Source: Minisyncoccota bacterium (lineage in GTDB: Bacteria > Patescibacteriota > Microgenomatia > UBA1400 > PJMF01). From it: a DNA stretch of 64,000 nt. A program made the position numbers and the translations under genes. Below the pieces are notes generated by a model that searched no databases, was not told where the DNA came from, and worked only from the letters and a program-made list of their open reading frames with translations. Shown one piece after another: positions 1 through 64,000 of the stretch. Numbering within the stretch: the stretch's first letter is position 1; every line of letters starts with the position of its first letter. Where the stretch lies: contig PJMF01000012.1 of the NCBI GenBank assembly GCA_003173865.1, positions 8,908 through 72,907 on the forward strand. The letters are read 5' to 3'.

Positions 1-373
1 CGCAGTTCTCGGTCTTTCTTTCAAGCCACAAACAGACGATATGCGAGAAGCTCCGAGTGTCAAAGTCATTCCTTACTTAACATCACACGGCTCAACTGTG
101 ATGGGCTATGACCCAAAAGCGCTTCCAGTTGTTTCTTCCTTCATTCCTGAGCACCCACAAGCGAGTTACACCGACTCGATTCATCAGGCAGTAAAAAACG
201 CCGACGTAGTTATTGCCCTCATTGAGTGGCCAGAAATTATTGGTTTTGATTTTGCTCCTTTTGGCAACAGCAGTAACTCAACTTCAAAATGGTTTATTGA
301 TGCGCGCAATCAATTTGATAAACAAAAAGTACTGAGTTGGGGATATCAATATCTAGGAGTTGGCCGTTCATGA
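1..373 (+). CDS. UDP-glucose/GDP-mannose dehydrogenase family protein, C-terminal part (5' end lies outside the window)
   Basis: ORF running in from the window edge. C-terminal region resembles the UDP-glucose 6-dehydrogenase C-terminal domain. Stop TGA 371-373 overlaps the next start (ATGA). Confidence 0.55.
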   Translation, partial: AVLGLSFKPQTDDMREAPSVKVIPYLTSHGSTVMGYDPKALPVVSSFIPEHPQASYTDSIHQAVKNADVVIALIEWPEIIGFDFAPFGNSSNSTSKWFIDARNQFDKQKVLSWGYQYLGVGRS

Positions 374-1323
374 ATCTAGAAGCACCTATCTTGATTACAG
401 GCGGCACTGGTTTCGTTGGGTCTCACCTCCTAGAAAAATTAATTTCTTTGGGATACCACAACATTCATGTGACATCTTTTAACGGTGTCCCGCCTGAAAT
501 AGCAGCAATTATTCCCGCTAATCACGTTCATATGATTGATTTGAAGAATCACGAGCAGGTTAATCTGCTTATAAAAGAACTTAAACCTGAACACATTTAT
601 CATCTGGCTGCGTTTGCAGCAGTTGGCTCGAGTTTTGATCAATGCAAGATGGTTTTGGAAAATAACTCGGAAATTCAGTTGGCACTCCTTGAGGCAGTTC
701 GTGATCATGCGCACGAAGCCCGTATATTGGTGATCGGCAGTGCGATGGAGTATGACTTAATTGGGAATACACAACGAGTAATCAGCGAAACTCATCCGCT
801 TGGTCCCGTGAGTCCTTACGCCGTTTCCAAAGTGATTCAGGACCTGCTCGCATTGTCGTTCTTTTATTCCTATCGATTACAAATTGTGCGGGCTCGCCCG
901 TTTAATCATATTGGCGAACGCCAAACTACTGACTTTGCAATTCCCCATTTTGCACAACAAATTGTAGCCATTGAACGCGGTCAACAAACCGAAATTCATG
1001 TAGGAAATCTTGATGCGGTACGTGACTTCACTGACGTGAAGGATGTTGTGGAAGCGTATGTATTACTGATGGAAAAAGGAACTACGGGAGATGTCTACAA
1101 TATTGGCAGTGGCCGCGGATACACCATGCAACAAATGCTCGATACCATGTGTCATTTAGCCAAGACGCCCGTGAAAGTGATTACTGATCCAAATAAGGTT
1201 CGTCCTCTTGACGTCCCTGCAATTATTGCCGATAGTAGTAAGATCAGAAAGCTTGGCTGGCAACCCAAAATCTCGATTGAAGAAACAGTACAAAGAATTT
1301 TAAATGAGTGGCGTGCAAAATAG
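370..1323 (+). CDS. NAD-dependent epimerase/dehydratase (SDR family); likely GDP-4-keto-6-deoxy-D-mannose reductase (Rmd-like) or GDP-fucose synthase
   Basis: N-terminal Rossmann motif [12 protein letters not shown]. Sits directly upstream of gmd. ATG at 370 overlaps the preceding stop; the 337 start in the ORF track is a TTG. Confidence 0.7.
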
Positions 1324-1333
1324 AAAGGCTCCT

Positions 1334-2311
1334 ATGAAGAAAGCATTTATTACCGGTATTACAGGTCAAGACGGTTCGTACTTGGCTGAGTCTCTCTTAA
1401 GTAAAGGCTACAAAGTGTATGGTCTGACACGACGCACCAGTACGCAAAATTTCCAACGTATTGAACATATTATTCACCATGAAAATTTAGAACTTGTTTC
1501 TGGTGATTTACTTGACCAGCACTCCATTACCGTTGCTCTCAAGGAAATTCAACCTGACGAAGTGTATAACTTAGCCGCTCAATCATTTGTGAAAACAAGT
1601 TGGGATCAACCGGTTTTAACTGGTGAGTTTACGGCAATTGGTGTTACACGGATGTTAGAAGCAGTTCGTTTTGCTTGTCCAGAGGCGCGATTTTATCAAG
1701 CGAGTTCTTCGGAAATGTTTGGCAAAGTACAAGAAGTACCTCAAACAGAAAACACACCATTTTATCCTCGTTCCCCGTATGGCGTCGCGAAAGTGTATGG
1801 GCACTGGATCACAATCAATTATCGTGAATCTTTTAATATGTTTGCTGTATCAGGTATTTTATTTAATCATGAATCTCCCCGACGCGGACTTGAGTTTGTC
1901 ACTCGCAAAATTGCGAACGCAGTCGCTCGGATTAAACTTGGTAAACAACAATTTGTTGAGCTTGGCAATTTAGAAGCGAAACGCGACTGGGGCTTTGCCA
2001 AAGATTATGTCGAAGCAATGTGGTTAATGTTACAACAAGACCACGCAGACGACTTTGTCATTGCAACTGGCGAAACACACTCTGTGGGTGAGTTTTTGGA
2101 ATTAAGTTGTCAAGTTGCAGGAATTTCAGATTGGAGAAGTGTTTACCGACATAATCCAAAGTACGATCGCCCGGCTGAAGTCGATTTGCTTATTGGTGAT
2201 CCAAGTAAAGCAAAACAAAAATTAGGCTGGGAACCTTCTGTCACATTTGCAGAGCTAGTAAAAATCATGACTGAAGCAGAGCTCATTGAGGAAGCAAAAG
2301 ATCGAGATTAA
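1334..2311 (+). CDS. gmd: GDP-mannose 4,6-dehydratase
   Basis: [21 protein letters not shown]-terminus and overall Gmd-like sequence. ATG at 1334 has a GAAAGG Shine-Dalgarno and follows the upstream TAG stop. Confidence 0.9.
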
Positions 2312-2314
2312 TTC

Positions 2315-3451
2315 ATGAAGAAAGCAATTGTTATCATTCCGACATATAACGAGCGTGAAAACATCCAAAACGTGGTGCCGATTTTGTCTGATGTCTTTAA
2401 AAAAATTCCCCACTGGGAAATGGGCATCTTAGTCGTTGATGACAGCTCACCAGATGGCACAGCTGATGTTGTTCGTGAACTTCAACACAAATACAAAGAA
2501 CTTTTCTTGTTAGTTAATCCCAATAAAAGCGGACTAGGAGGAGCCTATTTGAAAGGAATGGCCGAAGCGTTCGGACCGCTCGGCGCTGAAGTTGTCTTTG
2601 AGTTTGATGCTGATCTCTCTCACGATCCCACGAAGATTCCGGCTTTTCTCGAAAAAATTGACGCTGGTTACGACATGGTGATTGGTTCGCGCTACATGAA
2701 AGGTGGCGGTATTCCGGATAACTGGGGACTCCATCGGAAGTTTTTGAGTGTGTTAGGAAATAATATTATCCGTTGTGTCTGGACAAACTTTAGTATTCAC
2801 GACTGGACAGGTGGCTATCGCGCATTTTCAAAAAAAGTATACGAGGCAATTTTGCCAGAAATGCAGAGAGAGATCTTTACTGGATATACATTTCAAATTG
2901 GTTTTTTACATAAAGCTGTACAGAAAAAATTTAAAATCGCAGAAGTTCCTTTTAAGTTTGTCGATCGAACAATTGGTCAATCCAAGCTGGGAGCTGATTA
3001 TATTAAAAATGCGCTGTTGTTTGTTTTTCATGCTCGATATAAAGAAATCGTTGATCATCAGATCTTTAAGTTTGCTGTAGTGGGTGGTATTGGCTTTATG
3101 GTCAACTTAATTTTTCTCGAGATTTTTCATCGCTTTTTTCACATTGAAGCTGGAAATGCCGCAGCGCTCGGAGCCGAAGTTGCCATCATCAGTAACTTTA
3201 TCATTAATAATTACTGGACTTTTGCCGCACACAAAGTCACCAGAGCAACGCAAATGATCTCAAAATTTGTGCAGTTTAATGTGGGTTCCCTGGGTGCCGT
3301 CATTATTCAAAAAATCGTCGTTGGATTAGGAACAAAGTATACTTCTGACGCACTTCGTCTCGAGTGGTTTGTGCTTGCTGTTTTGATCGGCATGGTCGTG
3401 AACTACTTCGTTTACTCACGTTTAATCTGGAAAACGACAACAAAAAAATGA
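2315..3451 (+). CDS. GT2 polyprenol-phosphate glycosyltransferase (Dpm1/Ppm1-like) with C-terminal GtrA-like membrane domain
   Basis: IIPTYNEREN and VVDDSSPDGT motifs typical of dolichol-phosphate mannose synthase-like GT2 enzymes. Hydrophobic C-terminal third resembles the GtrA family. Confidence 0.8.
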   Translation: MKKAIVIIPTYNERENIQNVVPILSDVFKKIPHWEMGILVVDDSSPDGTADVVRELQHKYKELFLLVNPNKSGLGGAYLKGMAEAFGPLGAEVVFEFDADLSHDPTKIPAFLEKIDAGYDMVIGSRYMKGGGIPDNWGLHRKFLSVLGNNIIRCVWTNFSIHDWTGGYRAFSKKVYEAILPEMQREIFTGYTFQIGFLHKAVQKKFKIAEVPFKFVDRTIGQSKLGADYIKNALLFVFHARYKEIVDHQIFKFAVVGGIGFMVNLIFLEIFHRFFHIEAGNAAALGAEVAIISNFIINNYWTFAAHKVTRATQMISKFVQFNVGSLGAVIIQKIVVGLGTKYTSDALRLEWFVLAVLIGMVVNYFVYSRLIWKTTTKK

Positions 3452-4944
3452 AACGATTTTCGCTCACTCAATGGATTGTGCTTGCCGCAATAATTGTTGG
3501 GAGTTTTTTTCGTTTATGGAACTTCCCTAATACACTGCAATTTCTCGGGGATCAAGGACGAGATGCTTTAGTTGCTTTACATATCTTTAAAGATCATCAC
3601 TTTGTGTTGATTGGTCCCGTAACGAGTACCGGCAATATGTACCTTGGTCCGTTGTACTATTACTTCATGGTTCCCTTTTTGTACTTGAGTTATCCCAGTC
3701 CTTTAGGTCCGGCCTATGCAATTGCGGCACTTTCAATCGCTACAATTGTGCTTATTTACTACTTAGGCAAAGAATTGATCGGTGAACGTTCAGCGGTGAT
3801 TGCGAGCGTGGCGTTTGCATGTTCAGCAGCTGCCGTGACGTATGCACGCTTTAGTTGGAATCCCAATCCGGCTCCATTTGTTTCTATAATCTTGATCTGG
3901 GCTTCTTATCGCGCGCTTGTTAAAAATCCCTGGTACTTCGTTCTCGTTTCTGTCTGCATCTCGATCTTAATTCAGTTGCACTATGTCACTTTACTTACTA
4001 TTCCAGCTGCAGGAATTATTTGGTTGATGACTCTTTGGAACATTGCGCATACTCCACAAAAAAAATGGAAAGTCTTTTTTTTCAGTACGATTATTTCGGT
4101 GCTTTTATTTTTGAGTTCATTGACACCGCTAGTACTCTTTGACTTGAGACATCAATTTTTAAATCTGCACGCATTGCAGTCATTTCTGTCCCAGAATCAA
4201 GGCAACTTAACACACACTACGAACTCACTGAAAATCATTCAGGTCGCAAAAGAAACCGATGGACGCAGTCGACAAGTTTTATTTGAGCCGTTTATTGGGA
4301 AACATTTTCACTTAAATCAAGTGCTTTTGGCGATTTTTTTGTTGAGTTTTATTATTTTGGCACTGCCGAACAAGCAGAAAACAAATACAGGGATTCAAGT
4401 TATCGCAGTTTATTTTTTTGTCAGCATTGCGGGATTGGCATTTTATGAAAGTACGATTTTTGATCACTATATCGCGTACTTATTTCCCATCACCATGATG
4501 GTGTACGGCATACTCATGGACCGTCTTCTGCAGCACAAATTTGGCGTTGGAGTGGCTGCCTGTATCAGTCTTGGCTACTTGGGGTGGAACATCACTCATA
4601 TGCCACTGCAAACAATTGGCTGGAGTATTTTTGACATGAAGCGCACGGCACAAACATTAATTGATCGTGTGAAACCGGGCGATAAATATAACCTCGTGTT
4701 ATTGACGAGTACGGGCGATATTGAAGGCCAGAACTATCGTTACTTTTTAGAAACAAGTGGAAAACCGCCGCTCCCAAAAGAACGTTGGGGCGAAACAGAA
4801 ACACTTTTTATTATTAACGAAGACGGTAAATTGAAAAAAGTCACTGATTCGCCAATTTATGAGATTGTGGTTTTTCCCAACAAAACGCCAGCTGAAGTGT
4901 ATACTATTTCTCACGGTCCTCAGGTAACTGTCTTAAAAAAGTAG
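3448..4944 (+). CDS. Polytopic membrane glycosyltransferase, GT-C fold (PMT/ArnT-like, GT39/GT83)
   Basis: About 11 predicted TM helices. ATG 3448 (MKRFSL) overlaps the preceding stop; the 3364 start in the ORF track lies inside the previous gene. Confidence 0.55.
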   Translation: MKRFSLTQWIVLAAIIVGSFFRLWNFPNTLQFLGDQGRDALVALHIFKDHHFVLIGPVTSTGNMYLGPLYYYFMVPFLYLSYPSPLGPAYAIAALSIATIVLIYYLGKELIGERSAVIASVAFACSAAAVTYARFSWNPNPAPFVSIILIWASYRALVKNPWYFVLVSVCISILIQLHYVTLLTIPAAGIIWLMTLWNIAHTPQKKWKVFFFSTIISVLLFLSSLTPLVLFDLRHQFLNLHALQSFLSQNQGNLTHTTNSLKIIQVAKETDGRSRQVLFEPFIGKHFHLNQVLLAIFLLSFIILALPNKQKTNTGIQVIAVYFFVSIAGLAFYESTIFDHYIAYLFPITMMVYGILMDRLLQHKFGVGVAACISLGYLGWNITHMPLQTIGWSIFDMKRTAQTLIDRVKPGDKYNLVLLTSTGDIEGQNYRYFLETSGKPPLPKERWGETETLFIINEDGKLKKVTDSPIYEIVVFPNKTPAEVYTISHGPQVTVLKK

Positions 4945-4956
4945 TTTTTAACTTTT

Positions 4957-5730
4957 ATGAATAAAATGCCTTTGACATCAGCACCATTTCTCTCCGTGGT
5001 CGTGCCGTCGTATAACGAGATGCATAACATCTCCCGTGGTGTGCTCGATCAAATGTTAGAGTATTTAAAAAAACAAAGTTTTGATTGGGAACTGATTTTG
5101 AGTGATGATGGATCGAGCGATGGGACCTTTGAAGTGCTCGAGGATTTTGCCAAAAAATCGAAACACATCGTGCTCCTCAAAAATATTCATGCGGGAAAAG
5201 GACCGACCGTTCAAGCTGGAATGTTAAAAGCAAAAGGCCAGTGGCGTCTCTTTACTGACTTTGATCAATCTACACCACTCAAAGAAGTTGAGTTATTACT
5301 TCCGTTCACTGACCAGTATGAAATCGTGATTGGTTCGCGCGAAATCTCAGGCGCACGCCGCCGCCGTGAACCGTTGCATCGTCATGTGATGGGCAAGGCG
5401 TTTAACATTTTAGTACAGTGTCTAGCTATTCCCGGAATCCAAGATACTCAATGTGGATTTAAACTTTTTTCAGGTAAAGCTACTGAAAAAGTTTTTCCAA
5501 AACTGTTTGTGTATGGGCGTCAACCCGAGCGCCAAGATGCGTTTACCGGTGCATTTGATGTTGAGGCGCTGTATATTGCCCGTAAATTTGGCTTTCACAT
5601 CAAAGAAGTTCCTATTTTTTGGCAACATAACGAAACCGATCGTGTAAGTCCAATTAAAGATTCTTTGCGGATGCTCAGAGATATCGTCAGAGTCAGATTA
5701 GTTGATTTGAGCGGAAAGTATAAGAGTTGA
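4957..5730 (+). CDS. GT2 glycosyltransferase (polyprenol-phosphate sugar synthase-like)
   Basis: VVVPSYNEMHNI and LSDDGSSDGT motifs. Soluble GT-A fold protein of about 257 aa. Confidence 0.8.
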   Translation: MNKMPLTSAPFLSVVVPSYNEMHNISRGVLDQMLEYLKKQSFDWELILSDDGSSDGTFEVLEDFAKKSKHIVLLKNIHAGKGPTVQAGMLKAKGQWRLFTDFDQSTPLKEVELLLPFTDQYEIVIGSREISGARRRREPLHRHVMGKAFNILVQCLAIPGIQDTQCGFKLFSGKATEKVFPKLFVYGRQPERQDAFTGAFDVEALYIARKFGFHIKEVPIFWQHNETDRVSPIKDSLRMLRDIVRVRLVDLSGKYKS

Positions 5731-6899
5731 TGAAAATCAATCAATTGAAGTTTGCTTTTCTTTGCTATTTTGTGGTTTTGATTTTTTACACCGTTTTTTC
5801 ATTTTCATTAACTGATCCAAATCTCGTTTTGCTTTCATGGGGACCATACTGGAACTTTCAACAGTTCATGTGGCATACTTTTTTTGAGAATCACGTGTTA
5901 TTAAGCTGGACATATGCAGCTCTTATCACAGCACTGTTCGGGGCGTATGCGTGGATCATCAAAGCGTCTTCAAACAGTACATTGTTGATGAACTGGAAGC
6001 TTGCGGGATGTTATTTTTTGCTTCTTCTCCCCCTCTTTTTTTCATACAATGCGCTTTCTTATGATGTGTTTAATTATATTTTTAATGCCAAAATGGTCTT
6101 GATTTATCATGCTAATCCTTATGTTCAAGTTGCTTTAGATTTTGCTCAAGATCCATGGGTACGCTTCATGCATAACACGCACACGACTGCTCCTTATGGA
6201 TATGGCTGGACTCTCTTTTCGCTGCTCCCGTTTGAACTAGGGTTTGGAAAGTTTGTGCCAACTTGGCTGATGTTTCGTTTCTTTAGTGTACTCAGTATTT
6301 TTTTACTGTATGTATGTATTAGCTTTGCAAAGAAAAAAGAATTTTTGGTTCGAGAGTTTGTCATTTTGTTCCTCAATCCGTTGTTTGTTCTCGAAGTGGT
6401 CAGCAATGCACATAACGATTTGTGGATGATGGTGCCTGCGCTCTATGCGGTTGCAATGGTATTTGACCACAAAAAAGGATCTCTAAAAAAATGTCTCATC
6501 GCAACTGCGTTAATGATTTTTTCGATCTCAATGAAGTTTGCATCTTTGCTTTTACTGCCTTTAATCGGAGCGAGTTTTCATCACAAAGTGAAACAATACT
6601 GGCCAGAAATTGCTGCCCTTCTCATGTTTGTTCTTCTGCTCACCAACCGCTCACAACAATTTCATCCTTGGTATTTGACGTGGGTACTTGTGTGGTTTCC
6701 ATTTATAAAAAACAAATTACTTAAACAAAGTATTTTAGTGCTTTCCGTGAGTTCGCTCTTTCGTTACGTACCATGGATGTGGAATGGTTACTTTTCTGAC
6801 CAAATTATTTTGCAACAAAAAATGATTACGTGGATTCCCCTTGTTCTCTTTTTGATAGTAATGAGTGTAAATAGCTTATGGAAAAAATTATTGAAATGA
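5730..6899 (+). CDS. Polytopic membrane protein, possible GT-C glycosyltransferase
   Basis: Ten or more hydrophobic helices. ATG 5730 overlaps stop TGA 5728-5730. No motif confidently assigned. Confidence 0.4.
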   Translation: MKINQLKFAFLCYFVVLIFYTVFSFSLTDPNLVLLSWGPYWNFQQFMWHTFFENHVLLSWTYAALITALFGAYAWIIKASSNSTLLMNWKLAGCYFLLLLPLFFSYNALSYDVFNYIFNAKMVLIYHANPYVQVALDFAQDPWVRFMHNTHTTAPYGYGWTLFSLLPFELGFGKFVPTWLMFRFFSVLSIFLLYVCISFAKKKEFLVREFVILFLNPLFVLEVVSNAHNDLWMMVPALYAVAMVFDHKKGSLKKCLIATALMIFSISMKFASLLLLPLIGASFHHKVKQYWPEIAALLMFVLLLTNRSQQFHPWYLTWVLVWFPFIKNKLLKQSILVLSVSSLFRYVPWMWNGYFSDQIILQQKMITWIPLVLFLIVMSVNSLWKKLLK

Positions 6900-8440
6900 A
6901 AAAAAGAAATTTTTTACTTCCAGCAACACTTGCTCTTTTTTACCTAGCAACTCATTTGTTAGGCTTGTTGAAGCTACCTGTTTTTGCAGATGAGTCAATT
7001 TATATTCGTTGGGCTCAATTAATTACAGATGACTGGAAACAGTATCTTTTTTTTCCTTTAAATGACGGCAAGACGCCCTTATTTATTTGGACATTGGTCC
7101 CTTTTCAACAGTTTTTTGCGTATCCATTACTCACCGCACGCTTGGTTTCAGTGGTGGTTGGTTTAGTGCAAGTATTTGTCATTGGTCTCATTATCAAAAA
7201 CTTGGGCGGTCGTTCAAAAACCCAGTGGCTAGGCATGCTCTGGACGACGATTTTACCTTTTTGGTACTTCGCCCATCGTATCGCACTCATGGATGGCATG
7301 TTGACACTGTGGATTTCACTTTTTGTTCTTGGTGTCATTAAAATCACACAACAAAGAAAAATCACATTGAATTGGATTTTTTTTAGCGGAGTTTTCTTAG
7401 GACTTGGACTGTGGACAAAACTGCCCACTTTATTTGCGGTGCCGATCGTCTTTGTCTGGCCATTGAGACAAAAAGAAGTTCGTTTAAAGTTTTACTTCCA
7501 TGCAGTTATTCCCCAAATTATTGCAATTTGTATTGGAATGTTTTTGTTTGCGACGCTACGAATAACTCCATCTTTTGGTCAGTTATTTCATCGTGGAAAT
7601 GATTTTACGTATCCCATCGCAGATGTTTTACTTCATGGCAAATGGATGACCACACTGGGAAATATTCCTACATATTTAACTTTTTTTGTAGCCTACTTGA
7701 CACCAGCCATTTTAATCTTAAGTTTTGCGGGTCTTTTTTCTCGACAATTTCGACGTACTACTGTCTGTTTGTTACTCTCTGCGGCTCTTTTTTGTTTCCC
7801 AATCGTGTTGTTTGGGAAGGTCGTTTATCCTCGCTACTTATTTCCGGCGTCGATATTTTTCACTTCAGCGGCAGCCTTGGCTTTTCAGGGGTGGTATGAC
7901 CGATACTTTAGTGCTCGTACCAATCAAAATATTCAGTCCAAGTTCATCGTTGGCTTAATTTTAGCGTTACTGCTCGCACAAACGGTAGTTTCGTCACTCC
8001 AATTTATGACATTCGCGGCCACAGATCCAAATTCTTTACCCCTAGTAGCTGCCGACCGAGAGCAGTACCTCGAAGAGTGGTCGTCAGGTCATGGCATCCT
8101 TGAAACTGTCGCCTTCATTCAGCAACAAGCACAAAACCACAGCATTGCCGTCGCTACAGAAGGTCGGTTTGGCACGTTGCCCGACGGTTTACTTCTCTAT
8201 TTTCATCACCAAGACGTTCATAACATTTATATCGAAGGAACTGGCGAGTATGCCCCAGTCAAAGATATTCCCGATTTTTTTACTCAGCGAGCCAAAAGCT
8301 TTCAGCAAAGCATTTTAGTTGTGAACTCACATCGCATGGGTATTACTTTGCCGAAGCAAAATCTTCTTGCAGAGTACTGCCGTCCTGATCACGCTCCTTG
8401 CTTGCAAATTTGGGACATTACTTCACTCGTCAAAAAATAA
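6878..8440 (+). CDS. GT-C membrane glycosyltransferase (ArnT/PMT-like)
   Basis: N-terminal polytopic membrane domain followed by a soluble C-terminal domain, the usual PMT/ArnT architecture. Alternative ATG at 6896 gives an ATGA overlap with the previous stop. Confidence 0.55.
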   Translation: MEKIIEMKKRNFLLPATLALFYLATHLLGLLKLPVFADESIYIRWAQLITDDWKQYLFFPLNDGKTPLFIWTLVPFQQFFAYPLLTARLVSVVVGLVQVFVIGLIIKNLGGRSKTQWLGMLWTTILPFWYFAHRIALMDGMLTLWISLFVLGVIKITQQRKITLNWIFFSGVFLGLGLWTKLPTLFAVPIVFVWPLRQKEVRLKFYFHAVIPQIIAICIGMFLFATLRITPSFGQLFHRGNDFTYPIADVLLHGKWMTTLGNIPTYLTFFVAYLTPAILILSFAGLFSRQFRRTTVCLLLSAALFCFPIVLFGKVVYPRYLFPASIFFTSAAALAFQGWYDRYFSARTNQNIQSKFIVGLILALLLAQTVVSSLQFMTFAATDPNSLPLVAADREQYLEEWSSGHGILETVAFIQQQAQNHSIAVATEGRFGTLPDGLLLYFHHQDVHNIYIEGTGEYAPVKDIPDFFTQRAKSFQQSILVVNSHRMGITLPKQNLLAEYCRPDHAPCLQIWDITSLVKK

Positions 8441-8441
8441 A

Positions 8442-9107
8442 CTAGCCTCGCATGACATAGCCGTATCCCCTCACTGTCTGCAACATTTTTCGTCGTGAAC
8501 CCATGATGATCCGAATTCTTCTAATATAGACATCAACAGTCGAGTACGTAGGAATCTCGCCATCTTCCCAGATGTGATCGATCAACATCTCCCGAGTAAC
8601 AATCATGTTTTTATGCTTAATCAGAAAAACCAAAATTTCGAACTCTCTTTTACGTAAATGCACAACTCGTCTGCCGAACTTACAAATGCCTAAACGGGGA
8701 AAGATCGCAATATCGCCGCAAGGCAATGTATCCACCTGGATATGTTTAACTTTCATCAATAATTTTTCAACTTTTAGCGAAAACTCGTCCATCGAAAATG
8801 GTTTTGGCAGATAATCATCGGCTCCTCTGCGTAATCCTTCGATCCGATCACTTAAAGAAGTCCTTTCACTAATCATTAAAATCGGCATCTGTGATTGATT
8901 GAGCTGCAAGTAACGAATAATTTCTAAACCGTCTCCATCTGGAAGTCCTCGATCTAAAATCAAGAGATCAAATTTTTGTTTTGTTAAATAGATGAAAGCT
9001 TGCGAAAGGGTCGCCGCGCTTTTAGTGCGATATGCTCGGTCAACTAGCGACGAGTGAATCAATCGCGAAAGATCAAAGTTGTCATCAACGATCAATACTT
9101 TTTGCAT
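8442..9107 (-). CDS. OmpR-family response regulator (receiver plus winged-helix DNA-binding domain), orphan
   Basis: MQKVLIVDD receiver N-terminus with an LILDRGLPDGDG phospho-acceptor region and a C-terminal OmpR-type wHTH (TVRGYGY). The first ATG in frame is at 9107 (reverse CAT 9105-9107). Confidence 0.85.
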   Translation of the reverse strand: MQKVLIVDDNFDLSRLIHSSLVDRAYRTKSAATLSQAFIYLTKQKFDLLILDRGLPDGDGLEIIRYLQLNQSQMPILMISERTSLSDRIEGLRRGADDYLPKPFSMDEFSLKVEKLLMKVKHIQVDTLPCGDIAIFPRLGICKFGRRVVHLRKREFEILVFLIKHKNMIVTREMLIDHIWEDGEIPTYSTVDVYIRRIRIIMGSRRKMLQTVRGYGYVMRG

Positions 9108-9226
9108 GACGACAATATAGAGTATATTTCTTAAATCCAGATTAAATAATAAGAGCAAAATATGCCGAAATGACCTCAGTCCCAAATCAAATCACAACTG
9201 GTATAATTCCCCCACGCCATCAACTA

Positions 9227-9297
9227 TGCCGGATCGTCTAGCGGTAGGACAATGGACTCTGACTCCATTAACCTTGGTTCGAATCCAAGTCCGGCAT
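9227..9297 (+). tRNA. tRNA-Gln (anticodon CTG)
   Basis: Cloverleaf folds by eye. Acceptor TGCCGGA pairs with TCCGGCA, giving a U1:A72 pair as in tRNA-Gln. Anticodon stem ATGGA/TCCAT with loop CTCTGAC (U33, anticodon CUG, A37). T-arm CTTGG-TTCGAAT-CCAAG. A TGGTATAAT extended -10 sits about 20 nt upstream. CCA is not encoded. Confidence 0.75.
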
Positions 9298-9382
9298 CGT
9301 AGACATTTTGTATTCAACTTCTTGCCTGGAGAATTTATAAAATTGAGAACGTCGGGTTTTGCTTTTTGATATACTTCATCAT

Positions 9383-10243
9383 ATGGACTCTTCGTCGCTC
9401 AAAAACTTTATTCAAAATATTACTGAAAAAATGCTTGAAGCAGGCGAAATTGCAGAAAAGTTTCAAGGCAAGGTTGCAAATATAAAAAAAGAAGTCGATC
9501 TCGATAATAATGCTCCTCAAAGAATTAAAGATCGAAATCAAGCAAAAACCGAGATTGATGAAAAAGTTCAAGAAATGCTTTTAGAGTGTGTGAAAGACAC
9601 TCTTGGGATCAACAATATTAGAATTGATGCCGAAGAAGATACAGCATTGAAGCAACTTTTTCCAAATGAAGCAGCTCAAGTAACCATCGTGATTGATCCT
9701 ATTGATGGTACCTTAGAGTATCTGAATGGAAGTGATAGGTATTCGATTAACGTTGGGGTCGTTTCTCATGGAGAAATGCTTGCCGCTTTAATTTATTTTC
9801 CGAAACTGAAAAAACTTTATTTCTTGGATAATCAAAAAACTTCCTACGAAGTAGCCTATACTTCTAGTCTAGAAGTTAAAGATAAAAAAGTTCTAAAAGG
9901 AAATGAACAACCGCAAAGAAATAAAGTATATGTAAATAATCGGGTGGCCACAGATTTAGTAGACAACTTAGAAAAAGCAGATTTTTCAGTAATTCAGGAT
10001 GATGGAGAAGTATCTTGGCCAGATGCGCTTTTAAAATGCATTTCTGGTGAATACTTTGCGAGTATTTTTCATAGTCCTCAAACAAGGGATGTTTTACTTG
10101 GAGCCTTAATTGAAAACTTAGAAAATGGATGGAAAGTGGACTGGGAAGGAAATAAAATTACTTGGCCAAATGGAGGGAGAATTCCTAGAGTGATTTTTGG
10201 TACAGGAGCTCTTCCGCGAGAAATTTTTGAGAGTTTAGAGTAA
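9383..10243 (+). CDS. Inositol monophosphatase / CysQ-like phosphatase family protein
   Basis: DPIDGT motif and overall length fit the IMPase family. ATG at 9383; the 9359 start in the ORF track is a TTG. Confidence 0.65.
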   Translation: MDSSSLKNFIQNITEKMLEAGEIAEKFQGKVANIKKEVDLDNNAPQRIKDRNQAKTEIDEKVQEMLLECVKDTLGINNIRIDAEEDTALKQLFPNEAAQVTIVIDPIDGTLEYLNGSDRYSINVGVVSHGEMLAALIYFPKLKKLYFLDNQKTSYEVAYTSSLEVKDKKVLKGNEQPQRNKVYVNNRVATDLVDNLEKADFSVIQDDGEVSWPDALLKCISGEYFASIFHSPQTRDVLLGALIENLENGWKVDWEGNKITWPNGGRIPRVIFGTGALPREIFESLE

Positions 10244-10297
10244 AACAGGTCCTGACATGGTCCACTAGTGCCACAATAGATATTGTATTATTTTCTT

Positions 10298-11167
10298 ATG
10301 ACACAAACTGATGGACAAGAAACGAGTTTTGATCCTTTTGCAGGAAAATATCAATACGTGCCAAAAACTAATTATTCACAAGTGAGGTTCCATCACGAAT
10401 ATATAGAAGGAATGAAGTACGTGGGGCAAAAATATATTAACGAGATTTTGCCCGCTATTCATCCCAAAAAAAACGGCAATTATCTTGATATCGGTGGTGG
10501 GTCGGGAGAAGTTGCGGAAGCTTTAGAGCAAATGTATGGGGGTCATACGGTAGTGACTGATATCTCTCCAGCAGGATTAACAATGTTTACCGATAAAAAC
10601 AAGGCTGTATCAGATGCAATACACCAACCTTTTGCTGATGGTTCATTCAATTTAGTTCATCTCAAGGATGTGCTCGTGCATATTGAATCTCATAAAGATC
10701 TATTAAAAGAAATTTTTCGTTTACTGAAAGAAGGAGGTATTGCTGTAGTTACAACGGAAGAACTCAATGAAGGCAAGGCGACGCTATATTATGGATCTGA
10801 GCCAAATGAACGCGCTTCTATAAAAATTGATACACTCCAAGAATACAATGAGATTCTAGAAAGATTAAAAAATGGAGAAAAAGACTCAGAGGTCCTTACA
10901 GCCCATTCAAAAAAAATAAATAAATCAATCCCTCCAGATTGGTCAGCAATAAGCATATCGCCTCCGTTCTTTAAGATTAATTTAGAAGAATTGTTGCAAA
11001 TAGTTACGGAGCTTGGTTTTGAAGTAAAAGATATTAAAGACTATAACTCATCAGGAGATACTGATTGGTATAGAGAGTTAAATCGAAAAGTTGTTATTCT
11101 CCGTAAACCACTAGCATCAGTTAAAGAAAAACAGAAACCTTTCCTTCTAAGAAGCTTATTTAAGTAA
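10298..11167 (+). CDS. Class I SAM-dependent methyltransferase
   Basis: Motif I YLDIGGGSGEVAE and post-I acidic residue VVTDIS. ATG at 10298. Confidence 0.7.
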   Translation: MTQTDGQETSFDPFAGKYQYVPKTNYSQVRFHHEYIEGMKYVGQKYINEILPAIHPKKNGNYLDIGGGSGEVAEALEQMYGGHTVVTDISPAGLTMFTDKNKAVSDAIHQPFADGSFNLVHLKDVLVHIESHKDLLKEIFRLLKEGGIAVVTTEELNEGKATLYYGSEPNERASIKIDTLQEYNEILERLKNGEKDSEVLTAHSKKINKSIPPDWSAISISPPFFKINLEELLQIVTELGFEVKDIKDYNSSGDTDWYRELNRKVVILRKPLASVKEKQKPFLLRSLFK

Positions 11168-11578
11168 TTAATTAGTATTGTTTAACACAATACGTTCGAA
11201 CACTGTCTATCACTACCATCGTGATCAATGTTTGTGATAAACTAAATGATAATATGTCAAACCCTTTAGAAAATGAAAGACTAGATCGTCCAGGTATGGG
11301 AGGGAGAAAAACAATCTTGTACGAAACTGATCTCGATCTTATTCCTGGAGATAAAGTCGTTGTGACAGAACATAAAAATGATTTAGATAAAAGAATTGAG
11401 AAACCAAGAAGAAAATTAGGAGTGCCACTAGATGACGGAAAACCAAACAACAATGATCAGAAGTAATTAAGATAAGAGAAGGAATTTTCCTTTACTTCAG
11501 GTAGTTAAAACCATTGCACAACATGACTTCAGTTCTTCATCTTCAAAGTAGTGCTCGAAGAGTAATGAAGAGTTTGAT

Positions 11579-12313
11579 ATGATCACAAACATGAATACTG
11601 ATGCTCGTGAACCCACAATGAGTGTATTTCGAGCTGGCAAAGGAAACACTCACGCTGTAGATGTTCCCATCAACGATCTTCAGTTTATTGGTGAAGGAGC
11701 AGTGGGAACTGTACATCGAGTTACCATTTCCCCTAGAAGAGAAGGTTTAGAACCACTTTATTTTGCTTACAAAAAACTAGACAGCTCAGATCCTAACCGT
11801 ATACAAACAGCCTACACCATTCATCAGAAACTTCTTGAGTTACCCCACGGGAGACAGTTCACCGTGCAAACATTCCGTTTTACTGATGAAGGTCTTTTTA
11901 TGACAGATCTATCAGAAGGAGGAAAAAATTTGGTGGTGTCTTCTAATGATCTTGAGAAGGATGTTCTTTTAGAGGCAAGGCAAATCAATAAAAAAAATCC
12001 CAACTTTATCTCAAACTTCGTACAAAAAGAAGACCTTATCGCAAATGAAGAAGAATGGGAGGCTGAGTTTGAAAAACGCGCAGACGTTATAGCCCGCGAA
12101 ACTGCAGAAGCCGGAATTAAATTACAAGGAGATAGTATCTTTTTTGTTATTTATCCTGATGGTGAGTATAGGCTTTTTGTTGTTGATCTTGATAACGTCA
12201 AGTTATACGAAAACTATCCTTCCGACAACCTATATCAAATAAATTTGCGCGAGATTAAAGATTTAAAGCCTCATCTTTTAGGGTTGTGGTTGAGCCTGGA
12301 AAAATTACTCTAA
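11579..12313 (+). CDS. Atypical protein-kinase-like (PKL) fold protein, Kdo/RIO-like
   Basis: Glycine-rich loop IGEGAVGTVHRV followed by an FAYKKL lysine. Candidate catalytic and metal-binding segments LQGDSIFF and FVVDLDNV. No canonical HRD or DFG motif. Confidence 0.4.
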   Translation: MITNMNTDAREPTMSVFRAGKGNTHAVDVPINDLQFIGEGAVGTVHRVTISPRREGLEPLYFAYKKLDSSDPNRIQTAYTIHQKLLELPHGRQFTVQTFRFTDEGLFMTDLSEGGKNLVVSSNDLEKDVLLEARQINKKNPNFISNFVQKEDLIANEEEWEAEFEKRADVIARETAEAGIKLQGDSIFFVIYPDGEYRLFVVDLDNVKLYENYPSDNLYQINLREIKDLKPHLLGLWLSLEKLL

Positions 12314-12329
12314 ATAAATTCCCCACTTC

Positions 12330-13433
12330 ATGAAAAAAAAGTACTTTCTTATTTTAGTCATTCTGATCTTCTTAGCATGTACTTGGCTGGTCACAAGTGG
12401 CACACTTCTCGCACTCATGGCGAACGGAGCTGATTATGTACTTCGACCCTTGATTGGTGAAAAAAATACAATTAAACTCGAGTCAATCGTGTTTCAGCTT
12501 TCTGACAAAGCTCATCAACTCCACTCACAAAAAATTTCTTCTGCCAAGTCACTCCTCAAAAATACATCAAGCTCTTCTCCCCGTTTGAGAACAGACCTTG
12601 ATTTGAGCCCTGTTGCAAATCCAACAAAATTACCTTCTTTTGAGGGTGAAGGAATCTGGGAGCCCATCCTTTTTGATCAATTTCCCAACGAAGAAGTCAT
12701 GGCTCAAACGGTGATTCACGTTGATAACGATCGTTCGTTTGCGTATGTCGCTTTAGTCAAAATCGATACTCGTAAAATCAAGATTGGTGCAGTTGCGGGA
12801 ACACGTCAACCCGGCGGCCCGATCGGCAATCCGGGAGAAGGAAAAGTTCCAGATGACATTAAACAAAGTGGGAAGTTACTGGCAGCGTTTGATGGAGGAT
12901 TTCAGTATCGTGACGGAGCATATGGCATGATTGTGGACCAAAAAACGTATGTGCCGCTGCGACCAAATTTAGCCACTTTATTTATTGATGAAAATGGTAA
13001 ACCGTCGATGTCTACATATCACGGCGAACCACTTTCCCCACAAACGGCAACAGTTCGTCAAAACGGGGTTCTCTTGGTCGAAAACGGCCAAATTACCCCA
13101 TTTACTGAACCCGGCGCAGACAACTGGGGTCGCACAGTAACCAACTCAATATATACTTGGAGATCTGCTGTAGGTATCACCAGAGATGGCAGTTTACTTT
13201 TTGCAGTCGGTCCCTCATTGCGACCAGATACATTAGCACTAGCCCTGAAAACAGCAGGTGCGGTTACTGCAATGCAGTTAGACGTCAACCCCTATTGGGT
13301 ACGATTTGCTATTTTTCATCCTGCGGAAAATAATACGTATCAATCAACGCCACTCTTGAATGATTTACAGAATGGCGGCTATAGTTATCTTCATGGTTAC
13401 CAAAAAGATTTTTTCTATTTATACGCAAAGTGA
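12330..13433 (+). CDS. Secreted phosphodiester glycosidase family protein (NAGPA/DUF2233-like)
   Basis: N-terminal signal/TM segment. C-terminal region (RSAVGITRDGSLLFAV and TAGAVTAMQLDVNPYW) resembles the phosphodiester glycosidase domain. Confidence 0.55.
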   Translation: MKKKYFLILVILIFLACTWLVTSGTLLALMANGADYVLRPLIGEKNTIKLESIVFQLSDKAHQLHSQKISSAKSLLKNTSSSSPRLRTDLDLSPVANPTKLPSFEGEGIWEPILFDQFPNEEVMAQTVIHVDNDRSFAYVALVKIDTRKIKIGAVAGTRQPGGPIGNPGEGKVPDDIKQSGKLLAAFDGGFQYRDGAYGMIVDQKTYVPLRPNLATLFIDENGKPSMSTYHGEPLSPQTATVRQNGVLLVENGQITPFTEPGADNWGRTVTNSIYTWRSAVGITRDGSLLFAVGPSLRPDTLALALKTAGAVTAMQLDVNPYWVRFAIFHPAENNTYQSTPLLNDLQNGGYSYLHGYQKDFFYLYAK

Positions 13434-13512
13434 GAACGGACGATTGCAATCTTAAACATCTGAGGTAAACTGAGAATTTGCTGAAAAGGCAGGCTGCTAA
13501 CAAGTTTTTAAT

Positions 13513-14346
13513 ATGCGTTACTTAATCATTAATGCTGACGACTTTGGCATGAGCCAAGAGATTAACGAAGGCATCAAGCGGGGCATCGAAGCAGGTGTGA
13601 TCACCAGCGTTTCGGTCATGGTGAACATGCCATTTGCCGATGACGCAATCAAGTTTTTAAAAAAACATCCTGAAGTCTCTGTTGGATTACATTTTAATAT
13701 CACCGAAGGATCCCCAACTCTCAAACCAAAACAAATTACGACTTTGCTGAGGGAAGATAATAGTTATTTTCACTGGAGTTCTTTAGTTATTAAATTGCTG
13801 CTCGGTCAATGTTCTTTAGACGAAATTAATCTGGTGCTCATCAGTCAATATCGGAAGTTGAAGAGTACCGGCCTGAAAATTACACATTTAGATAGTCATC
13901 ATCACATTCATCTATTTCCCACCATTTTTAAAGGATTTGTTGACTTTGCGCATCGGGAAAAAGTAGCTGCACTGCGGTCGCGCCGATTTAATCTCTGGAA
14001 CTTAACGAGCAGTCTACGTAAAGGAATCACTTCCAAACAATGTTTAATTTTATCGATGTGTCTTTTTAATAATTTCTTTACTAAGAACTCGCTTGACCTC
14101 TCCGGCGGAAATAGCATCTACGACTTAAACTGGGATCCTAATCTCACTGAAGCAAAGTTTCTCCGCATTATCCAAAACTTCGGCCCTGGTGTAACGGAAA
14201 TCATTTGTCATCCTGCCATCGCAAGTAAAGATGGCAACGAAAAGTTTTTACGACCCAGAGAACGTGGGCTTAACTTACTGCTTAGTCCAGCCTTTTTAGC
14301 AGAGTTGAAAAAAAATAAAATCAAGTTAATTTCTCGAAACGCCTAG
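13513..14346 (+). CDS. YdjC/ChbG-family carbohydrate deacetylase
   Basis: N-terminus LIINADDFGMSQEINEGI is the hallmark of the YdjC family. Confidence 0.8.
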   Translation: MRYLIINADDFGMSQEINEGIKRGIEAGVITSVSVMVNMPFADDAIKFLKKHPEVSVGLHFNITEGSPTLKPKQITTLLREDNSYFHWSSLVIKLLLGQCSLDEINLVLISQYRKLKSTGLKITHLDSHHHIHLFPTIFKGFVDFAHREKVAALRSRRFNLWNLTSSLRKGITSKQCLILSMCLFNNFFTKNSLDLSGGNSIYDLNWDPNLTEAKFLRIIQNFGPGVTEIICHPAIASKDGNEKFLRPRERGLNLLLSPAFLAELKKNKIKLISRNA

Positions 14347-14349
14347 ACT

Positions 14350-15876
14350 CTATACAAATCCTGGAAAGTAATCTTTTTTAATCCGCTGACGCTGTACCCC
14401 CATACCTAATAAAACACTTTCGTACGCTTCAACCATTGCGTGCGGACCTGAAAGATAAAAAAATCGCTCAGCAAAATCGGGAACTTCTTCTTTAATCATG
14501 GCGTCATTAATTCTCCCCACTTTTCCTTTCCAATCTTTTGGAACAGTTTCCAAATCAGTTAAGGTATAAACAACTTTAATGCCCAGTTGGGTTTCAGCTT
14601 GAGAAAATACGTCACTATACGCAATCTCTTTTGCTTCTTTATTCGCATAAAAAAGAATGATTGGCCGCGGTTCGTTTTTATCAAGTAGGTGCTTCAACAT
14701 GCTTCGAAATGGTGTTACTCCGATACCACCAGCGATAAAGACGCATTTTTGCTGCGGATTTTCGGGCAGTGTAAAGTCTCCCGAAAGTTGAGCCCCAACG
14801 ATCAGAGTGTTTTCGTTCATTTGCGACATTGCCTTTTTATATGAACTGCCTTTAGGATAAAACTTGACTCCTAAGTGAATCATGTCTTCACTGGGTGAAG
14901 ATGCAATCGTGAAGTAACGGCGATTTCCTCGATCGTCAGAACGCCGGTGAGGCAACGTCCACTCCATGTATTGTCCCGGATTAAAAACAAAATTTTTAGG
15001 TCTCTCAAATTGAAAATCCACTACGTCATCCCCATACTTCACCTGATTTTTAAGCTGCAACATTAATTTAAATTTGGGACTCACAAAATAAGAAAAAATA
15101 TTTCCGATTCCCAGCGCAACTTCCGGCGTTGAGTAAAATTGGGCGATATGAATTTGCGGCGCGAACAAAAAACCAACCAATGCTCCGTAGATCATCTGCA
15201 GTTTTTGAGTGGGAGGTGTCGTCAACGGCTCTGTTAACATGACAAAGGCCAAGAAAAAAAGTGGCGAGTCAAGTGCAACTGTTTTTACGGTTGTCATGAC
15301 GTTTCCACCACTCAGCAAAGTTAAACCAAATATAGTAGCTATCGCGAAAACAAAAAAAGCTGCCACCAACCGAGCGCGACGCATTTTTCGTATTAACAGT
15401 GCTCCTCCAATAATCACAAATGGAGCAAGTAACGCTGTTCCTATCCACCAGCTTGCCGCAACATTGAGCCCAAAAGAAATCAACACCACTCCCACCACGA
15501 CGGGATTAAAAAAATGCTTTTTATGGAAAGCAAAAATATACTTAGAGGCCATCGTCAAGATAGAGGCCCAAAAAAGCACCGGCACTTCAGATATATTTTT
15601 GGCGGGATCAAGAATTAAAACGAGTATCAGCGCCGAAATAAACACCGACTCCACGTTAGTGGGCGCCGAAAAAATCATCGCGAAAATCTCATTTACCAGC
15701 CAGCACACCACTACAATAAATTCAGCTGACAGCAGCAACGAAAGAGCTGAAAAAGGCATAAGGCCAAAAAGAGCAAAAATAAAGGCGATGATCACGAGGA
15801 CAATTAAGTAATACAAAACCAAACGATACATCGTAATGAAGTTCAAAAAGTTATCGATTTTTTCCAGTACGTTCAT
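14350..15876 (-). CDS. Membrane-bound FAD/NAD(P)-binding oxidoreductase (N-terminal polytopic domain fused to FNR-like module)
   Basis: About six or more N-terminal TM helices. C-terminal FNR-type motifs RRYFTIASSP (FAD binding) and GGIGVTPF (NAD(P) binding). ATG 15876 overlaps the stop of the upstream gene (ATGA). Confidence 0.65.
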   Translation of the reverse strand: MNVLEKIDNFLNFITMYRLVLYYLIVLVIIAFIFALFGLMPFSALSLLLSAEFIVVVCWLVNEIFAMIFSAPTNVESVFISALILVLILDPAKNISEVPVLFWASILTMASKYIFAFHKKHFFNPVVVGVVLISFGLNVAASWWIGTALLAPFVIIGGALLIRKMRRARLVAAFFVFAIATIFGLTLLSGGNVMTTVKTVALDSPLFFLAFVMLTEPLTTPPTQKLQMIYGALVGFLFAPQIHIAQFYSTPEVALGIGNIFSYFVSPKFKLMLQLKNQVKYGDDVVDFQFERPKNFVFNPGQYMEWTLPHRRSDDRGNRRYFTIASSPSEDMIHLGVKFYPKGSSYKKAMSQMNENTLIVGAQLSGDFTLPENPQQKCVFIAGGIGVTPFRSMLKHLLDKNEPRPIILFYANKEAKEIAYSDVFSQAETQLGIKVVYTLTDLETVPKDWKGKVGRINDAMIKEEVPDFAERFFYLSGPHAMVEAYESVLLGMGVQRQRIKKDYFPGFV

Positions 15877-16673
15877 AGCTTTGCCTTGTTCAATGCGGAC
15901 TGCAGTGAAGTGATAAATGCTTGACTCGTGGCAGTCGCACTTGTCACGATATTGACCTGTGCGCTTTGCGCTTGAATTGCTTCTTGTTGGAGGATTGGCA
16001 TTGCAGTGGCATTCAACATTCTCGAGTGATTGACCTTATCTGGATACTGTAAAAATTGAACGTTCATGATCTTGCCATTTTGAATACTAGCCTGGACTTG
16101 TACGTTTCCGTAGTATGCGTCAACCACATCTCCCACGAATAGACCATCACTATATCCACTTGCTGGCCGAGGGGTAGGTGTTGGCCACGGCGTTGGCTCA
16201 GGCGTGGGAATAACAAAGTATGTCGGGTAAGGCGTTGGTGTGGGAAACGGGGTTGGTTGAGAAGTTGGCCAAGGAGTGGCCTGATACGTAGGATATGGAG
16301 TAGATCGAGGTGTCGCCGTGGGAAATGGTGTTGAAAACGGTGTGGGGTAATACGTAGGCCGCGGAGTGTTTGTGTATGAGACGAGCCTTGGTGTCGGAAT
16401 TGGTTTCGGTGTAGGTGGAAGTGTGACTAAAACCGGAGCTCCAGATAAATCAGGGGACGGTGAAGGAGAAGAAAAAGTATCTGAAGAACTCTCGGCATCG
16501 CTTGCGTCAGAAGAATCACTCAAAGTCGGAGTTGGCGAGGGAAAGTTCGTTAAGGTATTTTGATTGGGAGTTGCAATCAGCGAAGCAGCAAGCCTACTCT
16601 CCTGCCGACGATAAAGCAAAGAATAAAAAGTAAATACTCCAAGTACACTAAAAGAAAAAATGAGTTTTTTCAT
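15873..16673 (-). CDS. Secreted/anchored FMN-binding domain protein with Pro/Thr-rich linker (flavinylation motif present)
   Basis: N-terminal signal/TM segment. Long PTP/YPT low-complexity linker. C-terminal FMN_bind-like domain (GNVQVQASIQNGKIMNVQFLQYPDK) with a VTSATATS segment matching the S/T-x-AT flavinylation site. Confidence 0.7.
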   Translation of the reverse strand: MKKLIFSFSVLGVFTFYSLLYRRQESRLAASLIATPNQNTLTNFPSPTPTLSDSSDASDAESSSDTFSSPSPSPDLSGAPVLVTLPPTPKPIPTPRLVSYTNTPRPTYYPTPFSTPFPTATPRSTPYPTYQATPWPTSQPTPFPTPTPYPTYFVIPTPEPTPWPTPTPRPASGYSDGLFVGDVVDAYYGNVQVQASIQNGKIMNVQFLQYPDKVNHSRMLNATAMPILQQEAIQAQSAQVNIVTSATATSQAFITSLQSALNKAKL

Positions 16674-16756
16674 TCGTGTAAAAAGTATATGTCATTTCGG
16701 ATTCTAGGAAAAGGAAAAGATCTAGTTGAACAAACTCTTTTTGCCGAATAGAATTG

Positions 16757-17899
16757 ATGTATATGTCTAAATCCTCTTTTTCAATCTCTGATTCTTTTAG
16801 TAAAGCGTGGGAGGCCTTTAAGTCTCATTTTGCAGATATCATGCTGGCGGGAATTGTGGTATTTTTTTGTTCGATTCTTATTGGTGTTTTGGGCAGACTT
16901 TTCTTTGGTTCTCTTCCCGCTCAAGTTATTTACCGCATTGTCAGCGCCGTTCTAAGTGCCTTTTTAAGTATCGGATTGATTAAGATTGGGCTTGGAGCTT
17001 TACGTGGAGGATCAACTGATCTTTCTCAATTTCAGCAGCCAGTAAGCAAAGCAGTGAAGTATGTCGTTGCGTCGTTCATGTTTTCAGCGGTCATGCTTCT
17101 GGGTATCATTTGTTTTATCATTCCAGGTGTGTATTTTGCGCTCCGATATCAGTTTGTATTTGTTCTTATTGCCGATAAAGATGTCGGAATCTTAGAAGCG
17201 TTTGCCATGAGTTCGCAGATGACAAAAGGTTCCAAACTTGATTTGTTTGGTTTGGCGATCATGAACTTAGTAGTAAATGTTTTGGGATTTTTCGCGCTCC
17301 TAATTGGTCTTATTGTGACTATTCCGGTAACTCAACTCGCTAAATTGGCTGCGTATCAACAATTAATACCTAAAGTTAACAAATCATTGCTCCCACAGCA
17401 AAAAAAGAATGATCAAAATATTTTCGTGCTTGTACTTCTCTTCTTGATTGTGGTTGCGTTTGCTTCTGTATTTGCGTGGAAAGCCTTTCTGCAAAATCGC
17501 CATGTTTTTCAGTCAGCAGAATCACTCGGCATCCCTACTTACCCTCCCAGCCTAAGTGCCGGTACCTCAAACCCAAGTTCAAGTACTCAACTTTTTTACA
17601 ATTGGTATCTTGCTTGTAATAAGGCTCATCTAAACTGTCTGGATAAACTAAGTTTATTTGCTGTCGATGGTAGTTTGGCTAGTCAATTTCTTCCCAAACG
17701 AGCTCTTGATCCAATTGTCTGTGCTCAAGACATGCCACGTTCAGTTGAAGTAATAGGTCAGAGTCTTTATCCAAGTGGTAATCAGGCTACTATTTACGCA
17801 AATGGAAACTTTGATAGCGGAATCGTTACTCATATGTCGGTCCTCACGACGAAAGTCAACGGGGCGTGGAAAATTCAAAACGTGACGTGTTCGAAGTAG
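16757..17899 (+). CDS. DUF975 / GP-PDE membrane-domain family protein with Cys-containing extracytoplasmic C-terminus
   Basis: Multi-TM N-terminal domain with FIIPGVYFALRYQF and ILEAFAMSSQMTKG, as in DUF975. C-terminal 130 aa are hydrophilic and contain several Cys. Confidence 0.5.
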   Translation: MYMSKSSFSISDSFSKAWEAFKSHFADIMLAGIVVFFCSILIGVLGRLFFGSLPAQVIYRIVSAVLSAFLSIGLIKIGLGALRGGSTDLSQFQQPVSKAVKYVVASFMFSAVMLLGIICFIIPGVYFALRYQFVFVLIADKDVGILEAFAMSSQMTKGSKLDLFGLAIMNLVVNVLGFFALLIGLIVTIPVTQLAKLAAYQQLIPKVNKSLLPQQKKNDQNIFVLVLLFLIVVAFASVFAWKAFLQNRHVFQSAESLGIPTYPPSLSAGTSNPSSSTQLFYNWYLACNKAHLNCLDKLSLFAVDGSLASQFLPKRALDPIVCAQDMPRSVEVIGQSLYPSGNQATIYANGNFDSGIVTHMSVLTTKVNGAWKIQNVTCSK

Positions 17900-17949
17900 G
17901 TGCGGACGAAACCGTGCTGGTTCTGTACTTTTCTTGACCCAGAAGGAAA

Positions 17950-18183
17950 TTGTTGGCAATTTGTGGGAAAGCGGGAGTAAAATACAGGATCATGACGAAT
18001 GCTGAATTTTCTCCTAATTTCACAAGTGCAGTTGCACTTTTAAATAAGGAAAGCCTATCTTTGGAAGAGCAAATAATACTGATGACGCTAAAAAAGTCAC
18101 TTACCCCTAAAGAGAAAATCAAACTTTCAATGGTCGAGTACATTGCAGGAAACAAAAAAAGATTTTTAGATCAAAATAAATAA
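17950..18183 (+). CDS. Hypothetical small protein
   Basis: 77-aa ORF in an otherwise non-coding gap. No recognisable motif. Confidence 0.25.
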   Translation: MLAICGKAGVKYRIMTNAEFSPNFTSAVALLNKESLSLEEQIILMTLKKSLTPKEKIKLSMVEYIAGNKKRFLDQNK

Positions 18184-18237
18184 GTATCTAACACAACCTC
18201 ATTGCACTTCCGCCCAAAACCATTTATCCTTTTAGTA

Positions 18238-19881
18238 ATGCCCTTTACTCCTGACGCAACGCATCCAATTGCTTTTTTTTGTGCTGAGTTTGGTGTTGAT
18301 TCTGCGCTTCCTATCTATGCCGGTGGACTTGGAGTCCTTGCCGGCGACATTCTCAAAGAGGCCGCTGATCAAAACTTACCGTATGTTGGTGTAGGTCTTC
18401 TCTATCGCGGTGAAGGTGCAGTTCAAGAAATTTCCTCAGAGGGTGAACAAATTGAAAAGAACTACTCATTCGATCCCTTAAGCCTTGGACTCGAGCATGT
18501 GTACCTCGATGAAATGCCACTTTTTATTAAAGTGCATTTAACTCAACTCGATATTTGGGTGCGTTGTTGGAAGAAAAAAATTGGTGAGACGGTAACGCTC
18601 TATCTCCTCGACACAGATACGGAACAAAATCATGCGAGCGACAGACGCATTGCCCATGCGCTGTATGCGGGTTCAGAAGAAGAGGTGATTAAGCAGCAAC
18701 TCATTCTAGGAATTGGCGGGGTAAAGTTACTGCATGCGTTAGGCATTCATCCAAGTCTCTATCATGTCAATGAAGGTCGACCTGCATTTTTACATTGGCA
18801 GTTAATTCGGAGTCACATGGATGAAAATGGAATGAGCTTCAAAGATGCCAACGAACTTGCTCGGCAAAAAACCGTGTACACCAACCACACGCTTGTAGAA
18901 GCTGGCAATCAACAATTTACTGCACATTTTTTACGCGCATACGGGACATACTACGCAAAGCGCATGGGTGTTGAAATTGATGATCTTTTAAAGCCGGGCT
19001 TAGATCAAAGTGGTGAACACTTTAGCATTACCGAGTACGCGTTAAATACTTCTCGCAAAGCATCTGCTGTGAGTCAGCTGCACTATCAATTTTGTCAACA
19101 GCAATGGCCCACTGCACATTGGGTCGGGATTACAAATGGTATTCATTTGCCAACTTGGCAAAATTCTGAAGTGGCTACTCATCTGCATGACCCAAATCAA
19201 TTGTGGTTTGCTCATCTTGGACTCAAGCGCCGAACCATGGAGTACATTCAAAAAAGAACCGGCTTTGGGTATGATCCCAATCGCCTCGTTCTCACTTGGT
19301 CACGCAGAATTGCAGGATATAAACAAATTGACGGATTATTTGCTGATTTGCAAAGATTGAAATCAATTCTGTCAGTTTCTAATAAACCCGTCCAACTCTT
19401 AATTGCCGGGAAAGCTCACATCTACGATACAGCCGCTAAAAAAACATTACAAAAAATCATTCACTACCTGCAAACAGATCTGAGTGGCTATGCGCTTTTT
19501 ATTCCCAACTTAGATATTGAGCTCGATCAAATGCTCGTCAGTGGCTCTGACGTTTGGTTGAACACACCGGAATACGGCAAAGAAGCATCGGGAACTTCCG
19601 GCATGAAGGCGTTATCAAACGGTGTTTTACAATGCACCGTCGCTGACGGTTGGGCAAACGAAGTTGAGTGGAACGGAATCGGTTGGAAACTTGATCCGCA
19701 TCATTTATCAGAAAGTTTTTATCACTTTATGGAAAGAGATATTCAACCACTTTTTTATGCACGTTCGAGTGAAAGAGTTCCCCTTGAATGGGTGCGCCGC
19801 ATGCAAGAAAGCATTCAACTTTCTTCAAAGTTCTCAGCAACGCGAATGATCAAGCAATATTGTGATGAGCTCTACTCATAA
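18238..19881 (+). CDS. glgP: Alpha-glucan (glycogen/starch) phosphorylase, GT35 short form
   Basis: FFCAEFGVDSALPIYAGGLGVLAGD N-terminus and PLP-lysine region EASGTSGMKALSNG. The 18202 start in the ORF track is a TTG; ATG at 18238. Confidence 0.85.
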   Translation: MPFTPDATHPIAFFCAEFGVDSALPIYAGGLGVLAGDILKEAADQNLPYVGVGLLYRGEGAVQEISSEGEQIEKNYSFDPLSLGLEHVYLDEMPLFIKVHLTQLDIWVRCWKKKIGETVTLYLLDTDTEQNHASDRRIAHALYAGSEEEVIKQQLILGIGGVKLLHALGIHPSLYHVNEGRPAFLHWQLIRSHMDENGMSFKDANELARQKTVYTNHTLVEAGNQQFTAHFLRAYGTYYAKRMGVEIDDLLKPGLDQSGEHFSITEYALNTSRKASAVSQLHYQFCQQQWPTAHWVGITNGIHLPTWQNSEVATHLHDPNQLWFAHLGLKRRTMEYIQKRTGFGYDPNRLVLTWSRRIAGYKQIDGLFADLQRLKSILSVSNKPVQLLIAGKAHIYDTAAKKTLQKIIHYLQTDLSGYALFIPNLDIELDQMLVSGSDVWLNTPEYGKEASGTSGMKALSNGVLQCTVADGWANEVEWNGIGWKLDPHHLSESFYHFMERDIQPLFYARSSERVPLEWVRRMQESIQLSSKFSATRMIKQYCDELYS

Positions 19882-19934
19882 TCCTCATAAATTGTGCTAT
19901 TCTAATCTTAACTACTTGTAGATTAGGGGCACAT

Positions 19935-21182
19935 ATGTCCAACATTCAACGCCTTCAGGCACGTCAAATTTTAGATTCACGCGGAAATCCAACTGTGGAA
20001 GTGGATCTTTTTCTTGACGATGGTTCTTGGGGCCGTGCTGCAGTGCCAAGTGGAGCGAGCACTGGATCACGCGAAGCACTTGAACTGCGAGATGGCGATT
20101 CCGCCTATTTAGGAAAAGGCGTCCTCAAAGCAATTCAACATATTCGTGAAGTGATTGCTCCAGCAGTTGAGGGGAAAAGTTTTTCTCAAAAAGAACTTGA
20201 TGACCTGATGCTTCAACTTGACGGCACTGAGACGAAAAGTAACTTGGGTGCAAATGCAATTTTAGCTGTATCTATGGCATATGTCGTTGCACAAGCACAT
20301 GCACAACACCTGCCGCTATACAAATATATTGGTCAGTTAGCTGGAAATACCGATTTCCACCTCCCAAAACCGATTTTTAATTTACTCAATGGTGGCGCCC
20401 ACGCAGATTGGACCACTGACATTCAAGAGTACATTCTTTTTCCAATGAAACATGAACCATATGCTGAACAGTTGCGCAAATCAGTTGAGGTCTTTCATCA
20501 TTTAGGCAAAATTTTAATCAGTCGAGGATACTCTACACACGTTGGGAATGAAGGTGGCTACGCACCAAGTTTACAGTCAAACGAAGAAGCATTTAACTTA
20601 ATTCCCGAGGCCGTGCAACAAGCAGGCTATACCATGGGGCACGACGGTGACTTCATGTTGGGTATTGATGCCGCGGCATCTGAGTTTTTTAAAGAAGGAA
20701 TGTATCATCTCAAACGAGACGGCGCGACTAAAAGTTCAACTGAAATGATTGCGTGGTATCAAGACTTGATGACGAAATACCCCATTTTTTCGCTAGAAGA
20801 TTTACTTGCAGAAGAAGATTGGGATGGCTGGAAACACGTCACTGCCCAAATTGGAGCAGACGTCCAAGTGGTTGGCGATGACTTAACTGTGACCAATCCT
20901 CGCTATATTCAAAAAGCAGTTGATGGCAAAAACTGCAACGCCGTGATCATCAAACTGAACCAGATTGGAACGGTGAGCGAAACACTGGAAGCAATTCGCT
21001 TGTGTAAAGCTGCTGGCTGGGTTACCATTGCCTCTCATCGGAGCGGCGAAACAGAAGATACGTTTATCGCACATCTTGCAGTCGGTGCGGGCACCGATCA
21101 AATCAAAACCGGTGCACCTTCACGAACAGATCGTACAGCGAAGTACAACGAGTTACTGCGCATTGCAGAAGAACTTTTATGA
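19935..21182 (+). CDS. eno: Enolase (phosphopyruvate hydratase)
   Basis: IQARQILDSRGNPTVEVDL N-terminus and full-length enolase similarity. AGGGG Shine-Dalgarno upstream. Confidence 0.95.
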   Translation: MSNIQRLQARQILDSRGNPTVEVDLFLDDGSWGRAAVPSGASTGSREALELRDGDSAYLGKGVLKAIQHIREVIAPAVEGKSFSQKELDDLMLQLDGTETKSNLGANAILAVSMAYVVAQAHAQHLPLYKYIGQLAGNTDFHLPKPIFNLLNGGAHADWTTDIQEYILFPMKHEPYAEQLRKSVEVFHHLGKILISRGYSTHVGNEGGYAPSLQSNEEAFNLIPEAVQQAGYTMGHDGDFMLGIDAAASEFFKEGMYHLKRDGATKSSTEMIAWYQDLMTKYPIFSLEDLLAEEDWDGWKHVTAQIGADVQVVGDDLTVTNPRYIQKAVDGKNCNAVIIKLNQIGTVSETLEAIRLCKAAGWVTIASHRSGETEDTFIAHLAVGAGTDQIKTGAPSRTDRTAKYNELLRIAEELL

Positions 21183-22738
21183 TTAAAAATAAAGTTGACG
21201 GGCCAGTGGTACTCATCGTTTTGGATGGATGGGGTGTGCGCGAAGAAAAAAAAGATAACGGAGTTGCCCTCGCTCACACTCCTTTTTTTGATTCATTACT
21301 TGCTAAATATCCCCACACGACGCTTCATGCTTCTGGCGAACACGTCGGATTACCCGCAGGTCAAATGGGTGGCAGCGAGGTGGGACACACTACCATCGGG
21401 GCCGGAAAGGTGCAGTATCAGCAACTTGTCAAAATTAATAACGCAATTAAGTCAGGTGAATTTGCTCTAAATCCCGCTTTTCAAGAAGCATTTGCGTATA
21501 CATACACGCATCATAGCCAACTCCACATCATGGGATTACTCAGTCCAGGTGGTATTCACTCACATCAAAATCATTTTTTTGAGTTAATTAATGCAGCTCT
21601 TGCCGCGAAAGTAGAAAAAATCATTTTACATCCATTTCTGGATGGCTCGGATACCCCAAGAACTGCCGGCTCCGGGTACCTCGAGTCACTGGAAAAATAT
21701 ATTGAGACACGGCCAAGTTGTCACATTGCGACAGTGATGAGTCGTTACTTTGCAATGGATCGCAATACGAACTGGGATCGAATTCAGGTAGCTCTTGATG
21801 CAATCCAGTTTGGCAAAGCACAAAACACATACACTGGAGAAGTCAAACCTTCACGAGTTGTGAGGGATTTTTATAAAGACTCTGTCTTTGACGATCACAT
21901 GCCACCTTTAGTCTTTGGTGAACCAAACCCTTTTACGTTTCAAAAAAACGATGCCGTGATCTTTATCAACTTTCGTTCTGATCGTGCGCAGCAACTCAGT
22001 CAAAAAATTTGCGAAGTTACTGACAAACTTCAGCTTTGTTTTGTCACCATGAGTAATTACGGGAGTTCTGTAAAAGCAAAAGTTGCATTCGAAGTCGATA
22101 AAATTGAGCACACGCTTGCAAGTATTCTTTCCGCACATCATTTTACGCAAGCGCATCTGGCTGAAACTGAGAAAATTGCTCACGCAACTTTTTTTCTGAA
22201 CGGGGGTCGCGCTGAACCCTTCCCAGGCGAAGAACACGTCTTGATACCCAGTCGTAAAGACGTCGCAAGTCATGATCTCGCTCCTGAAATGAAAGCCAAA
22301 GAAATTTGTGATGCAGCACTCGAAAGATTAGATCGAAGTAATTTTCTTTTTATTAACTTTGCCAATCCAGATATGGTTGGGCACACTGCGGTTCCTCACG
22401 CAATTATCAAAGCAGTTGAAACAGTTGATCAGCAGCTGGCGCGACTGGTACCCGCGGTCATTGCAAAAAATGGCGCTTTGCTGATTATTGCCGACCACGG
22501 CAATGCAGAAGAAATGGTTGACCAAAAAACTGGGGAGCCACACACCTCGCATACTACCAACCCAGTCCCATGTATTTTTGTACACTCCAGTTTTCATCCA
22601 AAATTAAAACACCAAGATCAAGGATTAAAAGATGTCGCACCCACTATTTTGGAGTTATTTGGTATTCAAAAACCAGACATCATGACGGGGAAATCACTTT
22701 TTCTCTCCCACTACATGACCCCCAAACTCACTTCTTAA
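21179..22738 (+). CDS. gpmI: 2,3-bisphosphoglycerate-independent phosphoglycerate mutase
   Basis: VVLIVLDGWG N-terminal motif and length of about 519 aa. Start overlaps the eno stop (ATGA). Confidence 0.95.
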   Translation: MIKNKVDGPVVLIVLDGWGVREEKKDNGVALAHTPFFDSLLAKYPHTTLHASGEHVGLPAGQMGGSEVGHTTIGAGKVQYQQLVKINNAIKSGEFALNPAFQEAFAYTYTHHSQLHIMGLLSPGGIHSHQNHFFELINAALAAKVEKIILHPFLDGSDTPRTAGSGYLESLEKYIETRPSCHIATVMSRYFAMDRNTNWDRIQVALDAIQFGKAQNTYTGEVKPSRVVRDFYKDSVFDDHMPPLVFGEPNPFTFQKNDAVIFINFRSDRAQQLSQKICEVTDKLQLCFVTMSNYGSSVKAKVAFEVDKIEHTLASILSAHHFTQAHLAETEKIAHATFFLNGGRAEPFPGEEHVLIPSRKDVASHDLAPEMKAKEICDAALERLDRSNFLFINFANPDMVGHTAVPHAIIKAVETVDQQLARLVPAVIAKNGALLIIADHGNAEEMVDQKTGEPHTSHTTNPVPCIFVHSSFHPKLKHQDQGLKDVAPTILELFGIQKPDIMTGKSLFLSHYMTPKLTS

Positions 22739-23596
22739 AACGTTAACGACTCTATTTGCATAACGCGGATTATTTGCAGATTCCTTTCGAACGTTGAGTG
22801 AAGCTTCAATAATGGGTACTTGTACATTCAGCTCTTGAGCAGTTTCTACTGTCCATTGCCCTTCACCACTATGCGCGATCGTTGTGGCAATATCTTGAAG
22901 TTCAGTGCCTTGATGCAGATAACCAGACTGTAACCAACCAATTAAGCGTGACTCGATCACACTGCGATTGTTATAAACTTCACTCACTTTGAATAAATCT
23001 AAATGAAACGGTGACTCTTTGAGTACCTCAAATCCTTCTCCAATTGCTTGCATCATGCCATACTCGATGCCATTGTGCACCATTTTGACAAAATGTCCGG
23101 CGCCATTTCCCGAAAAAAATTGCAGCGCATTTGGAGCCGTGATGTCGATAAATAACTGCTTATACATTTCGAATGCATGAGCATCACCACCTATCATTAA
23201 ACACGCCCCACTCCGTGCACCTGCTGGCCCACCCGAGACACCCACATCAATAAAACGTATTCCAGCCTTTTGCAACGCAGCTGCTCGCTGCATGGTATCT
23301 TTATAAAAAGAGTTTCCTCCATCAATAATCGTGTCACCTTTGGTCAGTAAGGGCGTAATTTGGTCAATCATCTCACCCGTGACGGCGCCTGCGGGTAACA
23401 TCAGCCATATTACTCGGGGAGTTTTCAGTTGGGCAATGAGTTGTTCAATACTTTCAACTGTCACTGCACCTGCTGCTTCAACTTCTGCGCGTGGCTCGGC
23501 AGAACGATTCCATGCCACTACGTCATGCCCTTTTTCTAATACATGCAACACCATATTCTTGCCCATTTTCCCTAAACCAATATATCCAAGCTGCAT
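22694..23596 (-). CDS. gnd: 6-phosphogluconate dehydrogenase (decarboxylating), short NAD-binding form
   Basis: MQLGYIGLGKMGKNM Rossmann N-terminus and 6PGDH-like core, about 300 aa. Lies downstream of zwf on the same strand. Confidence 0.8.
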   Translation of the reverse strand: MQLGYIGLGKMGKNMVLHVLEKGHDVVAWNRSAEPRAEVEAAGAVTVESIEQLIAQLKTPRVIWLMLPAGAVTGEMIDQITPLLTKGDTIIDGGNSFYKDTMQRAAALQKAGIRFIDVGVSGGPAGARSGACLMIGGDAHAFEMYKQLFIDITAPNALQFFSGNGAGHFVKMVHNGIEYGMMQAIGEGFEVLKESPFHLDLFKVSEVYNNRSVIESRLIGWLQSGYLHQGTELQDIATTIAHSGEGQWTVETAQELNVQVPIIEASLNVRKESANNPRYANRVVNVLRSEFGGHVVGEKK

Positions 23597-23605
23597 ACCT
23601 TCCTT

Positions 23606-25075
23606 TCACATTTCAACACTTGGTTGAATCCATTGACGTTTATCTTGTTTAATTAATTGAGTAAATGAACTGGGACCCCAGCTGCCTGCTTTATATGCCT
23701 CAGGCCGAAACTTCGCTCTCATTTTGTAATCGAGGAGTGGTTGAACAAAATGCCAAGAACTTTCAATTCCATCTGAGCGTGGGAAAAGCGTTGGATCACC
23801 TTGAACTGCATCATAAATTAACTTGACATATGCTTCGACGAGTCCCATCTGAAACTCATTCCGATAACCAAACTGCATCGGGACTTCATTGAGTTGTAAA
23901 TGAAGACCTGGTTTTTTGACCTTTAAGCGAACGACGACTCCTTCGTTTGGTTGAATGCGCAAAGTAAGTACATTCCCTCTTTGCACGCGATCAAGTTCTG
24001 AAAACATTGCATTGGGCGGCTCTTTAAACTGAATTGAAATTTCTGTCACTGTACTTTCAAGACGTTTCCCTGCCCGAATATAAATAGGTACATTGCGCCA
24101 ACGGTCACTATCCACAAAACAACGCAGCGCTGCAGCTGTTTCCGTTTGCGAGTGCGGTTCGATATGATTTTCTTCTAAAAATCCTCGAACGATATTTCCG
24201 TTGACTTTTCCGGCGATATACTGACCAAACTTCACGTCACGATCAATCTGGTCCAACTCAAATGGCCGAAGATTTGCAAGTACTTCATGGCGTTTCTGTC
24301 GAACATCCTGCGCTTGCAAGCTTTTTGGCTCATCCATCAAAGTAACAGCCAGCATCTGTAGTACATGATTCTGAATCACATCCCGAATGGTCCCTGTTTG
24401 GTCATAAAAAATTTCTCGCCCATCTATGCCTAAGTTTTCGGATGCAGTAACTTGGATGTTATCGATAAAGTTGCGATGCCAAAGGTGTTCAAAGATTCCG
24501 TTTGCAAAACGAAAAACGAGTAAATTTTGAACTGTTTCTTTTGCTAAAAAATGATCGATACGAAAAATCTGGTCTTCTTTAAATACAGATGTTAGCGCCT
24601 CATCGAGTTCGTGTGCAGATGCCACGTCCGTACCAAACGGCTTTTCCAGCATGATTTTTGTCCAACCACATGGCGCTTTTCCCATTCTAGCTGCTTGGAT
24701 GTGCCGAACCGTCTGGATATACAAACTCGGCAACGTTGCAACGTACCACAGATGATTGCCGCACGTAGCAAAGCTTTCATGGAGCGAGCGAATTTGTTCA
24801 AACGTTTGGCGATGATCAACGTCCCCTGGCAAATAGTAAAGACTTTTGGCAAATTTTTTCCATTCCGACTCATCTTTTGGTTGAACGACGCTGTACACGA
24901 ATTGTTCAAACTCGTGGTGAGTCATCACTTTGCGAGAGTTTCCGACTAAATTAAAAATTTCTGGTAGTAAACCTTCTTGATGAAGTGTATACAGCGCTTT
25001 CAAAATTTTTTTCTTGGCAAGATCACCAGTCGCTCCAATCAAAAAAAGAGTAAGGGGATGTTTAATTGGCTTCAT
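23606..25075 (-). CDS. zwf: Glucose-6-phosphate 1-dehydrogenase
   Basis: LFLIGATGDLAKKKI NADP-binding motif, RIDHFLAKE and further G6PD signatures. ATG chosen at 25075 (MKPIKH) with an AGGA Shine-Dalgarno 10 nt upstream. Confidence 0.9.
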   Translation of the reverse strand: MKPIKHPLTLFLIGATGDLAKKKILKALYTLHQEGLLPEIFNLVGNSRKVMTHHEFEQFVYSVVQPKDESEWKKFAKSLYYLPGDVDHRQTFEQIRSLHESFATCGNHLWYVATLPSLYIQTVRHIQAARMGKAPCGWTKIMLEKPFGTDVASAHELDEALTSVFKEDQIFRIDHFLAKETVQNLLVFRFANGIFEHLWHRNFIDNIQVTASENLGIDGREIFYDQTGTIRDVIQNHVLQMLAVTLMDEPKSLQAQDVRQKRHEVLANLRPFELDQIDRDVKFGQYIAGKVNGNIVRGFLEENHIEPHSQTETAAALRCFVDSDRWRNVPIYIRAGKRLESTVTEISIQFKEPPNAMFSELDRVQRGNVLTLRIQPNEGVVVRLKVKKPGLHLQLNEVPMQFGYRNEFQMGLVEAYVKLIYDAVQGDPTLFPRSDGIESSWHFVQPLLDYKMRAKFRPEAYKAGSWGPSSFTQLIKQDKRQWIQPSVEM

Positions 25076-25909
25076 ATGATAAGATGTCCTAGTATTGTGA
25101 CACACTCTTCTCAATTTCGCTTTCACATTTTTTCTGCTGAAAAAGTTGCGGTCGAAGCTGCTCACTCCTTGGCGAAAATATTAACAGACTCGTTGTCTCA
25201 AAATAAATCCGTACTGCTATTACTCTCCGGCGGATCGGCAATTAAGATGTATGGATATATCTTTCAATTTTTAGAAACAGGAACTCATTTACAGCACTTG
25301 AACCTTGGCTTAGCTGACGAGCGTTTTGGCCCGTTTGGTCACCCAGATAGTAATGAGCAACAGTTACGTGATGCTGGCGTTATCAAAGCGTTTGAAGATC
25401 GAGGAGCTCACTTTTTTGGTATGTTAACTCAAGATCACCTTAATGAAAAAGAAACTGCTAAACGAGCTGCGACAATTTATCGCCGCCTTTTTGAAGAGGC
25501 AGATACAATCATTCTTTCGGCAGGAATTGGTGAAGACGGTCATACGCTCGGCTGGTTACCAACCCAAACACGTAAAGAATTTATGCACCTTTACGATTCA
25601 CCTGCAGACGTTACTTTTTATACACTCGATCCTCGCAACTCACCGAATCCGTTTCGCTCACGCTTGACACTTACACTTACAGCAGCCAAAAAAGCACATC
25701 GTATGTTTGTTTTTGCTCAGGGAAAAAATAAACGTATGGCTCTGCAGAAGTTAACACAAGAAGTAGGTCCAGTTCACACTATTCCTGCTCGAGCGCTCTT
25801 CCAAAGCCTGCATCCACTCGAAATTTGGACAGATCAGGTGGTAACAGGTAAAAAAATAAAAAACGTCGTCCCAACTCCTTCTTCAGATCTGAATGAAATA
25901 CTTCCGTGA
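25076..25909 (+). CDS. pgl: 6-phosphogluconolactonase (GlcN6P deaminase/6PGL family)
   Basis: LLLSGGS motif and 6PGL-family similarity. Divergent from zwf with start codons abutting (catatg). The start is uncertain: 25058 or a later non-ATG start are possible. Confidence 0.65.
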   Translation: MIRCPSIVTHSSQFRFHIFSAEKVAVEAAHSLAKILTDSLSQNKSVLLLLSGGSAIKMYGYIFQFLETGTHLQHLNLGLADERFGPFGHPDSNEQQLRDAGVIKAFEDRGAHFFGMLTQDHLNEKETAKRAATIYRRLFEEADTIILSAGIGEDGHTLGWLPTQTRKEFMHLYDSPADVTFYTLDPRNSPNPFRSRLTLTLTAAKKAHRMFVFAQGKNKRMALQKLTQEVGPVHTIPARALFQSLHPLEIWTDQVVTGKKIKNVVPTPSSDLNEILP

Positions 25910-26814
25910 AAATCTTCTTGGATAATTTGTTTTGAAATTGATAAACCAATTCCCATTCCTAATTCTGGCTTTTTGGTAGTAAAGAGTGGTTCAAATACTT
26001 GGGCACGAATACTTCTCGGAATGCCACACCCATCATCATGAATCGAGACAACAATTCCCTCTTCCGATTTCTTTGACTGAATGACCACAGATTTATCAGA
26101 AAATTCGCTCTCTCTATTATCTTGATATGCATCAATTGCATTCGAAAGGAGATTGGTTATCACTTGATTAAACTTCAAGCTATTTCCGAACAAAATCAAC
26201 TCTCGATCTACCTCAGACTTCATTTTTACTTGTTTCTTTTTGGCTTTATACGAGAGAACTTGAATTGAGTGTTGAATTTCTCGACTCAGCGAGAAACGAG
26301 AGCTTAACTCCTGCTTTTGAATTTGTTTTCGCGCGGCAAGAATGAATTCTTCCATTTGTCTCAAGCTCTGCAACGCTCTTTTTACTGCGAGTAAATCATC
26401 TTTATGAGGTTTGATTCCTTCTAAATTTAACGACACTGCCGTTAAGGGATTAGTTAGGTCATGAAATAATCCAGAGGAAATTTTGCCTAGTTCTGCAAAA
26501 CGATAGAGTTGAAGAATTTTTTCCAGTTGCAGCTGTTTGAGTTCGCGAGTGCGTTCTTCCACTTTTTTTTCTAACAAATCACGCTCTTCTTTTAAAGCCT
26601 GTTCGGACCGGTGAACGCGTTCATATGAAAGTTCAATTTCTCGACTAGAAAGCCACAGTAATCCAGCAAAAAAGAAACTGGGAAAAAATGCGACGAACAT
26701 GTTAAAGTAATCACTTAAAACAATTGCCACCACAAAAGTGAACAACATCCCACTTATTAAAAGTCTATTTAAAACCAGCTCACGCCGGGCTAGTAATTTG
26801 GGTAGCTTAATCAA
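25834..26814 (-). CDS. Sensor histidine kinase (HisKA plus HATPase_c)
   Basis: H-box FHDLTNPLT, N-box NLLSNAIDAY, G-boxes HDDGCGIP and GMGIGLS. N-terminal TM helices. The 26814 start is a TTG; an ATG alternative lies at 26748. Confidence 0.8.
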   Translation of the reverse strand: MIKLPKLLARRELVLNRLLISGMLFTFVVAIVLSDYFNMFVAFFPSFFFAGLLWLSSREIELSYERVHRSEQALKEERDLLEKKVEERTRELKQLQLEKILQLYRFAELGKISSGLFHDLTNPLTAVSLNLEGIKPHKDDLLAVKRALQSLRQMEEFILAARKQIQKQELSSRFSLSREIQHSIQVLSYKAKKKQVKMKSEVDRELILFGNSLKFNQVITNLLSNAIDAYQDNRESEFSDKSVVIQSKKSEEGIVVSIHDDGCGIPRSIRAQVFEPLFTTKKPELGMGIGLSISKQIIQEDFHGSISFRSEEGVGTTFFIFLPVTT

Positions 26815-27469
26815 TTTTGTATCCTAATCCACGAATAGTTTGAATTCGATGTGATCCATGTGGTTTATCGATCTTATCTCGCAAAAACTTGATATGAACG
26901 TCAATGGTATTGATCGAGGGATTTGCATTGCTCTCCCAAACATGCTCGAAAAGCATGTCACGGGTCACTACTCTTCCGGCGTTGCGCATCAAGTACTCGA
27001 GAATTTGAAACTCTCTTCGTCGTAACTCAATTTTTTTTCCGTGGAGAAACACTTCTCCTGATTCAGGATCAAGAATTAGATGTTTAATCGAGATTCGATT
27101 GTACAGTATTTGTGGGCCTCTTCTACTTAAGGCGCGAAGTCGCGCATGTAGCTCGGCGAAGCTAAAAGGCTTCGAAAGAAAATCGTCAGCACCGGCATCC
27201 AAGCTGCGTACTTTATCTTCAACAGCAATACTAGCCGTTAAAATTAAGATCGGAGCAGTAATTTTATTTGCGCGAATACGCTGACACAGTTTAATCCCGT
27301 CTGAATCAGGCAAATTTAAGTCTAAAATAATTACGTCGTATGATGAGGACTCTAAGTAACTCAGCGCTTCACGGGCGGTTTCAGTCAAGTCAATCGCATA
27401 ACGATGTTTTACTCCATCGCGAATCGTTTGAGCTGTTTCAAGATCGTCTTCAATTAATAATATGCGCAT
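26807..27469 (-). CDS. OmpR-family response regulator
   Basis: MRILLIEDD receiver N-terminus and a winged-helix C-terminus (IQTIRGLGYKID). Lies upstream of the kinase with a small overlap. Confidence 0.85.
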   Translation of the reverse strand: MRILLIEDDLETAQTIRDGVKHRYAIDLTETAREALSYLESSSYDVIILDLNLPDSDGIKLCQRIRANKITAPILILTASIAVEDKVRSLDAGADDFLSKPFSFAELHARLRALSRRGPQILYNRISIKHLILDPESGEVFLHGKKIELRRREFQILEYLMRNAGRVVTRDMLFEHVWESNANPSINTIDVHIKFLRDKIDKPHGSHRIQTIRGLGYKID

Positions 27470-27554
27470 AAGAAAGAATCCCTCGGGCAGACTCATCACT
27501 TATGACACACAAAGATTAAAAATTCATTAAATAATATCCGCAGAATTTGCGTTA

Positions 27555-28622
27555 TTAAACTTTAAACTCACCCTCGACTAAAATTTCCTTGCCATTCGCT
27601 AACACTTTAGAACCAGAGAGCCGCATATCTTTGACCATATCCATATGAATTGCAGATTGGTTGATACCACCACAATCTGGGAACGCAAAACCAATTGCCA
27701 TGTGAATGGTGCCCTTCATTTTTTCGTCAAAAAGCACGTTGTTCATATACTTTGTGACACCTGGATTTCCACCAATTGCAAACTCACCCAAACGCCGGGA
27801 ACCTTTGTCTGTATCAAGGATGTGCTCGAGAAACGCTTGGTTTTCAGTAGCCTCAGCTTTGACGACGAGTCCTTTCTCAAAAAACAAGTGAATGTCCCGC
27901 ATCGTTACGCTTTGGTACGTTAACGGATAATTAAAGTAGACTTCGCCTTCAACTGAGTCATCAACTGGCGCAGTAAATGTTTCGCCTCCAGGAATATTGG
28001 CTTTCCAGTCATCAAAAATCCAAGTGCGGCCTTTTGTTGAGAGTTTGAGATGCGTTTTTTCACCAATGACTTCAATTTCCTTATTCGTCAACGCTTTTGC
28101 CAATTTTTTCATTTGCTGTTCGATCTCAGTCCAATCTTGATTCACAGAACTAAAGTAAAAATCTTCAAGCTCTTGTAAATTCATGTTGGCAGCTTGAGCC
28201 ATCGCTGGCGTTGGATAGTACGTGAGCACCCAAGGCTTTTTAGAAATAATGCGATGATGCGGTTCAATGATTTTCGCGCGAACTTGAATCTTCTTCGGAT
28301 CGACATTAATCATGTCCCGAGCATTGACTTCAGAACGAATAACAATCGATTTATCAAAGTGACGTGCGTTAAATGCATAAAGATCTGGTTCAACTTTGAG
28401 CTGAGCATCTGAAGCATTTTTGTAGTACCAACTTCCCAGCTCTTCTACTGCGATATCTAGATATGGAAGCCCGCCAGCGAGAATCACTTGCTTATAGACT
28501 TCTTTCGCCATGGGTAAACCAATTGGATCAGATAAACGAATCCAAACTTTTTCACCTTTTTTGACCGAAACTGATTTATTCACTAGATTTTGCGCGAGTT
28601 GGATGAGACGTGAATCAGTCAT
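27555..28622 (-). CDS. Aminopeptidase, M29 (AmpS/aminopeptidase T) family
   Basis: MTDSRLIQLAQNLVNKSVSVKKGEKVWI matches the M29 N-terminus. A TTGTCA-16-TATAAT promoter overlaps the earlier in-frame ATG at 28637, so the start was placed at the second ATG, 28622. Confidence 0.75.
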   Translation of the reverse strand: MTDSRLIQLAQNLVNKSVSVKKGEKVWIRLSDPIGLPMAKEVYKQVILAGGLPYLDIAVEELGSWYYKNASDAQLKVEPDLYAFNARHFDKSIVIRSEVNARDMINVDPKKIQVRAKIIEPHHRIISKKPWVLTYYPTPAMAQAANMNLQELEDFYFSSVNQDWTEIEQQMKKLAKALTNKEIEVIGEKTHLKLSTKGRTWIFDDWKANIPGGETFTAPVDDSVEGEVYFNYPLTYQSVTMRDIHLFFEKGLVVKAEATENQAFLEHILDTDKGSRRLGEFAIGGNPGVTKYMNNVLFDEKMKGTIHMAIGFAFPDCGGINQSAIHMDMVKDMRLSGSKVLANGKEILVEGEFKV

Positions 28623-28635
28623 AGACTTAAGCGAC

Positions 28636-28664
28636 ATTATAGTGAATTACTTTACGTTGACAAT
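28636..28664 (-). promoter_or_regulatory. Sigma-70-like promoter (TTGTCA, 16-nt spacer, TATAAT) for the aminopeptidase gene; near-leaderless
   Basis: Minus-strand sequence TTGTCAacgtaaagtaattcacTATAAT lies immediately upstream of the ATG at 28622. Confidence 0.45.
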
Positions 28665-28698
28665 ACGCTTCGTGTGATAATTTAAGGGCAGATACAAA

Positions 28699-30393
28699 TT
28701 ACGCCTCACATGCATACACACACATTTTCGATTGATTAAATTTCTGCGCAGCATTCGTGCTGTGCTGATAATAGAGTGTCTTGATCTTTGACTCCCAAGC
28801 AAAAATGTACAAGTTATTAATATCCTTGGCTGGAACGCTTGGGTTAATCATCAAGTTCAATGACTGACCTTGGTCAATATACTGTTGACGTGTTGAAGCC
28901 TGATCAATAATCGCAATCTGGTCGATTTCACAAAATGTCTTGAACACTTCTTTTTCCTGTTCTGATAAAAACTCGAGATGTTGGACTGATCCGTCATTAT
29001 TACGAATTGAGTTCCAGACTTCTTTGGTATTCTTGCCTTTTTCCTCGAGCAACTTCTCGAGTGCCGGGTTTTTGATCGTCACTTTAATTTTTGCGATGTC
29101 TTTGACGTAACAGTTCGACCAAATTGGCTCAATACTTTGAGAAACTTGCCCAAGAATAAATGCTGATGATGTGGTCGGCGCAATTGCGTTGAGCGTGGTG
29201 TTCCTTCTACCGTATCCTTTCAGCAGTGAAGGCTCTCCAAACTCTTTTGCTAAATCTGCAGAGGCTTGGTACGACTTCTCTCGAATTGATTTGAAGACTT
29301 TGGCGTTGAGTTTTTTGGCTTCAATGCTCTCAAATGAAATCATTTTCGATTGAAGGTATGAGTGCCAACCCAACACTCCCAGTCCTAACGCTCGATTCGC
29401 AACTGCGAAGTTATATGCGCGTTCCATGAAGTAAAATGCTCTGCGGTCACTCTCTTTTTTAGAATCCCGGAAGTGTTCAAGCTTCTGAATAAACTCAGTC
29501 ATGACTGCATCGAGGAAGTACACCATGGTTTCGACTGCATCCGTATCTTTCCACTCGTCGTAATGTAAAAGATTGAGCGAAGATAAGTCGCAAACAAATG
29601 ACCACTCATCGTTCGTGGGTAACATGATTTCTGAACATAAATTACTGTGACGAATTGGCAGTTTTTTATCTTTGTATACGTCGACTGTGTAATTATTGAC
29701 GTTATCTTTGAAAAAGATATACGGATATCCCATCTCCACGCGGCGCTGAATCACTTTTGCCCAAATTTTGCGCTTCTTTGTATCGCCAGCAATCATTTCT
29801 TCCATAAATTTATCTGTTACCGTGACGCCATGCGTAAGCTCTTGAATGGGGTTGCCTTCTGTCCCAATCTCCAAAAATTCTTCGATATCTGGATGCTCAA
29901 CTGGCAAATAGGGCGAGAAAGCACCTCGCCGAGTGGAGCCTTGACTCACCACATTAATAATGGTTTCAAACAACTTCATGAAGTGCACAGATCCGGATGA
30001 AACTCCATTATCCGTAATGTCTGCCCCACGAGGACGTAAATCACCAAAGTAAGCACCCGTCCCGCCACCAAACTTCGTCATCATTCCCACCTCTGCTTGG
30101 GCATATAAAATTTGACTCATACTGTCCGAAATGTGCACGGAAAAACAACTAATGGGTAACCCTTTTTCCAGTCCAAAATTGGCCCAGATTGGAGTTGATA
30201 AAGAGTAGTACCCTTTTGCCATGTAGGTATAAAATTTATCCGCAAACCCTTTTTTCTTGAGGATTTTTTCAGCACGCTTCGCAATAAACTCAATGCGCTC
30301 CTCTGGAGTCACTCCTTCGGCGAGGTAGCCTCGATCGAGGAACTTGCGGCTGTTTTCATTTAACCAGGTGATTGGGGTGGTGTTTTTTTTCAT
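28699..30393 (-). CDS. nrdA: Class I ribonucleotide reductase alpha subunit lacking an ATP cone
   Basis: Catalytic N-x-C-x-E motif HSNLCSEI and a C-terminal Cys pair (CVYAC) for thioredoxin shuttling. No ATP-cone at the N-terminus. AAGGAG Shine-Dalgarno upstream. Confidence 0.8.
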   Translation of the reverse strand: MKKNTTPITWLNENSRKFLDRGYLAEGVTPEERIEFIAKRAEKILKKKGFADKFYTYMAKGYYSLSTPIWANFGLEKGLPISCFSVHISDSMSQILYAQAEVGMMTKFGGGTGAYFGDLRPRGADITDNGVSSGSVHFMKLFETIINVVSQGSTRRGAFSPYLPVEHPDIEEFLEIGTEGNPIQELTHGVTVTDKFMEEMIAGDTKKRKIWAKVIQRRVEMGYPYIFFKDNVNNYTVDVYKDKKLPIRHSNLCSEIMLPTNDEWSFVCDLSSLNLLHYDEWKDTDAVETMVYFLDAVMTEFIQKLEHFRDSKKESDRRAFYFMERAYNFAVANRALGLGVLGWHSYLQSKMISFESIEAKKLNAKVFKSIREKSYQASADLAKEFGEPSLLKGYGRRNTTLNAIAPTTSSAFILGQVSQSIEPIWSNCYVKDIAKIKVTIKNPALEKLLEEKGKNTKEVWNSIRNNDGSVQHLEFLSEQEKEVFKTFCEIDQIAIIDQASTRQQYIDQGQSLNLMINPSVPAKDINNLYIFAWESKIKTLYYQHSTNAAQKFNQSKMCVYACEA

Positions 30394-30413
30394 AGGGTGA
30401 AAACTCCTTGAGC

Positions 30414-31676
30414 CTAAAATAAATCCTCGCTCGTAATACTTTTACTCCTTTTGTTGTAATTAATTGATCGTTTCACAAAAAAGTCTCCGTGCTTGGTCGC
30501 AATAATTTCATCGTCAAACCACTCGGTTTGTTCAAGCAGTTTTTTATCAATCGAAAAAAGACTCTGCAACCCAATACTCTTGAGCGAGTTATTCAGACGA
30601 TTTTTAATAAACTCTTTAATCACTGCTTTTGGCAAAAAGTCTAGTTCACCTTCTTCAAAGATCCAGTCGATGATGTCACTTTCTGCGTCATAAGCAGTCT
30701 GACATGACTGCAGAATCAGCTCTTTAAAGTGACCATCAAACCAGTCCGGATTTTCTTCTTTGATAATATTAATCACGTCAATTCCAAACAGCCCATGAAT
30801 TTGTTCTTCTTTAGAAGTAGCCTCGACCGCGTTCGAAATCCCTTTAAACATATTTTTAAATTTATTAAACGACATGATGATCAAAAATTGTGAGAAAAGT
30901 GAAACGTGCTCAATAAAAAGCGAGAAAAGTAAAATCGAACGGGTATACTCTTTGTTATCTTCACTTTTTGCAGTCGCGAGCGCAGTACTTAAGTAGTGAA
31001 TCCGTTCATTCATCACGGGAATCTTGAGAATGCGTTCGAACTCACTGTTCAATCCGAGCACTTCTAGTAAATGAGAGTACGCATCAAAATGCCTGACTTC
31101 ACTCTCCGCAAATGTATACCCGACTGCACCAATTTCGGGCTTCGGAAGTTTTTTAAATAAATCGCCCCAGAAAGTTTTGACTGAAACTTCAATCTGGGAA
31201 ATTGCCAGCATCGTATTCTTCAACGCATTTCGTTCGGCTTTCGTGGTGTTTACTTTAAAATCTTGGATGTCCGCTGTGTAGTTAAACTCTGTGTGCAACC
31301 AATACGAGTGACGAATAGCGTCTACATACTCAGCCAATTGAGGATATTCATAAGGCTTGAGAGGAACTCTCTTTTTGAAGATATCTTTTTTGCGTTCAAG
31401 TCGTTTTTTTTCGCGATACAGAATGTACGCTTTCGCCACTACGAGAAAATTACTTTCCATTAAGGTTTCTTCCACAATGTCTTGAATTTTTTCGACTGTT
31501 AAAGGATGTTTGTTACTTTTCTTCAGTTTAATTTCTACCTTCAGCGAAACTTTTTTGGCATCTGGTTTGGTGCCCACTTTGACGGCTTTCATTGCCGCCC
31601 AAATCGCTTTGGTGATTTTTTCGTTATTGTAGGTTTCTAAAGTACCATCTCTTTTTTCGATTTGCGTTATCTTCAT
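30414..31676 (-). CDS. nrdB: Class I ribonucleotide reductase beta subunit with N-terminal ATP-cone (NrdBi-like)
   Basis: N-terminus IEKRDGTLETYNNEKITKAIWAAMKAV is an ATP-cone. Ferritin-like ExxH iron-ligand pairs (ESEVRH, EEQIH). ATG at 31676 with an AGAGG Shine-Dalgarno. Confidence 0.75.
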   Translation of the reverse strand: MKITQIEKRDGTLETYNNEKITKAIWAAMKAVKVGTKPDAKKVSLKVEIKLKKSNKHPLTVEKIQDIVEETLMESNFLVVAKAYILYREKKRLERKKDIFKKRVPLKPYEYPQLAEYVDAIRHSYWLHTEFNYTADIQDFKVNTTKAERNALKNTMLAISQIEVSVKTFWGDLFKKLPKPEIGAVGYTFAESEVRHFDAYSHLLEVLGLNSEFERILKIPVMNERIHYLSTALATAKSEDNKEYTRSILLFSLFIEHVSLFSQFLIIMSFNKFKNMFKGISNAVEATSKEEQIHGLFGIDVINIIKEENPDWFDGHFKELILQSCQTAYDAESDIIDWIFEEGELDFLPKAVIKEFIKNRLNNSLKSIGLQSLFSIDKKLLEQTEWFDDEIIATKHGDFFVKRSINYNKRSKSITSEDLF

Positions 31677-31680
31677 AAGT

Positions 31681-31900
31681 GCCTCTATAACAAAAAGCCA
31701 CCTTCGAGAGGTGGACAAATACGACTGCATACTCCAGCCGATGTTCCTTGCTCGAGAAATTAAAAGAAGATTCAGGCAGTCTGACTTATCCGTTTAAGGA
31801 CATTACAGTTACGGCATAGCCGTGGAATCGCACCACACTTCCCCTGACGGGCTGAGGTCTGATTCTCAGTATCTTCTGCTATTTAGTTTCTGTAATCAAT
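31681..31900 (-). promoter_or_regulatory. Putative cobalamin riboswitch with intrinsic terminator, in the 5' leader of nrdB-nrdA
   Basis: Minus-strand leader contains AGGGGAAGUGUGGUGCGAUUCCACGGCUAUGCCGUAACUGUAA and AAGUCAGACUGCCUG. These resemble the cobalamin core (AGGGAA..GGUG.AA.UCC..GCC.ACUG) and the B12 box (AGYCAGG..CC.GCC). A CCACCU-loop-AGGUGG hairpin plus a U-run follows at 31689-31714, just before the Shine-Dalgarno. Confidence 0.45.
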
Positions 31901-31927
31901 ATAACATACTAGGGATTGTGTTTGTCA

Positions 31928-32608
31928 ATGATTCGAATTCTTCCTCAGCAATCCTCTTTTTTCTTGTTGTCGAGTTTGATAATATCGGAACACATGGATA
32001 ATTCTTCAGAAAAACGGAACTATAGAGAACAAATTATTTCCTCTCATCAAGAAGATGGTTTGACAACTGCTGAAATAAGAAAGGCTTTGTGTGAACGATT
32101 AGAAAATGGAATTACCGTGGAATTAGAGGGTAACAAGAAAGTAGTTTTTAGACTTAAAAAAGAGATTCCGGAAGGTGTCCCTGCAATTATTTGGAGAATC
32201 GCTGTTGACACAACAACTGGAAATGAATTGGCATTTTGTCAAGCAGAAACAGGAGAAGATAACGTGCAGGCTTACGATTTACAGAAATACTACACTGCAT
32301 TTGCACCACCTGAACTGAGAGGAAAAGGACTTATTACTAATTGTAATGCCCTCCTCTTTCAAGTTTTGCGAGAAAAAAATGTAACGTCAGTGATTTCCGT
32401 TATTAATAGCACAAATATTGCTTCTATTCGCACTAAACTCTCTACACCTGACATCGTGGGCGGTGGCTATTTTTATTCAGAAATTACTAATATCACTCAC
32501 AACGATGAGCTTCACACGAGTCATTATGAAATCACGACATATTTAGATGATGCAAAAAAAATTGAACAGCCTCAAGTTTTTGATCCAAAAAAAAACTTAT
32601 TGACCTAA
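31928..32608 (+). CDS. Hypothetical protein, possibly GNAT-like acyltransferase
   Basis: Central ELRGKGLITN resembles a GNAT acyl-CoA-binding loop. Start uncertain: ATG at 31928 or 31994; the 31916 start in the ORF track is a TTG. Confidence 0.35.
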   Translation: MIRILPQQSSFFLLSSLIISEHMDNSSEKRNYREQIISSHQEDGLTTAEIRKALCERLENGITVELEGNKKVVFRLKKEIPEGVPAIIWRIAVDTTTGNELAFCQAETGEDNVQAYDLQKYYTAFAPPELRGKGLITNCNALLFQVLREKNVTSVISVINSTNIASIRTKLSTPDIVGGGYFYSEITNITHNDELHTSHYEITTYLDDAKKIEQPQVFDPKKNLLT

Positions 32609-33178
32609 AAACTCTTTCAACTTTGCTACTGCGCGCGCACGATGACTTATCATATTCTTCATTTTGGGGCCAAGTTGTGCAAATGTTTGGTCGTATCCTT
32701 CAGGAATAAAAATGTAGTCGTATTCAAAACCTGAGTCGCCTGCTTCTGCAAAAGCAATTGTCCCTTTTACCTCGCCACGAAAAAAATGATGAGTCTTTAA
32801 AACTGGGTCATATACACAAAGCACAGCCACAAACTTCGCAGATCGGTCACTGGAGTTTTTTAATAACTCAAGTACATAATGATTGCGATCACTTGCAGAC
32901 CCTTTAATAAAACGTTTCGAGTGAACTCCCGGTCGCCCACCTAAGGCGCTCACTTCTAATCCTGAATCATCGGCAATTGTCACCATCCCACTTTTTTCTG
33001 CAAACGCACGCGCCTTAAGAAAAGCATTTTCTTCAAATGTCTGACCAGTTTCTTCGACATCAAAATCAGATCCGATCCCAACTGCACTGGGTCCAATTAA
33101 CTCAACATCTGGAAGATGAACGAGCTGTTCTAACTCACGCCGCTTGTGTTCGTTTTGACTTGCAAGAAGAAGACGCAT
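32597..33178 (-). CDS. rdgB: Non-canonical purine NTP pyrophosphatase (RdgB/HAM1)
   Basis: MRLLLASQNEHKRRE N-terminus and HAM1-family length of about 194 aa. ATG at 33178. Confidence 0.8.
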   Translation of the reverse strand: MRLLLASQNEHKRRELEQLVHLPDVELIGPSAVGIGSDFDVEETGQTFEENAFLKARAFAEKSGMVTIADDSGLEVSALGGRPGVHSKRFIKGSASDRNHYVLELLKNSSDRSAKFVAVLCVYDPVLKTHHFFRGEVKGTIAFAEAGDSGFEYDYIFIPEGYDQTFAQLGPKMKNMISHRARAVAKLKEFLGQ

Positions 33179-33194
33179 GCAGTCCTCGAGAACT

Positions 33195-33482
33195 TTAGTT
33201 TTGACTACCACCAAGCATGCCACCAAGACCACCAGTCATTTGTTGTAACTTCTTGGCGGCCAGTTCTTGAGATTTCTTAACTGCCTTATTTAACACATCA
33301 ATGACATCTTGACTTTGAATTCCTTGAACTGACAACTCGATAAATTGCTGATCACCACGAATCTTGACGACAATGTCACCTTCTTCAATGGTAATAATCT
33401 CTTCAGCAAGTTCTTGTTGCATTTGTTTGGCCTGCTTACGGAGTTGATTAAGGTCACCTAATGCTTTCAATGGATTTGCCAT
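33195..33482 (-). CDS. ybaB: YbaB/EbfC nucleoid-associated protein
   Basis: 95 aa with a GDLNQLRKQAKQMQQEL N-terminus. Lies downstream of dnaX as in the conserved dnaX-ybaB arrangement. AAGGAG Shine-Dalgarno. Confidence 0.8.
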   Translation of the reverse strand: MANPLKALGDLNQLRKQAKQMQQELAEEIITIEEGDIVVKIRGDQQFIELSVQGIQSQDVIDVLNKAVKKSQELAAKKLQQMTGGLGGMLGGSQN

Positions 33483-33529
33483 ACGGCTCCTTTAATAAAG
33501 TTACTTCCTTAATAATTGTGGTGATTGTA

Positions 33530-35119
33530 CTACACTAGTATTTCTTTAGCGAGCTGAATCAAGTGATCTTCTTCGTTTACTTGACCAGAAACGCTGGAGA
33601 GCTGGGCACCTACCTTCGCATGATCAGCCAAAATAAACTCGAGAAGTACACGTGCTCCCAAAGTCGACTCGAGACATTCTTCCAAAATTGCCAAAAATTT
33701 GGGTTGTTGCAGCTGCTCTCGATGAAATTGATAATAGACTTCAATCTTGGCTTTCTGACCTTCCGTTGAGACTATTTTGGAGGAACGCAGCAGTGCGGCA
33801 ATTGAAGAGTTGCGCTGATGAACTCGTAGTAAAAACTCATCCCATTTTTCCAGTAACAGTTCGGCTTGTACAAATCCAACAGTAGTAGAGGGACTCACTG
33901 TTTCGTATTGTTTTTCCGGGACCGTTGGCAGAGGTGCTAAAGTGATCGAGGTCGGTTCAACATTCACCACTTCTTTAGCGACTTGACTTCCCGGAGTTTG
34001 AGGTGATGGAGGTGAGTTTTTTGGTTCAGAGCCTTCGCGCTCTTTCGCTTTAAATACGAGTTCTAAGGCCTTTAACTCCAACGGTAAAAAAGGAACGGTA
34101 TTTGTCTGTTCTATCTTCACGCTACTCAAATGGGTTAATAAATAATGAGAAATTTTTGCGGTAAACTCAGCTGCTCCTGGACCTTCGGTAACTGCAGTCA
34201 GTAACTGTTGATGCAGATACTCCAGTAAACGTTTGTGAAAAGTGACTGGATCTTTGCCTGCAGCTCGTTGGTCTTGAAAGATACTCACGACTTTCTCAGG
34301 CTGTTTTTGGATAATTGCGTTGAGTAGTTGTTTGAGAGTACTTTGCTCGGGACTTTTGAGAACTTCTCTGACACTCGCTTCTGTAATGTTTGCTTGACCA
34401 TTGGCAACACTTTCGAGTAACTTCACTCCATCCCGGAAACTCCCATCAGCAGCTTCAATAACTAACTGCAGTGCGGCAGGCTCAAAAGCAATTTTTTCTT
34501 GTTCTAAAATTGCCTGCAGTGCGGTTAAGAGCTCTTTGTGAGTCGCACGATAAAACTGGATGACTGTACATCTCGACACAATTGTGGGTGGTACTTTTTG
34601 TAACTCGGTAGTAGCTAAAATAAAAACAACGTGCGCAGGCGGCTCTTCGAGAATTTTAAGGAGAGCATTGAACGCCTCAGTCGTTAACATATGCACTTCA
34701 TCAAGAATATAGACTGCGACGAGACCATCCTGTGGCGGCAACATTATTCGCTCTTTTAAGAGTCGAATGTCATCAATTCCACGGTGACTTGCGGCATCCA
34801 TTTCAGTTACGACAAATGAAGTGCCACGTTGGATGCGTTGTACCACTTCATTTGTTTGGTCTGGTTCTTGAAAGACAAGTTTTTTTGTTGTCGGTTTTTT
34901 TCCAAAAAAAATAGTTTCGACCGTGGCGGCATTGTGAGGATCGTTCAATAAAGCTCCAACAATTCGCGCGGTTGACGTCTTGCCTGTTCCCTTTGGTCCA
35001 GTAAAAAGCAGTGCATGAGGGAAATTTCCTGCAGTTATCATTTTCTGCATCGCTTCACGCACTGCAGTCAGATGCAAACCAGCAATTGTAGTAGGGCGAT
35101 ACGTTCTGTACCAAGACAT
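33530..35119 (-). CDS. dnaX: DNA polymerase III subunit gamma/tau
   Basis: N-terminus MSWYRTYRPTTIAGLHL and Walker A GPKGTGKTS, with AAA+ and clamp-loader domains. Confidence 0.9.
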   Translation of the reverse strand: MSWYRTYRPTTIAGLHLTAVREAMQKMITAGNFPHALLFTGPKGTGKTSTARIVGALLNDPHNAATVETIFFGKKPTTKKLVFQEPDQTNEVVQRIQRGTSFVVTEMDAASHRGIDDIRLLKERIMLPPQDGLVAVYILDEVHMLTTEAFNALLKILEEPPAHVVFILATTELQKVPPTIVSRCTVIQFYRATHKELLTALQAILEQEKIAFEPAALQLVIEAADGSFRDGVKLLESVANGQANITEASVREVLKSPEQSTLKQLLNAIIQKQPEKVVSIFQDQRAAGKDPVTFHKRLLEYLHQQLLTAVTEGPGAAEFTAKISHYLLTHLSSVKIEQTNTVPFLPLELKALELVFKAKEREGSEPKNSPPSPQTPGSQVAKEVVNVEPTSITLAPLPTVPEKQYETVSPSTTVGFVQAELLLEKWDEFLLRVHQRNSSIAALLRSSKIVSTEGQKAKIEVYYQFHREQLQQPKFLAILEECLESTLGARVLLEFILADHAKVGAQLSSVSGQVNEEDHLIQLAKEILV

Positions 35120-35203
35120 ACTGTTTTTCTTCTTTTTAATTAAGCAGCATCTGCGACCGCGGTTGGAGCAATCTCGTTTTTCTTATACGTGTGTATCCTC
35201 CTG

Positions 35204-35596
35204 CTATTCTTCGTGATGATACCCTAAAAGATGCATGAGACCATGTTCGATGAAAAAACAAATCTGGTCATCAACCATTTTTCCATAACGGCGTGCGTGT
35301 TGAATTGCTTCGGGATAACTCACAACGATATCACCCAAATGGGGTGGCACTCCGTCAGGCAACGGAAAATCATCATGTTGATGCCGTTCATGTTGTGGAA
35401 AAGAAAGAACATCTGTCGTTCCCTCATGCTTTAACTCTGATTCATTGAGCTCTTTGATTTTGCGCGCACCAACAATTGAGATATCAACTTGAGCAGATTC
35501 TACTTTATTTTCTTTTAGGACACGTTCTACGGTGGCGCGAATTTTTTTGCGCCCAACCGGATAACGCGACTGAACAAAAAGATTAATTAGGATCAT
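35204..35596 (-). CDS. ybeY: Endoribonuclease YbeY (rRNA maturation factor)
   Basis: C-terminal zinc motif HGLMHLLGYHH in a protein of about 130 aa. Confidence 0.85.
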   Translation of the reverse strand: MILINLFVQSRYPVGRKKIRATVERVLKENKVESAQVDISIVGARKIKELNESELKHEGTTDVLSFPQHERHQHDDFPLPDGVPPHLGDIVVSYPEAIQHARRYGKMVDDQICFFIEHGLMHLLGYHHEE

Positions 35597-35600
35597 AAAA

Positions 35601-36260
35601 TTACTTATATCGTAGGTCTATTACTCCCAACGGAACCTTGTTTTCCTCATCATCAACAAAGAGAACAAATACTTTCCCTCTACTTTTTATACTCCATAAA
35701 AGACCTTCACGCACCACTTCTGGCGAAGCCCCAAACTGATACTGCATCCACTCAGCTGGGCCTATGGTGCCTATCTTCCCAACAACAGCTCTTTCTTCAG
35801 CAGGATTAATGACAATCATCTTCCGCCATTTGTACCAATTTTTGGACTCCGGATCAAGTGAAGGCCACCCTTCCACGAAATCGGCCTGCACGGCCAGAAA
35901 GTATTTTTCGGCAAGTCGCGTTTCCGAAGTTAATTGACCCATTTGGGTAAACCATCCAAACATTCCTCGAGTTTTTTCTAAGCCAGCTTCACGGTACTCA
36001 TCGTGAAGAGCAAGCTGATCTGTAGGGTAACGACGAAGATGTGCAAGCGCTTTGATCTTGCCAATTGAATGATTCAGGCGATGCCCTTCAAGCTCAGCTA
36101 CAACTTGAAATCCGAGCATGTCGCTGAGCTGCTGTTCTAAATATAATTCGTCTTGTTTAGGAAGGTGCCCCGCTGGCTTTTGCACTGCATCAATGATTTT
36201 TTGAAGTACAGCCGCATGTTCCTCTTCTGAGATTTGCAGATAGATAGGAGTATTACTCAT
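35601..36260 (-). CDS. Hypothetical protein
   Basis: 219-aa ORF with good codon continuity between ybeY and gltX. No recognised motif. Confidence 0.5.
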   Translation of the reverse strand: MSNTPIYLQISEEEHAAVLQKIIDAVQKPAGHLPKQDELYLEQQLSDMLGFQVVAELEGHRLNHSIGKIKALAHLRRYPTDQLALHDEYREAGLEKTRGMFGWFTQMGQLTSETRLAEKYFLAVQADFVEGWPSLDPESKNWYKWRKMIVINPAEERAVVGKIGTIGPAEWMQYQFGASPEVVREGLLWSIKSRGKVFVLFVDDEENKVPLGVIDLRYK

Positions 36261-36292
36261 AGTGTGGGATCTATTGTGACATAGGCAACGAA

Positions 36293-37738
36293 TCAGTGAA
36301 AGTGGATTGTGAGTCTTTTCAAAACTTCTTCCCGGCCAATAACACGCATTGTTTCAAAAAGTGGTGGAGTTGCTTGCTGACCAGTGACCGCAATACGTAA
36401 CATCATAAAGTATTGACTCTTCTTCCAGTTATTTTTTTCTTGCAGTTGGCGAATAGACTCTTCTAGAGCTTCGTGACTCTGCCAACTTGCCTCCGGCGTG
36501 AGTACTTCTCTCGTGACTTTGAGTTGCGATTCTACTTCTTCAAGTGATGATTTTTTCAGTAGCTCATCACGATCAACAGTAATTGGACGAAAGAAAAAAC
36601 TGGTTAACCCTTCAACGTCCTTCAATGTTACTAATCGCTCCAGAATGAGTGGTAAAATGTGGTCAAGTCGCTCTCGAGGAAAATCACTGGGTAAAAAGGG
36701 TTCTAAGCGATGCTTTAAGTCTTCTACGGACAAATTACGAATATAGATTCCATTCATCCAATCAAGTTTTTTTGTGTCAAACACGGGGCCAGTTTTTTGA
36801 ATACGATCGAGTGACATCACATCCAAAAATTCAGACAGCGAGAAAATTTCTTTTCCTTCTGGATGTGACCAACCTAATAACGCAATGAAGTTGAGGAGCG
36901 CTTCTGGCAGGTACCCTCGATCACGATAACTTAAGATGGAAACATCATTTTTACGTTTCGACAACTTGCTTTTGTCAGCATTTCGAATCAGCGGCATGTG
37001 AGCAAGGAAAGGCATCTCCCAACCCAATGCTCGGTAAAGCAAAATATGCTTGGGCGTACTGCTAATCCACTCTTCACCCCGTAAAAGATGTGTGATCTTC
37101 ATTAAATGATCATCAACTACCACGGCAAGATGATACGTTGGGAAACCATCAGACTTCATTAACACTTGATCATCAACAGCACTCGATTCAAACTCCACGT
37201 GACCCCGAATTAAATCTTCCCAACTAATTACACCCACATCTGGCACTTTCAAACGAATTACATGTGGCTCGTTGGCCTTCAGTTTTTGTTGAACATCATC
37301 AGAACTTAATCCGCAGCAGAGACGATCATATTTGGGAAGTAGACCAGCTTTTTGTTGGTCGTTGCGCATTTGAGTAAGTCGTTCAGCTGAACAAAAACAG
37401 TAATACGCATCTCCTTGGGCAATCAGTTCTTGAGCATATTTTTGATAGACATCCAAACGCTCTGACTGCTTGTACGGCGCATACGGTCCACCCTTTTGGC
37501 CTCCTTCATCATACTCAATACCCAACCACTCAAAAGCTTCGTAAATTTTTGCTTCTGCATCTTCTACAAAGCGGGTGCGATCTGTGTCTTCGATGCGTAT
37601 GAGAAACTGTCCACCCGATTGGCGAGCAAGTGCCAAATCAAACATCGACATCCACGCCGTCCCGACATGTGCAATTCCCGTGGGACTTGGAGCAATACGT
37701 GTTCGTTTCGGCCCGGTAAATGAAGAAGTATGCGACAT
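36293..37738 (-). CDS. gltX: Glutamate--tRNA ligase
   Basis: PSPTGIAHVG (HIGH-type motif) and KLSKR (KMSKS-type motif), class I GluRS. ATG at 37738; the 37753 start in the ORF track is a TTG. Confidence 0.9.
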   Translation of the reverse strand: MSHTSSFTGPKRTRIAPSPTGIAHVGTAWMSMFDLALARQSGGQFLIRIEDTDRTRFVEDAEAKIYEAFEWLGIEYDEGGQKGGPYAPYKQSERLDVYQKYAQELIAQGDAYYCFCSAERLTQMRNDQQKAGLLPKYDRLCCGLSSDDVQQKLKANEPHVIRLKVPDVGVISWEDLIRGHVEFESSAVDDQVLMKSDGFPTYHLAVVVDDHLMKITHLLRGEEWISSTPKHILLYRALGWEMPFLAHMPLIRNADKSKLSKRKNDVSILSYRDRGYLPEALLNFIALLGWSHPEGKEIFSLSEFLDVMSLDRIQKTGPVFDTKKLDWMNGIYIRNLSVEDLKHRLEPFLPSDFPRERLDHILPLILERLVTLKDVEGLTSFFFRPITVDRDELLKKSSLEEVESQLKVTREVLTPEASWQSHEALEESIRQLQEKNNWKKSQYFMMLRIAVTGQQATPPLFETMRVIGREEVLKRLTIHFH

Positions 37739-37770
37739 CAAGCGATTATACAATTAAACCGCCCATTGCA

Positions 37771-38868
37771 CTACGGAGAGGTACTCGGTTGAGCTGTACT
37801 ACTTTGAATGTATCGAGGATCAACAGCTGGAACATACCCAATAAAACCGCCATCTCCTACAAAAATATAAATCGGTTGCAAGTAATCTTGTTCTTGAAAA
37901 TCATCATAGTAACCAATCCCCACATTACGAATTGTGGCGGTAGATGTATTGCCTTTATTCACGATAAATCCTTGGCCAGCCTGTAAAGTTTGCCACGCAG
38001 ATTGGACCGATCGAATGGGATACGTCTCGGGTTGGGTATAGTCAACTGGATGGTATCGATACTCAAGTTCGACAATTTGATCGTTTCCTGTCAAACCCCC
38101 ACTCAGCACAGCGTGAATAATGCCTTCTCTCCCTTTTGTCGTAAATAACGGATAAATACTGTCAATCGGGGGTCGCTGAATGTTTACTTCAACTAAGTTT
38201 GCATCAGAAACGGACACAGCAGGAGTAATGTCACTTCCAAATGACTTTAAGAAGCTCGTTTGACCTGACATCGTCGCAATATCCGCGCCCAAGGTAACTC
38301 CATTGGCGATAAATGATCGGACGGTGGACACTGCTGTATCTGCATCGGGAAGATTTTTATTTGAAAATAATTCTGGTACCGACATGTAGTTCGTCGTAAT
38401 CGAAAAGTCACTATTTTGTAAATCCATTTCCAGAGTAGATTGCAAAGGCTGTGCCTTCGTCCAGCGATACGTACGTTGATTTAGAATAATTGGAGCAGAA
38501 AGATACCCTAAATTTGCTGCAGCTTCTTTTGCTTTTTGATCTGCTAACAAATCTAACGAAGCTTTTGGCATGTAAAAAACTTTCGCTCGATCTTTAAATC
38601 GCGGAAACTGACCACTGGCTGTTTGCAGCTGATAAGAACTCGGTTTGTCACTTGCCGTTTGCGCCGGAAATCGCAGTGGAGGCAGTGCTCCAAAACCGAC
38701 TGTAGGGGGAGGTGGTGGCGCCGGATGAGTTGCTGCCCAGTATGATGTGGCAGCGCTCAAAAATGTTTTTCCTACTGTTAACGTAATCAATGCAACAATA
38801 CCAAACTTAATAAAAAGTCGACCATAGTAAGCAAGCTGGGTTAACGTTAAACCCGATTGTGATTCCAT
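37771..38868 (-). CDS. Hypothetical membrane-anchored extracytoplasmic protein
   Basis: N-terminal TM (LFIKFGIVALITLTV) followed by a Pro-rich stretch and a large hydrophilic domain. Immediately downstream of the dacC-like gene. Confidence 0.45.
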   Translation of the reverse strand: MESQSGLTLTQLAYYGRLFIKFGIVALITLTVGKTFLSAATSYWAATHPAPPPPPTVGFGALPPLRFPAQTASDKPSSYQLQTASGQFPRFKDRAKVFYMPKASLDLLADQKAKEAAANLGYLSAPIILNQRTYRWTKAQPLQSTLEMDLQNSDFSITTNYMSVPELFSNKNLPDADTAVSTVRSFIANGVTLGADIATMSGQTSFLKSFGSDITPAVSVSDANLVEVNIQRPPIDSIYPLFTTKGREGIIHAVLSGGLTGNDQIVELEYRYHPVDYTQPETYPIRSVQSAWQTLQAGQGFIVNKGNTSTATIRNVGIGYYDDFQEQDYLQPIYIFVGDGGFIGYVPAVDPRYIQSSTAQPSTSP

Positions 38869-38885
38869 TACTTCAGTGTAGCAAA

Positions 38886-39815
38886 TTACTGAATTGTTTC
38901 CCACTGATAATGCGCGAAGAGCCAATTAATCAGCCAAGTCGTTTCTGTAAAACGACTTTTACTCCCCAGCACGACCACAATCACTTGATGACCATTTCGA
39001 TCAATTTCAGTAATTAAATTTTCACCAGCAAACTCAGTGGTTCCGGTCTTCACCCCGACTACGCCGTCTACTACACCTAGCAGTTCTTGCGTCGTATTTA
39101 GTTGATGGGCATACTGACCAGTCACATCATGGATTGTGGTTTGTCTAGTTCCCACGACTTCACGCAGGATGGGGTCTTTCATCAGTTCATTTGCCAAGAT
39201 GGCGAGATCTCGCGCTGTAGTCAGTTGCGTTTGATCATCTAAACCAGATGGATTTTTAAAGATTGTTTTTGTTAAGTGAAGTTCGGCCGCTTTTTGGTTC
39301 ATGTCGTGTACAAAACCTTCGTACCCCTGGGGGTGATTATTTGCAAACACAAAAGCGGCGTCGTTACCCGAAGGAATTAAAAGTGCCTTGAGCAGCTCAT
39401 GCACTGTAATTTGCTCACCAACATGAAAATGAACTGTTGAGCCAGTGGCAAATGCTTCTTCGCCCACGGTAAGAACTTTATCGAGTGGATATAACTGACG
39501 CACAACCAACGCTGTCATCATCTTGGCAGTGGAGGCCGGATAGTGAGCTTGGTCAGCATTTTTTTGAAAAAGGACCGACCCCGATTGACGATCCATGACA
39601 TACGCCGAATCTGCTGTTAACGCGGCGGGTGAAAAATCAGCAGGTACTGCCGAGGGAGTCGCGACATCTTCAACAAAGAGGGGAAGCGTGACGTGCTGAA
39701 TTAATGGCAACGTTGGTGGAAGAGGCTGCACCGAGGAATGTTCACTTGGTTCTTCAGCTGACGTGAGGTATACAGGAACAACTAAAAACACCGCCAAAAG
39801 TAACACAATACTCAT
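38886..39815 (-). CDS. dacC: D-alanyl-D-alanine carboxypeptidase (peptidase S11, PBP5/6-like)
   Basis: Signal peptide followed by the active-site STAK (SxxK) motif in YPASTAKMMTALVV, and an SGN motif (IPSGND). Confidence 0.8.
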   Translation of the reverse strand: MSIVLLLAVFLVVPVYLTSAEEPSEHSSVQPLPPTLPLIQHVTLPLFVEDVATPSAVPADFSPAALTADSAYVMDRQSGSVLFQKNADQAHYPASTAKMMTALVVRQLYPLDKVLTVGEEAFATGSTVHFHVGEQITVHELLKALLIPSGNDAAFVFANNHPQGYEGFVHDMNQKAAELHLTKTIFKNPSGLDDQTQLTTARDLAILANELMKDPILREVVGTRQTTIHDVTGQYAHQLNTTQELLGVVDGVVGVKTGTTEFAGENLITEIDRNGHQVIVVVLGSKSRFTETTWLINWLFAHYQWETIQ

Positions 39816-39866
39816 CCACTGATCTACGCGCAGCTTTGGTACATTTTGCACAGAGATTATTGTAGC

Positions 39867-41267
39867 CTATCCCACAATCTTTAAAGACAACTCTTTTAAG
39901 AGTTCCGCGCTGACTTCACTGGGCGCGTCCATGACCGCCGTCTTCCCAGAAGAGTTCATTGGAAATGCTATCACTTCACGCAGTGAGTTTTCATTCGCTA
40001 AGATCATCACATAACGGTCGAGTCCCAGCGCAATGCCGCCGTGTGGCGGAGTGCCCACTTCGAATGCTTCAAGCATATGTCCAACACTTGCTTGAATTTC
40101 TGCATCTGAGTACCCCATTACTTTGAACGTCGCTTTCAGTAACTCAGGTCGATGTGCACGAATACTACCACCACCTGCTTCATAGCCGTTACAGACTAAG
40201 TCATATTGAGTAGTTAAAATTTGGGCGACGTTCTCACCTTTCAACAGCCACTCTTCATGTTCTGGAATTGGTGCACTGAATGGATTGTGTGTAAATGTCC
40301 AACCGCTTTTGCCATCTTGAACTTCAGCCTTATCCGCTTTATCAACTTTTTTAAAAAAAGGAAAGTTGACGACCCATGCAAACGCAAGTAGACCCTCTTT
40401 TTTTTCTTGTTCTGTGCGTAAATCAAACTTGTCAGCCCCAAATTTTTCCATTGCTTCTTGATAACTAAAAACTGGAAACTGCTCTTGTTGTAACTGTCCA
40501 CCGACTGCTTTCACTGACGACTTGACGATTTCTTCAACGGTTGACATTACATCTTCACGCTGCACAAAACTCATCTCCAAATCAAGTTGCGTAAACTCAA
40601 AACCTCTGTCGGCGCGCAAGTCTTCATCACGGATACAGCGCGCAAACTGGAAATAATTTTCTACACCAGCAGTCATTAATAATTGTTTGTATTGCTGTGG
40701 ACTTTGTGGCAGCGCGTAAAATTTTCCTGGTTGCAAACGCGAAGGTACTATAAAATCACGGGCGCCTTCTTTCGTTGATTTGGTCAACATGGGCGTTTCA
40801 ACCTCAACAAAAGATTTTTGGGCAAGATTGTTACGCAATGCAGCATAAAAATCAGATCTCAACTGCACAATTTTATGCATTCGCTCACGACGCAAATCTA
40901 GGTAACGATACTTGAGACGAACTTCTTCGTTTACTTCACGGCCGTTACCTTCAACTTGAATTGGCAGTTCTTTCGCCTTATTCAGCACGGCATACTCTTG
41001 AACGTCAATCTCAATTGTGCCAGTCGGACTATTTGAGTTAATCATTTTTTCCGGACGCGCTTTGACGAGACCATTAATTTCGATCACTGATTCTGTTGTG
41101 AGTTCGCCCATTTTCTGATAACCAACACACTGTACCGTTCCCGAGCGATCGCGCAGATCGATAAACGTTAATTTGCCATGATCACGCTTAGTACTCACCC
41201 ATCCCTTGATGGTTACAACTTGGCCAATCATCTCAACAGTTTGTTCAACTAAAGTGCGCTCTGTCAT
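39867..41267 (-). CDS. aspS: Aspartate--tRNA ligase, short form without a GAD insertion
   Basis: Class II motif region CIRDEDLRADRGFEFTQLDLEMSF and an N-terminal OB-fold anticodon-binding domain. ATG at 41267 with a GGAGGAG Shine-Dalgarno. Confidence 0.85.
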   Translation of the reverse strand: MTERTLVEQTVEMIGQVVTIKGWVSTKRDHGKLTFIDLRDRSGTVQCVGYQKMGELTTESVIEINGLVKARPEKMINSNSPTGTIEIDVQEYAVLNKAKELPIQVEGNGREVNEEVRLKYRYLDLRRERMHKIVQLRSDFYAALRNNLAQKSFVEVETPMLTKSTKEGARDFIVPSRLQPGKFYALPQSPQQYKQLLMTAGVENYFQFARCIRDEDLRADRGFEFTQLDLEMSFVQREDVMSTVEEIVKSSVKAVGGQLQQEQFPVFSYQEAMEKFGADKFDLRTEQEKKEGLLAFAWVVNFPFFKKVDKADKAEVQDGKSGWTFTHNPFSAPIPEHEEWLLKGENVAQILTTQYDLVCNGYEAGGGSIRAHRPELLKATFKVMGYSDAEIQASVGHMLEAFEVGTPPHGGIALGLDRYVMILANENSLREVIAFPMNSSGKTAVMDAPSEVSAELLKELSLKIVG

Positions 41268-41480
41268 AACTCCTCCAGATAATAATAAAAAAAACCTTTC
41301 CAACACACCGCAACAGCGATGCATTGAAAAGGTTTCTCGTTTTGAGAAAGGTGCCAACCTTTTCGGTACTTATTATGGCATTTCGGCTGCCTGCCGGGAA
41401 GTGAAACTACTGTGTCAGGAGTAGCTCGTCTCGAATGAAACTATTCCTTCGTGATTTTACTATAAAAAAAAGCTCAATTC
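41268..41480 (-). promoter_or_regulatory. Possible T-box-like leader upstream of aspS (weak)
   Basis: Minus-strand leader has AAAAGGUUGGCACC, a partial T-box with UGGC complementary to GCCA-3'. A CUACU/AGUAG stem flanks a loop containing GAC-A (Asp codon). A terminator-like CCUUUUC..GGAAAGG hairpin plus a U-run lies just before the Shine-Dalgarno. The CGCG part of the T-box consensus is missing. Confidence 0.3.
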
Positions 41481-41491
41481 TATAGGAATTG

Positions 41492-42826
41492 TCAGAGATG
41501 GTGCCAAATCTTTAGTTTCTCATCGATCCAGCCATCGTAAAATTGTTCTATGTATTGACGTTTTGTTTGTTGACCACTCAAGTATCGAAGTTGACGTTGC
41601 GCAACAAAAAATCTAGGAAGCAACGCGAAAAGCAAACTCAGCGTGATCGTTATGTACATATATGACCGTGATCTCGGTCTTTGATCAATATAATTTTTCA
41701 TAGTGAAGACATACAAAATCGCGAGAACTGCAAATCCTGAGAGGGCATATCTTGTCGATAAAGGCGGTATATACCACCAGATGATCCATTGCGCAGCTGC
41801 AAAGAAAAGTAAAAAAAGCAATGGACGACTGGAGATCATTTTGCGCCAATTCATCACAAATATTGGAGCAAATACCAAAAATAAAAGTGACGTGTAGTCA
41901 CGGGAAAAGAGGGTCAGTTCAGTCAATGAAGTCGGAAGGAAAAGTGTTCTTTGCCAAAGATATTGTCCAAGCGAAGTAGCCCCTCCAATTTCTCCTAATT
42001 TTGCTGTATGGAGATCGAAAGAATAAAAAGGATTTCCTGTGTGTTGAAAAGCGAAAACATAAAATGGCAGAGCAACGAAGAGACTCAAAGGAAAAAATAT
42101 ATTTATGGCGAATACTGGTAATAAAAACAAAGAAAATAATTTAGTTGCTAAAGAAGCACCAAAAAAAAGTGCGCTCCATATTTTCTCTGAAATTCCACCA
42201 CAGTGATCCAACACCCGCACAAGAAGCCACACGGCCGCAATTTCCCAAAACGCTTTTGCGATGTCAACGTAAAAACTACTTGACTGCCAAGCCACAACTT
42301 GAAATGTTGAAATGATCAGCACAGAGATCAGTGTCCATTGCCGATTCATGACTTCGCGGGCGAGTTGATACGATACAAACAAAAAGCTCACACCAAACAT
42401 ATACGCCACGAATTTCGCACCAATTTCACCTGCCAATTGATACCCATGAAGAAAAATTAAATCGCTCCAGAGAGGATTAAGCGATTGGTAAAAATCTGGA
42501 AGATACACAACCCTATGCAACTTTGCGAACTCTGCAACTATTGGCAAATGATACCAGACAGCATCAAAACCAGTTTCTGGCACAAAGACACCGAGCAAAT
42601 GCAGAAGCCAAATTGTTACCAGGGCAGCAATCAAAAATTTTTCTCCCCTCTGCAACGCTGGGATCAACACAACCATTTGCCACATCCATGATATCAAAAA
42701 TAAAAGTGGGATGAGTATAATTAATGAAAAAGGCGGATACAGCCAACCTAAAAAACCTGCCACGCTAGTCAAAACTCCACACCAAAAAAATGTAAACAGA
42801 TATGCAAAAAAAAGTTGTGAACGCAT
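41492..42826 (-). CDS. Polytopic membrane protein of unknown function
   Basis: 444 aa with 12 or more hydrophobic segments. No catalytic motif assigned. Confidence 0.5.
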   Translation of the reverse strand: MRSQLFFAYLFTFFWCGVLTSVAGFLGWLYPPFSLIILIPLLFLISWMWQMVVLIPALQRGEKFLIAALVTIWLLHLLGVFVPETGFDAVWYHLPIVAEFAKLHRVVYLPDFYQSLNPLWSDLIFLHGYQLAGEIGAKFVAYMFGVSFLFVSYQLAREVMNRQWTLISVLIISTFQVVAWQSSSFYVDIAKAFWEIAAVWLLVRVLDHCGGISEKIWSALFFGASLATKLFSLFLLPVFAINIFFPLSLFVALPFYVFAFQHTGNPFYSFDLHTAKLGEIGGATSLGQYLWQRTLFLPTSLTELTLFSRDYTSLLFLVFAPIFVMNWRKMISSRPLLFLLFFAAAQWIIWWYIPPLSTRYALSGFAVLAILYVFTMKNYIDQRPRSRSYMYITITLSLLFALLPRFFVAQRQLRYLSGQQTKRQYIEQFYDGWIDEKLKIWHHL

Positions 42827-42834
42827 ATAACCGC

Positions 42835-43695
42835 TTATTTAGAAATCCACAGCATGCTTAAATCAAACACTTTTGCGGAATGTGTAAGGGCGCCGGAAGA
42901 AATATAATCCACACCGGTTTCAGCAATTTGACGGACATTTTCCAAAGTGACATTGCCAGATGCTTCGAGTTTTGCTTTTTTTGCGTTGTCGGCGTTGAGT
43001 TTCACTGCTTCGTGCATCATTTCCACACTCATGTTGTCGAGTAAAATATACTCAACTCCCAATTCCAAACCAATCTTCACATCTTCGAGCGTACGCGCCT
43101 CAATTTCGATTTTTAAGTTCTGATTCGCAGCACGCGCTTTTTGGACTGCCTTAGACAGCGATCCAGCAAAATCAATGTGATTATCTTTTATCAAAATCAT
43201 GTCGTACAAACCCATCCGGTGGTTTTGCCCCCCACCACGTTGTACCGCGAGTTTATCTAATCGACGCAAACCTGGAGCGGTTTTGCGCGTGTCAAGCATC
43301 ACCGTTTTTGTTCCTTTTATCGCGTCAACAAATTGATTCGTCATCGTGGCAATGCCCGACATTCGACCCAAAAAATTGAGCGCTGTTCGTTCGGCAGTCA
43401 AAAGAGCTCGTGCGTTTCCAGAAATCTCAACCAACGCTTTTCTATTCTCCACTTGTGAGCCCTCGGTTACTTTCATAATAAATTTTACCTTTGGATCAAA
43501 CAACCGAAATGTCGCTGCAGCCACATCCAGACCAGCAACCACACCTTTCTGTTTCGCAATAATCTGCGCGCTCATTCGTGCCTCAACAGGTACAATGCTA
43601 TTCGTCGTGACATCACCTTCACCAACATCTTCAGCCAAAGCGTGAGTAATTGTTTCGAGAATGGAGGGAGAAAGTGCAGTTGTATTCATTTTCAT
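42835..43695 (-). CDS. nadC: Nicotinate-nucleotide pyrophosphorylase [carboxylating] (quinolinate phosphoribosyltransferase)
   Basis: DMILIKDNHIDFAGS and ILLDNMSVEMMHEAV motifs typical of NadC. Confidence 0.85.
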   Translation of the reverse strand: MKMNTTALSPSILETITHALAEDVGEGDVTTNSIVPVEARMSAQIIAKQKGVVAGLDVAAATFRLFDPKVKFIMKVTEGSQVENRKALVEISGNARALLTAERTALNFLGRMSGIATMTNQFVDAIKGTKTVMLDTRKTAPGLRRLDKLAVQRGGGQNHRMGLYDMILIKDNHIDFAGSLSKAVQKARAANQNLKIEIEARTLEDVKIGLELGVEYILLDNMSVEMMHEAVKLNADNAKKAKLEASGNVTLENVRQIAETGVDYISSGALTHSAKVFDLSMLWISK

Positions 43696-43701
43696 AAAAG
43701 C

Positions 43702-44451
43702 TCATTCCGGAAGCTCCATATTTAAATCAAAAAGAGCGTGCTCACCTAATTCCAATAGGCTGCGATTCAACGCAACAAATTCTTGCATTCCTCTTTGACC
43801 TTTAGAGTCATATATGTATCCATCTCCAGAATATAGTTCTCTGAGTTGAACTGTAAAGTACAAAAAAGCTCGGATATCAGCAAGTGACATCGGAGAAGCT
43901 AAAAATCGATCATAGGTCATAAATAGTGGATGGTTCTTTCCGGCTTTCTCTATATCTAAAAATGATGTTCCCGTGATCGTTTCAATTTCAGAAAATGTTT
44001 TTAATTTCAATTGCTCTCTATGAATATTAAGTGTTATGGCAATATCCGGATAAACCACTGAGATTAAATCCAACGTGTTGTCCCATGTCGCTGATTTTGC
44101 TACCTCATCATTCTCGGGAAAAACAATTAACTTAAATTGAGTACCTGCCCTAACCTTATGCACAATATAGTCTGGGTGATAACCAATTGCTAAAAGCATT
44201 TCATAACCACTTTTTCCGGGCAGTAAGGAGAGTCCGTCCGCAGCCATGAGCATAACTAACTTGCGCATGGGATCATCACTTAACATTTGAAAATCTTGTG
44301 CTGCAGTTCCGCGCAAAATTCGTCCGCATAAATGTTCTGCTCTTATTATTTCCGAAGAACGTAATGCTTCAAGATATAAACCCAAATCTGAAACTGCCTG
44401 TAATTTGTCTATATCAATATTGCTTTGAGCTTTTTTTACTTCTTTTGGCAT
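43702..44451 (-). CDS. Hypothetical protein, between the nadA remnant and nadC
   Basis: 249-aa ORF with no recognised motif. Not NadB-like: no FAD-binding GxGxxG. Confidence 0.5.
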   Translation of the reverse strand: MPKEVKKAQSNIDIDKLQAVSDLGLYLEALRSSEIIRAEHLCGRILRGTAAQDFQMLSDDPMRKLVMLMAADGLSLLPGKSGYEMLLAIGYHPDYIVHKVRAGTQFKLIVFPENDEVAKSATWDNTLDLISVVYPDIAITLNIHREQLKLKTFSEIETITGTSFLDIEKAGKNHPLFMTYDRFLASPMSLADIRAFLYFTVQLRELYSGDGYIYDSKGQRGMQEFVALNRSLLELGEHALFDLNMELPE

Positions 44452-44470
44452 AAATTTCTTAATGAATTCG

Positions 44471-45022
44471 TTAACCTACCGCCAACATCCGTTCAATTGG
44501 CAACCTTGCCCTTTCTGCAATTTCAGCTGGAACCCTAACCTCAAACTTTAAATTCATTAAACTATCCAATAACTTCTCCAACGTAATCATTTTCATAAAT
44601 TTGCATACCATGTCATCGCGCAAAGGATAAAACTTTTTCTCTGGATTTTGCTTCCGCAGTTGGTGGATAATACCATTTTCTGTGGCCACCACATATTCTT
44701 TCACTGGAGATTGTCGAACATGAGTCAACATGCCACCTGTAGATAAGATATGTGTTTTTTGTTCAGGGATTTCTTTTGTTGCCGCATAGTGAATACATTC
44801 TGTTGTGCAACCGCATTCAGGATGAATTAAAAATTCTGCTGATGAATGTTCGCTGAGTTTCTTTAAAACATCTTTTAAATTCGCGCGTGCATGAACGTGA
44901 CACTCACCCGGATAAACATAGATTTTCCGACCAGTCATTCTTGCCACATAACTTCCTAAAAATAAATCCGGCACAAAAATGATTTCCTTATCTTTTGGAT
45001 TATATCGTTCAAAATAATTCAA
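44471..45022 (-). pseudogene. nadA: Quinolinate synthase NadA, 5'-truncated (only the C-terminal ~2/3 present)
   Basis: Contains YPGECHVH, HPEC and MVCKFMKMITLEKL motifs, corresponding to the second and third NadA repeat domains (two of three Cys ligands). The frame opens with TTG and no N-terminal domain is encoded before the divergent gene at 45077. Confidence 0.55.
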
Positions 45023-45076
45023 AAATCAACTTGAAAATGAATAAGCTTATATAAACTTATTTTAATCCTAGAAAAT

Positions 45077-46198
45077 ATGCTTTATATTCCAGAAAATCCT
45101 ACAAGAAAAAACGAATTTCAAGCTTCACTAAGCGAAGTAATAAATATCTTGTTTTCAATTCATCTTCACACTTTCCAAATTGATTCTCAAAGAAAAGAAC
45201 CAAAAGAAGAGTGGAAAAAATTTATCTTAATGGTGGAAGAATGTAAGAGAGAGAATCCTAAGAAAATGACTGAATGTATTGAGGCGCTCAATCATGCAAA
45301 AACAATAATTCTCAAAGCGAGTCAGCACTGGAATGCTCCCTTGGATTTTGGAAGTGCAGAGACCTTATATCCACATTATTCCGGCCTTGACGTAACGCCG
45401 TTCGAAAAATTAAAAAAAGTATTATATGAATCACTTCGGATCGATCTTGATGATCAAAAATCACCAAGACAAGAAAAAATAAACACTCTTATAGGTTGGA
45501 TTCATGACTTAGAAAGCGAACGGTTAACTTTTTTCAATTCTAAGACTCAAACTTTCGAGACAGTAGATTTTTCCGGTGATCAGTTTAATGAAGATTTGAA
45601 AAGAGATCTATTGCAAAGAATGAAACAATTTCTTTTGAGTCAATTAGCTACAATCATTGATGAAGGTCATACGACAGCAACTAAAAAAGTAGATGCTCAA
45701 TACAGTCAGCGAATTGAGATAAAGCATGAGATTGCAAAACAAATCCTACAATCTGTGGATGCTCTTCCGTTAACTCGAGATACTATTCATCAATTAAAGG
45801 AAATTGTACACGCAAGAGCTCGGACAACGGAAGCTTTCTTATATGGAATAAGGGAGGTGGGTATAGATTCTCTTCACTTCCTTGTCCCGAAGGAAGTTTT
45901 TAATAAAGTAGTGAAAATTAAGCAAACTAAACCTCAAGATTTTGAAACACTTCTTGCCCCTTTATATATCAATGCTTACATGCACACATTGTTAGCATTT
46001 GCCGATGTCTTTTTTACTGACAAACAAATTTACACTGATCTTCACCCATCTGCATCCTTAAAACTTCAGCTAAGAAGAACTATCGAGATTATTTCCGCTT
46101 TCCAGTCCAAGTGCGGTTCTTCTTTTTCTGATGAGAAACTGAAACCATTTCAGCAGTTTGTTGCAGACCTAAAGGCACTTGTTAATCAAGAAGATTAA
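45077..46198 (+). CDS. Hypothetical protein, predicted helical and cytoplasmic
   Basis: 373-aa ORF with no recognised domain. Confidence 0.5.
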   Translation: MLYIPENPTRKNEFQASLSEVINILFSIHLHTFQIDSQRKEPKEEWKKFILMVEECKRENPKKMTECIEALNHAKTIILKASQHWNAPLDFGSAETLYPHYSGLDVTPFEKLKKVLYESLRIDLDDQKSPRQEKINTLIGWIHDLESERLTFFNSKTQTFETVDFSGDQFNEDLKRDLLQRMKQFLLSQLATIIDEGHTTATKKVDAQYSQRIEIKHEIAKQILQSVDALPLTRDTIHQLKEIVHARARTTEAFLYGIREVGIDSLHFLVPKEVFNKVVKIKQTKPQDFETLLAPLYINAYMHTLLAFADVFFTDKQIYTDLHPSASLKLQLRRTIEIISAFQSKCGSSFSDEKLKPFQQFVADLKALVNQED

Positions 46199-46229
46199 AA
46201 TACATTGAAGTGCCGGAAATGAACATCCA

Positions 46230-46405
46230 GAATTTTTCTCTTGCCCAGCGGTACTAAAAAATGGTACACTAGCCACGTGGCATTGATTGGCTTGGCAACC
46301 GGGAGTCACAAAACAAAGTGGGCAAGCAAAATGTGCAAGCCAACTAGGGTGGAACCGCGATTCTTCATTCATTGGAGAACCGTCCCTATAAAGTATAAAG
46401 TACTT
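46230..46405 (+). promoter_or_regulatory. T-box riboswitch leader (glycine-type) upstream of glyS
   Basis: Canonical T-box sequence AGGGTGGAACCGCG at 46346-46359; UGGA is complementary to the UCCA-3' end of tRNA-Gly. Preceded by stem-loops containing GGC. Confidence 0.6.
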
Positions 46406-46418
46406 TATGGAGACGTCT

Positions 46419-47813
46419 ATGTTTACATCAACCCATCCTTCCCTCGAAGATATCGTCGCCCTGGCTAAACGCCGTGGATTTGTTTTTCCTACTTCTGAAA
46501 TTTATGGCGGACTTGCCAATTCCTACGATTACGGTCCACTCGGAGCCGAACTCCTCCGCAATATTCGCAATGAGTGGTGGAAACAATTTATCCACAAACG
46601 TCGTGACATGGTTGGACTTGATTCCCAAATCATGCTTCACCCCGAAACCTGGGTAGCATCTGGGCACGTTGGTTCTTTTTCTGATCCACTCGTCGAAGAT
46701 AAAGTCACCGCAAAACGTTACCGCGCCGACCATCTTATTGAGGCTTGGCTTAAAGAACAAAAACTTGAAAGTAATGAAGTTCAAGTTGAAAATATGCGCA
46801 TTGAGGAAATGGGTGAGTTTATCGCGACCAAAAACATCACCAGTCCAGATGGCAATCCAGTCACAGAGCCACGCAGCTTCAATTTATTATTTGAAACCGC
46901 AATTGGATCAGTAGCTGGAGAAAAATCAAAAGTGTACCTCCGCGGAGAAACAGCTCAGGGAATTTTTTCAAATTTCAAGCAAATTTTAGATTCAACGCGC
47001 GTGCAACTTCCGTTTGGGGTTGGACAGATCGGAAAAAGTTTCCGTAACGAAATTACAACCGGGCAGTTTGTTTTCCGTACTCTTGAGTTTGAACAGGCCG
47101 AAATCGAGTACTTTTTTAACCCTGCTCAAAGTGACTGGAAAGAACTTTTTGAAGACTGGAAGAAAAGTATGTGGAGTTTTGTGACCGAAATACTCGGGAT
47201 TCAAGCTGAAAATCTGCGCTGGCGCCAACATACTGATAAAGAACGCAGTCATTATAGTAAAGATACATATGACCTCGACTACAACTTTTCATTTGGATGG
47301 AAAGAACTTTGGGGAATTGCTTACCGCACTGACTACGACTTGAAGCAACACATCAATCATTCTGGAAAAAGTTTAGAGTACACTGATCCCTACACTGGCG
47401 AAAAATTCGTGCCTCACGTCATTGAGCCGGCAGTCGGTGTAAATCGAATGTTCTTGATGGTGCTCAGTGATGCCTATTTTTACGATGCCGAGCGTCAAAG
47501 AACTGTTTTACGCCTAAAGCCAAACTTAGCACCGTATAAAGTTGCTATCTTTCCATTAGTCAAAAACAAACCAGAAATTGTAGCTAAGGCTGAAGAGGTT
47601 TATCAACTCTGTGCGGTTGTTGCTCCCACCGTCTGGGACGATCGCGGTAACATTGGGAAACGCTATCTTAGTCAAGACGAGATCGGTACGCCTGCCTGCA
47701 TCACGATTGACTACCAAACTCTCGAAGATAATACAGTGACTTGGCGAGACCGAGACACTACTGAGCAAGTTCGAGTCGCTATCTCCGACCTTGCCCAGCG
47801 CATCCGGATGTAA
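46419..47813 (+). CDS. glyS: Glycine--tRNA ligase, alpha2 dimeric type
   Basis: N-terminus LEDIVALAKRRGFVFPTSEIYGGLANSYDYGPLG is characteristic of class II GlyRS. ATG at 46419 has a GGAG Shine-Dalgarno 7 nt upstream; ATG at 46407 is an alternative. Confidence 0.9.
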   Translation: MFTSTHPSLEDIVALAKRRGFVFPTSEIYGGLANSYDYGPLGAELLRNIRNEWWKQFIHKRRDMVGLDSQIMLHPETWVASGHVGSFSDPLVEDKVTAKRYRADHLIEAWLKEQKLESNEVQVENMRIEEMGEFIATKNITSPDGNPVTEPRSFNLLFETAIGSVAGEKSKVYLRGETAQGIFSNFKQILDSTRVQLPFGVGQIGKSFRNEITTGQFVFRTLEFEQAEIEYFFNPAQSDWKELFEDWKKSMWSFVTEILGIQAENLRWRQHTDKERSHYSKDTYDLDYNFSFGWKELWGIAYRTDYDLKQHINHSGKSLEYTDPYTGEKFVPHVIEPAVGVNRMFLMVLSDAYFYDAERQRTVLRLKPNLAPYKVAIFPLVKNKPEIVAKAEEVYQLCAVVAPTVWDDRGNIGKRYLSQDEIGTPACITIDYQTLEDNTVTWRDRDTTEQVRVAISDLAQRIRM

Positions 47814-47826
47814 GTTGTGATGGATG

Positions 47827-48303
47827 TTATGCGCTTGCCATCCCAACTGATAAGTGGTTGTTATGTCCATGAGTGAAGTGAGTTTTTCTTCGTATTATCA
47901 CGATTAAAGCAATAATCAGAAGCACACTGAAAAGTATCGGCGAATACCAGACAAAAAGCTGTGTCCAATTTTGCGTGAAAGTAGTAATATGCGAAACTTG
48001 GCCATTTTGATCTGTGACCATAGTGACGTGATCATTTAATGCTAGAGGTGAGCTTGTTTTATCCCAAATTGGACGCTCAACTTTCACATGTTGTGGCATC
48101 ACGACTTGGGTGACTTGATTGCCTTGTTGCACTTTGACTACTGTGTTATTTATTGCCACCAGTGTGCCGTTAATCGTTGTTTGATGTTGCTGTGAAGGAA
48201 ATGCAATTGCTTGGGAACTCGGAGCAAGACTTACTGCAGTCAGTTGACCGAGTAAAAAGAAAAGAGTGAGAGAAAAATTTCGATCGTATCTTGGATATTT
48301 CAT
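47827..48303 (-). CDS. Hypothetical exported protein with C-terminal membrane anchor
   Basis: N-terminal signal-like segment and a C-terminal TM (LFSVLLIIALIVIIRRK). Gln/Thr-rich ectodomain. Confidence 0.45.
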   Translation of the reverse strand: MKYPRYDRNFSLTLFFLLGQLTAVSLAPSSQAIAFPSQQHQTTINGTLVAINNTVVKVQQGNQVTQVVMPQHVKVERPIWDKTSSPLALNDHVTMVTDQNGQVSHITTFTQNWTQLFVWYSPILFSVLLIIALIVIIRRKTHFTHGHNNHLSVGMASA

Positions 48304-48402
48304 TGTCTCTATGTTAGTGACTAAACATTAGAGCCGGTAAATAATCCTGTAAAACTTTCGTGAGAGTTTGCAGATCCTAGTGGGTTGAAGTGGATCGAAG
48401 CG

Positions 48403-48430
48403 TTGACAATCCCAGACAGTCCATTATAAT
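48403..48430 (+). promoter_or_regulatory. Sigma-70 consensus promoter (TTGACA, 16-nt spacer, TATAAT)
   Basis: TTGACA at 48403-48408 and TATAAT at 48425-48430. The sequence CAGTCC...ATAATTT is shared with the promoter at 57184. Confidence 0.5.
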
Positions 48431-48437
48431 TTCCTAC

Positions 48438-48518
48438 ATGTTCGCAGGTCTTTTATACTCTATCTCTAGTCTTCTTCTCCTTATTATTATCAAGGCGCAT
48501 CTCGCTTGGGAGAAGTAG
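48438..48518 (+). CDS. Candidate leaderless small ORF (26 aa, hydrophobic: MFAGLLYSISSLLLLIIIKAHLAWEK)
   Basis: ATG lies 7 nt after the -10. The ORF ends before the intrinsic terminator at 48543-48567. Could instead be a leader peptide or an sRNA. Confidence 0.3.
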   Translation: MFAGLLYSISSLLLLIIIKAHLAWEK

Positions 48519-48542
48519 TATTAAAGTAAAAAGAAATACACA

Positions 48543-48567
48543 CCCCTCTCAAGCAGAGGGGTTTTTT
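48543..48567 (+). terminator. Intrinsic terminator hairpin (CCCCTCT-caagc-AGAGGGG plus T6), 17 nt upstream of the 48584 start codon
   Basis: Perfect 7-bp GC-rich stem followed by TTTTTT. Nearly identical to the hairpin at 57327-57353. Confidence 0.55.
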
Positions 48568-48583
48568 GTTTTAGAAAGGTTTT

Positions 48584-51277
48584 ATGAGTAGTAACAAAGG
48601 AACTGCGGAATCTAGGATTCTTGCTTCCAGTGAAATTTTTCATCAAGAAGAGCAGTTAAAGCAGGCGGCAGATAACTTATCTAAACGTTGTTTTAATGCA
48701 ATGTTTAACAGAGCCGTTCAAACATCTGGAAATCTTCAAGAAACAAAGCTACCTAAAAAAGGCCAAAAAGGCGAATCTATTCAAGCAAAGCCTATGCTGG
48801 GATACCGTCGACCAGGCGAGTTTTTTTCTGTCCAAGGTATAGATTCTCAGCAAGAACTTGAAGCTATTTTTAATAGTCTTATTCTCAATGCCCTGCGTAA
48901 ACTCGCAGCGGAAGCAACAACTCCCGAAGAGCGAAAATTGAAAACCGAAATGCTAGGGATGGTGTTACCCGATTTTATTAGAGCATTAGTTTTAGATGGC
49001 GAGTTCATTGATCATATTCATGCAGATGATATTTCAAACATAGTAGATATTGCTTTAGATTGGTTCCTCCATCCGGAATTAGTCTCTCTGACACAAATTA
49101 AAATCGGTTTTGGAGGTAATGAGGAAGCGAACAGTCGTATGCCTGCTTATCCAATCAGTGCAATTCGTACTGCCGAAAGAGTCCAAGAAACTTTTGGTAG
49201 ACATCGAAACTGGGCGCTCTTAAAAGAGTTATATAAACTGACCGAAAAATCTGAAGACATTCGCCAGGCTTTAGAACTACACACAGAAGAATTTCTTTTT
49301 GTGAAAAGACAGGATGATGCTTCAATACCAACTCACGATTCAAGTACATACAGTGAGTTTGTACGAGACGAGCTTGCGAACTGTCAATATGTACGTGTTC
49401 AAGATGTTACTATGATCTTGCTAAAAACTTTTGCAGCTCTTGGTCACCCTTTAACCGAAAAAGAACAGGTTTCTCTGGCCCAAAAATATCACTTCACGGA
49501 CCAAACTCCTACTTTAGTATTTTTTAATGCTGCTCACGCAGCAATTACTATTAACTCGATGAATCGAGAGGCGGTCTTACAAACCCGCGAATACAACAAA
49601 GCTTTGATCACTGCCTACATGTCGGAATTTCATCCAGATCTTCCTATGCCTATATTTCAAAATGATCGAGATTGGAGTGAACATGACTCTTTCACCAAAC
49701 TCATGATTCTCTATGCCCAATTTGTCATTGAAAGTCATAGAGACGAAATGGGTGGAGTCGATGATCAGTTAGAGTCATTTGAAGCAAATCACCGTCAGAA
49801 TGCAAAAAGTACTCATTATGGAATGAATCCTGCCAAAATTTACGGATCTCTTCATCCATATTTCTTTGGTGATTCTCCCAATACCGAGAGCGGTGACCAA
49901 CTTCCTTTCAACAACGTGATGACTCCTCTTTTCCAACCTCGTCATATCGTTGGCCATCAAGGTGTCCCTGAGGTTACTTTTGGTGTCTATAGAGACGTTT
50001 TCAAAAGACATGCCAATCTACGAGATCTAGTGGAATGGTTAAAAAGAACAGAAAATTTGTCAAAAACATCCCTCTCTCAACTAGCAATAGAAGTTGATAC
50101 AAAGGTCATGGAAGCAGAAACACCTTCTTATGGCAAGAGGTTAATCGACTATATCACTAAAAAGGTGATGCCAGAAGCCAATATTGTTTCAACATCCAAA
50201 AACAAATTGCTGGAGAAGGCAAAGCATTTAAGGAATGAAGAGAACTCAGAAGTAGCCAGACAAGAATGGCTCTCCTTTTGTGCAGAACTTCAGTCTGAAG
50301 ATATTTTTGCTAAAACTGGAGTGACTGCTGACGAAGTAAGTAATGCGTTAATTCAAGTTCAAACTTGGCAGAGTGAAGCAAGAAATTTAAACGAACGTCT
50401 CTTTGCAACTACTGACCCAGATCAGCGTTTTGAAATCACAGAGCAATTGGCCGATTCATCTATTCCTATTCCAGTGCGAAGCACTGTGCGTATTGGAACA
50501 TCTGTGGGAAAACATGCCACTTATTATCTCAAAGAAGGTGATACACCTTTAGAAGGTTTCCACTCGGCTGATCAAATTTCATTAGTAAACTATACTCAAC
50601 GCTTTACTGCTGCAAGTTTGAATAAGCGCACTTTAGAAGGAACTGTTCCTTACACACAAAAAAATGTCTTGCCTGCTCTCATTGATAGTGACACCTCAAG
50701 AGGATGGGATATTTTTGCAGCCGCTTTAGCCGATCAATTGGGAACTATCTTTGGTGAAGAAGTATTTGCTCAATGGATGTCGGAAGACGTTGATAAAATG
50801 GCGAATCTTTATCGAGGCTCTGTTCAGGAAGAGCTAACATTTCAAGGAGATAAAGTAGAAAAAGCATCTCACGTTCATAATTTTCTTAGTCAAGGTATTC
50901 AAAACATCGCAGAAGAAAGAATTCAGGTCATCTTGGATGAAGCAGCACATCAAGGTATTACTTTAGAAACTCAGGGAGTCCGCCACTATGTATGGTCCGC
51001 CTTAGTTGGCTCATGGACCACTGAAGGTGGTAAGCAAGCGATTACTGATTCAGAAGTCATTGTCGACGAGATTCGAAGCACTATGTCCGACTTTATGGTC
51101 ATACTTCACGATGTCGCTCAGGCAAAAGGATATCATGGTTCTTCTGAAGAATTGGCCAAGGATGCTGGATGGATTGCTCTAGCAGAAAGAGAGTATCAAA
51201 AGGTAATGAGAAAAATATTCGCTGAGGATCAAGTAAACAGCGACGCTGTGCTGTTTGCTGCTGTGGCTGAGATTTAA
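48584..51277 (+). CDS. Large hypothetical protein (897 aa), soluble, no recognisable domain
   Basis: Long uninterrupted ORF with a GAAAGG Shine-Dalgarno. No TM segments and no known catalytic motifs recognised by eye. Confidence 0.6.
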   Translation: MSSNKGTAESRILASSEIFHQEEQLKQAADNLSKRCFNAMFNRAVQTSGNLQETKLPKKGQKGESIQAKPMLGYRRPGEFFSVQGIDSQQELEAIFNSLILNALRKLAAEATTPEERKLKTEMLGMVLPDFIRALVLDGEFIDHIHADDISNIVDIALDWFLHPELVSLTQIKIGFGGNEEANSRMPAYPISAIRTAERVQETFGRHRNWALLKELYKLTEKSEDIRQALELHTEEFLFVKRQDDASIPTHDSSTYSEFVRDELANCQYVRVQDVTMILLKTFAALGHPLTEKEQVSLAQKYHFTDQTPTLVFFNAAHAAITINSMNREAVLQTREYNKALITAYMSEFHPDLPMPIFQNDRDWSEHDSFTKLMILYAQFVIESHRDEMGGVDDQLESFEANHRQNAKSTHYGMNPAKIYGSLHPYFFGDSPNTESGDQLPFNNVMTPLFQPRHIVGHQGVPEVTFGVYRDVFKRHANLRDLVEWLKRTENLSKTSLSQLAIEVDTKVMEAETPSYGKRLIDYITKKVMPEANIVSTSKNKLLEKAKHLRNEENSEVARQEWLSFCAELQSEDIFAKTGVTADEVSNALIQVQTWQSEARNLNERLFATTDPDQRFEITEQLADSSIPIPVRSTVRIGTSVGKHATYYLKEGDTPLEGFHSADQISLVNYTQRFTAASLNKRTLEGTVPYTQKNVLPALIDSDTSRGWDIFAAALADQLGTIFGEEVFAQWMSEDVDKMANLYRGSVQEELTFQGDKVEKASHVHNFLSQGIQNIAEERIQVILDEAAHQGITLETQGVRHYVWSALVGSWTTEGGKQAITDSEVIVDEIRSTMSDFMVILHDVAQAKGYHGSSEELAKDAGWIALAEREYQKVMRKIFAEDQVNSDAVLFAAVAEI

Positions 51278-51307
51278 TATTTGATCGTGCTAAAATGAGA
51301 CATTTGT

Positions 51308-52429
51308 ATGAAAACAGACATCATTGAAGTATTGACTAAGCTTGTTTCATTCCAAACAGTGTCAGCTACAAGTGATCAAGAAAAAAACGCATTCCACGCT
51401 CAGCAATTTGTTGAAGCACACGAATACATCAAGCATTTATTTCAAGACACTCCCTTAATTGTTGAGACTATTGAAACTGCTGGTAAAAAAACTCTTACTG
51501 TTTCAAATAAAAAAACGATCGCTCCTGATATTGCAATGATTGTGCATTTAGACGTAGTCCCAGCCGGGGAGAGCTTATGGACAATGCGACAAGAGGGCGA
51601 TAGGCTCTTTGGTCGAGGCGTTTCCGACATGAAGGGCAGTATTACCGCCTGTTTAATAGTGATGAGAGAATTAGTAAAAATGAAATCAAATGATTTGCCT
51701 TCAGTCATGTTAATTATCACCCCCGACGAAGAAATCGGTGGTGCCTCAATGAAATTTCTACGTGACAAATTAAAATACTCTCCTCAATTTGTGCTTTGTC
51801 CTGACGGCGGTTATGGGTGGAAAATGGTTACGAATGCAAAAGGATGCCTACAGTTTCACTTTCAAACAACTGGAAAATCTGCTCACGCCTCACGACTCGC
51901 TGAAGGAGTGAATGCAGCAGAACCCCTGATTGAATTGTACCAGCAGCTACGTCGTGTTTTTCCCCATCAAAACGAAGCAGCTTGGGAAACAACAACTTTT
52001 AATTTAGGAGCCTTTCATACAGGTCAAGCCGCTAATCAAGTTCCAGATTTGGCAGAAATGAAGCTAGACTTTCGTTTCACTAATCAAAGTGAACGAGCGC
52101 TAATTGAGAAAGAACTCCAATCTGCAATCAACGCAAGTCCGTTAGAAATTAAAACTCTATCAGTCGTTGATGGTCATTTTTTTGAATCCAATCCTAATCA
52201 TCAAATCACGAAAAAATTCCTTTATTGTGTAGAAAAAGTGATCGGCAAACAGATTGAATTTGTAAAAGAGTACGGTGCTTCTGACGCAAGGTTCTTTACA
52301 GACGTGCCAACAGTTGTTTTGATCGGAGACGGGAAATATCATCATTCTTCAAAAGAAGAAATGTCTTTAACGAGTTTGGAACAATATGCCGAAGCAGTAC
52401 TAACATTTATTAAGAGTTATCGCCAATAA
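51308..52429 (+). CDS. M20-family metallopeptidase/deacylase (ArgE/DapE-like)
   Basis: HLDVVP metal-ligand motif and GRGVSDMKG catalytic region. Confidence 0.8.
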   Translation: MKTDIIEVLTKLVSFQTVSATSDQEKNAFHAQQFVEAHEYIKHLFQDTPLIVETIETAGKKTLTVSNKKTIAPDIAMIVHLDVVPAGESLWTMRQEGDRLFGRGVSDMKGSITACLIVMRELVKMKSNDLPSVMLIITPDEEIGGASMKFLRDKLKYSPQFVLCPDGGYGWKMVTNAKGCLQFHFQTTGKSAHASRLAEGVNAAEPLIELYQQLRRVFPHQNEAAWETTTFNLGAFHTGQAANQVPDLAEMKLDFRFTNQSERALIEKELQSAINASPLEIKTLSVVDGHFFESNPNHQITKKFLYCVEKVIGKQIEFVKEYGASDARFFTDVPTVVLIGDGKYHHSSKEEMSLTSLEQYAEAVLTFIKSYRQ

Positions 52430-53381
52430 GGGTGAGAAAATTTGGCATCAAAACCTCGCGAGGTCTATTCGTTTTTCTTTCCCAGATCTGTCTTTGAAGG
52501 TCAGCCAATCCCTGCGTACCACGTTCTTGAGTAATGGCTTGAGCTCTTAATAAAACTATTGCTGCGAGCATCGCATTCGTTATTTCAGGATGATTTTGAA
52601 CAGAGACAATGGGCCTATCTTTATAACTCAGCATTTGATTCTTGCCGGCACAATTAGATGCAAGTACATCGGCATTTTTGGGTTTTTGAGAAACATGTTG
52701 CGAATGAGTCGCTGAAATAGTGAGAGAATCTCCTTCATAACAATGAAGTAAAGGTTCCGATTTCGCCCTTTCAGTCAGTTGAATATCAACAGGGCCAATC
52801 TCCCGTTCTCTATTACCTCCAGTAGAAGTCATCCAAGAAACCTCTCCGCCCTGACAAAACGCAAACAACTGATGACTAAAACAAATGAGTAAACTCGGAG
52901 TTTGACTTAACGACAACACTTTATCAAAAGCAAGTACCCGTCTAATCCAAGGAGCATCCTGATGATGCATATCATGGATTGTTGTGACCATTGCCTCGGA
53001 TCCAGACATAATCACCCCATCGTACTCTTCCAACTGACGAGGAGGAGATGTTTCACCCTGACTTGCATGCCATACTTCAAAACGCTCATCATGTGGACTA
53101 AAACCAAGTTGGTAACGAAAAATATCGGAAACCGTATGATTACCCGAATGACCTACAGCGCCTATTTCGAGTAATTTTCTGCGCTCAGAGTTGAGTGGAG
53201 CAAAAAGACCATTTCCCCACCGTAATGCTAACTCTACAAACAAGATTTTAGATTGAGTCCTCAATTTATCGGCAACAACTCTTATCATTTCACGATGATG
53301 TGTTTCAGTATCTGCAATCTCTTCCTCACAACATTGTTTCTCTTGCTGAGTTAATGGAGAACTTATTTCTGCGAATGCCAT
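52410..53381 (-). CDS. Class I glutamine amidotransferase-like / peptidase C26 (gamma-glutamyl hydrolase-like) protein
   Basis: Nucleophile elbow LLICFSHQLF (Cys-x3-Gln) and a downstream NHPE His-Glu pair. About 100-aa N-terminal extension. Confidence 0.6.
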   Translation of the reverse strand: MAFAEISSPLTQQEKQCCEEEIADTETHHREMIRVVADKLRTQSKILFVELALRWGNGLFAPLNSERRKLLEIGAVGHSGNHTVSDIFRYQLGFSPHDERFEVWHASQGETSPPRQLEEYDGVIMSGSEAMVTTIHDMHHQDAPWIRRVLAFDKVLSLSQTPSLLICFSHQLFAFCQGGEVSWMTSTGGNREREIGPVDIQLTERAKSEPLLHCYEGDSLTISATHSQHVSQKPKNADVLASNCAGKNQMLSYKDRPIVSVQNHPEITNAMLAAIVLLRAQAITQERGTQGLADLQRQIWERKTNRPREVLMPNFLTLIGDNS

Positions 53382-53384
53382 ACA

Positions 53385-54494
53385 TTAATCCAATATTAGT
53401 TTCTCTACCGTATATTTCTTCAGTTTCATTTCATCGACTTCAAAACCCAACCCAGGCGCTGTCGGCACTTGAATATTTCCCTCGAGGTCAACAGTAAAAC
53501 TGTCTTTTACCAAATCATCTTTGTAGTAAAAACTATTTGGAGACATGTCTGCGGGATCAATAAAGTTCGGCAACGAAGCAACTGCAATGTTAAACGCTCG
53601 TCCAATACCTGTCTCAAGCATGCCACCACACCATACCCCCACATGTTGGGCTTGGCAAAGATCGTGAATTTTTTTACTTTCTAAAATACCGCCTACACGA
53701 CCGGGTTTGATGTTAATAATTTTGCAAGCACCAAGAAAAAGTGCTTTACGTGCATCTTCCACTGACAAAATGCTTTCATCTAAACAAATTGGTGTTTTAA
53801 TTTGCTTTTGCAGCACAGAGTGATCGACAATGTCGTCATCTCCAAGTGGTTGCTCGATCATTGTCAGATTATATTGATCAAGTTCTTTAAAAATCTCGAT
53901 CTGGTCGAGTGTAAACACAGAGTTTGCATCAACCATCAAGGGAACGTCACCAAACCTCGCACGCACTGCTTTGACCAGCTTGACGTCCCAACCAGGCTTA
54001 ATTTTCAGCTTCATACGCTGATACCCTTGAGAAATTCTTAACTCAATTTCTTCCAAAGTCGCCTCAATAGAATCCTTAATCCCAATACTTTCTCCTGCTC
54101 CAATCTTTGCGCGCGTGCCACCAAGCAAAGCCGACAGAGAACGTTCTTCTTGCAAAGACTGGACCATCAATAATGCTGTCTCTAAACCTGTTTTCGCAAA
54201 ATTATGTTTTTTAATAATTTTTAATTCATCCATGACCGCTTGGACTGTGGTGAACTCCTTATTCAAGACGAGCGGCGCAATATAATCGCGCAACACTAAC
54301 ATACAAATATCAGTCGTATCTGGCTTATAAAATGGATACGGCATTGCAGCGGCTTCCCCATATCCAATGAGTCCATCTGCCATTTCAACTTGAACGATCA
54401 CGGTGGCTTTACTTTCCAATTTCCACGAGCTCACTGCAAAAGAAGTGACCATCGGCACATCGACTTTGTAGAGAGTAATTTTTTTTATTTTCAT
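53385..54494 (-). CDS. Enolase-superfamily enzyme (MR/MLE family; dipeptide epimerase / OSBS / N-succinyl-amino-acid racemase-like)
   Basis: KIKPG catalytic lysine pair. Metal ligands in DANSVF, MIEQPL and CLDES. N-terminal capping domain. Start overlaps the upstream stop (ATGA). Confidence 0.8.
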   Translation of the reverse strand: MKIKKITLYKVDVPMVTSFAVSSWKLESKATVIVQVEMADGLIGYGEAAAMPYPFYKPDTTDICMLVLRDYIAPLVLNKEFTTVQAVMDELKIIKKHNFAKTGLETALLMVQSLQEERSLSALLGGTRAKIGAGESIGIKDSIEATLEEIELRISQGYQRMKLKIKPGWDVKLVKAVRARFGDVPLMVDANSVFTLDQIEIFKELDQYNLTMIEQPLGDDDIVDHSVLQKQIKTPICLDESILSVEDARKALFLGACKIINIKPGRVGGILESKKIHDLCQAQHVGVWCGGMLETGIGRAFNIAVASLPNFIDPADMSPNSFYYKDDLVKDSFTVDLEGNIQVPTAPGLGFEVDEMKLKKYTVEKLILD

Positions 54495-56125
54495 GAAATG
54501 ACAACCTCTCGTAATTGAATTAATTCTCTGAGTGCACGTTCTAGAGACATTGTTTTTTGTTTTTCATTTACAAAAGCGAGGGCTCGATCAGCACCATTTT
54601 GTTTTTGTTGTAACACCCACTGTGGATAAGCCAAGAAAGTTTGCTCTTCTGTAGATAATCCTTCGGCAGCTAAATCCAGGATTCTTTGTGTAAATGTATA
54701 AACCGAAAGATCCTCTACTACTCCGTCTAATCCTTGTTCAATAGCTACATCGCGTAACTTACTGAGTTGTCCCCAAGGAAAATGTTCAATGTATTTTTTT
54801 GTTTTATCTAAATTGCGAATTAAGCCAGCTTGCAATGCCGATGGACTTGTTGCCACCGAAAGTGCAATTTCTTTTCCCGCAGCATAAAGCTCTCGATCAG
54901 GAAGATTTGATCCAGGCGCTCTGCCCTCGATATACATAAAATGCGCATGTGCTTCAAAGATTTCTTCTACTTTCATTTGCGAAGTTTCTTTGCACGCTGC
55001 AACAAACTCCGCAACTGGAAAACCATCTTTTTTCAATGAATAACGAATACGACCTCCTGCTTCAAACTGCGCAAACTGCAGTACTTCCATATGCGCAATT
55101 TCTGGCGAAACTTCATACGCTTTAATAGCAGTTCCCGTAATAATCTCCGATAAATTCCGAGCTTTCCAAGTCTTCCCATCTAAATAATCGAGGACTGGTG
55201 GATTCCCATCCACGATCATGATGTCATCTTTTGCGTTTTTGTAACCAACTGCGCTCTGACTTGGCATCACAAAATAAATACCACTATCGCCACCAAACAT
55301 CCATTGAAAATATTGTGCGAGATTTTGAAATGGTTTATCGGGAAAACGAATCAAACGTCGATCACCAGCAACAGTTGACCCACTCATCATGCGCTCCCAC
55401 ATCATCAAACGATTTTCTTTGTATTGAGAAATCTTTCCTTCCTCAAAAGGACTGTTTGCAAAAAGTGCAATATTGGCCGCACTCGCACCGATGATCACAG
55501 TAAGTGCATCAGCTGCTTGAGAAACAGCAACTTGAGTACTGGGACTATTTTGCGCTCGCGCATCAATTCCAGCCGAATGATCCCAACCACGCTGCCACAA
55601 AAAGTCATACACTCCTTTCGGCACGACAAATTTTTTGTATGTCTTCATGTCTCTTGGAGCAAGTGGGTGAATTGATAGATTTATGGCAAAAGCATCTTCA
55701 GCTTGTAACGCCTTTTGAGTAGTTGAAATATCAAGTTGAATCGCTTTATGTAATTCCTGGAGCGTTTCGAATGGTGGCAAAGCTGTCTCTAATAAATTGA
55801 ATCCATTGTCCAAACCTTGCTCACCAAGATCTTGGCTGACAACTCCTACCGCAACTGTTTTCCCTTTTTTATCCTTTAAATTGTGAAGATGATCAAATGT
55901 GTGACGATGACTTGCCTGTTTGCTTAATTCATTAAAAAACACATCAGTAACATGATGAGAACTCCCGTCCTTTTTAGAAACGATAGTTTTCTCAAGTTCA
56001 GCACCAAATTTTTCGTTTTTCTTGACTAATTTTGACACAGGTGATTTTAACATATCTTTGCTTGAATATTTTGCTTTTTTAAAAAAATGCTGTACAATTC
56101 TGGGACATGTCGAGGCATGAAACAT
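54491..56125 (-). CDS. Glutamate--cysteine ligase family protein, plant/proteobacterial GshA type
   Basis: ALFANSPFEEGK closely matches the plant-type GCL segment ALFANSPFTEGK. Also NEKFGAELE and NGFNLLETALPPFETLQELH resemble the GTEHEKFGFE and SGAPLETLHQ regions. Alternative ATG at 56053. Confidence 0.6.
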   Translation of the reverse strand: MFHASTCPRIVQHFFKKAKYSSKDMLKSPVSKLVKKNEKFGAELEKTIVSKKDGSSHHVTDVFFNELSKQASHRHTFDHLHNLKDKKGKTVAVGVVSQDLGEQGLDNGFNLLETALPPFETLQELHKAIQLDISTTQKALQAEDAFAINLSIHPLAPRDMKTYKKFVVPKGVYDFLWQRGWDHSAGIDARAQNSPSTQVAVSQAADALTVIIGASAANIALFANSPFEEGKISQYKENRLMMWERMMSGSTVAGDRRLIRFPDKPFQNLAQYFQWMFGGDSGIYFVMPSQSAVGYKNAKDDIMIVDGNPPVLDYLDGKTWKARNLSEIITGTAIKAYEVSPEIAHMEVLQFAQFEAGGRIRYSLKKDGFPVAEFVAACKETSQMKVEEIFEAHAHFMYIEGRAPGSNLPDRELYAAGKEIALSVATSPSALQAGLIRNLDKTKKYIEHFPWGQLSKLRDVAIEQGLDGVVEDLSVYTFTQRILDLAAEGLSTEEQTFLAYPQWVLQQKQNGADRALAFVNEKQKTMSLERALRELIQLREVVIS

Positions 56126-56202
56126 TTACTTTTAGTTTTTTCTTTTTTACCAAACTTCCTCAAAGGGAGCTTTGCTAATTGAACTGAAAAAGCAACGCAA
56201 TA

Positions 56203-56225
56203 ACTCCCTAAAAGGGAGTTTTTTT
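56203..56225 (+). terminator. Terminator-like hairpin (ACTCCCT-aaa-AGGGAGT plus T7) between divergent genes, 20 nt upstream of the 56245 start; possible attenuator
   Basis: Stem plus U-run. An upstream AGGGAG at 56164-56169 could pair alternatively with the CTCCCT arm. Confidence 0.4.
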
Positions 56226-56244
56226 ATTTTAAAAAGGAGCAAAA

Positions 56245-57174
56245 ATGATTTCAACTCAAGAAGCAACTAGTCAACGAATCTCTGAAATGGCGCAAGTTAT
56301 TAACAACGCGCTATCCGCAACTCAAGAAATGATGCCCAAATTGATTAATAAAACAGTTCCAGTTGAAAATGCCTCAGGAACCGACATTATTATGGGTATC
56401 GGTCTCGTTTCGAACGGCAAAGTGAGCAGGGGCTTAAATCCGAGTGCCATTCCAATGGCCATAGCAGCCACCAATTTGCAGCGTGAAATCCAACAAAATG
56501 ATTATCGAAGCAAAATTAAGGTGTTAATTGCGGACACGTACGCAAAACAATTCCACAGAGAATATATTAATGCTGCTTACGCCGATGACGATGAACTTGA
56601 TCGAGATCCCGTAGCAGAAGCTGCTGTTTCGATCGAGCAAGCTCTAGGATTGCTGTTCATTGCTCTCGGAGCAACCGCAGATGTTGAAATTATTCGCACA
56701 TCGGATCTTGAAACTCCTAATTTTGAAACTTATGAAGAACAAGAAACCTATCACCTCAGTCGCGCTGTTGAAGAAGGTGCCGGTCTCATCGTCGGTTGGT
56801 CAAGCGAACGAGCACCATTGCCAGGAATGCCACCAGTTCGCGATGAAACCGTGTTTCATCGACATATGGATAAAGAACATCCAGATCTTCGCGGTATGTC
56901 AGGGAGGTTATACACCGTCGAAGGCCTTAGTTTAACTGACCAAATAAAAGGTCAGGCTCAATATGTCCCTCCTTACTTCACGACTCGAGTTGAAGCAGCT
57001 CTGGGCACAATTGTCGATTTAGAAGGACTAATAGACAAAAAAAACCAATTAAAAAATTTCTTTAAAGAGGTGGGGAGAGCACTTCGTAAAATTTTGCCAG
57101 GCGAAAAGACGGATGGGAAAGGTGATTTGCAGATCGTTCATGAACTGGTGAGAGAAATCGCTACTCAGGTGTAA
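56245..57174 (+). CDS. Hypothetical protein (309 aa)
   Basis: ORF with an AAGGAG Shine-Dalgarno. No recognised motif. Confidence 0.5.
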   Translation: MISTQEATSQRISEMAQVINNALSATQEMMPKLINKTVPVENASGTDIIMGIGLVSNGKVSRGLNPSAIPMAIAATNLQREIQQNDYRSKIKVLIADTYAKQFHREYINAAYADDDELDRDPVAEAAVSIEQALGLLFIALGATADVEIIRTSDLETPNFETYEEQETYHLSRAVEEGAGLIVGWSSERAPLPGMPPVRDETVFHRHMDKEHPDLRGMSGRLYTVEGLSLTDQIKGQAQYVPPYFTTRVEAALGTIVDLEGLIDKKNQLKNFFKEVGRALRKILPGEKTDGKGDLQIVHELVREIATQV

Positions 57175-57183
57175 AATCTGCAT

Positions 57184-57211
57184 TTGACTCAGTCCGAAAA
57201 TCACATATAAT
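57184..57211 (+). promoter_or_regulatory. Sigma-70 consensus promoter (TTGACT, 16-nt spacer, TATAAT)
   Basis: TTGACT at 57184-57189 and TATAAT at 57206-57211. Same architecture and shared sequence as the promoter at 48403. Confidence 0.5.
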
Positions 57212-57221
57212 TTAATGTCAT

Positions 57222-57296
57222 ATGTTTTCAAAGAATTACGTCATTGCTGTTATGCGCCAAGCCCTGCACGCAGGGGGAGGGTTTTGGATTTCGTAA
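57222..57296 (+). CDS. Candidate leaderless small ORF (24 aa: MFSKNYVIAVMRQALHAGGGFWIS)
   Basis: ATG lies 10 nt after the -10. It overlaps a GCCCTGC-acg-CAGGG hairpin and ends before the terminator at 57327. Could be a leader peptide or part of an sRNA. Confidence 0.25.
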   Translation: MFSKNYVIAVMRQALHAGGGFWIS

Positions 57297-57326
57297 AAAT
57301 GTAAAACATTTATTTAAAAATCAAAA

Positions 57327-57353
57327 CCCCTCTCCAAACCAGAGGGGTTTTTT
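57327..57353 (+). terminator. Intrinsic terminator (CCCCTCT-ccaaacc-AGAGGGG plus T6), 20 nt before the 57374 start
   Basis: 7-bp GC stem plus a U-run. Near-identical to the hairpin at 48543. Confidence 0.55.
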
Positions 57354-57373
57354 GTAAAAGGAAGGAGTTAGAA

Positions 57374-57661
57374 ATGGAACCTACAATGGATTACAGATTA
57401 AAATTTACGGAAAATGCTTTTAGGCAAGACGACGATTCTGAGTTTTTTGTGATGAGTGCAGCCGTTGAACTCCTACTAGAAGCTCGAAGTGCTCAAGAAG
57501 AAGCATTGTATTGGGAAGCTTTATGTGATTTATTTCCAGCAGCTTATGAAATTATCCGTAAAGAAATCCTTTTTCACGAGTTTACTTCACGAGATTTCAC
57601 TCAGACAGAGCGAAAAATTAGTGATCGTTATCGGCTCGTATTTGAACATCCTGAAAAATGA
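57374..57661 (+). CDS. Hypothetical small acidic protein (95 aa)
   Basis: ORF with a GGAAGGAG Shine-Dalgarno. Its 3' end overlaps recJ convergently by 44 bp. Confidence 0.4.
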   Translation: MEPTMDYRLKFTENAFRQDDDSEFFVMSAAVELLLEARSAQEEALYWEALCDLFPAAYEIIRKEILFHEFTSRDFTQTERKISDRYRLVFEHPEK

Positions 57662-59294
57662 CATCCCTCACCACAATCTGCACATTTGTCTTGCCTTTCC
57701 ACTCATTGAGATCAATCTGGCCAGCAATTGAAACTTGTTGGCCAGGTTTAAGATTTTGAGCAAGCGCGCCTAAACCCCATCCAATACAGGAAACTTCGCG
57801 ACGCGAGTCATCCGCTTCACCTTGCAACTCCACTCTTAAGCGAAGATGTTTTGCTTTGCGCCCCATCGGCACAGCTTGGCGGATGATTGCCTGCGCGATG
57901 CCAAACACAGGTTCGCTGTTTTTTTGACCAAACGGCGCAAATTCTTGAATCGAATAAAAAGCATCGAGAGTAATCAATTCAGGAGCAATCATGCACTCGA
58001 CACTCACTCTCGGCTTGAGAAGTTCTACATCAATTTGTTCGCGCGCGATCGTGCGCAGCCTTGTTTTCACGAGCTCTACCTTGGCAGACAGTACACCAAA
58101 ACCTGCTGCCATTGGATGCCCACCAACTTCCAACAAATCATCTTTAACTAAACGCAGTAACTCCGTAATATTAATGCCGCCTACTGAACGAGCCGAAGCT
58201 TTGGATGTTTCGACCCCAAGCGAAATCGCAATTGCCGGTTTGTGAAACTGCTCCGCCAACTTTCCAGCAAGCAAACCAATCACTCCTTCGTGATATTCAG
58301 TCGAAACAACAATAATAATATGTTCGTTTTCCCACTCAGCGGCGTTGACCAATGCATGATCAATCATTTCATTCGTGAGGTCCTGGCGAGAAGCGTTCGT
58401 GTCATTTAGTTCATTAACGAGCGCATCTGCTTTTTCCAGATTTTTGGTGCAAAGCAAGCGCAGGGCATCCATGCCATGTTTAATTCGGCCCATCGCATTA
58501 ATTCGCGGCGCAATTGCATAATTGACTGAGTTAACACTTACTTGAGGAGTCTCAATATTGGCCTTTGCCAAGAGCAATTGAAGACCAACGCGCTGCGTTT
58601 CACGCAGCGCTGCCAAACCAAAACGCACAAACGAACGACTCACTCCCAGCATCTGCATCTGGTCGGCAATCGTAGCAATCGCAGTGAGATCGAGAGATGC
58701 CGCCGCCGCCTCTTCACTTAACTCTCGAGCTAGAAACCAAGCAACCGTCGAACCACACAACTGTGTCGAGTGCACAACCGCTAAAGCTTCCGGAAATGAG
58801 TTCTCACTTTCAGGCTGATGATGATCAGTCAAAATTGCGTCAATGCCTAATTTTTTTAGCTCAGCAAAAGCAGTGTGAGCTACGACACCGTTGTCCACCG
58901 TAATTAATAAATCTGGCTTTTTTTCTTCAAGCACCGCTTTGAGCGAGCGCAGTGACAAACCATATCCATGTTTTTCCCGACTAGGAATAAACGGGCGCGC
59001 AATAACTCCAAATTGCTTCAATCCTTCCCACAAAATAGCAGTCGCACAAATTCCATCTGCGTCGTAATCACCAAAAATGAGCACGTCTTCTTTGTTTTTT
59101 TTTGCCTGCTGCAGCCGCTGAATAGCTTTTTTCATTTGATCTGGATCTAAGCCAACCTGCTCCAAACTCAACTTCAGAGGATCAATCGGATCAAAAAAAA
59201 TTTCTTGATTCTCTATCTGGCGATTTTCTAGCAAAATGGCTTTAAGTTCATCAAGAGTTTGGGCAATTTGAGATGATTTAATTTTCCATTCCAT
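57618..59294 (-). CDS. recJ: Single-stranded-DNA-specific exonuclease RecJ
   Basis: DHH motifs (LIFGDYDADGICATAIL; DHH-associated DHHQ) and a C-terminal OB domain. ATG at 59294 has a GGAG Shine-Dalgarno; ATG at 59333 is an alternative. Confidence 0.85.
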   Translation of the reverse strand: MEWKIKSSQIAQTLDELKAILLENRQIENQEIFFDPIDPLKLSLEQVGLDPDQMKKAIQRLQQAKKNKEDVLIFGDYDADGICATAILWEGLKQFGVIARPFIPSREKHGYGLSLRSLKAVLEEKKPDLLITVDNGVVAHTAFAELKKLGIDAILTDHHQPESENSFPEALAVVHSTQLCGSTVAWFLARELSEEAAAASLDLTAIATIADQMQMLGVSRSFVRFGLAALRETQRVGLQLLLAKANIETPQVSVNSVNYAIAPRINAMGRIKHGMDALRLLCTKNLEKADALVNELNDTNASRQDLTNEMIDHALVNAAEWENEHIIIVVSTEYHEGVIGLLAGKLAEQFHKPAIAISLGVETSKASARSVGGINITELLRLVKDDLLEVGGHPMAAGFGVLSAKVELVKTRLRTIAREQIDVELLKPRVSVECMIAPELITLDAFYSIQEFAPFGQKNSEPVFGIAQAIIRQAVPMGRKAKHLRLRVELQGEADDSRREVSCIGWGLGALAQNLKPGQQVSIAGQIDLNEWKGKTNVQIVVRDVIFQDVQIRADNDH

Positions 59295-59413
59295 AATAAC
59301 TCCGTGTAGGGACAAGAGTATCTTATTTCCCATCTAAAAAAGCAATTAGGTTTTTGTTACGGATTCTTCTTTTCTCCGCTTTCTTCCCTTCAACTTTTCC
59401 TTATAATGACGTC

Positions 59414-60919
59414 ATGGACAAAGATCTGCGCATCAGCCAAGAAGCACTCTTTATTTTAGACACTTTAAAAAAAGCTGGATTTGACGCCTACATCGTTGGT
59501 GGAGCTGTCCGTGATTTGGTACGAGGTTTATCAACTGCCGACTATGACTTCACGACAAACGCTACTCCAGAGCAATTGCTGGCGCTTTTCCCAGAAAGTT
59601 TTTACGAAAATACTTTTGGCACCGTGAGCATTGCTCCAAAACATTTGCGCGAGATGATGGGCTTACCACCTCTTGAGGAAAAAAGCCCTTCAGAAACTCC
59701 GCCAAAAACAATCGATCTTTCTTCCGCCAGCAAAGTGCATGAATCTTTGCAGCTCCCCACGTTTTCAACTCCTGAAATGTACAACGACTCTAACTTTGAG
59801 ATTACTACCTATCGTTCAGAGGGAAAGTATGAAGATCATCGTCGCCCAACCGAGATTACTTGGGGAAAAAGTATCGAAGAAGATTTGAGTCGTCGTGATT
59901 TTACGATGAATGCCATGGCTCTTACTCTCGACGATCAAGATAATCCTCATATTTTGGATCCATATCACGGCCAAAAAGATCTTGAGCATCACTTCATTAG
60001 AACAGTTGGCGATCCAGCCGAACGCTTTGCTGAAGATGCATTGCGTATGTTACGTGCTGTTCGTTTTTCTGTACAACTCAACATGCAGATGACAGATGAA
60101 ATTTTTGCGGCCATTTCTGAACTCGCAGCTGACATCACGCACGTGAGTTGGGAGAGAATTCGCGATGAGTTTTTTAAGATGCTCAAAAGCGAATATCCTG
60201 CTGAAGCTATCGAACTTCTCGAAGAGACCGGTTTGCTTCATTATATTTTGCCAGAGCTGCGTGAAGGACAAGGAGTTGATCAGGCAGGACATCACACTAC
60301 TGACGTCTGGACGCACAGTCTCGATGCACTGCGGAACTGCCCTTCACCCGATCCGATTGTCCGTTTTGCCACGCTTCTGCATGATATTGCCAAACCGCGT
60401 ACTTTTCGGATTGATGATGCAGGCAAAATTACGTTTTATAACCATGAAATTATTGGCGCCCGGATTGCCAAGCAAATCGCGCAACGTTTTCGCTTGTCTA
60501 AACGTGATGTCGATCGCATCTTTGCACTTGTGAGGTATCACATGTTTTATTACCAACCTCACAACACCGATGCCGCCATTCGCCGCTTCATGCGCAAAGT
60601 GGGTCTGGAAAATGTGAACGACATTCTCGATCTGCGTGAAGGAGATCGTTTAGGCAGTGGCGCACGCAAAACGAGCTGGCGTCTCGAAGAAATGAAACAG
60701 CGGATGATCGAGCAACTTCATCAACCTTTTGCAGTGACTGATCTCGCGATTGATGGTAATGACTTAATGGAAACATATGGATTAAAACCGGGCCCGCAGA
60801 TTGGTCAAATTCTACAAACCCTTTTTGAAAAAGTACTCGATCAACCAGAGCTCAATGAGCGCGAAACGTTACTTGATGAAGCAAAAAAAGTATTAAACGA
60901 ACATCCTGATGCAGATTAA
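59414..60919 (+). CDS. cca: CCA-adding tRNA nucleotidyltransferase / poly(A) polymerase family with HD domain
   Basis: GGAVRDLL-type head motif (IVGGAVRDLVRG), RRDFTMNA, and an HD domain (LLHDIAKP). A TATAAT lies 6 nt upstream of ATG 59414; the 59354 start in the ORF track is a TTG. Confidence 0.85.
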   Translation: MDKDLRISQEALFILDTLKKAGFDAYIVGGAVRDLVRGLSTADYDFTTNATPEQLLALFPESFYENTFGTVSIAPKHLREMMGLPPLEEKSPSETPPKTIDLSSASKVHESLQLPTFSTPEMYNDSNFEITTYRSEGKYEDHRRPTEITWGKSIEEDLSRRDFTMNAMALTLDDQDNPHILDPYHGQKDLEHHFIRTVGDPAERFAEDALRMLRAVRFSVQLNMQMTDEIFAAISELAADITHVSWERIRDEFFKMLKSEYPAEAIELLEETGLLHYILPELREGQGVDQAGHHTTDVWTHSLDALRNCPSPDPIVRFATLLHDIAKPRTFRIDDAGKITFYNHEIIGARIAKQIAQRFRLSKRDVDRIFALVRYHMFYYQPHNTDAAIRRFMRKVGLENVNDILDLREGDRLGSGARKTSWRLEEMKQRMIEQLHQPFAVTDLAIDGNDLMETYGLKPGPQIGQILQTLFEKVLDQPELNERETLLDEAKKVLNEHPDAD

Positions 60920-61463
60920 ACCTTGGCAAGTTCTTAGCTCACGTGTTATTCACGAGACACCGTGGATTCAAGTTACCGAAGACGAGTGCCGATCAAGTGA
61001 TGGGAAAATTTTTACCTATACATATGTCAAACGCAAAGACGCTGGGCCAGTGATTATTGCGGAAGAAAACGATGGCAAAATTTGGTTAGTGCAGCAGTAT
61101 CGCCATCCTGTGCGACAAATTCTTTGGCAACTGCCTGCCGAAGGTAAAATGGAGGGAGAAAGTTGGGCAGATGCCGCGCAGCGCGGCATCGAAGAAGAAA
61201 TAGGCAAAACTGCTCATTCACTCGAAGATCTGGGTACTCTAGCAGTAGACCCTGGTGGATTAAATCAAGTTACGCACGTATTTCTGGCACGCGAGTTCCA
61301 CTCGATCCAAATTGAAAAATACCATCACGATGAAAACGAAGTTGAACATCTCAATATCGCTGCGTTTTCTCCTCAGGAAATTCGCGAAATGATGTTAGAT
61401 GGCAGAATTGCTGATAACTGGACGCTGGCCGCGTTGCATCTTTACGACTTGAAAAGAAGCTAA
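60909..61463 (+). CDS. Nudix hydrolase (ADP-ribose pyrophosphatase-like)
   Basis: Nudix box GKMEGESWADAAQRGIEEEIG. Confidence 0.8.
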   Translation: MQIKPWQVLSSRVIHETPWIQVTEDECRSSDGKIFTYTYVKRKDAGPVIIAEENDGKIWLVQQYRHPVRQILWQLPAEGKMEGESWADAAQRGIEEEIGKTAHSLEDLGTLAVDPGGLNQVTHVFLAREFHSIQIEKYHHDENEVEHLNIAAFSPQEIREMMLDGRIADNWTLAALHLYDLKRS

Positions 61464-61468
61464 TCAAG

Positions 61469-62365
61469 TCACTTTCTGTTTCTTTTTTTTAGCCAAGCAC
61501 GTACATCATCCCACAGCAAAAGCAGCGGTGCAGCAGTGAATGTCGACGAGTACGTTCCAGTGATTGCACCAACTAATAAAGCCACTGCAAACCAGCGAAT
61601 CGTTTCACCACCCAAAAGCACCAAAGTGGAGAGCATGATAATAATCGTCATTGAGTTATTAATCGATCGGCCTAACGTCTGCAGCACAGCACTATTCACG
61701 ATATCAACGAATGGTACATTGGAATGTTTTTTTACTGTTTCACGCACTCGATCGAAAACAATAATGGTGTCGTGGACAGAAAAAGATAAGATCGTCAAAA
61801 GAGCCGTCACGAACAACACATCGACTTCTACATTCCAAATTTTTCCCAACACCGCAAACACACTAATGACGATCCCTGCATCGTGACACATTGCTAATAC
61901 AGCCGCGACACCGTACTTCAAGTCATGAAATTGATTCCAGATATAAAGAATAATAATCATCACCACAACCGCACCCGCAACGAGCGTTTTTTGTAGTAAT
62001 TCCCGGCCAAGTAAAGGTCCAACTGTTTGGAACTGTAACTCTTTCACTTGCCCAATGCCTTTTTGCAAATTAGCCATGATGGTGTTTTTTTGTTCATTGG
62101 TAATCGGTTTTCCGCGTAAAGTTACTTGATCACTGGCGTTGTGTTGAACTGACACCAGTTCGTAGCTTGGACCAACTACTTTTTGCAAGTCTGACTGAGA
62201 CAAGCTGTTTTGTTGGGTGTTTTTTTCGATTTTAATTTCCAACATTGAGCCACCAGTAAAATCAATGGACGGCTTCAAACCGAAAAGCGCCAAACACATA
62301 AATCCCGGCAACAAAAAACACAGCGAAAAAACAAAGTAGAGATAGCGAAAACGCATAAAGTTCAT
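61469..62365 (-). CDS. secF: Protein translocase subunit SecF
   Basis: Six-TM SecF architecture with an N-terminal periplasmic loop. Lies downstream of secD. ATG at 62365; the 62380 start in the ORF track is a GTG. Confidence 0.85.
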   Translation of the reverse strand: MNFMRFRYLYFVFSLCFLLPGFMCLALFGLKPSIDFTGGSMLEIKIEKNTQQNSLSQSDLQKVVGPSYELVSVQHNASDQVTLRGKPITNEQKNTIMANLQKGIGQVKELQFQTVGPLLGRELLQKTLVAGAVVVMIIILYIWNQFHDLKYGVAAVLAMCHDAGIVISVFAVLGKIWNVEVDVLFVTALLTILSFSVHDTIIVFDRVRETVKKHSNVPFVDIVNSAVLQTLGRSINNSMTIIIMLSTLVLLGGETIRWFAVALLVGAITGTYSSTFTAAPLLLLWDDVRAWLKKRNRK

Positions 62366-62372
62366 AACTGCC

Positions 62373-63707
62373 TCACTCACCTTTCAAAAACAACTTCATC
62401 AGTGTTCGTGTCACGACCATACTGGTAAATAAACTAATGAGCACACCAATCAAGAGTGTTAAACCAAAACCACGGACCAAACCACTCGTATTAAGAAAAC
62501 TAAAATCAAGAGGATTAATTAACACCAATGAAATCAAAATAGTTGTCATGTTTGCGTCTTTGATGCTATTCCAGGCTCGTTGAAAACCAAGCTGCATCGC
62601 TTGCGTAAAACCTTTCCCCGCTCTTAATTCTTCCTTCATTCGCTCAAAAATTAAAATATTCGCGTCAACAGCCATACCAATCGTCAAAAGAAGACCAGCG
62701 ACGCCTGGTAAAGTTAACGTGACTCCCATCAATTTATAAATCGCCACGGTATAAATTGCGTAAAATACCAAGCTAATACTTGCCAGTAAACCTTTCCATC
62801 CATAGTTCGCAATCATAAAGAAAATAATAAATCCAAGACCAATCAGACCTGCGCGCAAACTTTGTTGTACTGATTCTTGACCCAAGCTTGCACCAATCGT
62901 CTGCTGCTCTAAAACCTCAATTGGTACTGGCAGCGCCCCTGCATTCAACTGAATACTCAGCTGCTTTGCTTGATCAAGTGTAAAACCACCCGTAATCACT
63001 GCCTGTCCATCAACAATTGCCGTATTAATTTTCGGCAGCATGACTGGGAAGTTATCTAAAAAGATTCCCAGAACTCGACCAATATTTCGCTGGGTAATGT
63101 CAGCAAACATTTGCCGCCCTTGATCATTGAACTCCATTGAAACTTCTGGCTGACCTGTCTTCGGATCAAAAGTCACTGCCGAACGCTTTAATTGTTTTCC
63201 TGTCAAGCCCGTCTCTTTGAATTGATTGAAAAAAGCAGTCGCAGAAACCGTTGCTTCTGCAGATGGTGAGGCATCTTGTAAACGGAAGTCGAGTAATGCG
63301 GTGGTCCCCAGCAACTGGAGCGCTTGTGAAGTGTCCTTAATTCCAGCCAGCTCAACTAAGATGCGATACTCGTCACCCGTTTGGGCTGTTTGCACCACTG
63401 GTTCACTGACTCCAAATAAGTCCACACGTCGCTGCACCACATCTTTGGCTGACTCAAGTGCTTGTTGACGATCACTTTGCGGAATATCTTTCATGTCCGC
63501 TTTGAGCACAACCTCCATGCCACCTTGAATATCGAGACCTTCTTTCAGATCGATGTCATTCGTGAGCTGCTTCCCTAATAAATTAAATTGAAAATTGGGG
63601 CGACGGAACGTGAGCTTTCCAACTGAAAACTCTTTCGGTAAGGCTAATAAGACGGCAAAAACCGTACTAATCAAAATTAAAAAAAACACTCTCAACGTCT
63701 GTCTCAT
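62373..63707 (-). CDS. secD: Protein translocase subunit SecD
   Basis: N-terminal TM, a large periplasmic domain and a C-terminal five-TM bundle. Adjacent to secF. Confidence 0.85.
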   Translation of the reverse strand: MRQTLRVFFLILISTVFAVLLALPKEFSVGKLTFRRPNFQFNLLGKQLTNDIDLKEGLDIQGGMEVVLKADMKDIPQSDRQQALESAKDVVQRRVDLFGVSEPVVQTAQTGDEYRILVELAGIKDTSQALQLLGTTALLDFRLQDASPSAEATVSATAFFNQFKETGLTGKQLKRSAVTFDPKTGQPEVSMEFNDQGRQMFADITQRNIGRVLGIFLDNFPVMLPKINTAIVDGQAVITGGFTLDQAKQLSIQLNAGALPVPIEVLEQQTIGASLGQESVQQSLRAGLIGLGFIIFFMIANYGWKGLLASISLVFYAIYTVAIYKLMGVTLTLPGVAGLLLTIGMAVDANILIFERMKEELRAGKGFTQAMQLGFQRAWNSIKDANMTTILISLVLINPLDFSFLNTSGLVRGFGLTLLIGVLISLFTSMVVTRTLMKLFLKGE

Positions 63708-63715
63708 GAGATTTC

Positions 63716-64000
63716 CTATACTCCAATGTTCGGGGCTTTCCGCTCGACTAAGTCTTCTTCATTACCGACGATCATAATGCGCGTCCCATAAAGCACTTCC
63801 ATTAAAAACGGGTCGCGACGTTGTTTACGAAACTCAAACTCTTCGTCACCTAAAACGGTGTAGTTAATTTCTCGGCCTCGCTTTTGCTCTTCTTCCTTCA
63901 TGATTGCTTCGAGCTCAGCTAAAACAATGTCTCCCACAATCAATACGTCTACCTCACTGCGATGAGATTGATCAGTCCGAACGAATTTACCAGTAAACAT
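63716..64000 (-). CDS. Nucleotidyltransferase-domain (MNT-like) protein, partial (N-terminus beyond window end)
   Basis: SEVDVLIVGD (DxD-like) and a C-terminal EEFEFRKQRRDPFLMEVLYGTRI resemble minimal nucleotidyltransferases. The ORF runs to the window edge. Confidence 0.35.
   Translation of the reverse strand: MFTGKFVRTDQSHRSEVDVLIVGDIVLAELEAIMKEEEQKRGREINYTVLGDEEFEFRKQRRDPFLMEVLYGTRIMIVGNEEDLVERKAPNIGV

Follow-up and report, generated by a model that had tools for sequence, protein, structure and literature searches.

Comparison with described systems

In actinobacteria, lipid-phosphate mannose made by a GT2 enzyme (Ppm1) feeds several outer-face GT-C enzymes (Pmt, MptA/MptB/MptC and PimE), and in archaea and eukaryotes DPMS/Dpm1 and Alg5 feed lumenal GT-Cs. 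The three-component systems (GtrA/GtrB/Gtr-type, CsbB/GtcA/YfhO and ArnC/ArnT) follow the same logic of a GT2 synthase, a GtrA-family element and a GT-C; Rhizobium RgtE with RgtA-D, acting with lipid-linked galacturonate, is another of them, and in the Arn and Rgt systems there is a precedent for a lipid carrier as the entry route of uronic or pentose sugars that derive from Ugd. GDP-D-rhamnose is made by Gmd and Rmd for the common polysaccharide antigen of Pseudomonas aeruginosa and the S-layer glycan of Aneurinibacillus, where it is used by cytoplasmic GT4-type rhamnosyltransferases. The general type of system found in this study is already known; the present version is undescribed.

Positions 1-8440 of the window (the whole 64,000-nt stretch of DNA that was analysed) form one tightly packed operon of eight genes, all on the + strand, in which neighbours overlap at their stop and start codons or are separated by at most 12 nt. 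The genes, numbered in order, and the convergent neighbour of the operon are:

2..373, + strand: gene 1, 3' end of UDP-glucose 6-dehydrogenase (Ugd), truncated by the window start (PF03720, 79 bits)
370..1323, + strand: gene 2, Rmd-like SDR, GDP-4-keto-6-deoxy-D-mannose reductase (closest solved structures both Rmd)
1334..2311, + strand: gene 3, GDP-mannose 4,6-dehydratase, Gmd (TIGR01472, 441.4 bits against a cut-off of 415)
2315..3451, + strand: gene 4 (GT2-GtrA), type-III DPMS-like polyprenyl-phosphate mannose synthase, archaeal type (PF00535 and PF04138)
3448..4944, + strand: gene 5, GT-C transferase, ArnT/PMT_2 class, whose C-terminal part is a soluble outer domain (AF2 model and Foldseek)
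4957..5730, + strand: gene 6, soluble GT2, Alg5-like candidate polyprenyl-phosphate glucosyl (or glucuronosyl) synthase (PF00535)
5730..6899, + strand: gene 7 (MptA/B-like), about 10-TM protein of Pfam MptA_B_family (PF26314 label), candidate polyprenyl-phosphate-sugar-dependent elongating transferase
6878..8440, + strand: gene 8, GT-C transferase of the PMT/ArnT class (PF02366 PMT, 42.8 bits against a cut-off of 22.7), alternative start 6896
8442..9107, - strand: OmpR-family response regulator (PF00072 and PF00486)

Reading of the junctions revealed ATGA overlaps between Ugd and the Rmd-like gene (at 370), between genes 4 and 5 (at 3448) and, only with the second ATG of gene 8, between genes 7 and 8 (at 6896); genes 6 and 7 meet in a TGATG at 5728-5732, and the remaining junctions are gaps of 3-12 nt. 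The operon is near-unchanged in about 70 related ultrasmall bacteria: 67 of 69 genomes of related Microgenomates have the seven genes from Ugd to the MptA/B-like gene in collinear order, the PMT gene lies directly downstream of the seven in 61 of 74, and catalytic residues are invariant across 55-83 homologues. The proposal of the initial annotation that the ATGA-overlapped genes form one operon is borne out by these junctions and this collinearity, and the three membrane-protein ORFs that it named (3448-4944, 5730-6899 and 6878-8440) were found where it placed them, on the + strand. Ugd at the window start had been overlooked, and the reductase sits 5' of Gmd. The conserved operon suggests that the sugar-nucleotide genes are coupled to the transferase genes; what ties GDP-D-rhamnose and UDP-glucuronate to the lipid-linked steps is operon membership only.

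Besides its overall logic, the actinobacterial system has the PMT-class and MptA/B-family enzymes in common with this locus, and the conserved Asp of gene 7 follows the third helix, which is also its described position in MptB. Here, however, the genes lie in one operon with Ugd, Gmd, Rmd and a second, Alg5-like synthase, the first synthase has the archaeal type III architecture, in which a GtrA-like domain is fused to it, gene 7 is considerably shorter at 389 aa, and there are no PIM/GT4 anchor genes. As in archaea and eukaryotes, Dpm1-type and Alg5-type synthases stand side by side, and among solved structures gene 4 comes closest to the DPMS of Pyrococcus furiosus, with all catalytic residues retained; yet the host is bacterial, the carrier is presumably of the undecaprenyl type, oligosaccharyltransferase and ALG-type enzymes were not identified here, and no membrane anchor is predicted for the Alg5-like synthase. 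ArnC and GtrB of the three-component systems are among the nearest solved relatives of both GT2s, whereas the scores fall far under the equivalog cut-offs for ArnC, PgfS and PpgS, the locus has two synthases and three GT-Cs (gene 7 as a candidate) in place of one of each, Gmd and Rmd are present, and the host is single-membrane, without LPS. Gmd and an Rmd-like reductase are shared with the GDP-D-rhamnose pathways, and the closest solved relatives of the reductase are exactly the Rmd enzymes of the two organisms named above, but no GT4-type rhamnosyltransferase was found in the operon or the 64-kb window.

Sugar-nucleotide genes

Ugd is the first operon gene in the relatives, and a full-length orthologue (L002:3319-4605) scored 416 bits with TIGR03026 (cut-off 190); it was nearest to TuaD-type UDP-Glc 6-dehydrogenase, at 409 bits, under the cut-off of that equivalog. 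The identity of Gmd, already given by the initial annotation, agrees with its passing the TIGR01472 equivalog cut-off. Its start at ATG 1334 gives 325 aa, as in the orthologues (324-325 aa, median identity 81%), and an alternative ATG lies at 1304.

Two Rmd structures, 2pk3 (E 6.9e-61) and 6x3b (E 1.2e-37), are the best solved relatives of the reductase, and the GxxGxxG motif and S-Y-K triad are retained in 70 orthologues. GalE and Fcl were rejected for this SDR (370-1323), both scoring far under their cut-offs, and the RmlB and Gmd models also stayed under cut-off for it. Of the earlier label 'Rmd/Fcl-like', the Rmd part is therefore kept and Fcl dropped, and the GalE score speaks against a UDP-glucose 4-epimerase, for which a check had been advised. 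From this closeness to Rmd, GDP-D-rhamnose or the C4 epimer of it is predicted as the product, and the earlier prediction of a GDP-6-deoxyhexose is narrowed to these, leaving out fucose.

Lipid-sugar synthases

Gene 4 combines a GT2 catalytic domain with a four-helix GtrA/DPMS membrane domain (GtrA_DPMS_TM), and both are covered by its match to P. furiosus DPMS (5mlz, E 1.3e-39, residues 3-362). Across 74 gene 4 orthologues there is no or almost no variation at the equivalents of PfDPMS D39, D89, D91, H94, R117, R131, S135, R202 and K208, so that the DAD motif, the guanine-binding Asp, His94 and the Dol-P phosphate residues (R117/R131/S135) are retained; the sole differing contact is K178, replaced by Thr/Ala. 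No change relative to PfDPMS separates the use of mannose from that of 6-deoxymannose.

Gene 6, a paralogue of gene 4 with 30% identity, has a GT2 domain only (Pfam) and no predicted TM segment or membrane anchor. Its nearest solved relatives (DPMS, ArnC and GtrB) are all polyprenyl-phosphate glycosyltransferases, and it retains two of the three acceptor-phosphate residues, the equivalents of R117 and R131. The candidate Alg5-like assignment follows the annotation of its close homologues, which are labelled dolichyl-phosphate beta-glucosyltransferase. The family hits and retained DPMS residues uphold the initial view of two polyprenol-phosphate-sugar synthase-like GT2s, one of them GtrA-fused.

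Membrane transferases

As judged from their profiles, genes 5 and 8 are paralogous ArnT/PMT-class GT-C enzymes (hhalign probability 95.7% between the two). Gene 5 scored 25.0 bits with PF13231 PMT_2, just short of the cut-off of 26.1, and its orthologues do carry PMT_2. Its AF2 model (pLDDT 91.8) matched about 30 GT-C chains in Foldseek, the top ones being AglB, ArnT (TM 0.60), STT3, ALG12/9, Pmt4 and AftB, which gives the fold class of this one GT-C. The family profile of gene 8 matched ArnT (5ezm, E 1.2e-11), Pmt4/Pmt2 (near 1e-9) and also Pmt1, and its invariant residues comprise D38-E39, D63-G64-K65 and R319-Y320, of which K65 and Y320 align with ArnT K85 and Y345. Invariant acidic residues stand directly after TM1 in both proteins (D35 and D39 in gene 5), and it is just after TM1 that work on MtPMT (PMC12331936) places the catalytic Asp of GT-C enzymes. 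PMT_4TMC, the C-terminal part of PMTs according to the same work, was matched by neither gene in Pfam.

A precomputed label, PF26314 MptA_B_family, is attached to gene 7 (389 aa, about 10 helices; AF2 model pLDDT 90.5) and to its homologues, and the local Pfam profile search gave no match for gene 7. Invariant residues on the predicted outer loops of gene 7 are D112, Y116, D141, E222, H228, N229 and D230; D112-x3-Y116, on the second outer loop after TM3, resembles PimE D58/Y62 and MsMptB D136. Foldseek matched its model to no solved GT-C structure (best E 0.97), and its profile gave nothing significant against genes 5 and 8 and PDB sequences (hhalign included). We regard gene 7 as a candidate GT-C on the basis of the label and the motif. 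Of the three GT-C transferases proposed initially, genes 5 and 8 are supported at the family level by profiles and, for gene 5, by matches of its model to GT-C structures, and the fold of gene 7 is not confirmed by Foldseek; likewise, the acidic first-loop residue to be expected of such enzymes is present in genes 5 and 8, but in gene 7 the first-loop Asp (D29) is variable and the invariant Asp is D112.

Proposed pathway and alternatives

Most probably, the operon specifies a route of extracytoplasmic glycosylation in which polyprenyl-phosphate-monosaccharides serve as donors, a reading already put forward in the initial annotation and supported by the family assignments and conserved residues. 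The sugar carried by each synthase, the flipping, the sequence in which the GT-Cs act and the nature of the acceptor are given here as we infer them. In the cytoplasm, Ugd would provide UDP-glucuronate, and Gmd with the Rmd-like reductase would convert GDP-mannose to GDP-D-rhamnose (or 6-deoxy-D-talose). At the inner membrane face, the two GT2s would load single sugars onto polyprenyl phosphate, the DPMS-type gene 4 probably taking a GDP-manno-hexose and the Alg5-like gene 6 a UDP-gluco-hexose. Movement of the product across the membrane may be aided by the GtrA-like domain fused to gene 4; a 2026 paper (PMC12992685) suggests that the membrane domain of PfDPMS could flip its own product. At the outer face, the three GT-C enzymes, with gene 7 as a candidate, would transfer the sugars to a target outside the cell: genes 5 and 8 most likely to a non-sugar or first-sugar position on a protein or membrane-anchored acceptor, and gene 7 most likely sugar-on-sugar, as an elongating enzyme.

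The operon may instead hold two modules that share only a promoter, to which we give somewhat less than an even chance. Ugd, Rmd and Gmd would then supply Leloir glycosyltransferases of the cytoplasm whose genes lie elsewhere, such as enzymes for a wall polymer of D-rhamnose or uronic acid, and the lipid-linked module would carry ordinary mannose and glucose only. This agrees with gene 4 retaining every mannose-synthase residue with no evident 6-deoxy adaptation, with the glucose-transferase labels of the gene 6 homologues and with the use of polyprenyl-phosphate mannose by MptA/B enzymes (PMC2440535). Our view covers 64 kb of a genome of about 1.2-1.4 Mb, and glycosyltransferases elsewhere are possible, but no others were found in the window or beside the operon in five annotated relatives, and the overlaps and shared order in the 67 of 69 genomes join the sugar-nucleotide genes to the transferase genes. 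A somewhat unlikely arrangement is an actinobacterial-style pair of PMT-like protein O-mannosylation and a lipoglycan resembling lipomannan, which the MptA/B-like enzyme would assemble, perhaps on an anchor of glucuronosyl-diacylglycerol that Ugd helps to provide. The PF02366 match and invariant DE motif of gene 8, the label of gene 7 and Ugd at the head of the operon point this way, as does Corynebacterium glutamicum MptB, which elongates Ac1PIM2 and the glucuronic-acid lipid Man1GlcAGroAc2 (PMC2440535). Against it, the gene 8 profile is at least as near ArnT as the Pmt enzymes, genes 5 and 8 lack a PMT_4TMC match, the window has no GT4-type lipid-anchor glycosyltransferase or PIM gene, and gene 7 has about 10 helices in its 389 aa, compared with 15 predicted spans in MptB (PMC2440535).

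Side-chain decoration in the manner of Gram-positive three-component systems, acting on a polymer that is made elsewhere (a wall polysaccharide, such as an L-rhamnan, or one like teichoic acid), appears quite unlikely. All its elements are present (a GT2 polyprenyl-phosphate sugar synthase, a GtrA-like domain and a GT-C transferase), rhamnose wall polysaccharides have been proposed in a description of a Patescibacterium (PMC11809585), and dTDP-L-rhamnose genes (RmlB/C/D-type domains) lie just 5' of the operon in some relatives. However, an opposite-strand trmD separates these from the operon, Rml genes are missing upstream in other relatives, no polymer-synthesis or export genes adjoin the operon, and two synthases and three GT-Cs exceed the needs of a one-sugar decoration. 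Very improbable is that a membrane lipid is modified in the manner of ArnT, with an effect on charge or permeability and under control of the adjacent two-component system, as an analogue of PmrA and lipid A, even though ArnT is the best match of the gene 8 profile and by TM-score of the gene 5 model, Ugd also catalyses the first step towards Ara4N and an OmpR-family regulator is a conserved neighbour. ArnA, ArnB and ArnD homologues were not found, the GT2s are far under the ArnC cut-off, the description of Patescibacteria gives them one membrane only and no LPS (PMC11809585), and the MptA/B-like enzyme and Gmd/Rmd would be left unexplained.

Neighbouring regulator

Of 61 related loci, 47 have a homologue of the OmpR-family response regulator at most 4.5 kb downstream, and a soluble histidine kinase frequently accompanies it. 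We set the response regulator apart from the pathway members as a possible regulator of the operon.

Organization of the operon

The first 8440 nucleotides of the window harbor eight genes, all on the + strand, and our data support the overall interpretation of the initial annotation, namely a lipid-linked extracytoplasmic glycosylation system, with corrections that concern a Ugd gene, fucose and the first loop of gene 7.

Genes of the operon and the adjoining regulator (window coordinates, strand, assignment)
2-373, +, gene 1, 3' end of Ugd; the last 123 codons match the UDP-binding domain of UDP-glucose/GDP-mannose dehydrogenases
370-1323, +, gene 2, Rmd-like reductase
1334-2311, +, gene 3, Gmd
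2315-3451, +, gene 4, DPMS-like GT2 with GtrA/DPMS membrane domain
3448-4944, +, gene 5, PMT_2-like GT-C
4957-5730, +, gene 6, Alg5-like GT2
5730-6899, +, gene 7, MptA/B-like membrane protein
6878-8440, +, gene 8, PMT-like GT-C
8442-9107, -, OmpR-type response regulator, convergent with gene 8 and followed by tRNA-Gln

Reading the junctions from the sequence, we observed ATGA overlaps at 370 and 3448 and a TGATG at 5728-5732 between genes 6 and 7, with another ATGA at 6896 provided that gene 8 starts at its second ATG, while the remaining junctions are gaps of 3, 10 and 12 nt. The earlier claim of genes coupled by ATGA overlaps in one operon agrees with these junctions and with the gene order conserved in relatives. 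The gene list given at that time began after Ugd and has to be extended, as gene 1 heads the operon in relatives and overlaps the start of the Rmd-like gene by ATGA. The GC content of the operon (0.39-0.43) is the same as that of the remaining window, and consensus promoter and terminator matches did not exceed the counts in shuffled sequence.

Distribution and conservation

When one genome per species was scanned, a relative of gene 7 was found in 123 genomes, and the best 80 of these 123 are Pacebacteria, Woesebacteria, Microgenomates or 'Patescibacteria group' MAGs. Dozens of the operon-carrying species-representative MAGs (loci L007-L086) bear the record title 'uncultured Pseudomonadales bacterium', apparently through systematic mislabelling. 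Synteny was investigated by tblastn in 84 independent loci, with the nine proteins of the window as queries, and the genes for Ugd, Rmd, Gmd and the DPMS-like, PMT_2-like, Alg5-like and MptA/B-like proteins were collinear and compact in 67 of the 69 loci that extend far enough upstream. Immediately downstream comes the PMT-like gene in 61 of 74 loci; in 6 others it is nearby but inverted. Median identities reached 81% for Gmd and 63% for the Alg5-like enzyme, the second best conserved operon protein, and 44-53% for the remaining operon proteins. Two loci depart from this order: in L035 (7983-9959), tblastn did not detect a PMT_2-like gene in the interval from the DPMS-like to the Alg5-like gene, and in L033 it did not detect Ugd.

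Downstream of the operon, a response regulator was detected within 4.5 kb in 47 of 61 loci, frequently accompanied by a small soluble histidine kinase. In many relatives the PMT gene and the regulator are separated by a kinase of about 240 aa without an obvious membrane segment (HATPase_c where annotated), as at L021 12896-14307 and L043 12980-14369; no such kinase stands beside the regulator at 8442-9107 (-) in the window. It was also noticed that genes with domains of the RmlB/C/D type (dTDP-L-rhamnose pathway) occur just upstream of the operon in some relatives (L002 137-2595, L006 110-2576), where an opposite-strand trmD separates them from it. No further glycosyltransferases adjoin the operon in five annotated relatives, and among the scanned ORFs of at least 150 aa in the remaining window, whose content is housekeeping, neither additional glycosyltransferases nor GDP-mannose supply genes were detected.

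Sugar-nucleotide enzymes

On the nucleotide-sugar dehydrogenase model, full-length orthologues of gene 1 reach 416 bits; UDP-glucose 6-dehydrogenases are their closest relatives, and the alternative of a GDP-mannose dehydrogenase was rejected on this account. The predicted Gmd was borne out, as gene 3 records 441.4 bits on the Gmd equivalog TIGR01472 (cut-off 415 bits) over profile positions 1-339 of 342, and 460 bits against PF16363. Gene 2 is paralogous to gene 3 (31% identity), and its top solved relatives are the Rmd enzymes of Aneurinibacillus (2pk3, E 6.9e-61) and Pseudomonas (6x3b, E 1.2e-37), followed in third rank by a putative epimerase (5e-32). The Rossmann nucleotide-binding glycines G11, G14 and G17 and the Ser-Tyr-Lys SDR triad S124, Y150 and K154 of gene 2 are invariant or nearly so across 70 orthologues.

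The initial annotation had proposed a GDP-6-deoxyhexose such as D-rhamnose or fucose, and had named a UDP-glucose 4-epimerase identity for the reductase as the finding that would overturn its reading. We set this identity aside because the Rmd structures match gene 2 best and its scores against the NCBIfam equivalogs GalE, RmlB and Fcl, as well as Gmd, all fall far below the cut-offs. Of the two sugars, D-rhamnose is favored by the leading position of the Rmd structures, and fucose was rejected, the Fcl score being 67 bits where the cut-off is 500. Judged from these sequence relationships, the predicted product of Gmd and gene 2 is GDP-D-rhamnose. Its C4 epimer, 6-deoxy-D-talose, is a possible product as well, and homology alone is not known to separate reductases making the one sugar from those making the other.

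Predicted lipid-phosphate sugar synthases

The two Dpm1-like GT2 synthases described earlier were recovered in this study and can be refined to one of Dpm1 type (gene 4) and one of Alg5 type (gene 6, at annotation level). Gene 4 comprises PF00535 at residues 6-179 and PF04138 at 252-372, the latter being the GtrA-like fusion previously noted, and thus displays the type III DPMS architecture of a GT2 domain followed by a four-helix GtrA/DPMS domain. It aligns across residues 3-362 with the Dol-P-Man synthase of Pyrococcus furiosus (PfDPMS, 5mlz; E 1.3e-39), in which D39 binds guanine, Arg117, Arg131 and Ser135 serve the acceptor phosphate, and the DAD motif, His94 and the A-loop residues Arg202 and Lys208 have also been assigned roles (PMC5526996). 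All of these have equivalents in gene 4, which vary little or not at all among 74 orthologues; the deviations are Gln93 to Ser, Phe177 to Tyr and Lys178 to Thr or Ala (Thr in 69 and Ala in 5 of the 74). Lys178 of PfDPMS contacts the O4 and O6 hydroxyls of mannose (PMC5526996). Its replacement was the only difference from PfDPMS in a search for a 6-deoxy signature and is not interpretable as one, and no residue discriminating a GDP-mannose from a GDP-D-rhamnose donor was found in the DPMS-like enzyme.

Gene 6 encodes a GT2 protein of 257 aa (PF00535), sharing 30% identity with gene 4 over 217 residues. Its equivalents of R117 and R131 are invariant in 83 orthologues and that of S135 is Gly. Among solved structures it is closest to DPMS, ArnC and GtrB, and close homologues, 57-78% identical, are named dolichyl-phosphate beta-glucosyltransferase in JGI and NCBI annotations. 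At this annotation level the protein is a putative synthase of Alg5 type using UDP-glucose. Eukaryotic Alg5 has a membrane anchor, and a hydropathy scan of gene 6 detected no hydrophobic segment that could serve as one.

Predicted membrane glycosyltransferases

Three GT-C proteins had been claimed, and two of them, genes 5 and 8, are assigned here to the ArnT/PMT class, while gene 7 is a probable member of the GT-C enzymes. Gene 8 scores 42.8 bits on Pfam PMT, above the gathering cut-off of 22.7, and a profile of 60 homologues matches ArnT (5ezm, E 1.2e-11) and then fungal Pmt4, Pmt2 and Pmt1, with E values of 1e-9 for 9i5k and 2.3e-9 for 6p25_B. In the alignment with ArnT, the invariant K65 and Y320 of gene 8 fall on ArnT K85 and Y345, which we take to be phosphate-binding residues. 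Gene 5 reaches 25.0 bits on PMT_2 (PF13231) against a cut-off of 26.1, and most of its orthologues carry the precomputed PF13231 label. Its AF2 model (pLDDT 91.8) yielded 23 Foldseek matches at E <=0.001, all of them GT-C, including AglB, ArnT (5f15, TM 0.60), STT3, ALG12, ALG9, Pmt4, AftB and ALG3. Single-sequence PDB searches with genes 5, 7 and 8 gave no match, nor did the gene 5 family profile against PDB sequences; the gene 5 and gene 8 families are homologous by hhalign (95.7% probability).

An acidic residue conserved in the first loop, proposed initially as the check on all three proteins, is present in two of them. In gene 5, D35 and D39 occur in 55 of 55 homologues within the first outer loop (24-85), after a K/R-bearing N-terminus, and in gene 8, D38-E39 occurs in 60 of 60, immediately past the first hydrophobic segment (13-31). 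These positions fit the acidic motif (DE or DxD) that has been described for GT-C enzymes in general, located in the first outer loop and ahead of the first juxtamembrane helix (PMC12331936). True protein O-mannosyltransferases possess a C-terminal PMT_4TMC module (PMC12331936), and since neither gene 5 nor gene 8 matches it even at E up to 10, their C-termini being a soluble alpha/beta domain, we place both in the broad ArnT/PMT class and outside GT39 proper.

For gene 7 the first-loop expectation does not hold as it was worded, because D29, the Asp after TM1, is Ala in 13 of 63 homologues; D29 was accordingly rejected as the catalytic residue. The precomputed PF26314 label (MptA_B_family) is attached to an identical database protein and to 119 of 120 homologues, and at E <=1e-5 in five annotated loci, while a direct Pfam search with gene 7 gave no match. 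The model (pLDDT 90.5) found no significant solved structure in Foldseek (best E 0.97), and the profile had no match among PDB sequences. By hhalign the family shows non-significant probabilities of 2% against gene 5 and 26% against gene 8; the latter alignment pairs the invariant K269 of gene 7 with the invariant K181 of gene 8, which we treat as a hint only. All 63 homologues keep D112 and Y116, which lie where a helix (112-124) begins within the long loop 105-175 that follows the third helix, a loop predicted from the lysine/arginine distribution to lie outside. This pair reproduces the Asp/Tyr pair D58/Y62 of PimE (PMC12041525), and the location of D112 agrees with that of the best conserved loop of MptB, between helices 3 and 4 (HS3-4), where D136 of MsMptB stands beside the acceptor (PMC2440535, PMC13223929). 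We regard gene 7 as a probable GT-C enzyme.

Proposed pathway and significance

The gene families, the intactness of their active sites and the operon itself are shown by the data, and the steps of the pathway are inferred. Taking the operon as a whole, two lipid-phosphate monosaccharide donors would be made at the inner face of the membrane and would then cross it, the fused GtrA-like domain of gene 4 being a candidate for this step, in line with a proposal that the membrane domain of PfDPMS could flip its product (PMC12992685). Outside, the three GT-C enzymes would use the donors, the ArnT/PMT-class pair acting early and the MptA/B-like protein elongating, and the acceptor may be a protein, a lipoglycan or a wall polymer.

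The consumers of GDP-D-rhamnose and UDP-GlcA would be either the two synthases, with lipid-linked D-rhamnose and glucuronate as products, or enzymes encoded elsewhere. Since these synthases are the only Leloir glycosyltransferases in the operon, the tailored nucleotide sugars may enter through them. In its fullest form, this reading would have the DPMS-like enzyme convert GDP-D-rhamnose to polyprenyl-phosphate-D-rhamnose, the Alg5-like enzyme convert UDP-GlcA to polyprenyl-phosphate-glucuronate, and the three GT-C proteins build a D-rhamnose/uronic-acid surface glycan entirely extracellularly; we regard this complete scheme as rather unlikely, and our literature search found no report of a lipid-phosphate-D-rhamnose donor. 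If the donors are instead ordinary mannose and glucose, the operon would be a tidy and unsurprising relative of the actinobacterial system.

The logic of the operon is shared with the actinobacterial Ppm1/Pmt/Mpt system, the archaeal and eukaryotic Dpm1/Alg5 pair and bacterial three-component glycosylation systems. Unlike all three, it combines two synthases, three GT-Cs and three sugar-nucleotide enzymes in one conserved operon, and its host belongs to a single-membrane, reduced-genome lineage. No earlier description of it was found in the literature on glycosylation, rhamnose or dolichyl-phosphate in Patescibacteria, CPR or Microgenomates. Patescibacteria of the Microgenomates type have little biosynthetic capacity and genomes of about 1.2-1.4 Mb, judged by the largest contigs among the operon relatives. 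Because about 70 species-level genomes, despite their small size, retain the 8.4 kb operon with its gene order unchanged and its catalytic residues intact, its product is probably central to the envelope. Such bacteria are thought to depend on other cells, and it is therefore plausible that their attachment, phage sensitivity or envelope integrity is determined by a conserved glycan, lipoglycan or glycoprotein of the cell surface. Being compact and expressible, the operon would further serve to examine whether a DPMS-type enzyme can load 6-deoxymannose on a lipid carrier, and the role of a minimal MptA/B-like enzyme beyond Actinobacteria.

Other features of the window

Downstream of the regulator, at 9359-14346 (+), we noticed a sugar-related run of an inositol-monophosphatase family protein, a SAM methyltransferase, an unknown 244-aa protein, a NAGPA phosphodiester glycosidase and YdjC, which does not adjoin the operon in the five annotated relatives. 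An 897-aa ORF at 48584-51277 (+) has zero Pfam matches. The NadA ORF at 44474-45022 (-) covers only profile positions 133-295 of 295 and may be truncated, split or mis-started; its neighbour at 43705-44451 (-) has no Pfam match. A second pair of histidine kinase and response regulator lies at 25837-27499 (-).

Follow-up and report, generated by a model that had tools for sequence, protein, structure and literature searches.

A two-gene NQR/RNF-like locus of a Minisyncoccota bacterium, probably a cut-down flavin-based electron exporter

Two published surveys describe an NQR/RNF-like system (Meheust 2021, eLife, PMC8238504; Huang 2024, mSystems, PMC11334425), known chiefly from Actinobacteria and the candidate phyla radiation (CPR) (PMC8238504; PMC11334425), in which electrons from NAD(P)H are proposed to reach a covalent extracytosolic FMN (PMC8238504; PMC10979944/PMC11334425). 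The original survey listed 127 gene clusters (Meheust 2021, PMC8238504), defined by a NqrB/RnfD-like membrane domain, a NAD-binding module and an ApbE or FMN_bind gene within five genes, at least one with a signal peptide or lipidation site. The later study reported that the membrane subunit of these systems does not conserve the Thr that is flavinylated in NqrB/RnfD, and its multimer model of the Ktedonobacter proteins docks the partner on the outside of that subunit (Huang 2024, PMC10979944). In the literature that we searched, no experimental characterisation of any member was found. The family is widespread, as our profile search returned 558 clusters at 50% identity with E <= 1e-30.

Here we analysed a window of DNA, the whole stretch of 64 kb, from a Minisyncoccota bacterium, in which an earlier note had read two adjacent genes as a route for NAD(P)H electrons to an extracytoplasmic flavin by way of a membrane-embedded FNR fusion. 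Every domain-level test agrees with this core reading, which matches the published mechanism, and the locus is a member of the NQR/RNF-like class; the system is not new, since its membrane domain is a NqrB/RnfD homolog and its architecture has already been published. The first gene (15873..16673) is an intact ORF for a 266-aa FMN_bind-type protein, the NqrC/RnfG-like subunit, composed of an anchor, a linker and a C-terminal FMN_bind domain, and the second (14350..15876) is an intact ORF for a 508-aa NqrB/RnfD-like/FNR fusion protein. Both genes and all features given below lie on the minus strand. Direct reading of the sequence bore out the stop/start overlap described earlier, the ATG of the fusion gene overlapping the upstream TGA of the 266-aa gene in ATGA at 15873-15876. 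The fusion protein has more than 7000 homologs, the best 120 non-self matches being 475-518 aa long and 55-63% identical, and the best match to this pair's protein among the scanned genome species representatives is 58% identical. The two genes lie next to each other at about 70 of 81 loci from Patescibacteria, Chloroflexota, Alphaproteobacteria, Spirochaetota and Actinobacteria, and this recurrent adjacency, together with the ATGA overlap, shows that they are genetically coupled in an operon. A promoter and terminator scan of 14000-17000 gave matches no commoner than in shuffled sequence.

The membrane domain, which had first been taken to belong to no recognised family, proved to be NqrB/RnfD-like. 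It covers residues 1-268 of the fusion protein (15073..15876) and has 10 predicted helices with both termini inside. A fold search with the full-length model was swamped by FNR-domain matches, so the fold was assigned from a separate AlphaFold model of the domain (pLDDT 81.7, pTM 0.80). The best 15 Foldseek matches of this model in the PDB were all RnfD/NqrB chains (TMq 0.54-0.64, probability 1.00), followed after a drop by urea transporters. The same assignment came from hhalign, which matched residues 159-261 to E. coli RsxD at 87% probability, and from PF03116, which scored 27.0 bits, just below the 27.7 cutoff of the published definition that about half of the best 120 homologs pass; a sequence-only PDB search with the membrane-domain profile returned only a weak RnfD match (8ahx_D, E 0.14). 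The conserved T-[D/E]-P motif takes the form T215-E-P without exception in the family. In the global hhalign alignment, RsxD residues ~142-220, a loop of about 75 residues including the motif D181-G-I-S-Q-A-T187, are gapped opposite window residues 138-150. These residues form a short outward loop, NVAASWWIGTALL (15427..15465), which stands where RnfD/NqrB have their flavinylated periplasmic loop, and the absence of the flavinylated loop agrees with the non-conservation of the site reported by Huang 2024. On the modelled fold, the membrane domain is a NqrB/RnfD homolog that lost the loop with its own flavinylated Thr.

The membrane domain contains 3 His only (118, 121 and 243) in 270 residues, of which H121 is the sole invariant His of the family alignment and H243 is at least 90% conserved. 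The earlier judgement that such a His-poor polytopic domain is probably no bis-heme ferric reductase is upheld by this count and by the RnfD/NqrB fold, on which grounds we rejected a ferric reductase or NOX with its six helices and four conserved His. The canonical six-subunit RNF or Na+-NQR complex was rejected as well, since no homolog of RnfA, B, C, E or G was found in the window; phmmer with E. coli RsxA, B, C, E and G against its six-frame translation gave nothing better than E 0.15, at the limited sensitivity of single-sequence searches. That the locus encodes a bis-heme enzyme of the NOX/ferric-reductase kind, or a piece of a canonical RNF/NQR complex, is thus a reading to which we attach next to no credence: a weak FAD_binding_8/NAD_binding_6 Pfam signal (20-21 bits) and NOX structures among the fold matches speak for it, but those structures are matched only via the FNR module, and the missing flavinylation loop opposes it together with the fold, the His count and the lack of the other Rnf subunits.

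The C-terminal half of the fusion protein had been described as an FNR-type FAD/NAD(P) module, and this description is confirmed. Residues ~271-365 (14782..15066), assigned by profile and fold matches, make up the predicted FAD-binding beta-barrel with the motif R319-R-Y-F-T-I-A-S-S-P, and residues ~378-508 (14353..14745), assigned by NAD_binding_1, make up the predicted NAD(P)H-binding Rossmann domain with the motif G383-G-I-G-V-T-P-F. With HMMER, Pfam NAD_binding_1 (PF00175) matched residues 380-486 at 72 bits (E 7.5e-20), and FMN_bind on the partner protein also exceeded its cutoff, whereas FAD_binding_6 (17.1 bits) and FAD_binding_8 (20.6 bits) both fell below theirs, so that the expected Pfam hits were borne out except for the FAD domain. 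That domain was instead recovered by the family profile, which matched FNR-type reductases of the PDB over positions 266-492 (E 6e-15; b5 reductase, NqrF and flavohemoglobin), the FAD/NAD domain of NqrF reaching E 3e-13, and by Foldseek with the full-length model, where flavin reductases and NqrF reached TM-scores of up to 0.82. By predicted fold and profile, a whole FNR module is confirmed despite the sub-threshold FAD Pfams.

The 266-aa partner had been proposed to be a signal-anchored protein with a C-terminal FMN_bind fold on a long Pro/Thr-rich tether, and each of these parts was recovered. A hydrophobic signal anchor spans residues 4-21 (16611..16664; mean Kyte-Doolittle hydropathy 2.03) and is preceded by MKK. 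The FMN_bind domain spans residues 187-262 (15888..16115) and matches positions 2-77 of the 77 of Pfam PF04205 at 29.1 bits (cutoff 22, E 1.6e-6), the whole protein scoring 175 bits against a custom family HMM. Its identity to the FMN_bind proteins at locus L001 is 57-62%, and to relatives overall 57-67%. The closest solved relative is the FMN-binding domain of PDB 8p2a (E 1.1e-12), which comes from the multi-flavinylated proteins (Tong et al. 2023, PMC10339131) and has its acceptor Thr in register with that of the window protein; in contrast to the 3-4 tandem FMN domains found there, the partner has a single long-tethered one and a dedicated membrane reductase. Between anchor and domain, residues 22-172 (16158..16610) form a Pro/Thr/Ser-rich linker with 39 Pro, 28 Thr and 20 Ser. 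Its 151 aa are about four times the usual length, the median being 39 and the maximum 52 in the 114 closest full-length homologs. A recent origin of the linker from DNA tandem repeats was rejected, the only repeat found being one of 12 nt in 2.5 copies.

The segment VTSATATS, which begins at residue 243, had been placed at the flavin attachment site, and this placement stands. The predicted ApbE flavinylation motif N241-I-V-T-S-A-T247 (15933..15953) aligns on D-[IV]-[IV]-S-G-A-T of the relatives, and its T-S-A-T on S-G-A-T of 8p2a, so that Thr247 is in register as the predicted FMN acceptor. The part that failed is the agreement with the full ApbE-substrate consensus D-x-x-[S/T]-G-A-[S/T] (PMC12052999), from which the motif departs at the Asp and Gly positions. 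The acceptor position is Thr or Ser in all 120 homologs tabulated (112 Thr, 8 Ser), and Asn at motif position 1 is a common variant (25/120). The Gly position, occupied here by Ser245, holds Gly in 118 of 120 close homologs and Ser in none; Ser was otherwise seen there only in a distant relative (L039), which has ApbE. In another ApbE substrate, changing this Gly to Ala gave about 50% flavinylation, and changing the Asp to Ala had a minor effect (PMC12052999). One candidate explanation took the five motif substitutions (VDIVSGATDSS to VNIVTSATATS) as relaxed selection after ApbE loss; it was rejected on the tabulation of the 120 homologs, in which Asn, Thr, Ala and Thr recur frequently at their positions, leaving Gly-to-Ser as the one unusual change.

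The absence of an ApbE-like transferase from the neighbourhood, already remarked on, was substantiated across the 64 kb window. When a family-specific ApbE profile was run through hmmsearch over all six frames, with filters off, the best score was 1.8 bits; tblastn with the ApbE of a close relative found nothing, and no ApbE pseudogene remnants were seen in any frame. Of 81 related loci, 68 have ApbE inside the operon, as do all six of the additional close relatives, and each of the nine close relatives that we examined individually has it. This operon arrangement ties the FMN_bind partner to flavinylation and makes the absence of ApbE a peculiarity of the present locus, not a typical feature of the system. 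Two related loci (L003 and L005) are without a nearby ApbE and yet keep the canonical SGAT/SGAS, so that some lineages normally have their ApbE at an unlinked site. For the present locus, too, it is simplest to suppose that another part of the genome encodes the transferase, which must be the case for L003 and L005.

The same observations could be explained by a decaying or cofactor-shifted variant, in which ApbE and the motif Gly have been lost and the flavin of the partner is non-covalent or the protein is non-functional. The lack of ApbE in 64 kb against its presence in the operons of 9/9 relatives and the replacement of a near-invariant Gly by Ser245 would both fit. We nevertheless regard decay as quite improbable, because both ORFs are intact, none of the 90-odd residues that a 27-sequence family alignment shows as invariant is changed in the window protein, and Thr247 and its domain are conserved at the identity to relatives given above. 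The canonical motif kept at L003 and L005 and the co-occurrence of Ser and ApbE at L039 also speak against it, as do the Gln at the Gly position of the E. coli RsxD motif and the half-retained flavinylation after Gly-to-Ala (PMC12052999).

As a separate observation on the family, the operon ApbE is without a signal peptide or lipobox in about 60 of the 68 loci, though its substrate looks exported. A leaderless operon ApbE would imply flavinylation before export, or a topology that has not been recognised.

The topology proposed at the start, with the FNR module in the cytoplasm and the FMN domain outside, is favoured by charge on both counts. The K+R counts for the loops of the fusion protein are 7.7 inside and 1.1 outside, which predicts its C-terminus, and hence the FNR module, to lie inside. 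For the partner, the net charge flanking the anchor in 114 homologs is +1.8 on the N-terminal and +0.5 on the C-terminal side, N exceeding C in 86 and C exceeding N in 7, whereas the window partner's own anchor is tied at +2/+2. Pro/Thr-rich linkers are typical of extracellular proteins, and partners in relatives, including Spirochaetota and Peribacteria, have cleavable signal peptides or a lipobox. These sequence features favour an N-in/C-out anchor with the FMN_bind domain outside.

The reverse arrangement would have an N-out anchor and a cytoplasmic FMN_bind domain, flavinylated by the leaderless ApbE and relaying electrons from the FNR module to the cytoplasmic face of the NqrB-like domain, with the membrane domain alone carrying them outward or to a membrane acceptor. 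The many leaderless operon ApbE proteins, the equal flanks of the window anchor and the existence of cytoplasmic ApbE enzymes that flavinylate cytoplasmic FMN_bind domains (PMC12052999) are in its favour. Set against these are the 86 to 7 charge bias of the homologs, the partners with export signals, the nature of the linker, the position of the deleted loop on the outer face and the published multimer model with its partner docked outside, so that we hold an inverted partner to be very unlikely.

Measured against the published class, the locus shares the NqrB/RnfD-like domain fused to a PF00175 module, the directly upstream gene for a membrane-anchored FMN_bind (NqrC/RnfG-like) protein with a predicted signal anchor, the absence of the flavinylated Thr of NqrB/RnfD, the kind of host (CPR/Patescibacteria) and the proposed function, in which electrons pass one way only, from NAD(P)H to a flavin outside the cytosol. 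This copy differs in having no ApbE in the operon or the 64 kb, so that the FMN_bind half of the cluster definition is present and the ApbE half absent, in the Ser two residues before the acceptor Thr, in its long linker and in a PF03116 score below the cutoff used in that definition. The likeness to Na+-NQR and RNF extends to the fold of the membrane domain (TMq up to 0.64), to the FMN_bind domain borne on a single N-terminal helix as in NqrC/RnfG and to the FNR module, which resembles the FAD/NADH domain of NqrF (E ~3e-13). However, counterparts are present for only 2 of 6 subunits, NqrA/RnfC, NqrD/E (RnfA/E) and RnfB being missing here, and the pair has neither a 2Fe-2S domain on the reductase nor the covalent-FMN loop in the membrane subunit.

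The locus is probably a two-subunit NQR/RNF-like electron exporter, a cut-down relative of Na+-NQR and RNF. NAD(P)H would reduce FAD in the cytoplasmic FNR module of the 508-aa protein, and the electrons would cross the membrane through the NqrB/RnfD-like domain, probably by way of a non-covalent flavin in the riboflavin site; RnfD/NqrB hold riboflavin close to the cytoplasmic side and FMN close to the periplasmic one (PMC12174285). From there they would reach the FMN on Thr247 of the 266-aa partner, tethered outside the membrane. Because the NqrB-like domain lost its own flavinylated loop, the FMN of the partner is proposed to dock into the vacated outward-facing pocket, as the published Ktedonobacter model suggests, and it would then hand the electrons to an extracytoplasmic acceptor. 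Such outward flow through the NqrB-like domain would run opposite to the NqrC-to-NqrB-to-riboflavin leg of Na+-NQR. In a CPR/Patescibacteria-type host without a respiratory chain, the likely role would be re-oxidation of NAD(P)H on an external acceptor or the supply of electrons for a cell-envelope reaction. A functional analogy is offered by flavin-based extracellular electron transfer (EET) in Listeria (Ndh2, EetA/B, PplA and FmnB), where a cell that has no outer membrane likewise links cytoplasmic NADH to an extracytoplasmic protein bearing covalent FMN of the ApbE type, but Listeria uses Ndh2, a quinone and EetA/B, membrane machinery unrelated to the single NqrB-like/FNR fusion, its PplA lipoprotein carries two FMN_bind domains and its FmnB is a secreted ApbE.

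Counting against this electron exporter are the absence of ApbE from the 64 kb, the Ser at a near-invariant Gly and the absence of an acceptor gene nearby. The last agrees with what had been remarked before, namely that no obvious terminal reductase is encoded in the vicinity; the neighbours are housekeeping genes, and no neighbour gene recurs as a candidate acceptor across the loci inspected individually. The leaderless ApbE of the family also fits poorly with an exported substrate.

The same electron path could alternatively conserve energy, if flow through the NqrB-like domain were coupled to the export of Na+ or H+ in an ion-pumping mini-NQR. In NQR and some RNF the cations are proposed to pass through NqrB/RnfD, which has an ammonium/urea transporter fold (PMC12174285), and in the window protein the urea transporters come next in the fold search, the full 10-helix core is retained and T215-E-P is invariant. 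In NQR and RNF, however, coupling is believed to require the NqrD/E (RnfA/E) switch and NqrC shuttling between two partners (PMC12174285), none of RnfA, B, C, E and G is present in the window or in the published two-gene cluster definition, and the driving force depends on the acceptor. We therefore consider ion pumping unlikely, with somewhat more to be said for it than for decay or an inverted partner.

The exceptional linker, the missing transferase and the Ser in place of the motif Gly lead to a further, speculative idea about this lineage, which we rate about as doubtful as ion pumping. The lineage may run the system without a dedicated transferase, its flavin being non-covalent or loaded by an unlinked enzyme, and the ~150-residue tether may let the FMN domain swing from the NqrB-like pocket to acceptors past the cell wall and back, as a long-reach electron arm that is possibly ion-coupled. 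If this were true, a CPR bacterium without a respiratory chain could dump electrons or conserve energy, and the family-wide puzzle of the leaderless operon ApbE would have to be solved in a new way.

As a type, the locus is hardly new. It does provide a natural test of how much the system needs a linked ApbE and a canonical motif. If the mechanism of a two-subunit exporter is right, the pair would be among the simplest known membrane electron carriers, consisting of two proteins and flavins with no hemes, Fe-S clusters or quinones. In CPR bacteria, generally without respiratory chains, the pair could be a main outlet for NAD(P)H, which would make it relevant to the redox balance of episymbionts and to their interaction with hosts or minerals.

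The pair comprises two operon-coupled minus-strand genes, an intact ORF for a 266-aa FMN_bind protein (15873..16673) and a fusion gene of 508 aa (14350..15876), whose ATG overlaps the TGA of the upstream FMN_bind gene as ATGA, in agreement with the earlier note. The 266-aa protein possesses a hydrophobic anchor preceded by MKK (residues 4-21), a linker of ~150 residues (39 Pro, 28 Thr and 20 Ser) and a C-terminal FMN_bind domain (Pfam score 29.1 bits, cutoff 22), confirming the proposed signal anchor, Pro/Thr linker and FMN_bind domain. This domain matched the solved FMN-binding domain 8p2a with an E-value of 1.1e-12, and the VTSATATS segment singled out in that note was located inside it, starting at residue 243, with its T-S-A-T in register with S-G-A-T of 8p2a. 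The linker is an outlier: it has 151 residues, whereas those of 114 close homologs have a median length of 39 and never exceed 52. Linkers rich in Pro and Thr are typical targets of O-glycosylation, and this one might therefore be glycosylated, coincidence in CPR genomes being equally possible. A PMT-family (protein O-mannosyltransferase-like) membrane glycosyltransferase is encoded at window 6878-8440 (+), ~8 kb from the pair, and PMT_2 genes adjoin the operon in two relatives (L087:4322-5959 and L086:9494-11029).

Analysis of the 508-aa protein revealed NAD_binding_1 at 72 bits in Pfam, and its FNR module was recovered by the family profile against FNR-type enzymes of the PDB (E = 6e-15, profile positions 266-492) as well as by fold search. 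The FNR-type FAD/NAD(P) module suggested earlier was thus retrieved, except that the FAD-binding barrel is too diverged and remained below Pfam cutoffs. The fusion gene has thousands of homologs, the best 120 non-self matches being 55-63% identical and of equal length, which argues that none of the ORF and domain features is a chance pattern. The fusion protein also retains every family-invariant residue of a 27-sequence alignment, suggesting that the system looks functional; with the ORFs intact and these residues conserved, a decaying variant is very unlikely. A 200-aa ORF antisense within the fusion gene (window 15209-15811, +) is taken to be a by-product of the conserved gene's composition.

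The membrane domain, which the earlier note did not assign to a family, scored 27.0 bits with NQR2_RnfD_RnfE (PF03116), just below the cutoff of 27.7, which about half of its nearest homologs reach. When residues 1-272 were modelled alone (pLDDT 81.7, pTM 0.80, ten helices) and searched against PDB folds, the best 15 matches were all RnfD or NqrB chains (TMq 0.54-0.64, probability 1.00), followed at far worse E-values by urea transporters, whose distant kinship with this fold is established (PMC12174285). Alignment of the profile to the sequence of E. coli RsxD (87% probability) covered residues 159-261, including the conserved T-[D/E]-P-x-T motif. The RnfD/NqrB fold rules out a NOX/ferric-reductase identity, consistent with the prior view that the protein is probably not a bis-heme ferric reductase. 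Global alignment revealed that the periplasmic loop of RsxD (~75 residues), which carries the covalent-FMN site D181-G-I-S-Q-A-T187, is absent from the window protein and replaced by a 13-residue loop (138-150). The loop charges of 27 homologs (K+R of 7.7 on the proposed inner side versus 1.1 on the outer side) give a predicted N-in/C-in topology, placing the FNR module in the cytoplasm, as anticipated, and loop 138-150 outside.

Exactly such a pair constitutes the NQR/RNF-like systems of Meheust et al. (2021), defined by a protein with an NqrB/RnfD-like membrane domain at its N-terminus and PF00175 at its C-terminus, encoded in flavinylation gene clusters (PMC8238504). Huang et al. (2024) modelled the complex of Ktedonobacter racemifer, noted that it lacks a conserved NqrB/RnfD flavinylation site, and suggested that the covalent FMN of the partner samples the vacated flavin pocket (PMC10979944 / PMC11334425). 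Each of these published features was reproduced by the tests on the window proteins, and a text search of the library used turned up neither a further paper on it nor an experimental study. The pair is a new instance of an already published system, and the earlier idea that NAD(P)H electrons could reach an extracytoplasmic flavin is supported and already in the literature. A profile search (E <= 1e-30) yielded 558 clusters at 50% identity, making the family larger than first reported, in part because many members, including that of the window, fall just below the PF03116 cutoff.

In RnfD/NqrB, riboflavin is bound towards the cytoplasm and FMN towards the periplasm (PMC12174285). By analogy with NQR/RNF structures, electrons would likely pass from NAD(P)H to FAD in the FNR module, to a flavin bound non-covalently within the inner half of the NqrB-like domain, to the Thr247-linked FMN of the tethered partner, which would dock at the outer pocket, and then to an external acceptor. 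This path would run the NqrC-to-NqrB-to-riboflavin leg of NQR in reverse, fed by an NqrF-like reductase without the 2Fe-2S domain of NqrF. Retention of the NqrB-like fold and T-E-P motif would be compatible with ion coupling through the NqrB-like channel, but NqrD/E-type switch subunits are absent from the window, making such coupling unlikely; canonical RNF/NQR membership was rejected, no RnfA, B, C, E or G homolog having been found in the window.

The window motif, N-I-V-T-S-A-T, departs at the Asp and Gly positions from the ApbE-substrate consensus D-x-x-[S/T]-G-A-[S/T] (PMC12052999). Among the 120 closest homologs the acceptor is Thr or Ser throughout, Asn occupies position 1 in 25 and Thr position 4 in 15, and the Gly position holds Gly in 118, Arg in two and Ser in none. 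A distant relative (L039) combines Ser at this position with the presence of ApbE. E. coli RsxD (L085:5143-6198) displays D-G-I-S-Q-A-T187, and its Gln suggests that the Gly is not universally required in presumed ApbE substrates; Gly-to-Ala replacement in another substrate left ~50% flavinylation (PMC12052999). Together these variants indicate that the window motif is atypical yet probably still usable.

Scanning a single genome of each species gave 80 loci, which belong to Patescibacteria, Chloroflexota (Ktedonobacteria), Alphaproteobacteria (Mesorhizobium, Kaistia), Spirochaetota and Actinobacteria (Agreia, Schumannella); HMMs for ApbE, FMN_bind and the fusion protein were built from these loci. 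The canonical operon runs FMN_bind, ApbE, fusion gene, the stop of one gene usually overlapping the start of the next, and that of the closest relatives ApbE, FMN_bind, fusion gene. In 68 of 81 related loci an ApbE gene is located no more than 10 kb away, and each of the six further close relatives inspected has one. The earlier note had seen none nearby, and none was found in the 64-kb window, either by searching all six frames with the family's ApbE profile without filters (best score 1.8 bits) or by tblastn. Only L003 and L005, both CPR-type, lack a nearby ApbE among the other FMN_bind-containing loci, and their motifs stay canonical (SGAT or SGAS), which makes an unlinked transferase plausible. 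The missing ApbE, the Ser at the motif Gly and the very long Pro/Thr tether are local peculiarities of the window locus.

In some relatives the operon contains two FMN_bind genes, one short and one longer with a Pro/Thr linker, both with SGAT (L001:8220-8651 and 9409-9999; L003:8961-9404 and 9401-9961). Other fusion-gene relatives have no nearby FMN_bind or ApbE gene; in their place a membrane-anchored cupredoxin (Pfam Copper-bind / Cupredoxin_1; L073:4618-5049, L055:7002-7490) or DsbA plus VKOR (L051:11545-12731) adjoins the fusion gene, suggesting that the NqrB-like/FNR reductase may serve extracytoplasmic partners besides flavoproteins.

The window neighbours are housekeeping genes (YdjC, NAGPA-like glycosidase, DUF975 membrane protein, glucan phosphorylase, enolase, iPGM, 6PGDH, G6PD, PMT-family glycosyltransferase and response regulator), and no neighbour recurs across the related loci inspected. 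The divergent gene at 16754-17899 (+) encodes a 381-aa protein in which a DUF975 membrane domain matches weakly, below threshold, and the C-terminal half is unassigned; it was not found beside the pair in the related loci inspected. Genes for 6-phosphogluconate dehydrogenase-like and glucose-6-phosphate dehydrogenase proteins lie at 22694-25165 (-), 7-9 kb from the fusion gene with enolase and iPGM in between; both enzymes make NADPH, and the fusion gene product is predicted to oxidise NAD(P)H.

The operon ApbE is short (244-260 aa), its N-terminus MK[EQ]TRxLMGMPIT lying directly at the first strand of the ApbE fold, in L001:8648-9391 and about 60 further related loci (among them L002, L004, L006, L063 and L067; also L082-L084). 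Its ATG overlaps the stop of the preceding gene, so that it has neither a signal peptide or lipobox nor room for one. The FMN_bind substrates carry a signal anchor or else, in L063 and L067, a cleavable signal peptide and, in L058, a lipobox, and the leaderless ApbE thus presents an apparent compartment mismatch with an exported-looking substrate, no discussion of which was found by term search in the two papers on the system. This ApbE is the sole suggestion of an inverted topology with the FMN domain in the cytoplasm, a highly improbable arrangement opposed by the anchor charge statistics, by the signal peptides and lipoboxes on the partner in relatives, and by the outward-facing deleted loop. 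The leaderless operon ApbE of the family as a whole is of more interest than this locus.

Follow-up and report, generated by a model that had tools for sequence, protein, structure and literature searches.

Three modules as probable leader-peptide attenuators

The closest known class to the elements described here is that of the enterobacterial leader-peptide attenuators (leu, ilvGMEDA, ilvBN, pheA/pheST, trp, his and thr), which Rfam covers with Leu_leader, Phe_leader (RF01859) and other families. The ilv and leu leaders encode hydrophobic peptides, which follows from their Leu and Ile codons. Leaderless attenuators are found in actinobacteria; the ilvBNC transcript of C. glutamicum starts at a distance of 1 nt from the start codon of IlvL, and its leader peptide is made with no ribosome-binding site (PMC11857589), and mycobacterial leaderless poly-Cys sORFs are amino-acid-responsive attenuators (bioRxiv 10.1101/834739). 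Attenuators before aminoacyl-tRNA synthetase genes have been predicted for trpS and leuS in Streptomyces (PMC1262725). In S. meliloti, both the RNA rnTrpL and the leader peptide peTrpL derived from an attenuator can act in trans (PMC6614838, PMC7298713). T-box leaders (RF00230) also sense tRNA charging, through antiterminator/terminator competition directly 5' of the gene.

The window, which is the whole stretch of 64,000 nt analysed, probably contains three ribosome-mediated (leader-peptide) transcription attenuators, one for each plus-strand transcription unit between 48.4 and 57.7 kb, as judged from the sequence. These are named here modules A, B and C, and are most likely switches of the classical amino-acid-sensing type, placed on near-orphan genes and not on the usual biosynthetic operons. 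Modules A and B had been noted in a preliminary description, in which module C, of the same design and located at ~56093-56228 (56.09-56.23 kb) 5' of a 309-aa gene, was overlooked. The features of the three modules are as follows.

Module A
48403..48430, +: promoter, TTGACA-16-TATAAT (12/12 consensus match, top-scoring in the window)
48438..48518, +: predicted leaderless leader ORF MFAGLLYSISSLLLLIIIKAHLAWEK, 26 codons
48471-48482 and 48483-48491, +: Leu run L12-L15 and Ile run I16-I18
48474..48515, +: 1:2 hairpin (anti-antiterminator), CUUCUCCU (48474-81) paired with GGGAGAAG (48508-15)
48500..48559, +: antiterminator, 48500-48512 paired with 48546-48559, core GCUUGGGAG with CUCUCAAGC
48542..48572, +: intrinsic terminator, ACCCCTCT-CAAGC-AGAGGGGT (48542-48562), then T6GT4; 8-bp stem
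48584..52429, +: regulated unit, an 897-aa near-orphan gene (48584-51277) and an ArgE/DapE-family M20 deacylase gene (51308-52429)

Module C
56070..56098, +: weak putative promoter, TTTGCT-17-TACAAT (8/12; -10 matching 5/6, 8 nt before the ATG)
56107..56178, +: leader ORF MSRHETFTFSFFFFTKLPQRELC, with a four-Phe run
56151-60 with 56164-74, +: 1:2 hairpin
56164-69 with 56204-09, +: antiterminator, AGGGAG with CUCCCU (duplex p = 0.018)
56202..56227, +: intrinsic terminator, AACTCCCT-AAA-AGGGAGTT and T7
56245..57174, +: 309-aa gene, uncharacterised protein with a modelled fold like the TyrRS catalytic domain

Module B
57184..57211, +: promoter, TTGACT-16-TATAAT (11/12)
57222..57296, +: short ORF MFSKNYVIAVMRQALHAGGGFWIS, 24 codons, ATG 10 nt 3' of the -10
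57257-65 with 57278-87, +: 1:2 hairpin
57274-87 with 57321-35, +: antiterminator, 5' strand GGGGGAGGGUUUUG
57323..57353, +: terminator, 11-bp stem; on the minus strand it resembles a terminator too, downstream of recJ
57374..57661, +: 95-aa orphan gene with a strong SD and a 44-nt overlap with the convergent recJ 3' end

The ORF of module A begins with the ATG at 48438, 7 nt 3' of the -10, and lacks a Shine-Dalgarno sequence. Counted from the end of the -10, the terminator stem lies 111 nt away in A and 113 nt away in B. All three terminators end 5-13 nt 5' of the SD of the next gene (SD 48573-79 and ATG 48584 for the 897-aa gene in A; SD 56234-39 and ATG 56245 in C; SD 57360-67 and ATG 57374 in B). 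The promoter of module C is the least certain part of the whole assignment.

Chance was assessed over the whole window, on both strands, against 100 shuffles. Promoters matching at least 11/12 positions numbered 3 (1.5 expected) and perfect terminators 5 (0.87 expected), while promoter-to-terminator pairs 80-160 nt apart were observed twice and 0.00 times in the shuffles. The proposed common design of A and B (near-consensus promoter, ORF 7-10 nt after the -10, terminator) is confirmed. An unbiased scan of the window and 92 loci for a -10, a small ORF and a terminator at most 50 nt before a gene found A, C and B, and only these, within the window. That these are ordinary promoters and terminators adjacent by chance, the terminators merely ending neighbouring genes, is therefore disfavoured and very improbable, with the module B hairpin, which resembles a terminator on either strand and follows both the 309-aa gene and recJ, as the feature that fits it. 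Besides the co-occurrence statistics, the intergenic regions holding A and C are divergent and offer no co-directional upstream gene to terminate, the antiterminator complementarity is significant, and the design recurs in other genomes.

The near-identity of the A and B terminators is real, as the CCCCTCT-N(3-12)-AGAGGGG hairpin occurs exactly twice with 0 expected. Paralogy of the two modules is not supported: their similarity is a single stretch of 36-38 nt at the terminator (48534-48569 vs 57318-57355; score 45, shuffles 16±2), and the remaining bodies, including the sensing parts, are unrelated, with a score at chance level (14 vs 14.7 for shuffles). The CAGTCC sequence reported as a common element lies at differing offsets from the hexamers, and so is not an aligned element. 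Modules A and B do flank the block, but simple bracketing is lost with the third module inside it. A common origin of the block is not supported either, given the limited A-B similarity, the third module inside and a block GC barely different from that of the flanks (0.40 vs 0.43).

Mutually exclusive folds and codon runs

In A, B and C, the antiterminator and terminator folds are mutually exclusive, as the antiterminator takes the 5' arm of the terminator, and the 1:2 hairpin covers part of each short ORF. The minimum free energy fold of module A (-32.8 kcal/mol, z = -2.9) contains the 1:2 hairpin, and the antiterminator (duplex -14.6 kcal/mol, p = 0.007 vs shuffles) appears once masking of the 5' strand extends through 48482-48497. 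In module B, the antiterminator duplex reaches -20.0 kcal/mol, equalled in 0/1000 shuffles (p < 0.001); the transcript cut before the 3' arm takes the antiterminator fold (-28.4 kcal/mol) and the full-length transcript the terminator state (-35.4 kcal/mol).

A ribosome footprint was placed codon by codon on each leader, in a model that approximates a kinetic process by its equilibrium. In module A, the terminator probability was 0.93-0.98 at all codons outside S10-I16, with a minimum of 0.16-0.19 when the A site was at L12-L14 only. In module C it was 0.93-0.94 outside T6-F12; within this stretch it dropped to 0.03-0.07 for an A site at F7-F11 and was 0.31 for F12. The simulated terminator thus collapses in A only at LLLL and in C only at the Phe-rich FTFSFF, and termination always resulted when the ribosome stood at the stop codon. 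Among the window's 582 small ATG ORFs, only 9 contain runs of at least four identical residues, and two of these are the A and C leaders. Module B also switched strongly in the simulation, with an antitermination window at codons A9-A14 where a codon run is absent, and its terminator probability with no ribosome was only 0.70.

The Rfam search of the window returned no leader at gathering score and no family that fits A or B. The family Phe_leader (RF01859) aligned over its full length to module A with 29 bits and to module C at 56116-56228 with 41 bits, both under the gathering score of 55; the latter (E = 0.0022 for the whole window, 1e-5 locally) is the top-scoring cis-regulatory match in the window. 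Module C has a second frame from ATG 56117, MKHLLLVFSFLPNFLKGSFAN, which places LLL-V-F, not Phe, in the stall window.

These data also bear on an unlikely alternative, the same antiterminator/terminator switch with a sensor other than the translating ribosome (a protein, a tRNA, a small molecule or a nucleotide-pool effect on RNA polymerase), the short ORFs being incidental. This alternative is most serious for module B, which combines a very strong alternative fold with the lack of a codon run. Additionally, the Phe run of module C lies within a T-rich tract, whose opposite strand is the A-rich 5' UTR belonging to the divergently transcribed 544-aa gene, and may be a by-product of that tract, and the organism has leaders of this kind, namely a sub-threshold T-box-like element before ProRS in the window and, upstream of nrdB, an AdoCbl-like element together with a terminator. 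However, no Rfam family matches A or B, and six of six leaders (A, B, C and those of L082, L053 and L062 described below) have an ORF that starts 6-10 nt after the -10 and ends before the terminator. In five of them (A, C, L082, L053 and L062), the antitermination window that was computed contains the codon runs or the codons with an amino-acid bias, a coincidence not expected under a non-translational sensor.

Related leaders and the regulated genes

The 897-aa protein has no match in Pfam, NCBIfam or PDB and only one homolog, P0009 (30% identity, from another sample). The leader of P0009 has TTGCAA-17-TATACT, a GTG-start ORF MINNIFQIIMVLLMVRVSAAESA 9-10 nt after the -10, the 1:2, 2:3 and 3:4 pairings, a terminator adjoining the start codon and a stall window at V11-L12. 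For the L082 homolog leader taken alone, the complementarity of the antiterminator was not significant (p = 0.12). Among relatives found through ProRS, the leaders of L053, L054 and L062 have TTGACA-17-TACAAT followed after 6-7 nt by an ATG, encode ...FYFYFYF... and precede an aromatic amino-acid operon with prephenate dehydrogenase, prephenate dehydratase and aroB; in simulation, their terminator forms only after the ribosome clears the F/Y codons.

The AF2 model of the 309-aa protein (pLDDT 91.7) gave TyrRS 1tya/4ts1 as the best Foldseek matches (E = 1.7e-5), then CDPS and TrpRS, which suggests a TyrRS-like fold, and the protein has 17 distant homologs. Tyr-specifier T-boxes precede this family in 7/7 other loci fetched (5 distinct sequences), so the family is under tRNA-charging control elsewhere, and the member in this genome has a probable short-ORF attenuator in place of the T-box. 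Although the relatives of its gene are Tyr-controlled, the module C leader has zero Tyr codons. The 95-aa protein had no family match, even at E = 0.1, and its gene has an identical copy in Logan SRR490139. No connection with the supply of Leu or Phe is known for the genes behind the three modules.

Proposed switch and fate of the leader products

Here it is proposed that transcription would start 7-10 nt after the -10 (~48437, 56106 and 57220), and therefore the message read for the short ORF would be leaderless or almost so. With a ribosome reaching the stop codon, or never loading, the 1:2 hairpin and the 3:4 terminator would form, RNA polymerase would halt 5-13 nt before the SD and an RNA of ~130 nt would be released. 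When the matching charged tRNA is scarce, the ribosome would stall at the regulatory codons and mask strand 1, leaving strand 2 to pair with the terminator 5' arm as the antiterminator, and the gene would be transcribed. The regulatory codons would be those for Leu in A, perhaps together with its first Ile codon, and those for Phe in C. Module B shares the RNA switch and the position of the ORF but has no codon run. The sequence anatomy, the alternative folds with their statistics, the places of the codon runs and the comparative context are observed or computed, and we infer the transcription start sites, the translation of the ORFs and a read-through that depends on amino acids.

The LLLLIII of module A resembles the leu and ilv leaders, and the FTFSFFFF of module C resembles pheL. 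The differences from the enterobacterial attenuators include the sub-threshold homology of A and C, leader ORFs that lack a Shine-Dalgarno and start close to the predicted 5' end or right at it, near-orphan proteins and not Leu/Phe biosynthetic enzymes as the regulated products, and a host that is not an enterobacterium. The ATG or GTG 6-10 nt after the -10 in the six leaders resembles the leaderless actinobacterial attenuators; however, the genome here has 41.5% GC, the spacing is compact, the regulated genes are others, and the mycobacterial Cys sORFs lack the obvious terminators that are canonical here. Stem I, the specifier loop and the T-box sequence of T-box leaders are absent from all three modules, which RF00230 does not match.

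The preliminary description had left open small RNAs, small hydrophobic proteins or attenuator leaders for the 897-aa and 95-aa genes. The exclusive folds, the codon-run positions and the leaders of the homolog and relatives favour the attenuator, and the shared regulatory logic suggested for the modules is supported. Modules that are free-standing genes for ~130-nt sRNAs and/or small proteins (for module A, a membrane peptide or type I toxin of 26 residues), with their position before genes secondary, are doubtful, somewhat more so than a non-ribosomal sensor. A strong promoter and a strong terminator do delimit transcripts of ~130 nt, and the module A peptide is mostly hydrophobic; yet this hydrophobicity is explained by its Leu/Ile codons, its sequence is not conserved upstream of the 897-aa homolog, and no antisense promoter for a type I antitoxin was found. 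Further copies were not found, and the A-B conservation is limited to the terminator. The position of all three terminators just before an SD and the targeting of their 5' arms by the alternative folds also favour attenuation. The terminated ~130-nt RNAs or peptides of the attenuators may still have a role in trans, by analogy only with the S. meliloti rnTrpL and peTrpL, where a terminated leader transcript is of similar size, and this precedent offers a route for the small-RNA and small-protein ideas to coexist with attenuation.

Organization of the leader modules

The window (41.5% GC, compact spacing) has three leaders in which a promoter, a short ORF and a terminator precede a gene: module A before an 897-aa gene and an M20 deacylase gene, module C before a 309-aa gene and module B before a 95-aa gene. 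A preliminary description had proposed two modules, A and B; both are present where it placed them, and the addition of module C brings the count to three.

Features of modules A, C and B (window coordinates)
48403-48430 (+): module A promoter, TTGACA-16-TATAAT, 12/12 consensus
48438-48518 (+): module A leader ORF, MFAGLLYSISSLLLLIIIKAHLAWEK, ATG 7 nt past the -10
48542-48562 (+): module A terminator, perfect stem ACCCCTCT-CAAGC-AGAGGGGT, then T6GT4
48573-48579 (+): Shine-Dalgarno sequence (SD) of the 897-aa gene, ATG at 48584
56093-56098 (+): module C -10, TACAAT, with a weak -35 (whole promoter 8/12 only)
56107 (+): ATG of the module C leader ORF, MSRHETFTFSFFFFTKLPQRELC, 8 nt past TACAAT
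56202-56227 (+): module C terminator, AACTCCCT-AAA-AGGGAGTT and T7, among the few other perfect terminators of the window
56234-56239 (+): SD of the 309-aa gene, ATG at 56245 (gene 56245-57174)
57184-57211 (+): module B promoter, TTGACT-16-TATAAT, 11/12 consensus
57222-57296 (+): module B short ORF, MFSKNYVIAVMRQALHAGGGFWIS, ATG 10 nt past the -10
57323-57351 (+): module B terminator, perfect 11-bp stem
57360-57367 (+): SD of the 95-aa gene, ATG at 57374

Module A has 111 nt, and module B 113 nt, between the -10 and the terminator stem, and the ORFs of both lie entirely inside the 5' leader, downstream of the promoter from which the transcription start is predicted. The terminators of A, B and C are perfect GC-rich stems of 8-11 bp with T-tracts, which end 5-13 nt 5' of the SD, and the terminated product would be about 130 nt. 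Over both strands of the 64-kb window there are three promoter-like sites with at least 11/12 matches (1.5 expected), five perfect-stem terminators (0.87 expected) and two cases of a promoter and a terminator separated by 80-160 nt (100 shuffles gave 0.00); therefore, the observation is real, and these shuffles, together with further genomes in which the design recurs, exclude a chance juxtaposition of promoter and terminator. Among the five perfect terminators, the one at 19536 is inside a gene and the other four are 5' regulatory. An unbiased scan of the window and 92 loci for perfect terminators at most 50 nt before an ORF of at least 80 aa, preceded by a small ORF (10-40 codons) whose start is 6-11 nt past a -10 with at least 5/6 matches, returned exactly A, C and B from the window.

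The module C terminator sits in a divergent intergenic region, directly 5' of the SD of the 309-aa gene. A minus-strand promoter-like site, TTGAAA-17-TAAAAT (10/12, 56226-56254), overlaps the start of this gene and would drive the GCS2-like/NSAR/GATase operon through module C in antisense (56126-56219); the divergent transcripts would thus overlap by about 100 nt, giving room for transcriptional or antisense interference. In 57323-57661, the hairpin of module B also looks like a terminator on the minus strand, about 270 nt downstream of the recJ stop; with 44 nt of overlap between the 95-aa ORF and the recJ 3' end, read-through at B would continue into recJ in antisense.

Local alignment of A and B gave one similar stretch, 48534-48569 against 57318-57355 (32/38 columns, score 45 vs. 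16±2 shuffled), and the transcript bodies scored at chance level (14 vs. 14.7 shuffled). Since the similarity is confined to the terminator stretch, the description of A and B as paralogous is true for the terminator only, and the CAGTCC proposed as a common element has different offsets from the hexamers in the two modules. No further copies of the modules were found in the window or in 81 fetched loci. There is no clear sign of recent transfer of the block that spans A to B (GC 0.40 vs. 0.43 in the flanks).

The modules had also been suggested to be free-standing genes for small RNAs or small hydrophobic proteins, and these options are not supported by copy number, conservation or antisense partners. 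No other copies were found in the window or the fetched loci, the leader peptide is not conserved before the homolog of the 897-aa gene, and no minus-strand promoter-like site, as in a type I antitoxin, is present within 48400-48600 or 57180-57360. A role in trans for the terminated leader RNA or the leader peptide is possible by analogy, as such roles of an attenuator leader or peptide are known elsewhere (PMC6614838, PMC7298713).

Alternative folds and codon placement

The remaining option, attenuator leaders, is most probably the right one of the three on the evidence of alternative folds, codon placement and comparative leaders. With strands numbered 5' to 3', the minimum free energy fold of each of the three leaders has an upstream 1:2 hairpin (anti-antiterminator) and the 3:4 terminator. 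When B is truncated before the terminator 3' arm, GGGGGAGGGUUUUG (57274-57287) pairs with the terminator 5' arm (57321-57335) at -28.4 kcal/mol, and the full-length transcript favours 1:2 and 3:4 at -35.4 kcal/mol. In constrained folds of A and C, the antiterminator (2:3) emerges when strand 1 is masked, its core being GCUUGGGAG (48504-48512) with CUCUCAAGC (48546-48554) in A and AGGGAG (56164-56169) with CUCCCU (56204-56209) in C. Thus, A, B and C each have an antiterminator that excludes the terminator and an upstream 1:2 anti-antiterminator. The upstream leader is more complementary to the terminator 5' arm than dinucleotide shuffles are (A, p = 0.007; B, p < 0.001; C, p = 0.018).

The effect of a ribosome was computed codon by codon as the probability of the terminator stem with positions -18 to +13 from the A-site start forced unpaired.

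Terminator-stem probability without a ribosome and with a ribosome footprint
Leader A: no ribosome 0.97; collapse from S10 to I16, minimum at L12-L14 (0.16-0.19)
Leader C, frame of ATG 56107: no ribosome 0.93; collapse from T6 to F12, lowest at F7-F11 (0.03-0.07)
Leader C, frame of ATG 56117: no ribosome 0.93; collapse from H3 to F8, LLL included (0.02-0.26)
Leader B: no ribosome 0.70; collapse from F2 to A14, lowest at A9-A14 (0.00-0.08)

Strand 1 of the A hairpin (CUUCUCCU, 48474-48481) consists of the Leu codons themselves. The frame of leader C is ambiguous, and it would sense Phe if the leaderless ATG 56107 is the start, as in the other leaders. Among the window's 582 small ATG ORFs, only nine have a run of at least four identical residues, and these nine include the A and C leaders. 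In B, the terminator probability is 0.98 for a ribosome from H16 to the stop, and there is no codon run in the antitermination window A9-A14. An alternative B start, ATG 57215, which would put Cys-Cys in the stall window, was rejected because only 3 nt separate it from the -10.

These features are best explained by classical ribosome-mediated attenuation in which the leader ORFs are leaderless. Upon full translation of the leader, or none, the 1:2 and 3:4 hairpins would form and transcription would stop 5-13 nt before the SD. A ribosome stalled at the Leu codons of A or the Phe codons of C would mask strand 1, and the freed strand 2 would sequester the terminator 5' arm, so that the downstream gene is transcribed. 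Module B would use the same RNA switch as A and C, with a signal that is not assigned to any codon run. For B, a non-ribosomal sensor working the same switch is a real possibility, which the antitermination window without a codon run favours.

Related leaders and known RNA families

Leader peptides of this build have precedents: the transcription start of the ilvBNC attenuator of C. glutamicum is 1 nt from the IlvL start codon (PMC11857589), attenuators are predicted before trpS and leuS in Streptomyces (PMC1262725), and mycobacteria have leaderless Cys-responsive small ORFs (bioRxiv 10.1101/834739). The window ProRS is 66-80% identical to the ProRS of 80 MAGs, whose ProRS loci have no neighbouring genes in common with the window. 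Three of these loci contain TTGACA-17-TACAAT, an ATG 6-7 nt later, an ORF reading MIQKASHNSFYFYFYFTASGGVGSCA or MTATNSHRWFYFYFIFTALGGVGGNV and then a terminator directly before a gene.

Leaderless FYFYFYF / FYFYFIF leaders in three ProRS relatives
L053: 14843-15000
L054: same leader type
L062: 14835-15010

The L053 operon has genes for a weakly DAHP-synthase-like protein, prephenate dehydrogenase (tyrA), prephenate dehydratase (pheA) and AroB. The terminator is computed to form only once the ribosome is beyond the F/Y codons. This is textbook aromatic-operon attenuation with the leaderless build of the window modules, and the F/Y leader and tyrA-pheA-aroB are clearly a functional fit in the relatives. 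No Rfam match to these leaders was flagged in the searches made. The MAGs bearing them are labelled 'uncultured Gammaproteobacteria' or 'bacterium'; the labels of the ProRS relatives (L002-L081) conflict, as they include Patescibacteria, Pacebacteria, Woesebacteria, Chloroflexota, 'uncultured Pseudomonadales', 'Gammaproteobacteria' and 'Vitreimonas', HK-STAS-PATE-17 is the isolate name of one 'Pseudomonadales bacterium', and some of these public labels are probably wrong. An Anaerolineaceae MAG (L078) has, at about 15062 (+), a small ORF MMFCIVRDANANTLPSPRTRRRVVLG with an RRR run, starting 6-9 nt after a -10 and followed by a terminator directly before a 445-aa gene, which could be an Arg-type attenuator.

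At gathering thresholds, Rfam matched one tRNA and nothing else across the window. In a permissive whole-window search, the top cis-regulatory match was Phe_leader (RF01859) on module C (41 bits vs. a gathering score of 55; E = 0.0022 window-wide and 1e-5 locally), and this model also aligns end to end with module A (29 bits). A and C resemble Phe_leader in design and, with both scores below 55, are not family members; the other permissive matches, on A and B, are weak and terminator-driven.

Two further RNA elements were seen in the window below threshold. A T-box-like element (30.9 bits, E = 0.0048, 46173-46390 (+)) with a canonical core, AGGGUGGAACCGCG...CCGUCCCU, lies directly 5' of ProRS (46407); it has no visible intrinsic terminator and, therefore, may act on translation, as actinobacterial ileS T-boxes do. 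An AdoCbl-II-like element (27 bits, E = 0.045, 31860-31676 (-)) is followed by a perfect terminator, CCACCT-CTCGA-AGGTGG with a T-run (31714-31698 (-)), and, about 12 nt past it, the SD and ATG (31676) of nrdB, which encodes an N-terminal ATP-cone and is followed by nrdA; the nrdB ORF start assigned mechanically (31730) is probably wrong. Also in the window, 25166-25833 (668 bp), without a long ORF in the greedy map, looks coding on the plus strand, has 6-phosphogluconolactonase-like motifs and adjoins G6PD; it may be a gene dropped from the ORF map, e.g., by an unusual start or a frameshift.

Genes behind the leaders and their biological meaning

The 897-aa protein has no match in Pfam, NCBIfam or PDB, profile searches with it gave no match to PDB or to the 309-aa family, and its AF2 model (pLDDT 35) is unusable. 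A single homolog, P0009 (30% identity), was found among 5.8 billion proteins, encoded after CysRS on contig L082. The leader there has TTGCAA-17-TATACT, a GTG-start ORF MINNIFQIIMVLLMVRVSAAESA 9-10 nt past the -10, the 1:2/2:3/3:4 pairings, a terminator that abuts the start codon and a stall window at V11-L12; the leader design is kept between the two genes and its sequence is not. Between A and B, the 897-aa gene is accompanied by an ArgE/DapE-family M20 deacylase, and the minus strand of the block encodes a GCS2-like ligase, an OSBS/NSAR-type enolase-superfamily enzyme (TIGR01928, 343 bits) and a class I amidotransferase. The combination of NSAR and M20 deacylase recalls D-to-L amino-acid salvage, which, by analogy, would fit amino-acid-starvation control.

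For the 309-aa protein, an exhaustive HMMER search found 17 distant homologs (28-36% identity), and a contig scan did not find the gene in contigs of GTDB representatives; the metagenome scan used a sub-alignment, and the alignment (A2) is too divergent for patterns. The AlphaFold model from the homolog alignment (pLDDT 91.7) has as best PDB matches the TyrRS catalytic domains 1tya and 4ts1 (E = 1.7e-5, probability 1.0, TM about 0.44), followed by cyclodipeptide synthase and TrpRS. This unannotated, small family (about 270-340 aa in the window and L083-L093) has a predicted TyrRS-catalytic-domain-like fold; judging from the alignment, the HIGH-equivalent position appears to be S-x-G-L-G, with no evident KMSKS. 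In 7/7 other loci fetched (five distinct sequences), the gene is in an operon behind a T-box (RF00230, 56-93 bits, E = 1e-10 to 1e-19) whose specifier is UAC, a Tyr codon; in contrast, modules A, B and C had no match to this model at E <= 10 or E <= 1. The gene shares these operons with class I/II aminotransferases, an MFS transporter, an Asp/Glu/hydantoin racemase and canonical TyrRS, and in two loci (L090 and L091) a tRNA-Tyr gene follows the T-box and precedes the gene of this family. Therefore, the 309-aa family is controlled by tRNA charging elsewhere, and in the window a predicted short-ORF attenuator stands in the T-box position. The fold and the Tyr T-boxes together link the 309-aa gene to aromatic amino acids or tRNA, not specifically to Phe, and the family may be a new tRNA-Tyr-linked or Tyr-salvage enzyme.

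The proposed mechanism is classical; what stands out is the leaderless build in an unstudied lineage, the near-orphan targets and the exchange of T-box and leader peptide before a new TyrRS-like family. A wider reading, in which leaderless leader-peptide attenuation is the main amino-acid sensor, intrinsic terminators are almost only 5' regulatory, and a leader peptide has replaced a Tyr T-box in a near-orphan cluster wired to Leu/aromatic starvation as a salvage pathway not known before, seems to us rather doubtful. The host is of a small-genome, poorly studied lineage, whose nearest ProRS relatives include Patescibacteria-labelled MAGs, and the cluster would comprise the 897-aa protein, the TyrRS-like enzyme without HIGH and KMSKS (perhaps tRNA-dependent) and the 95-aa protein, possibly also the M20 deacylase, NSAR-like racemase, GCS2-like ligase and amidotransferase genes.

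Leaderless leader-peptide attenuation, documented mainly in Actinobacteria until now, would be extended here to a compact-genome, uncharacterised lineage, whose relatives apply it to a textbook aromatic amino-acid operon. The leaders of A, B and C are under the Rfam thresholds, and standard annotation pipelines would miss them. Their context is the sole functional handle on three unannotated proteins: from it, the 897-aa family, present in the window and in one other sample, is predicted to respond to Leu or branched-chain amino-acid starvation, and the 309-aa TyrRS-like family to be tied to aromatic amino-acid or tRNA charging. The latter is a candidate case of regulatory replacement, one gene family being under a T-box in some lineages and under a leader peptide in the lineage of the window.
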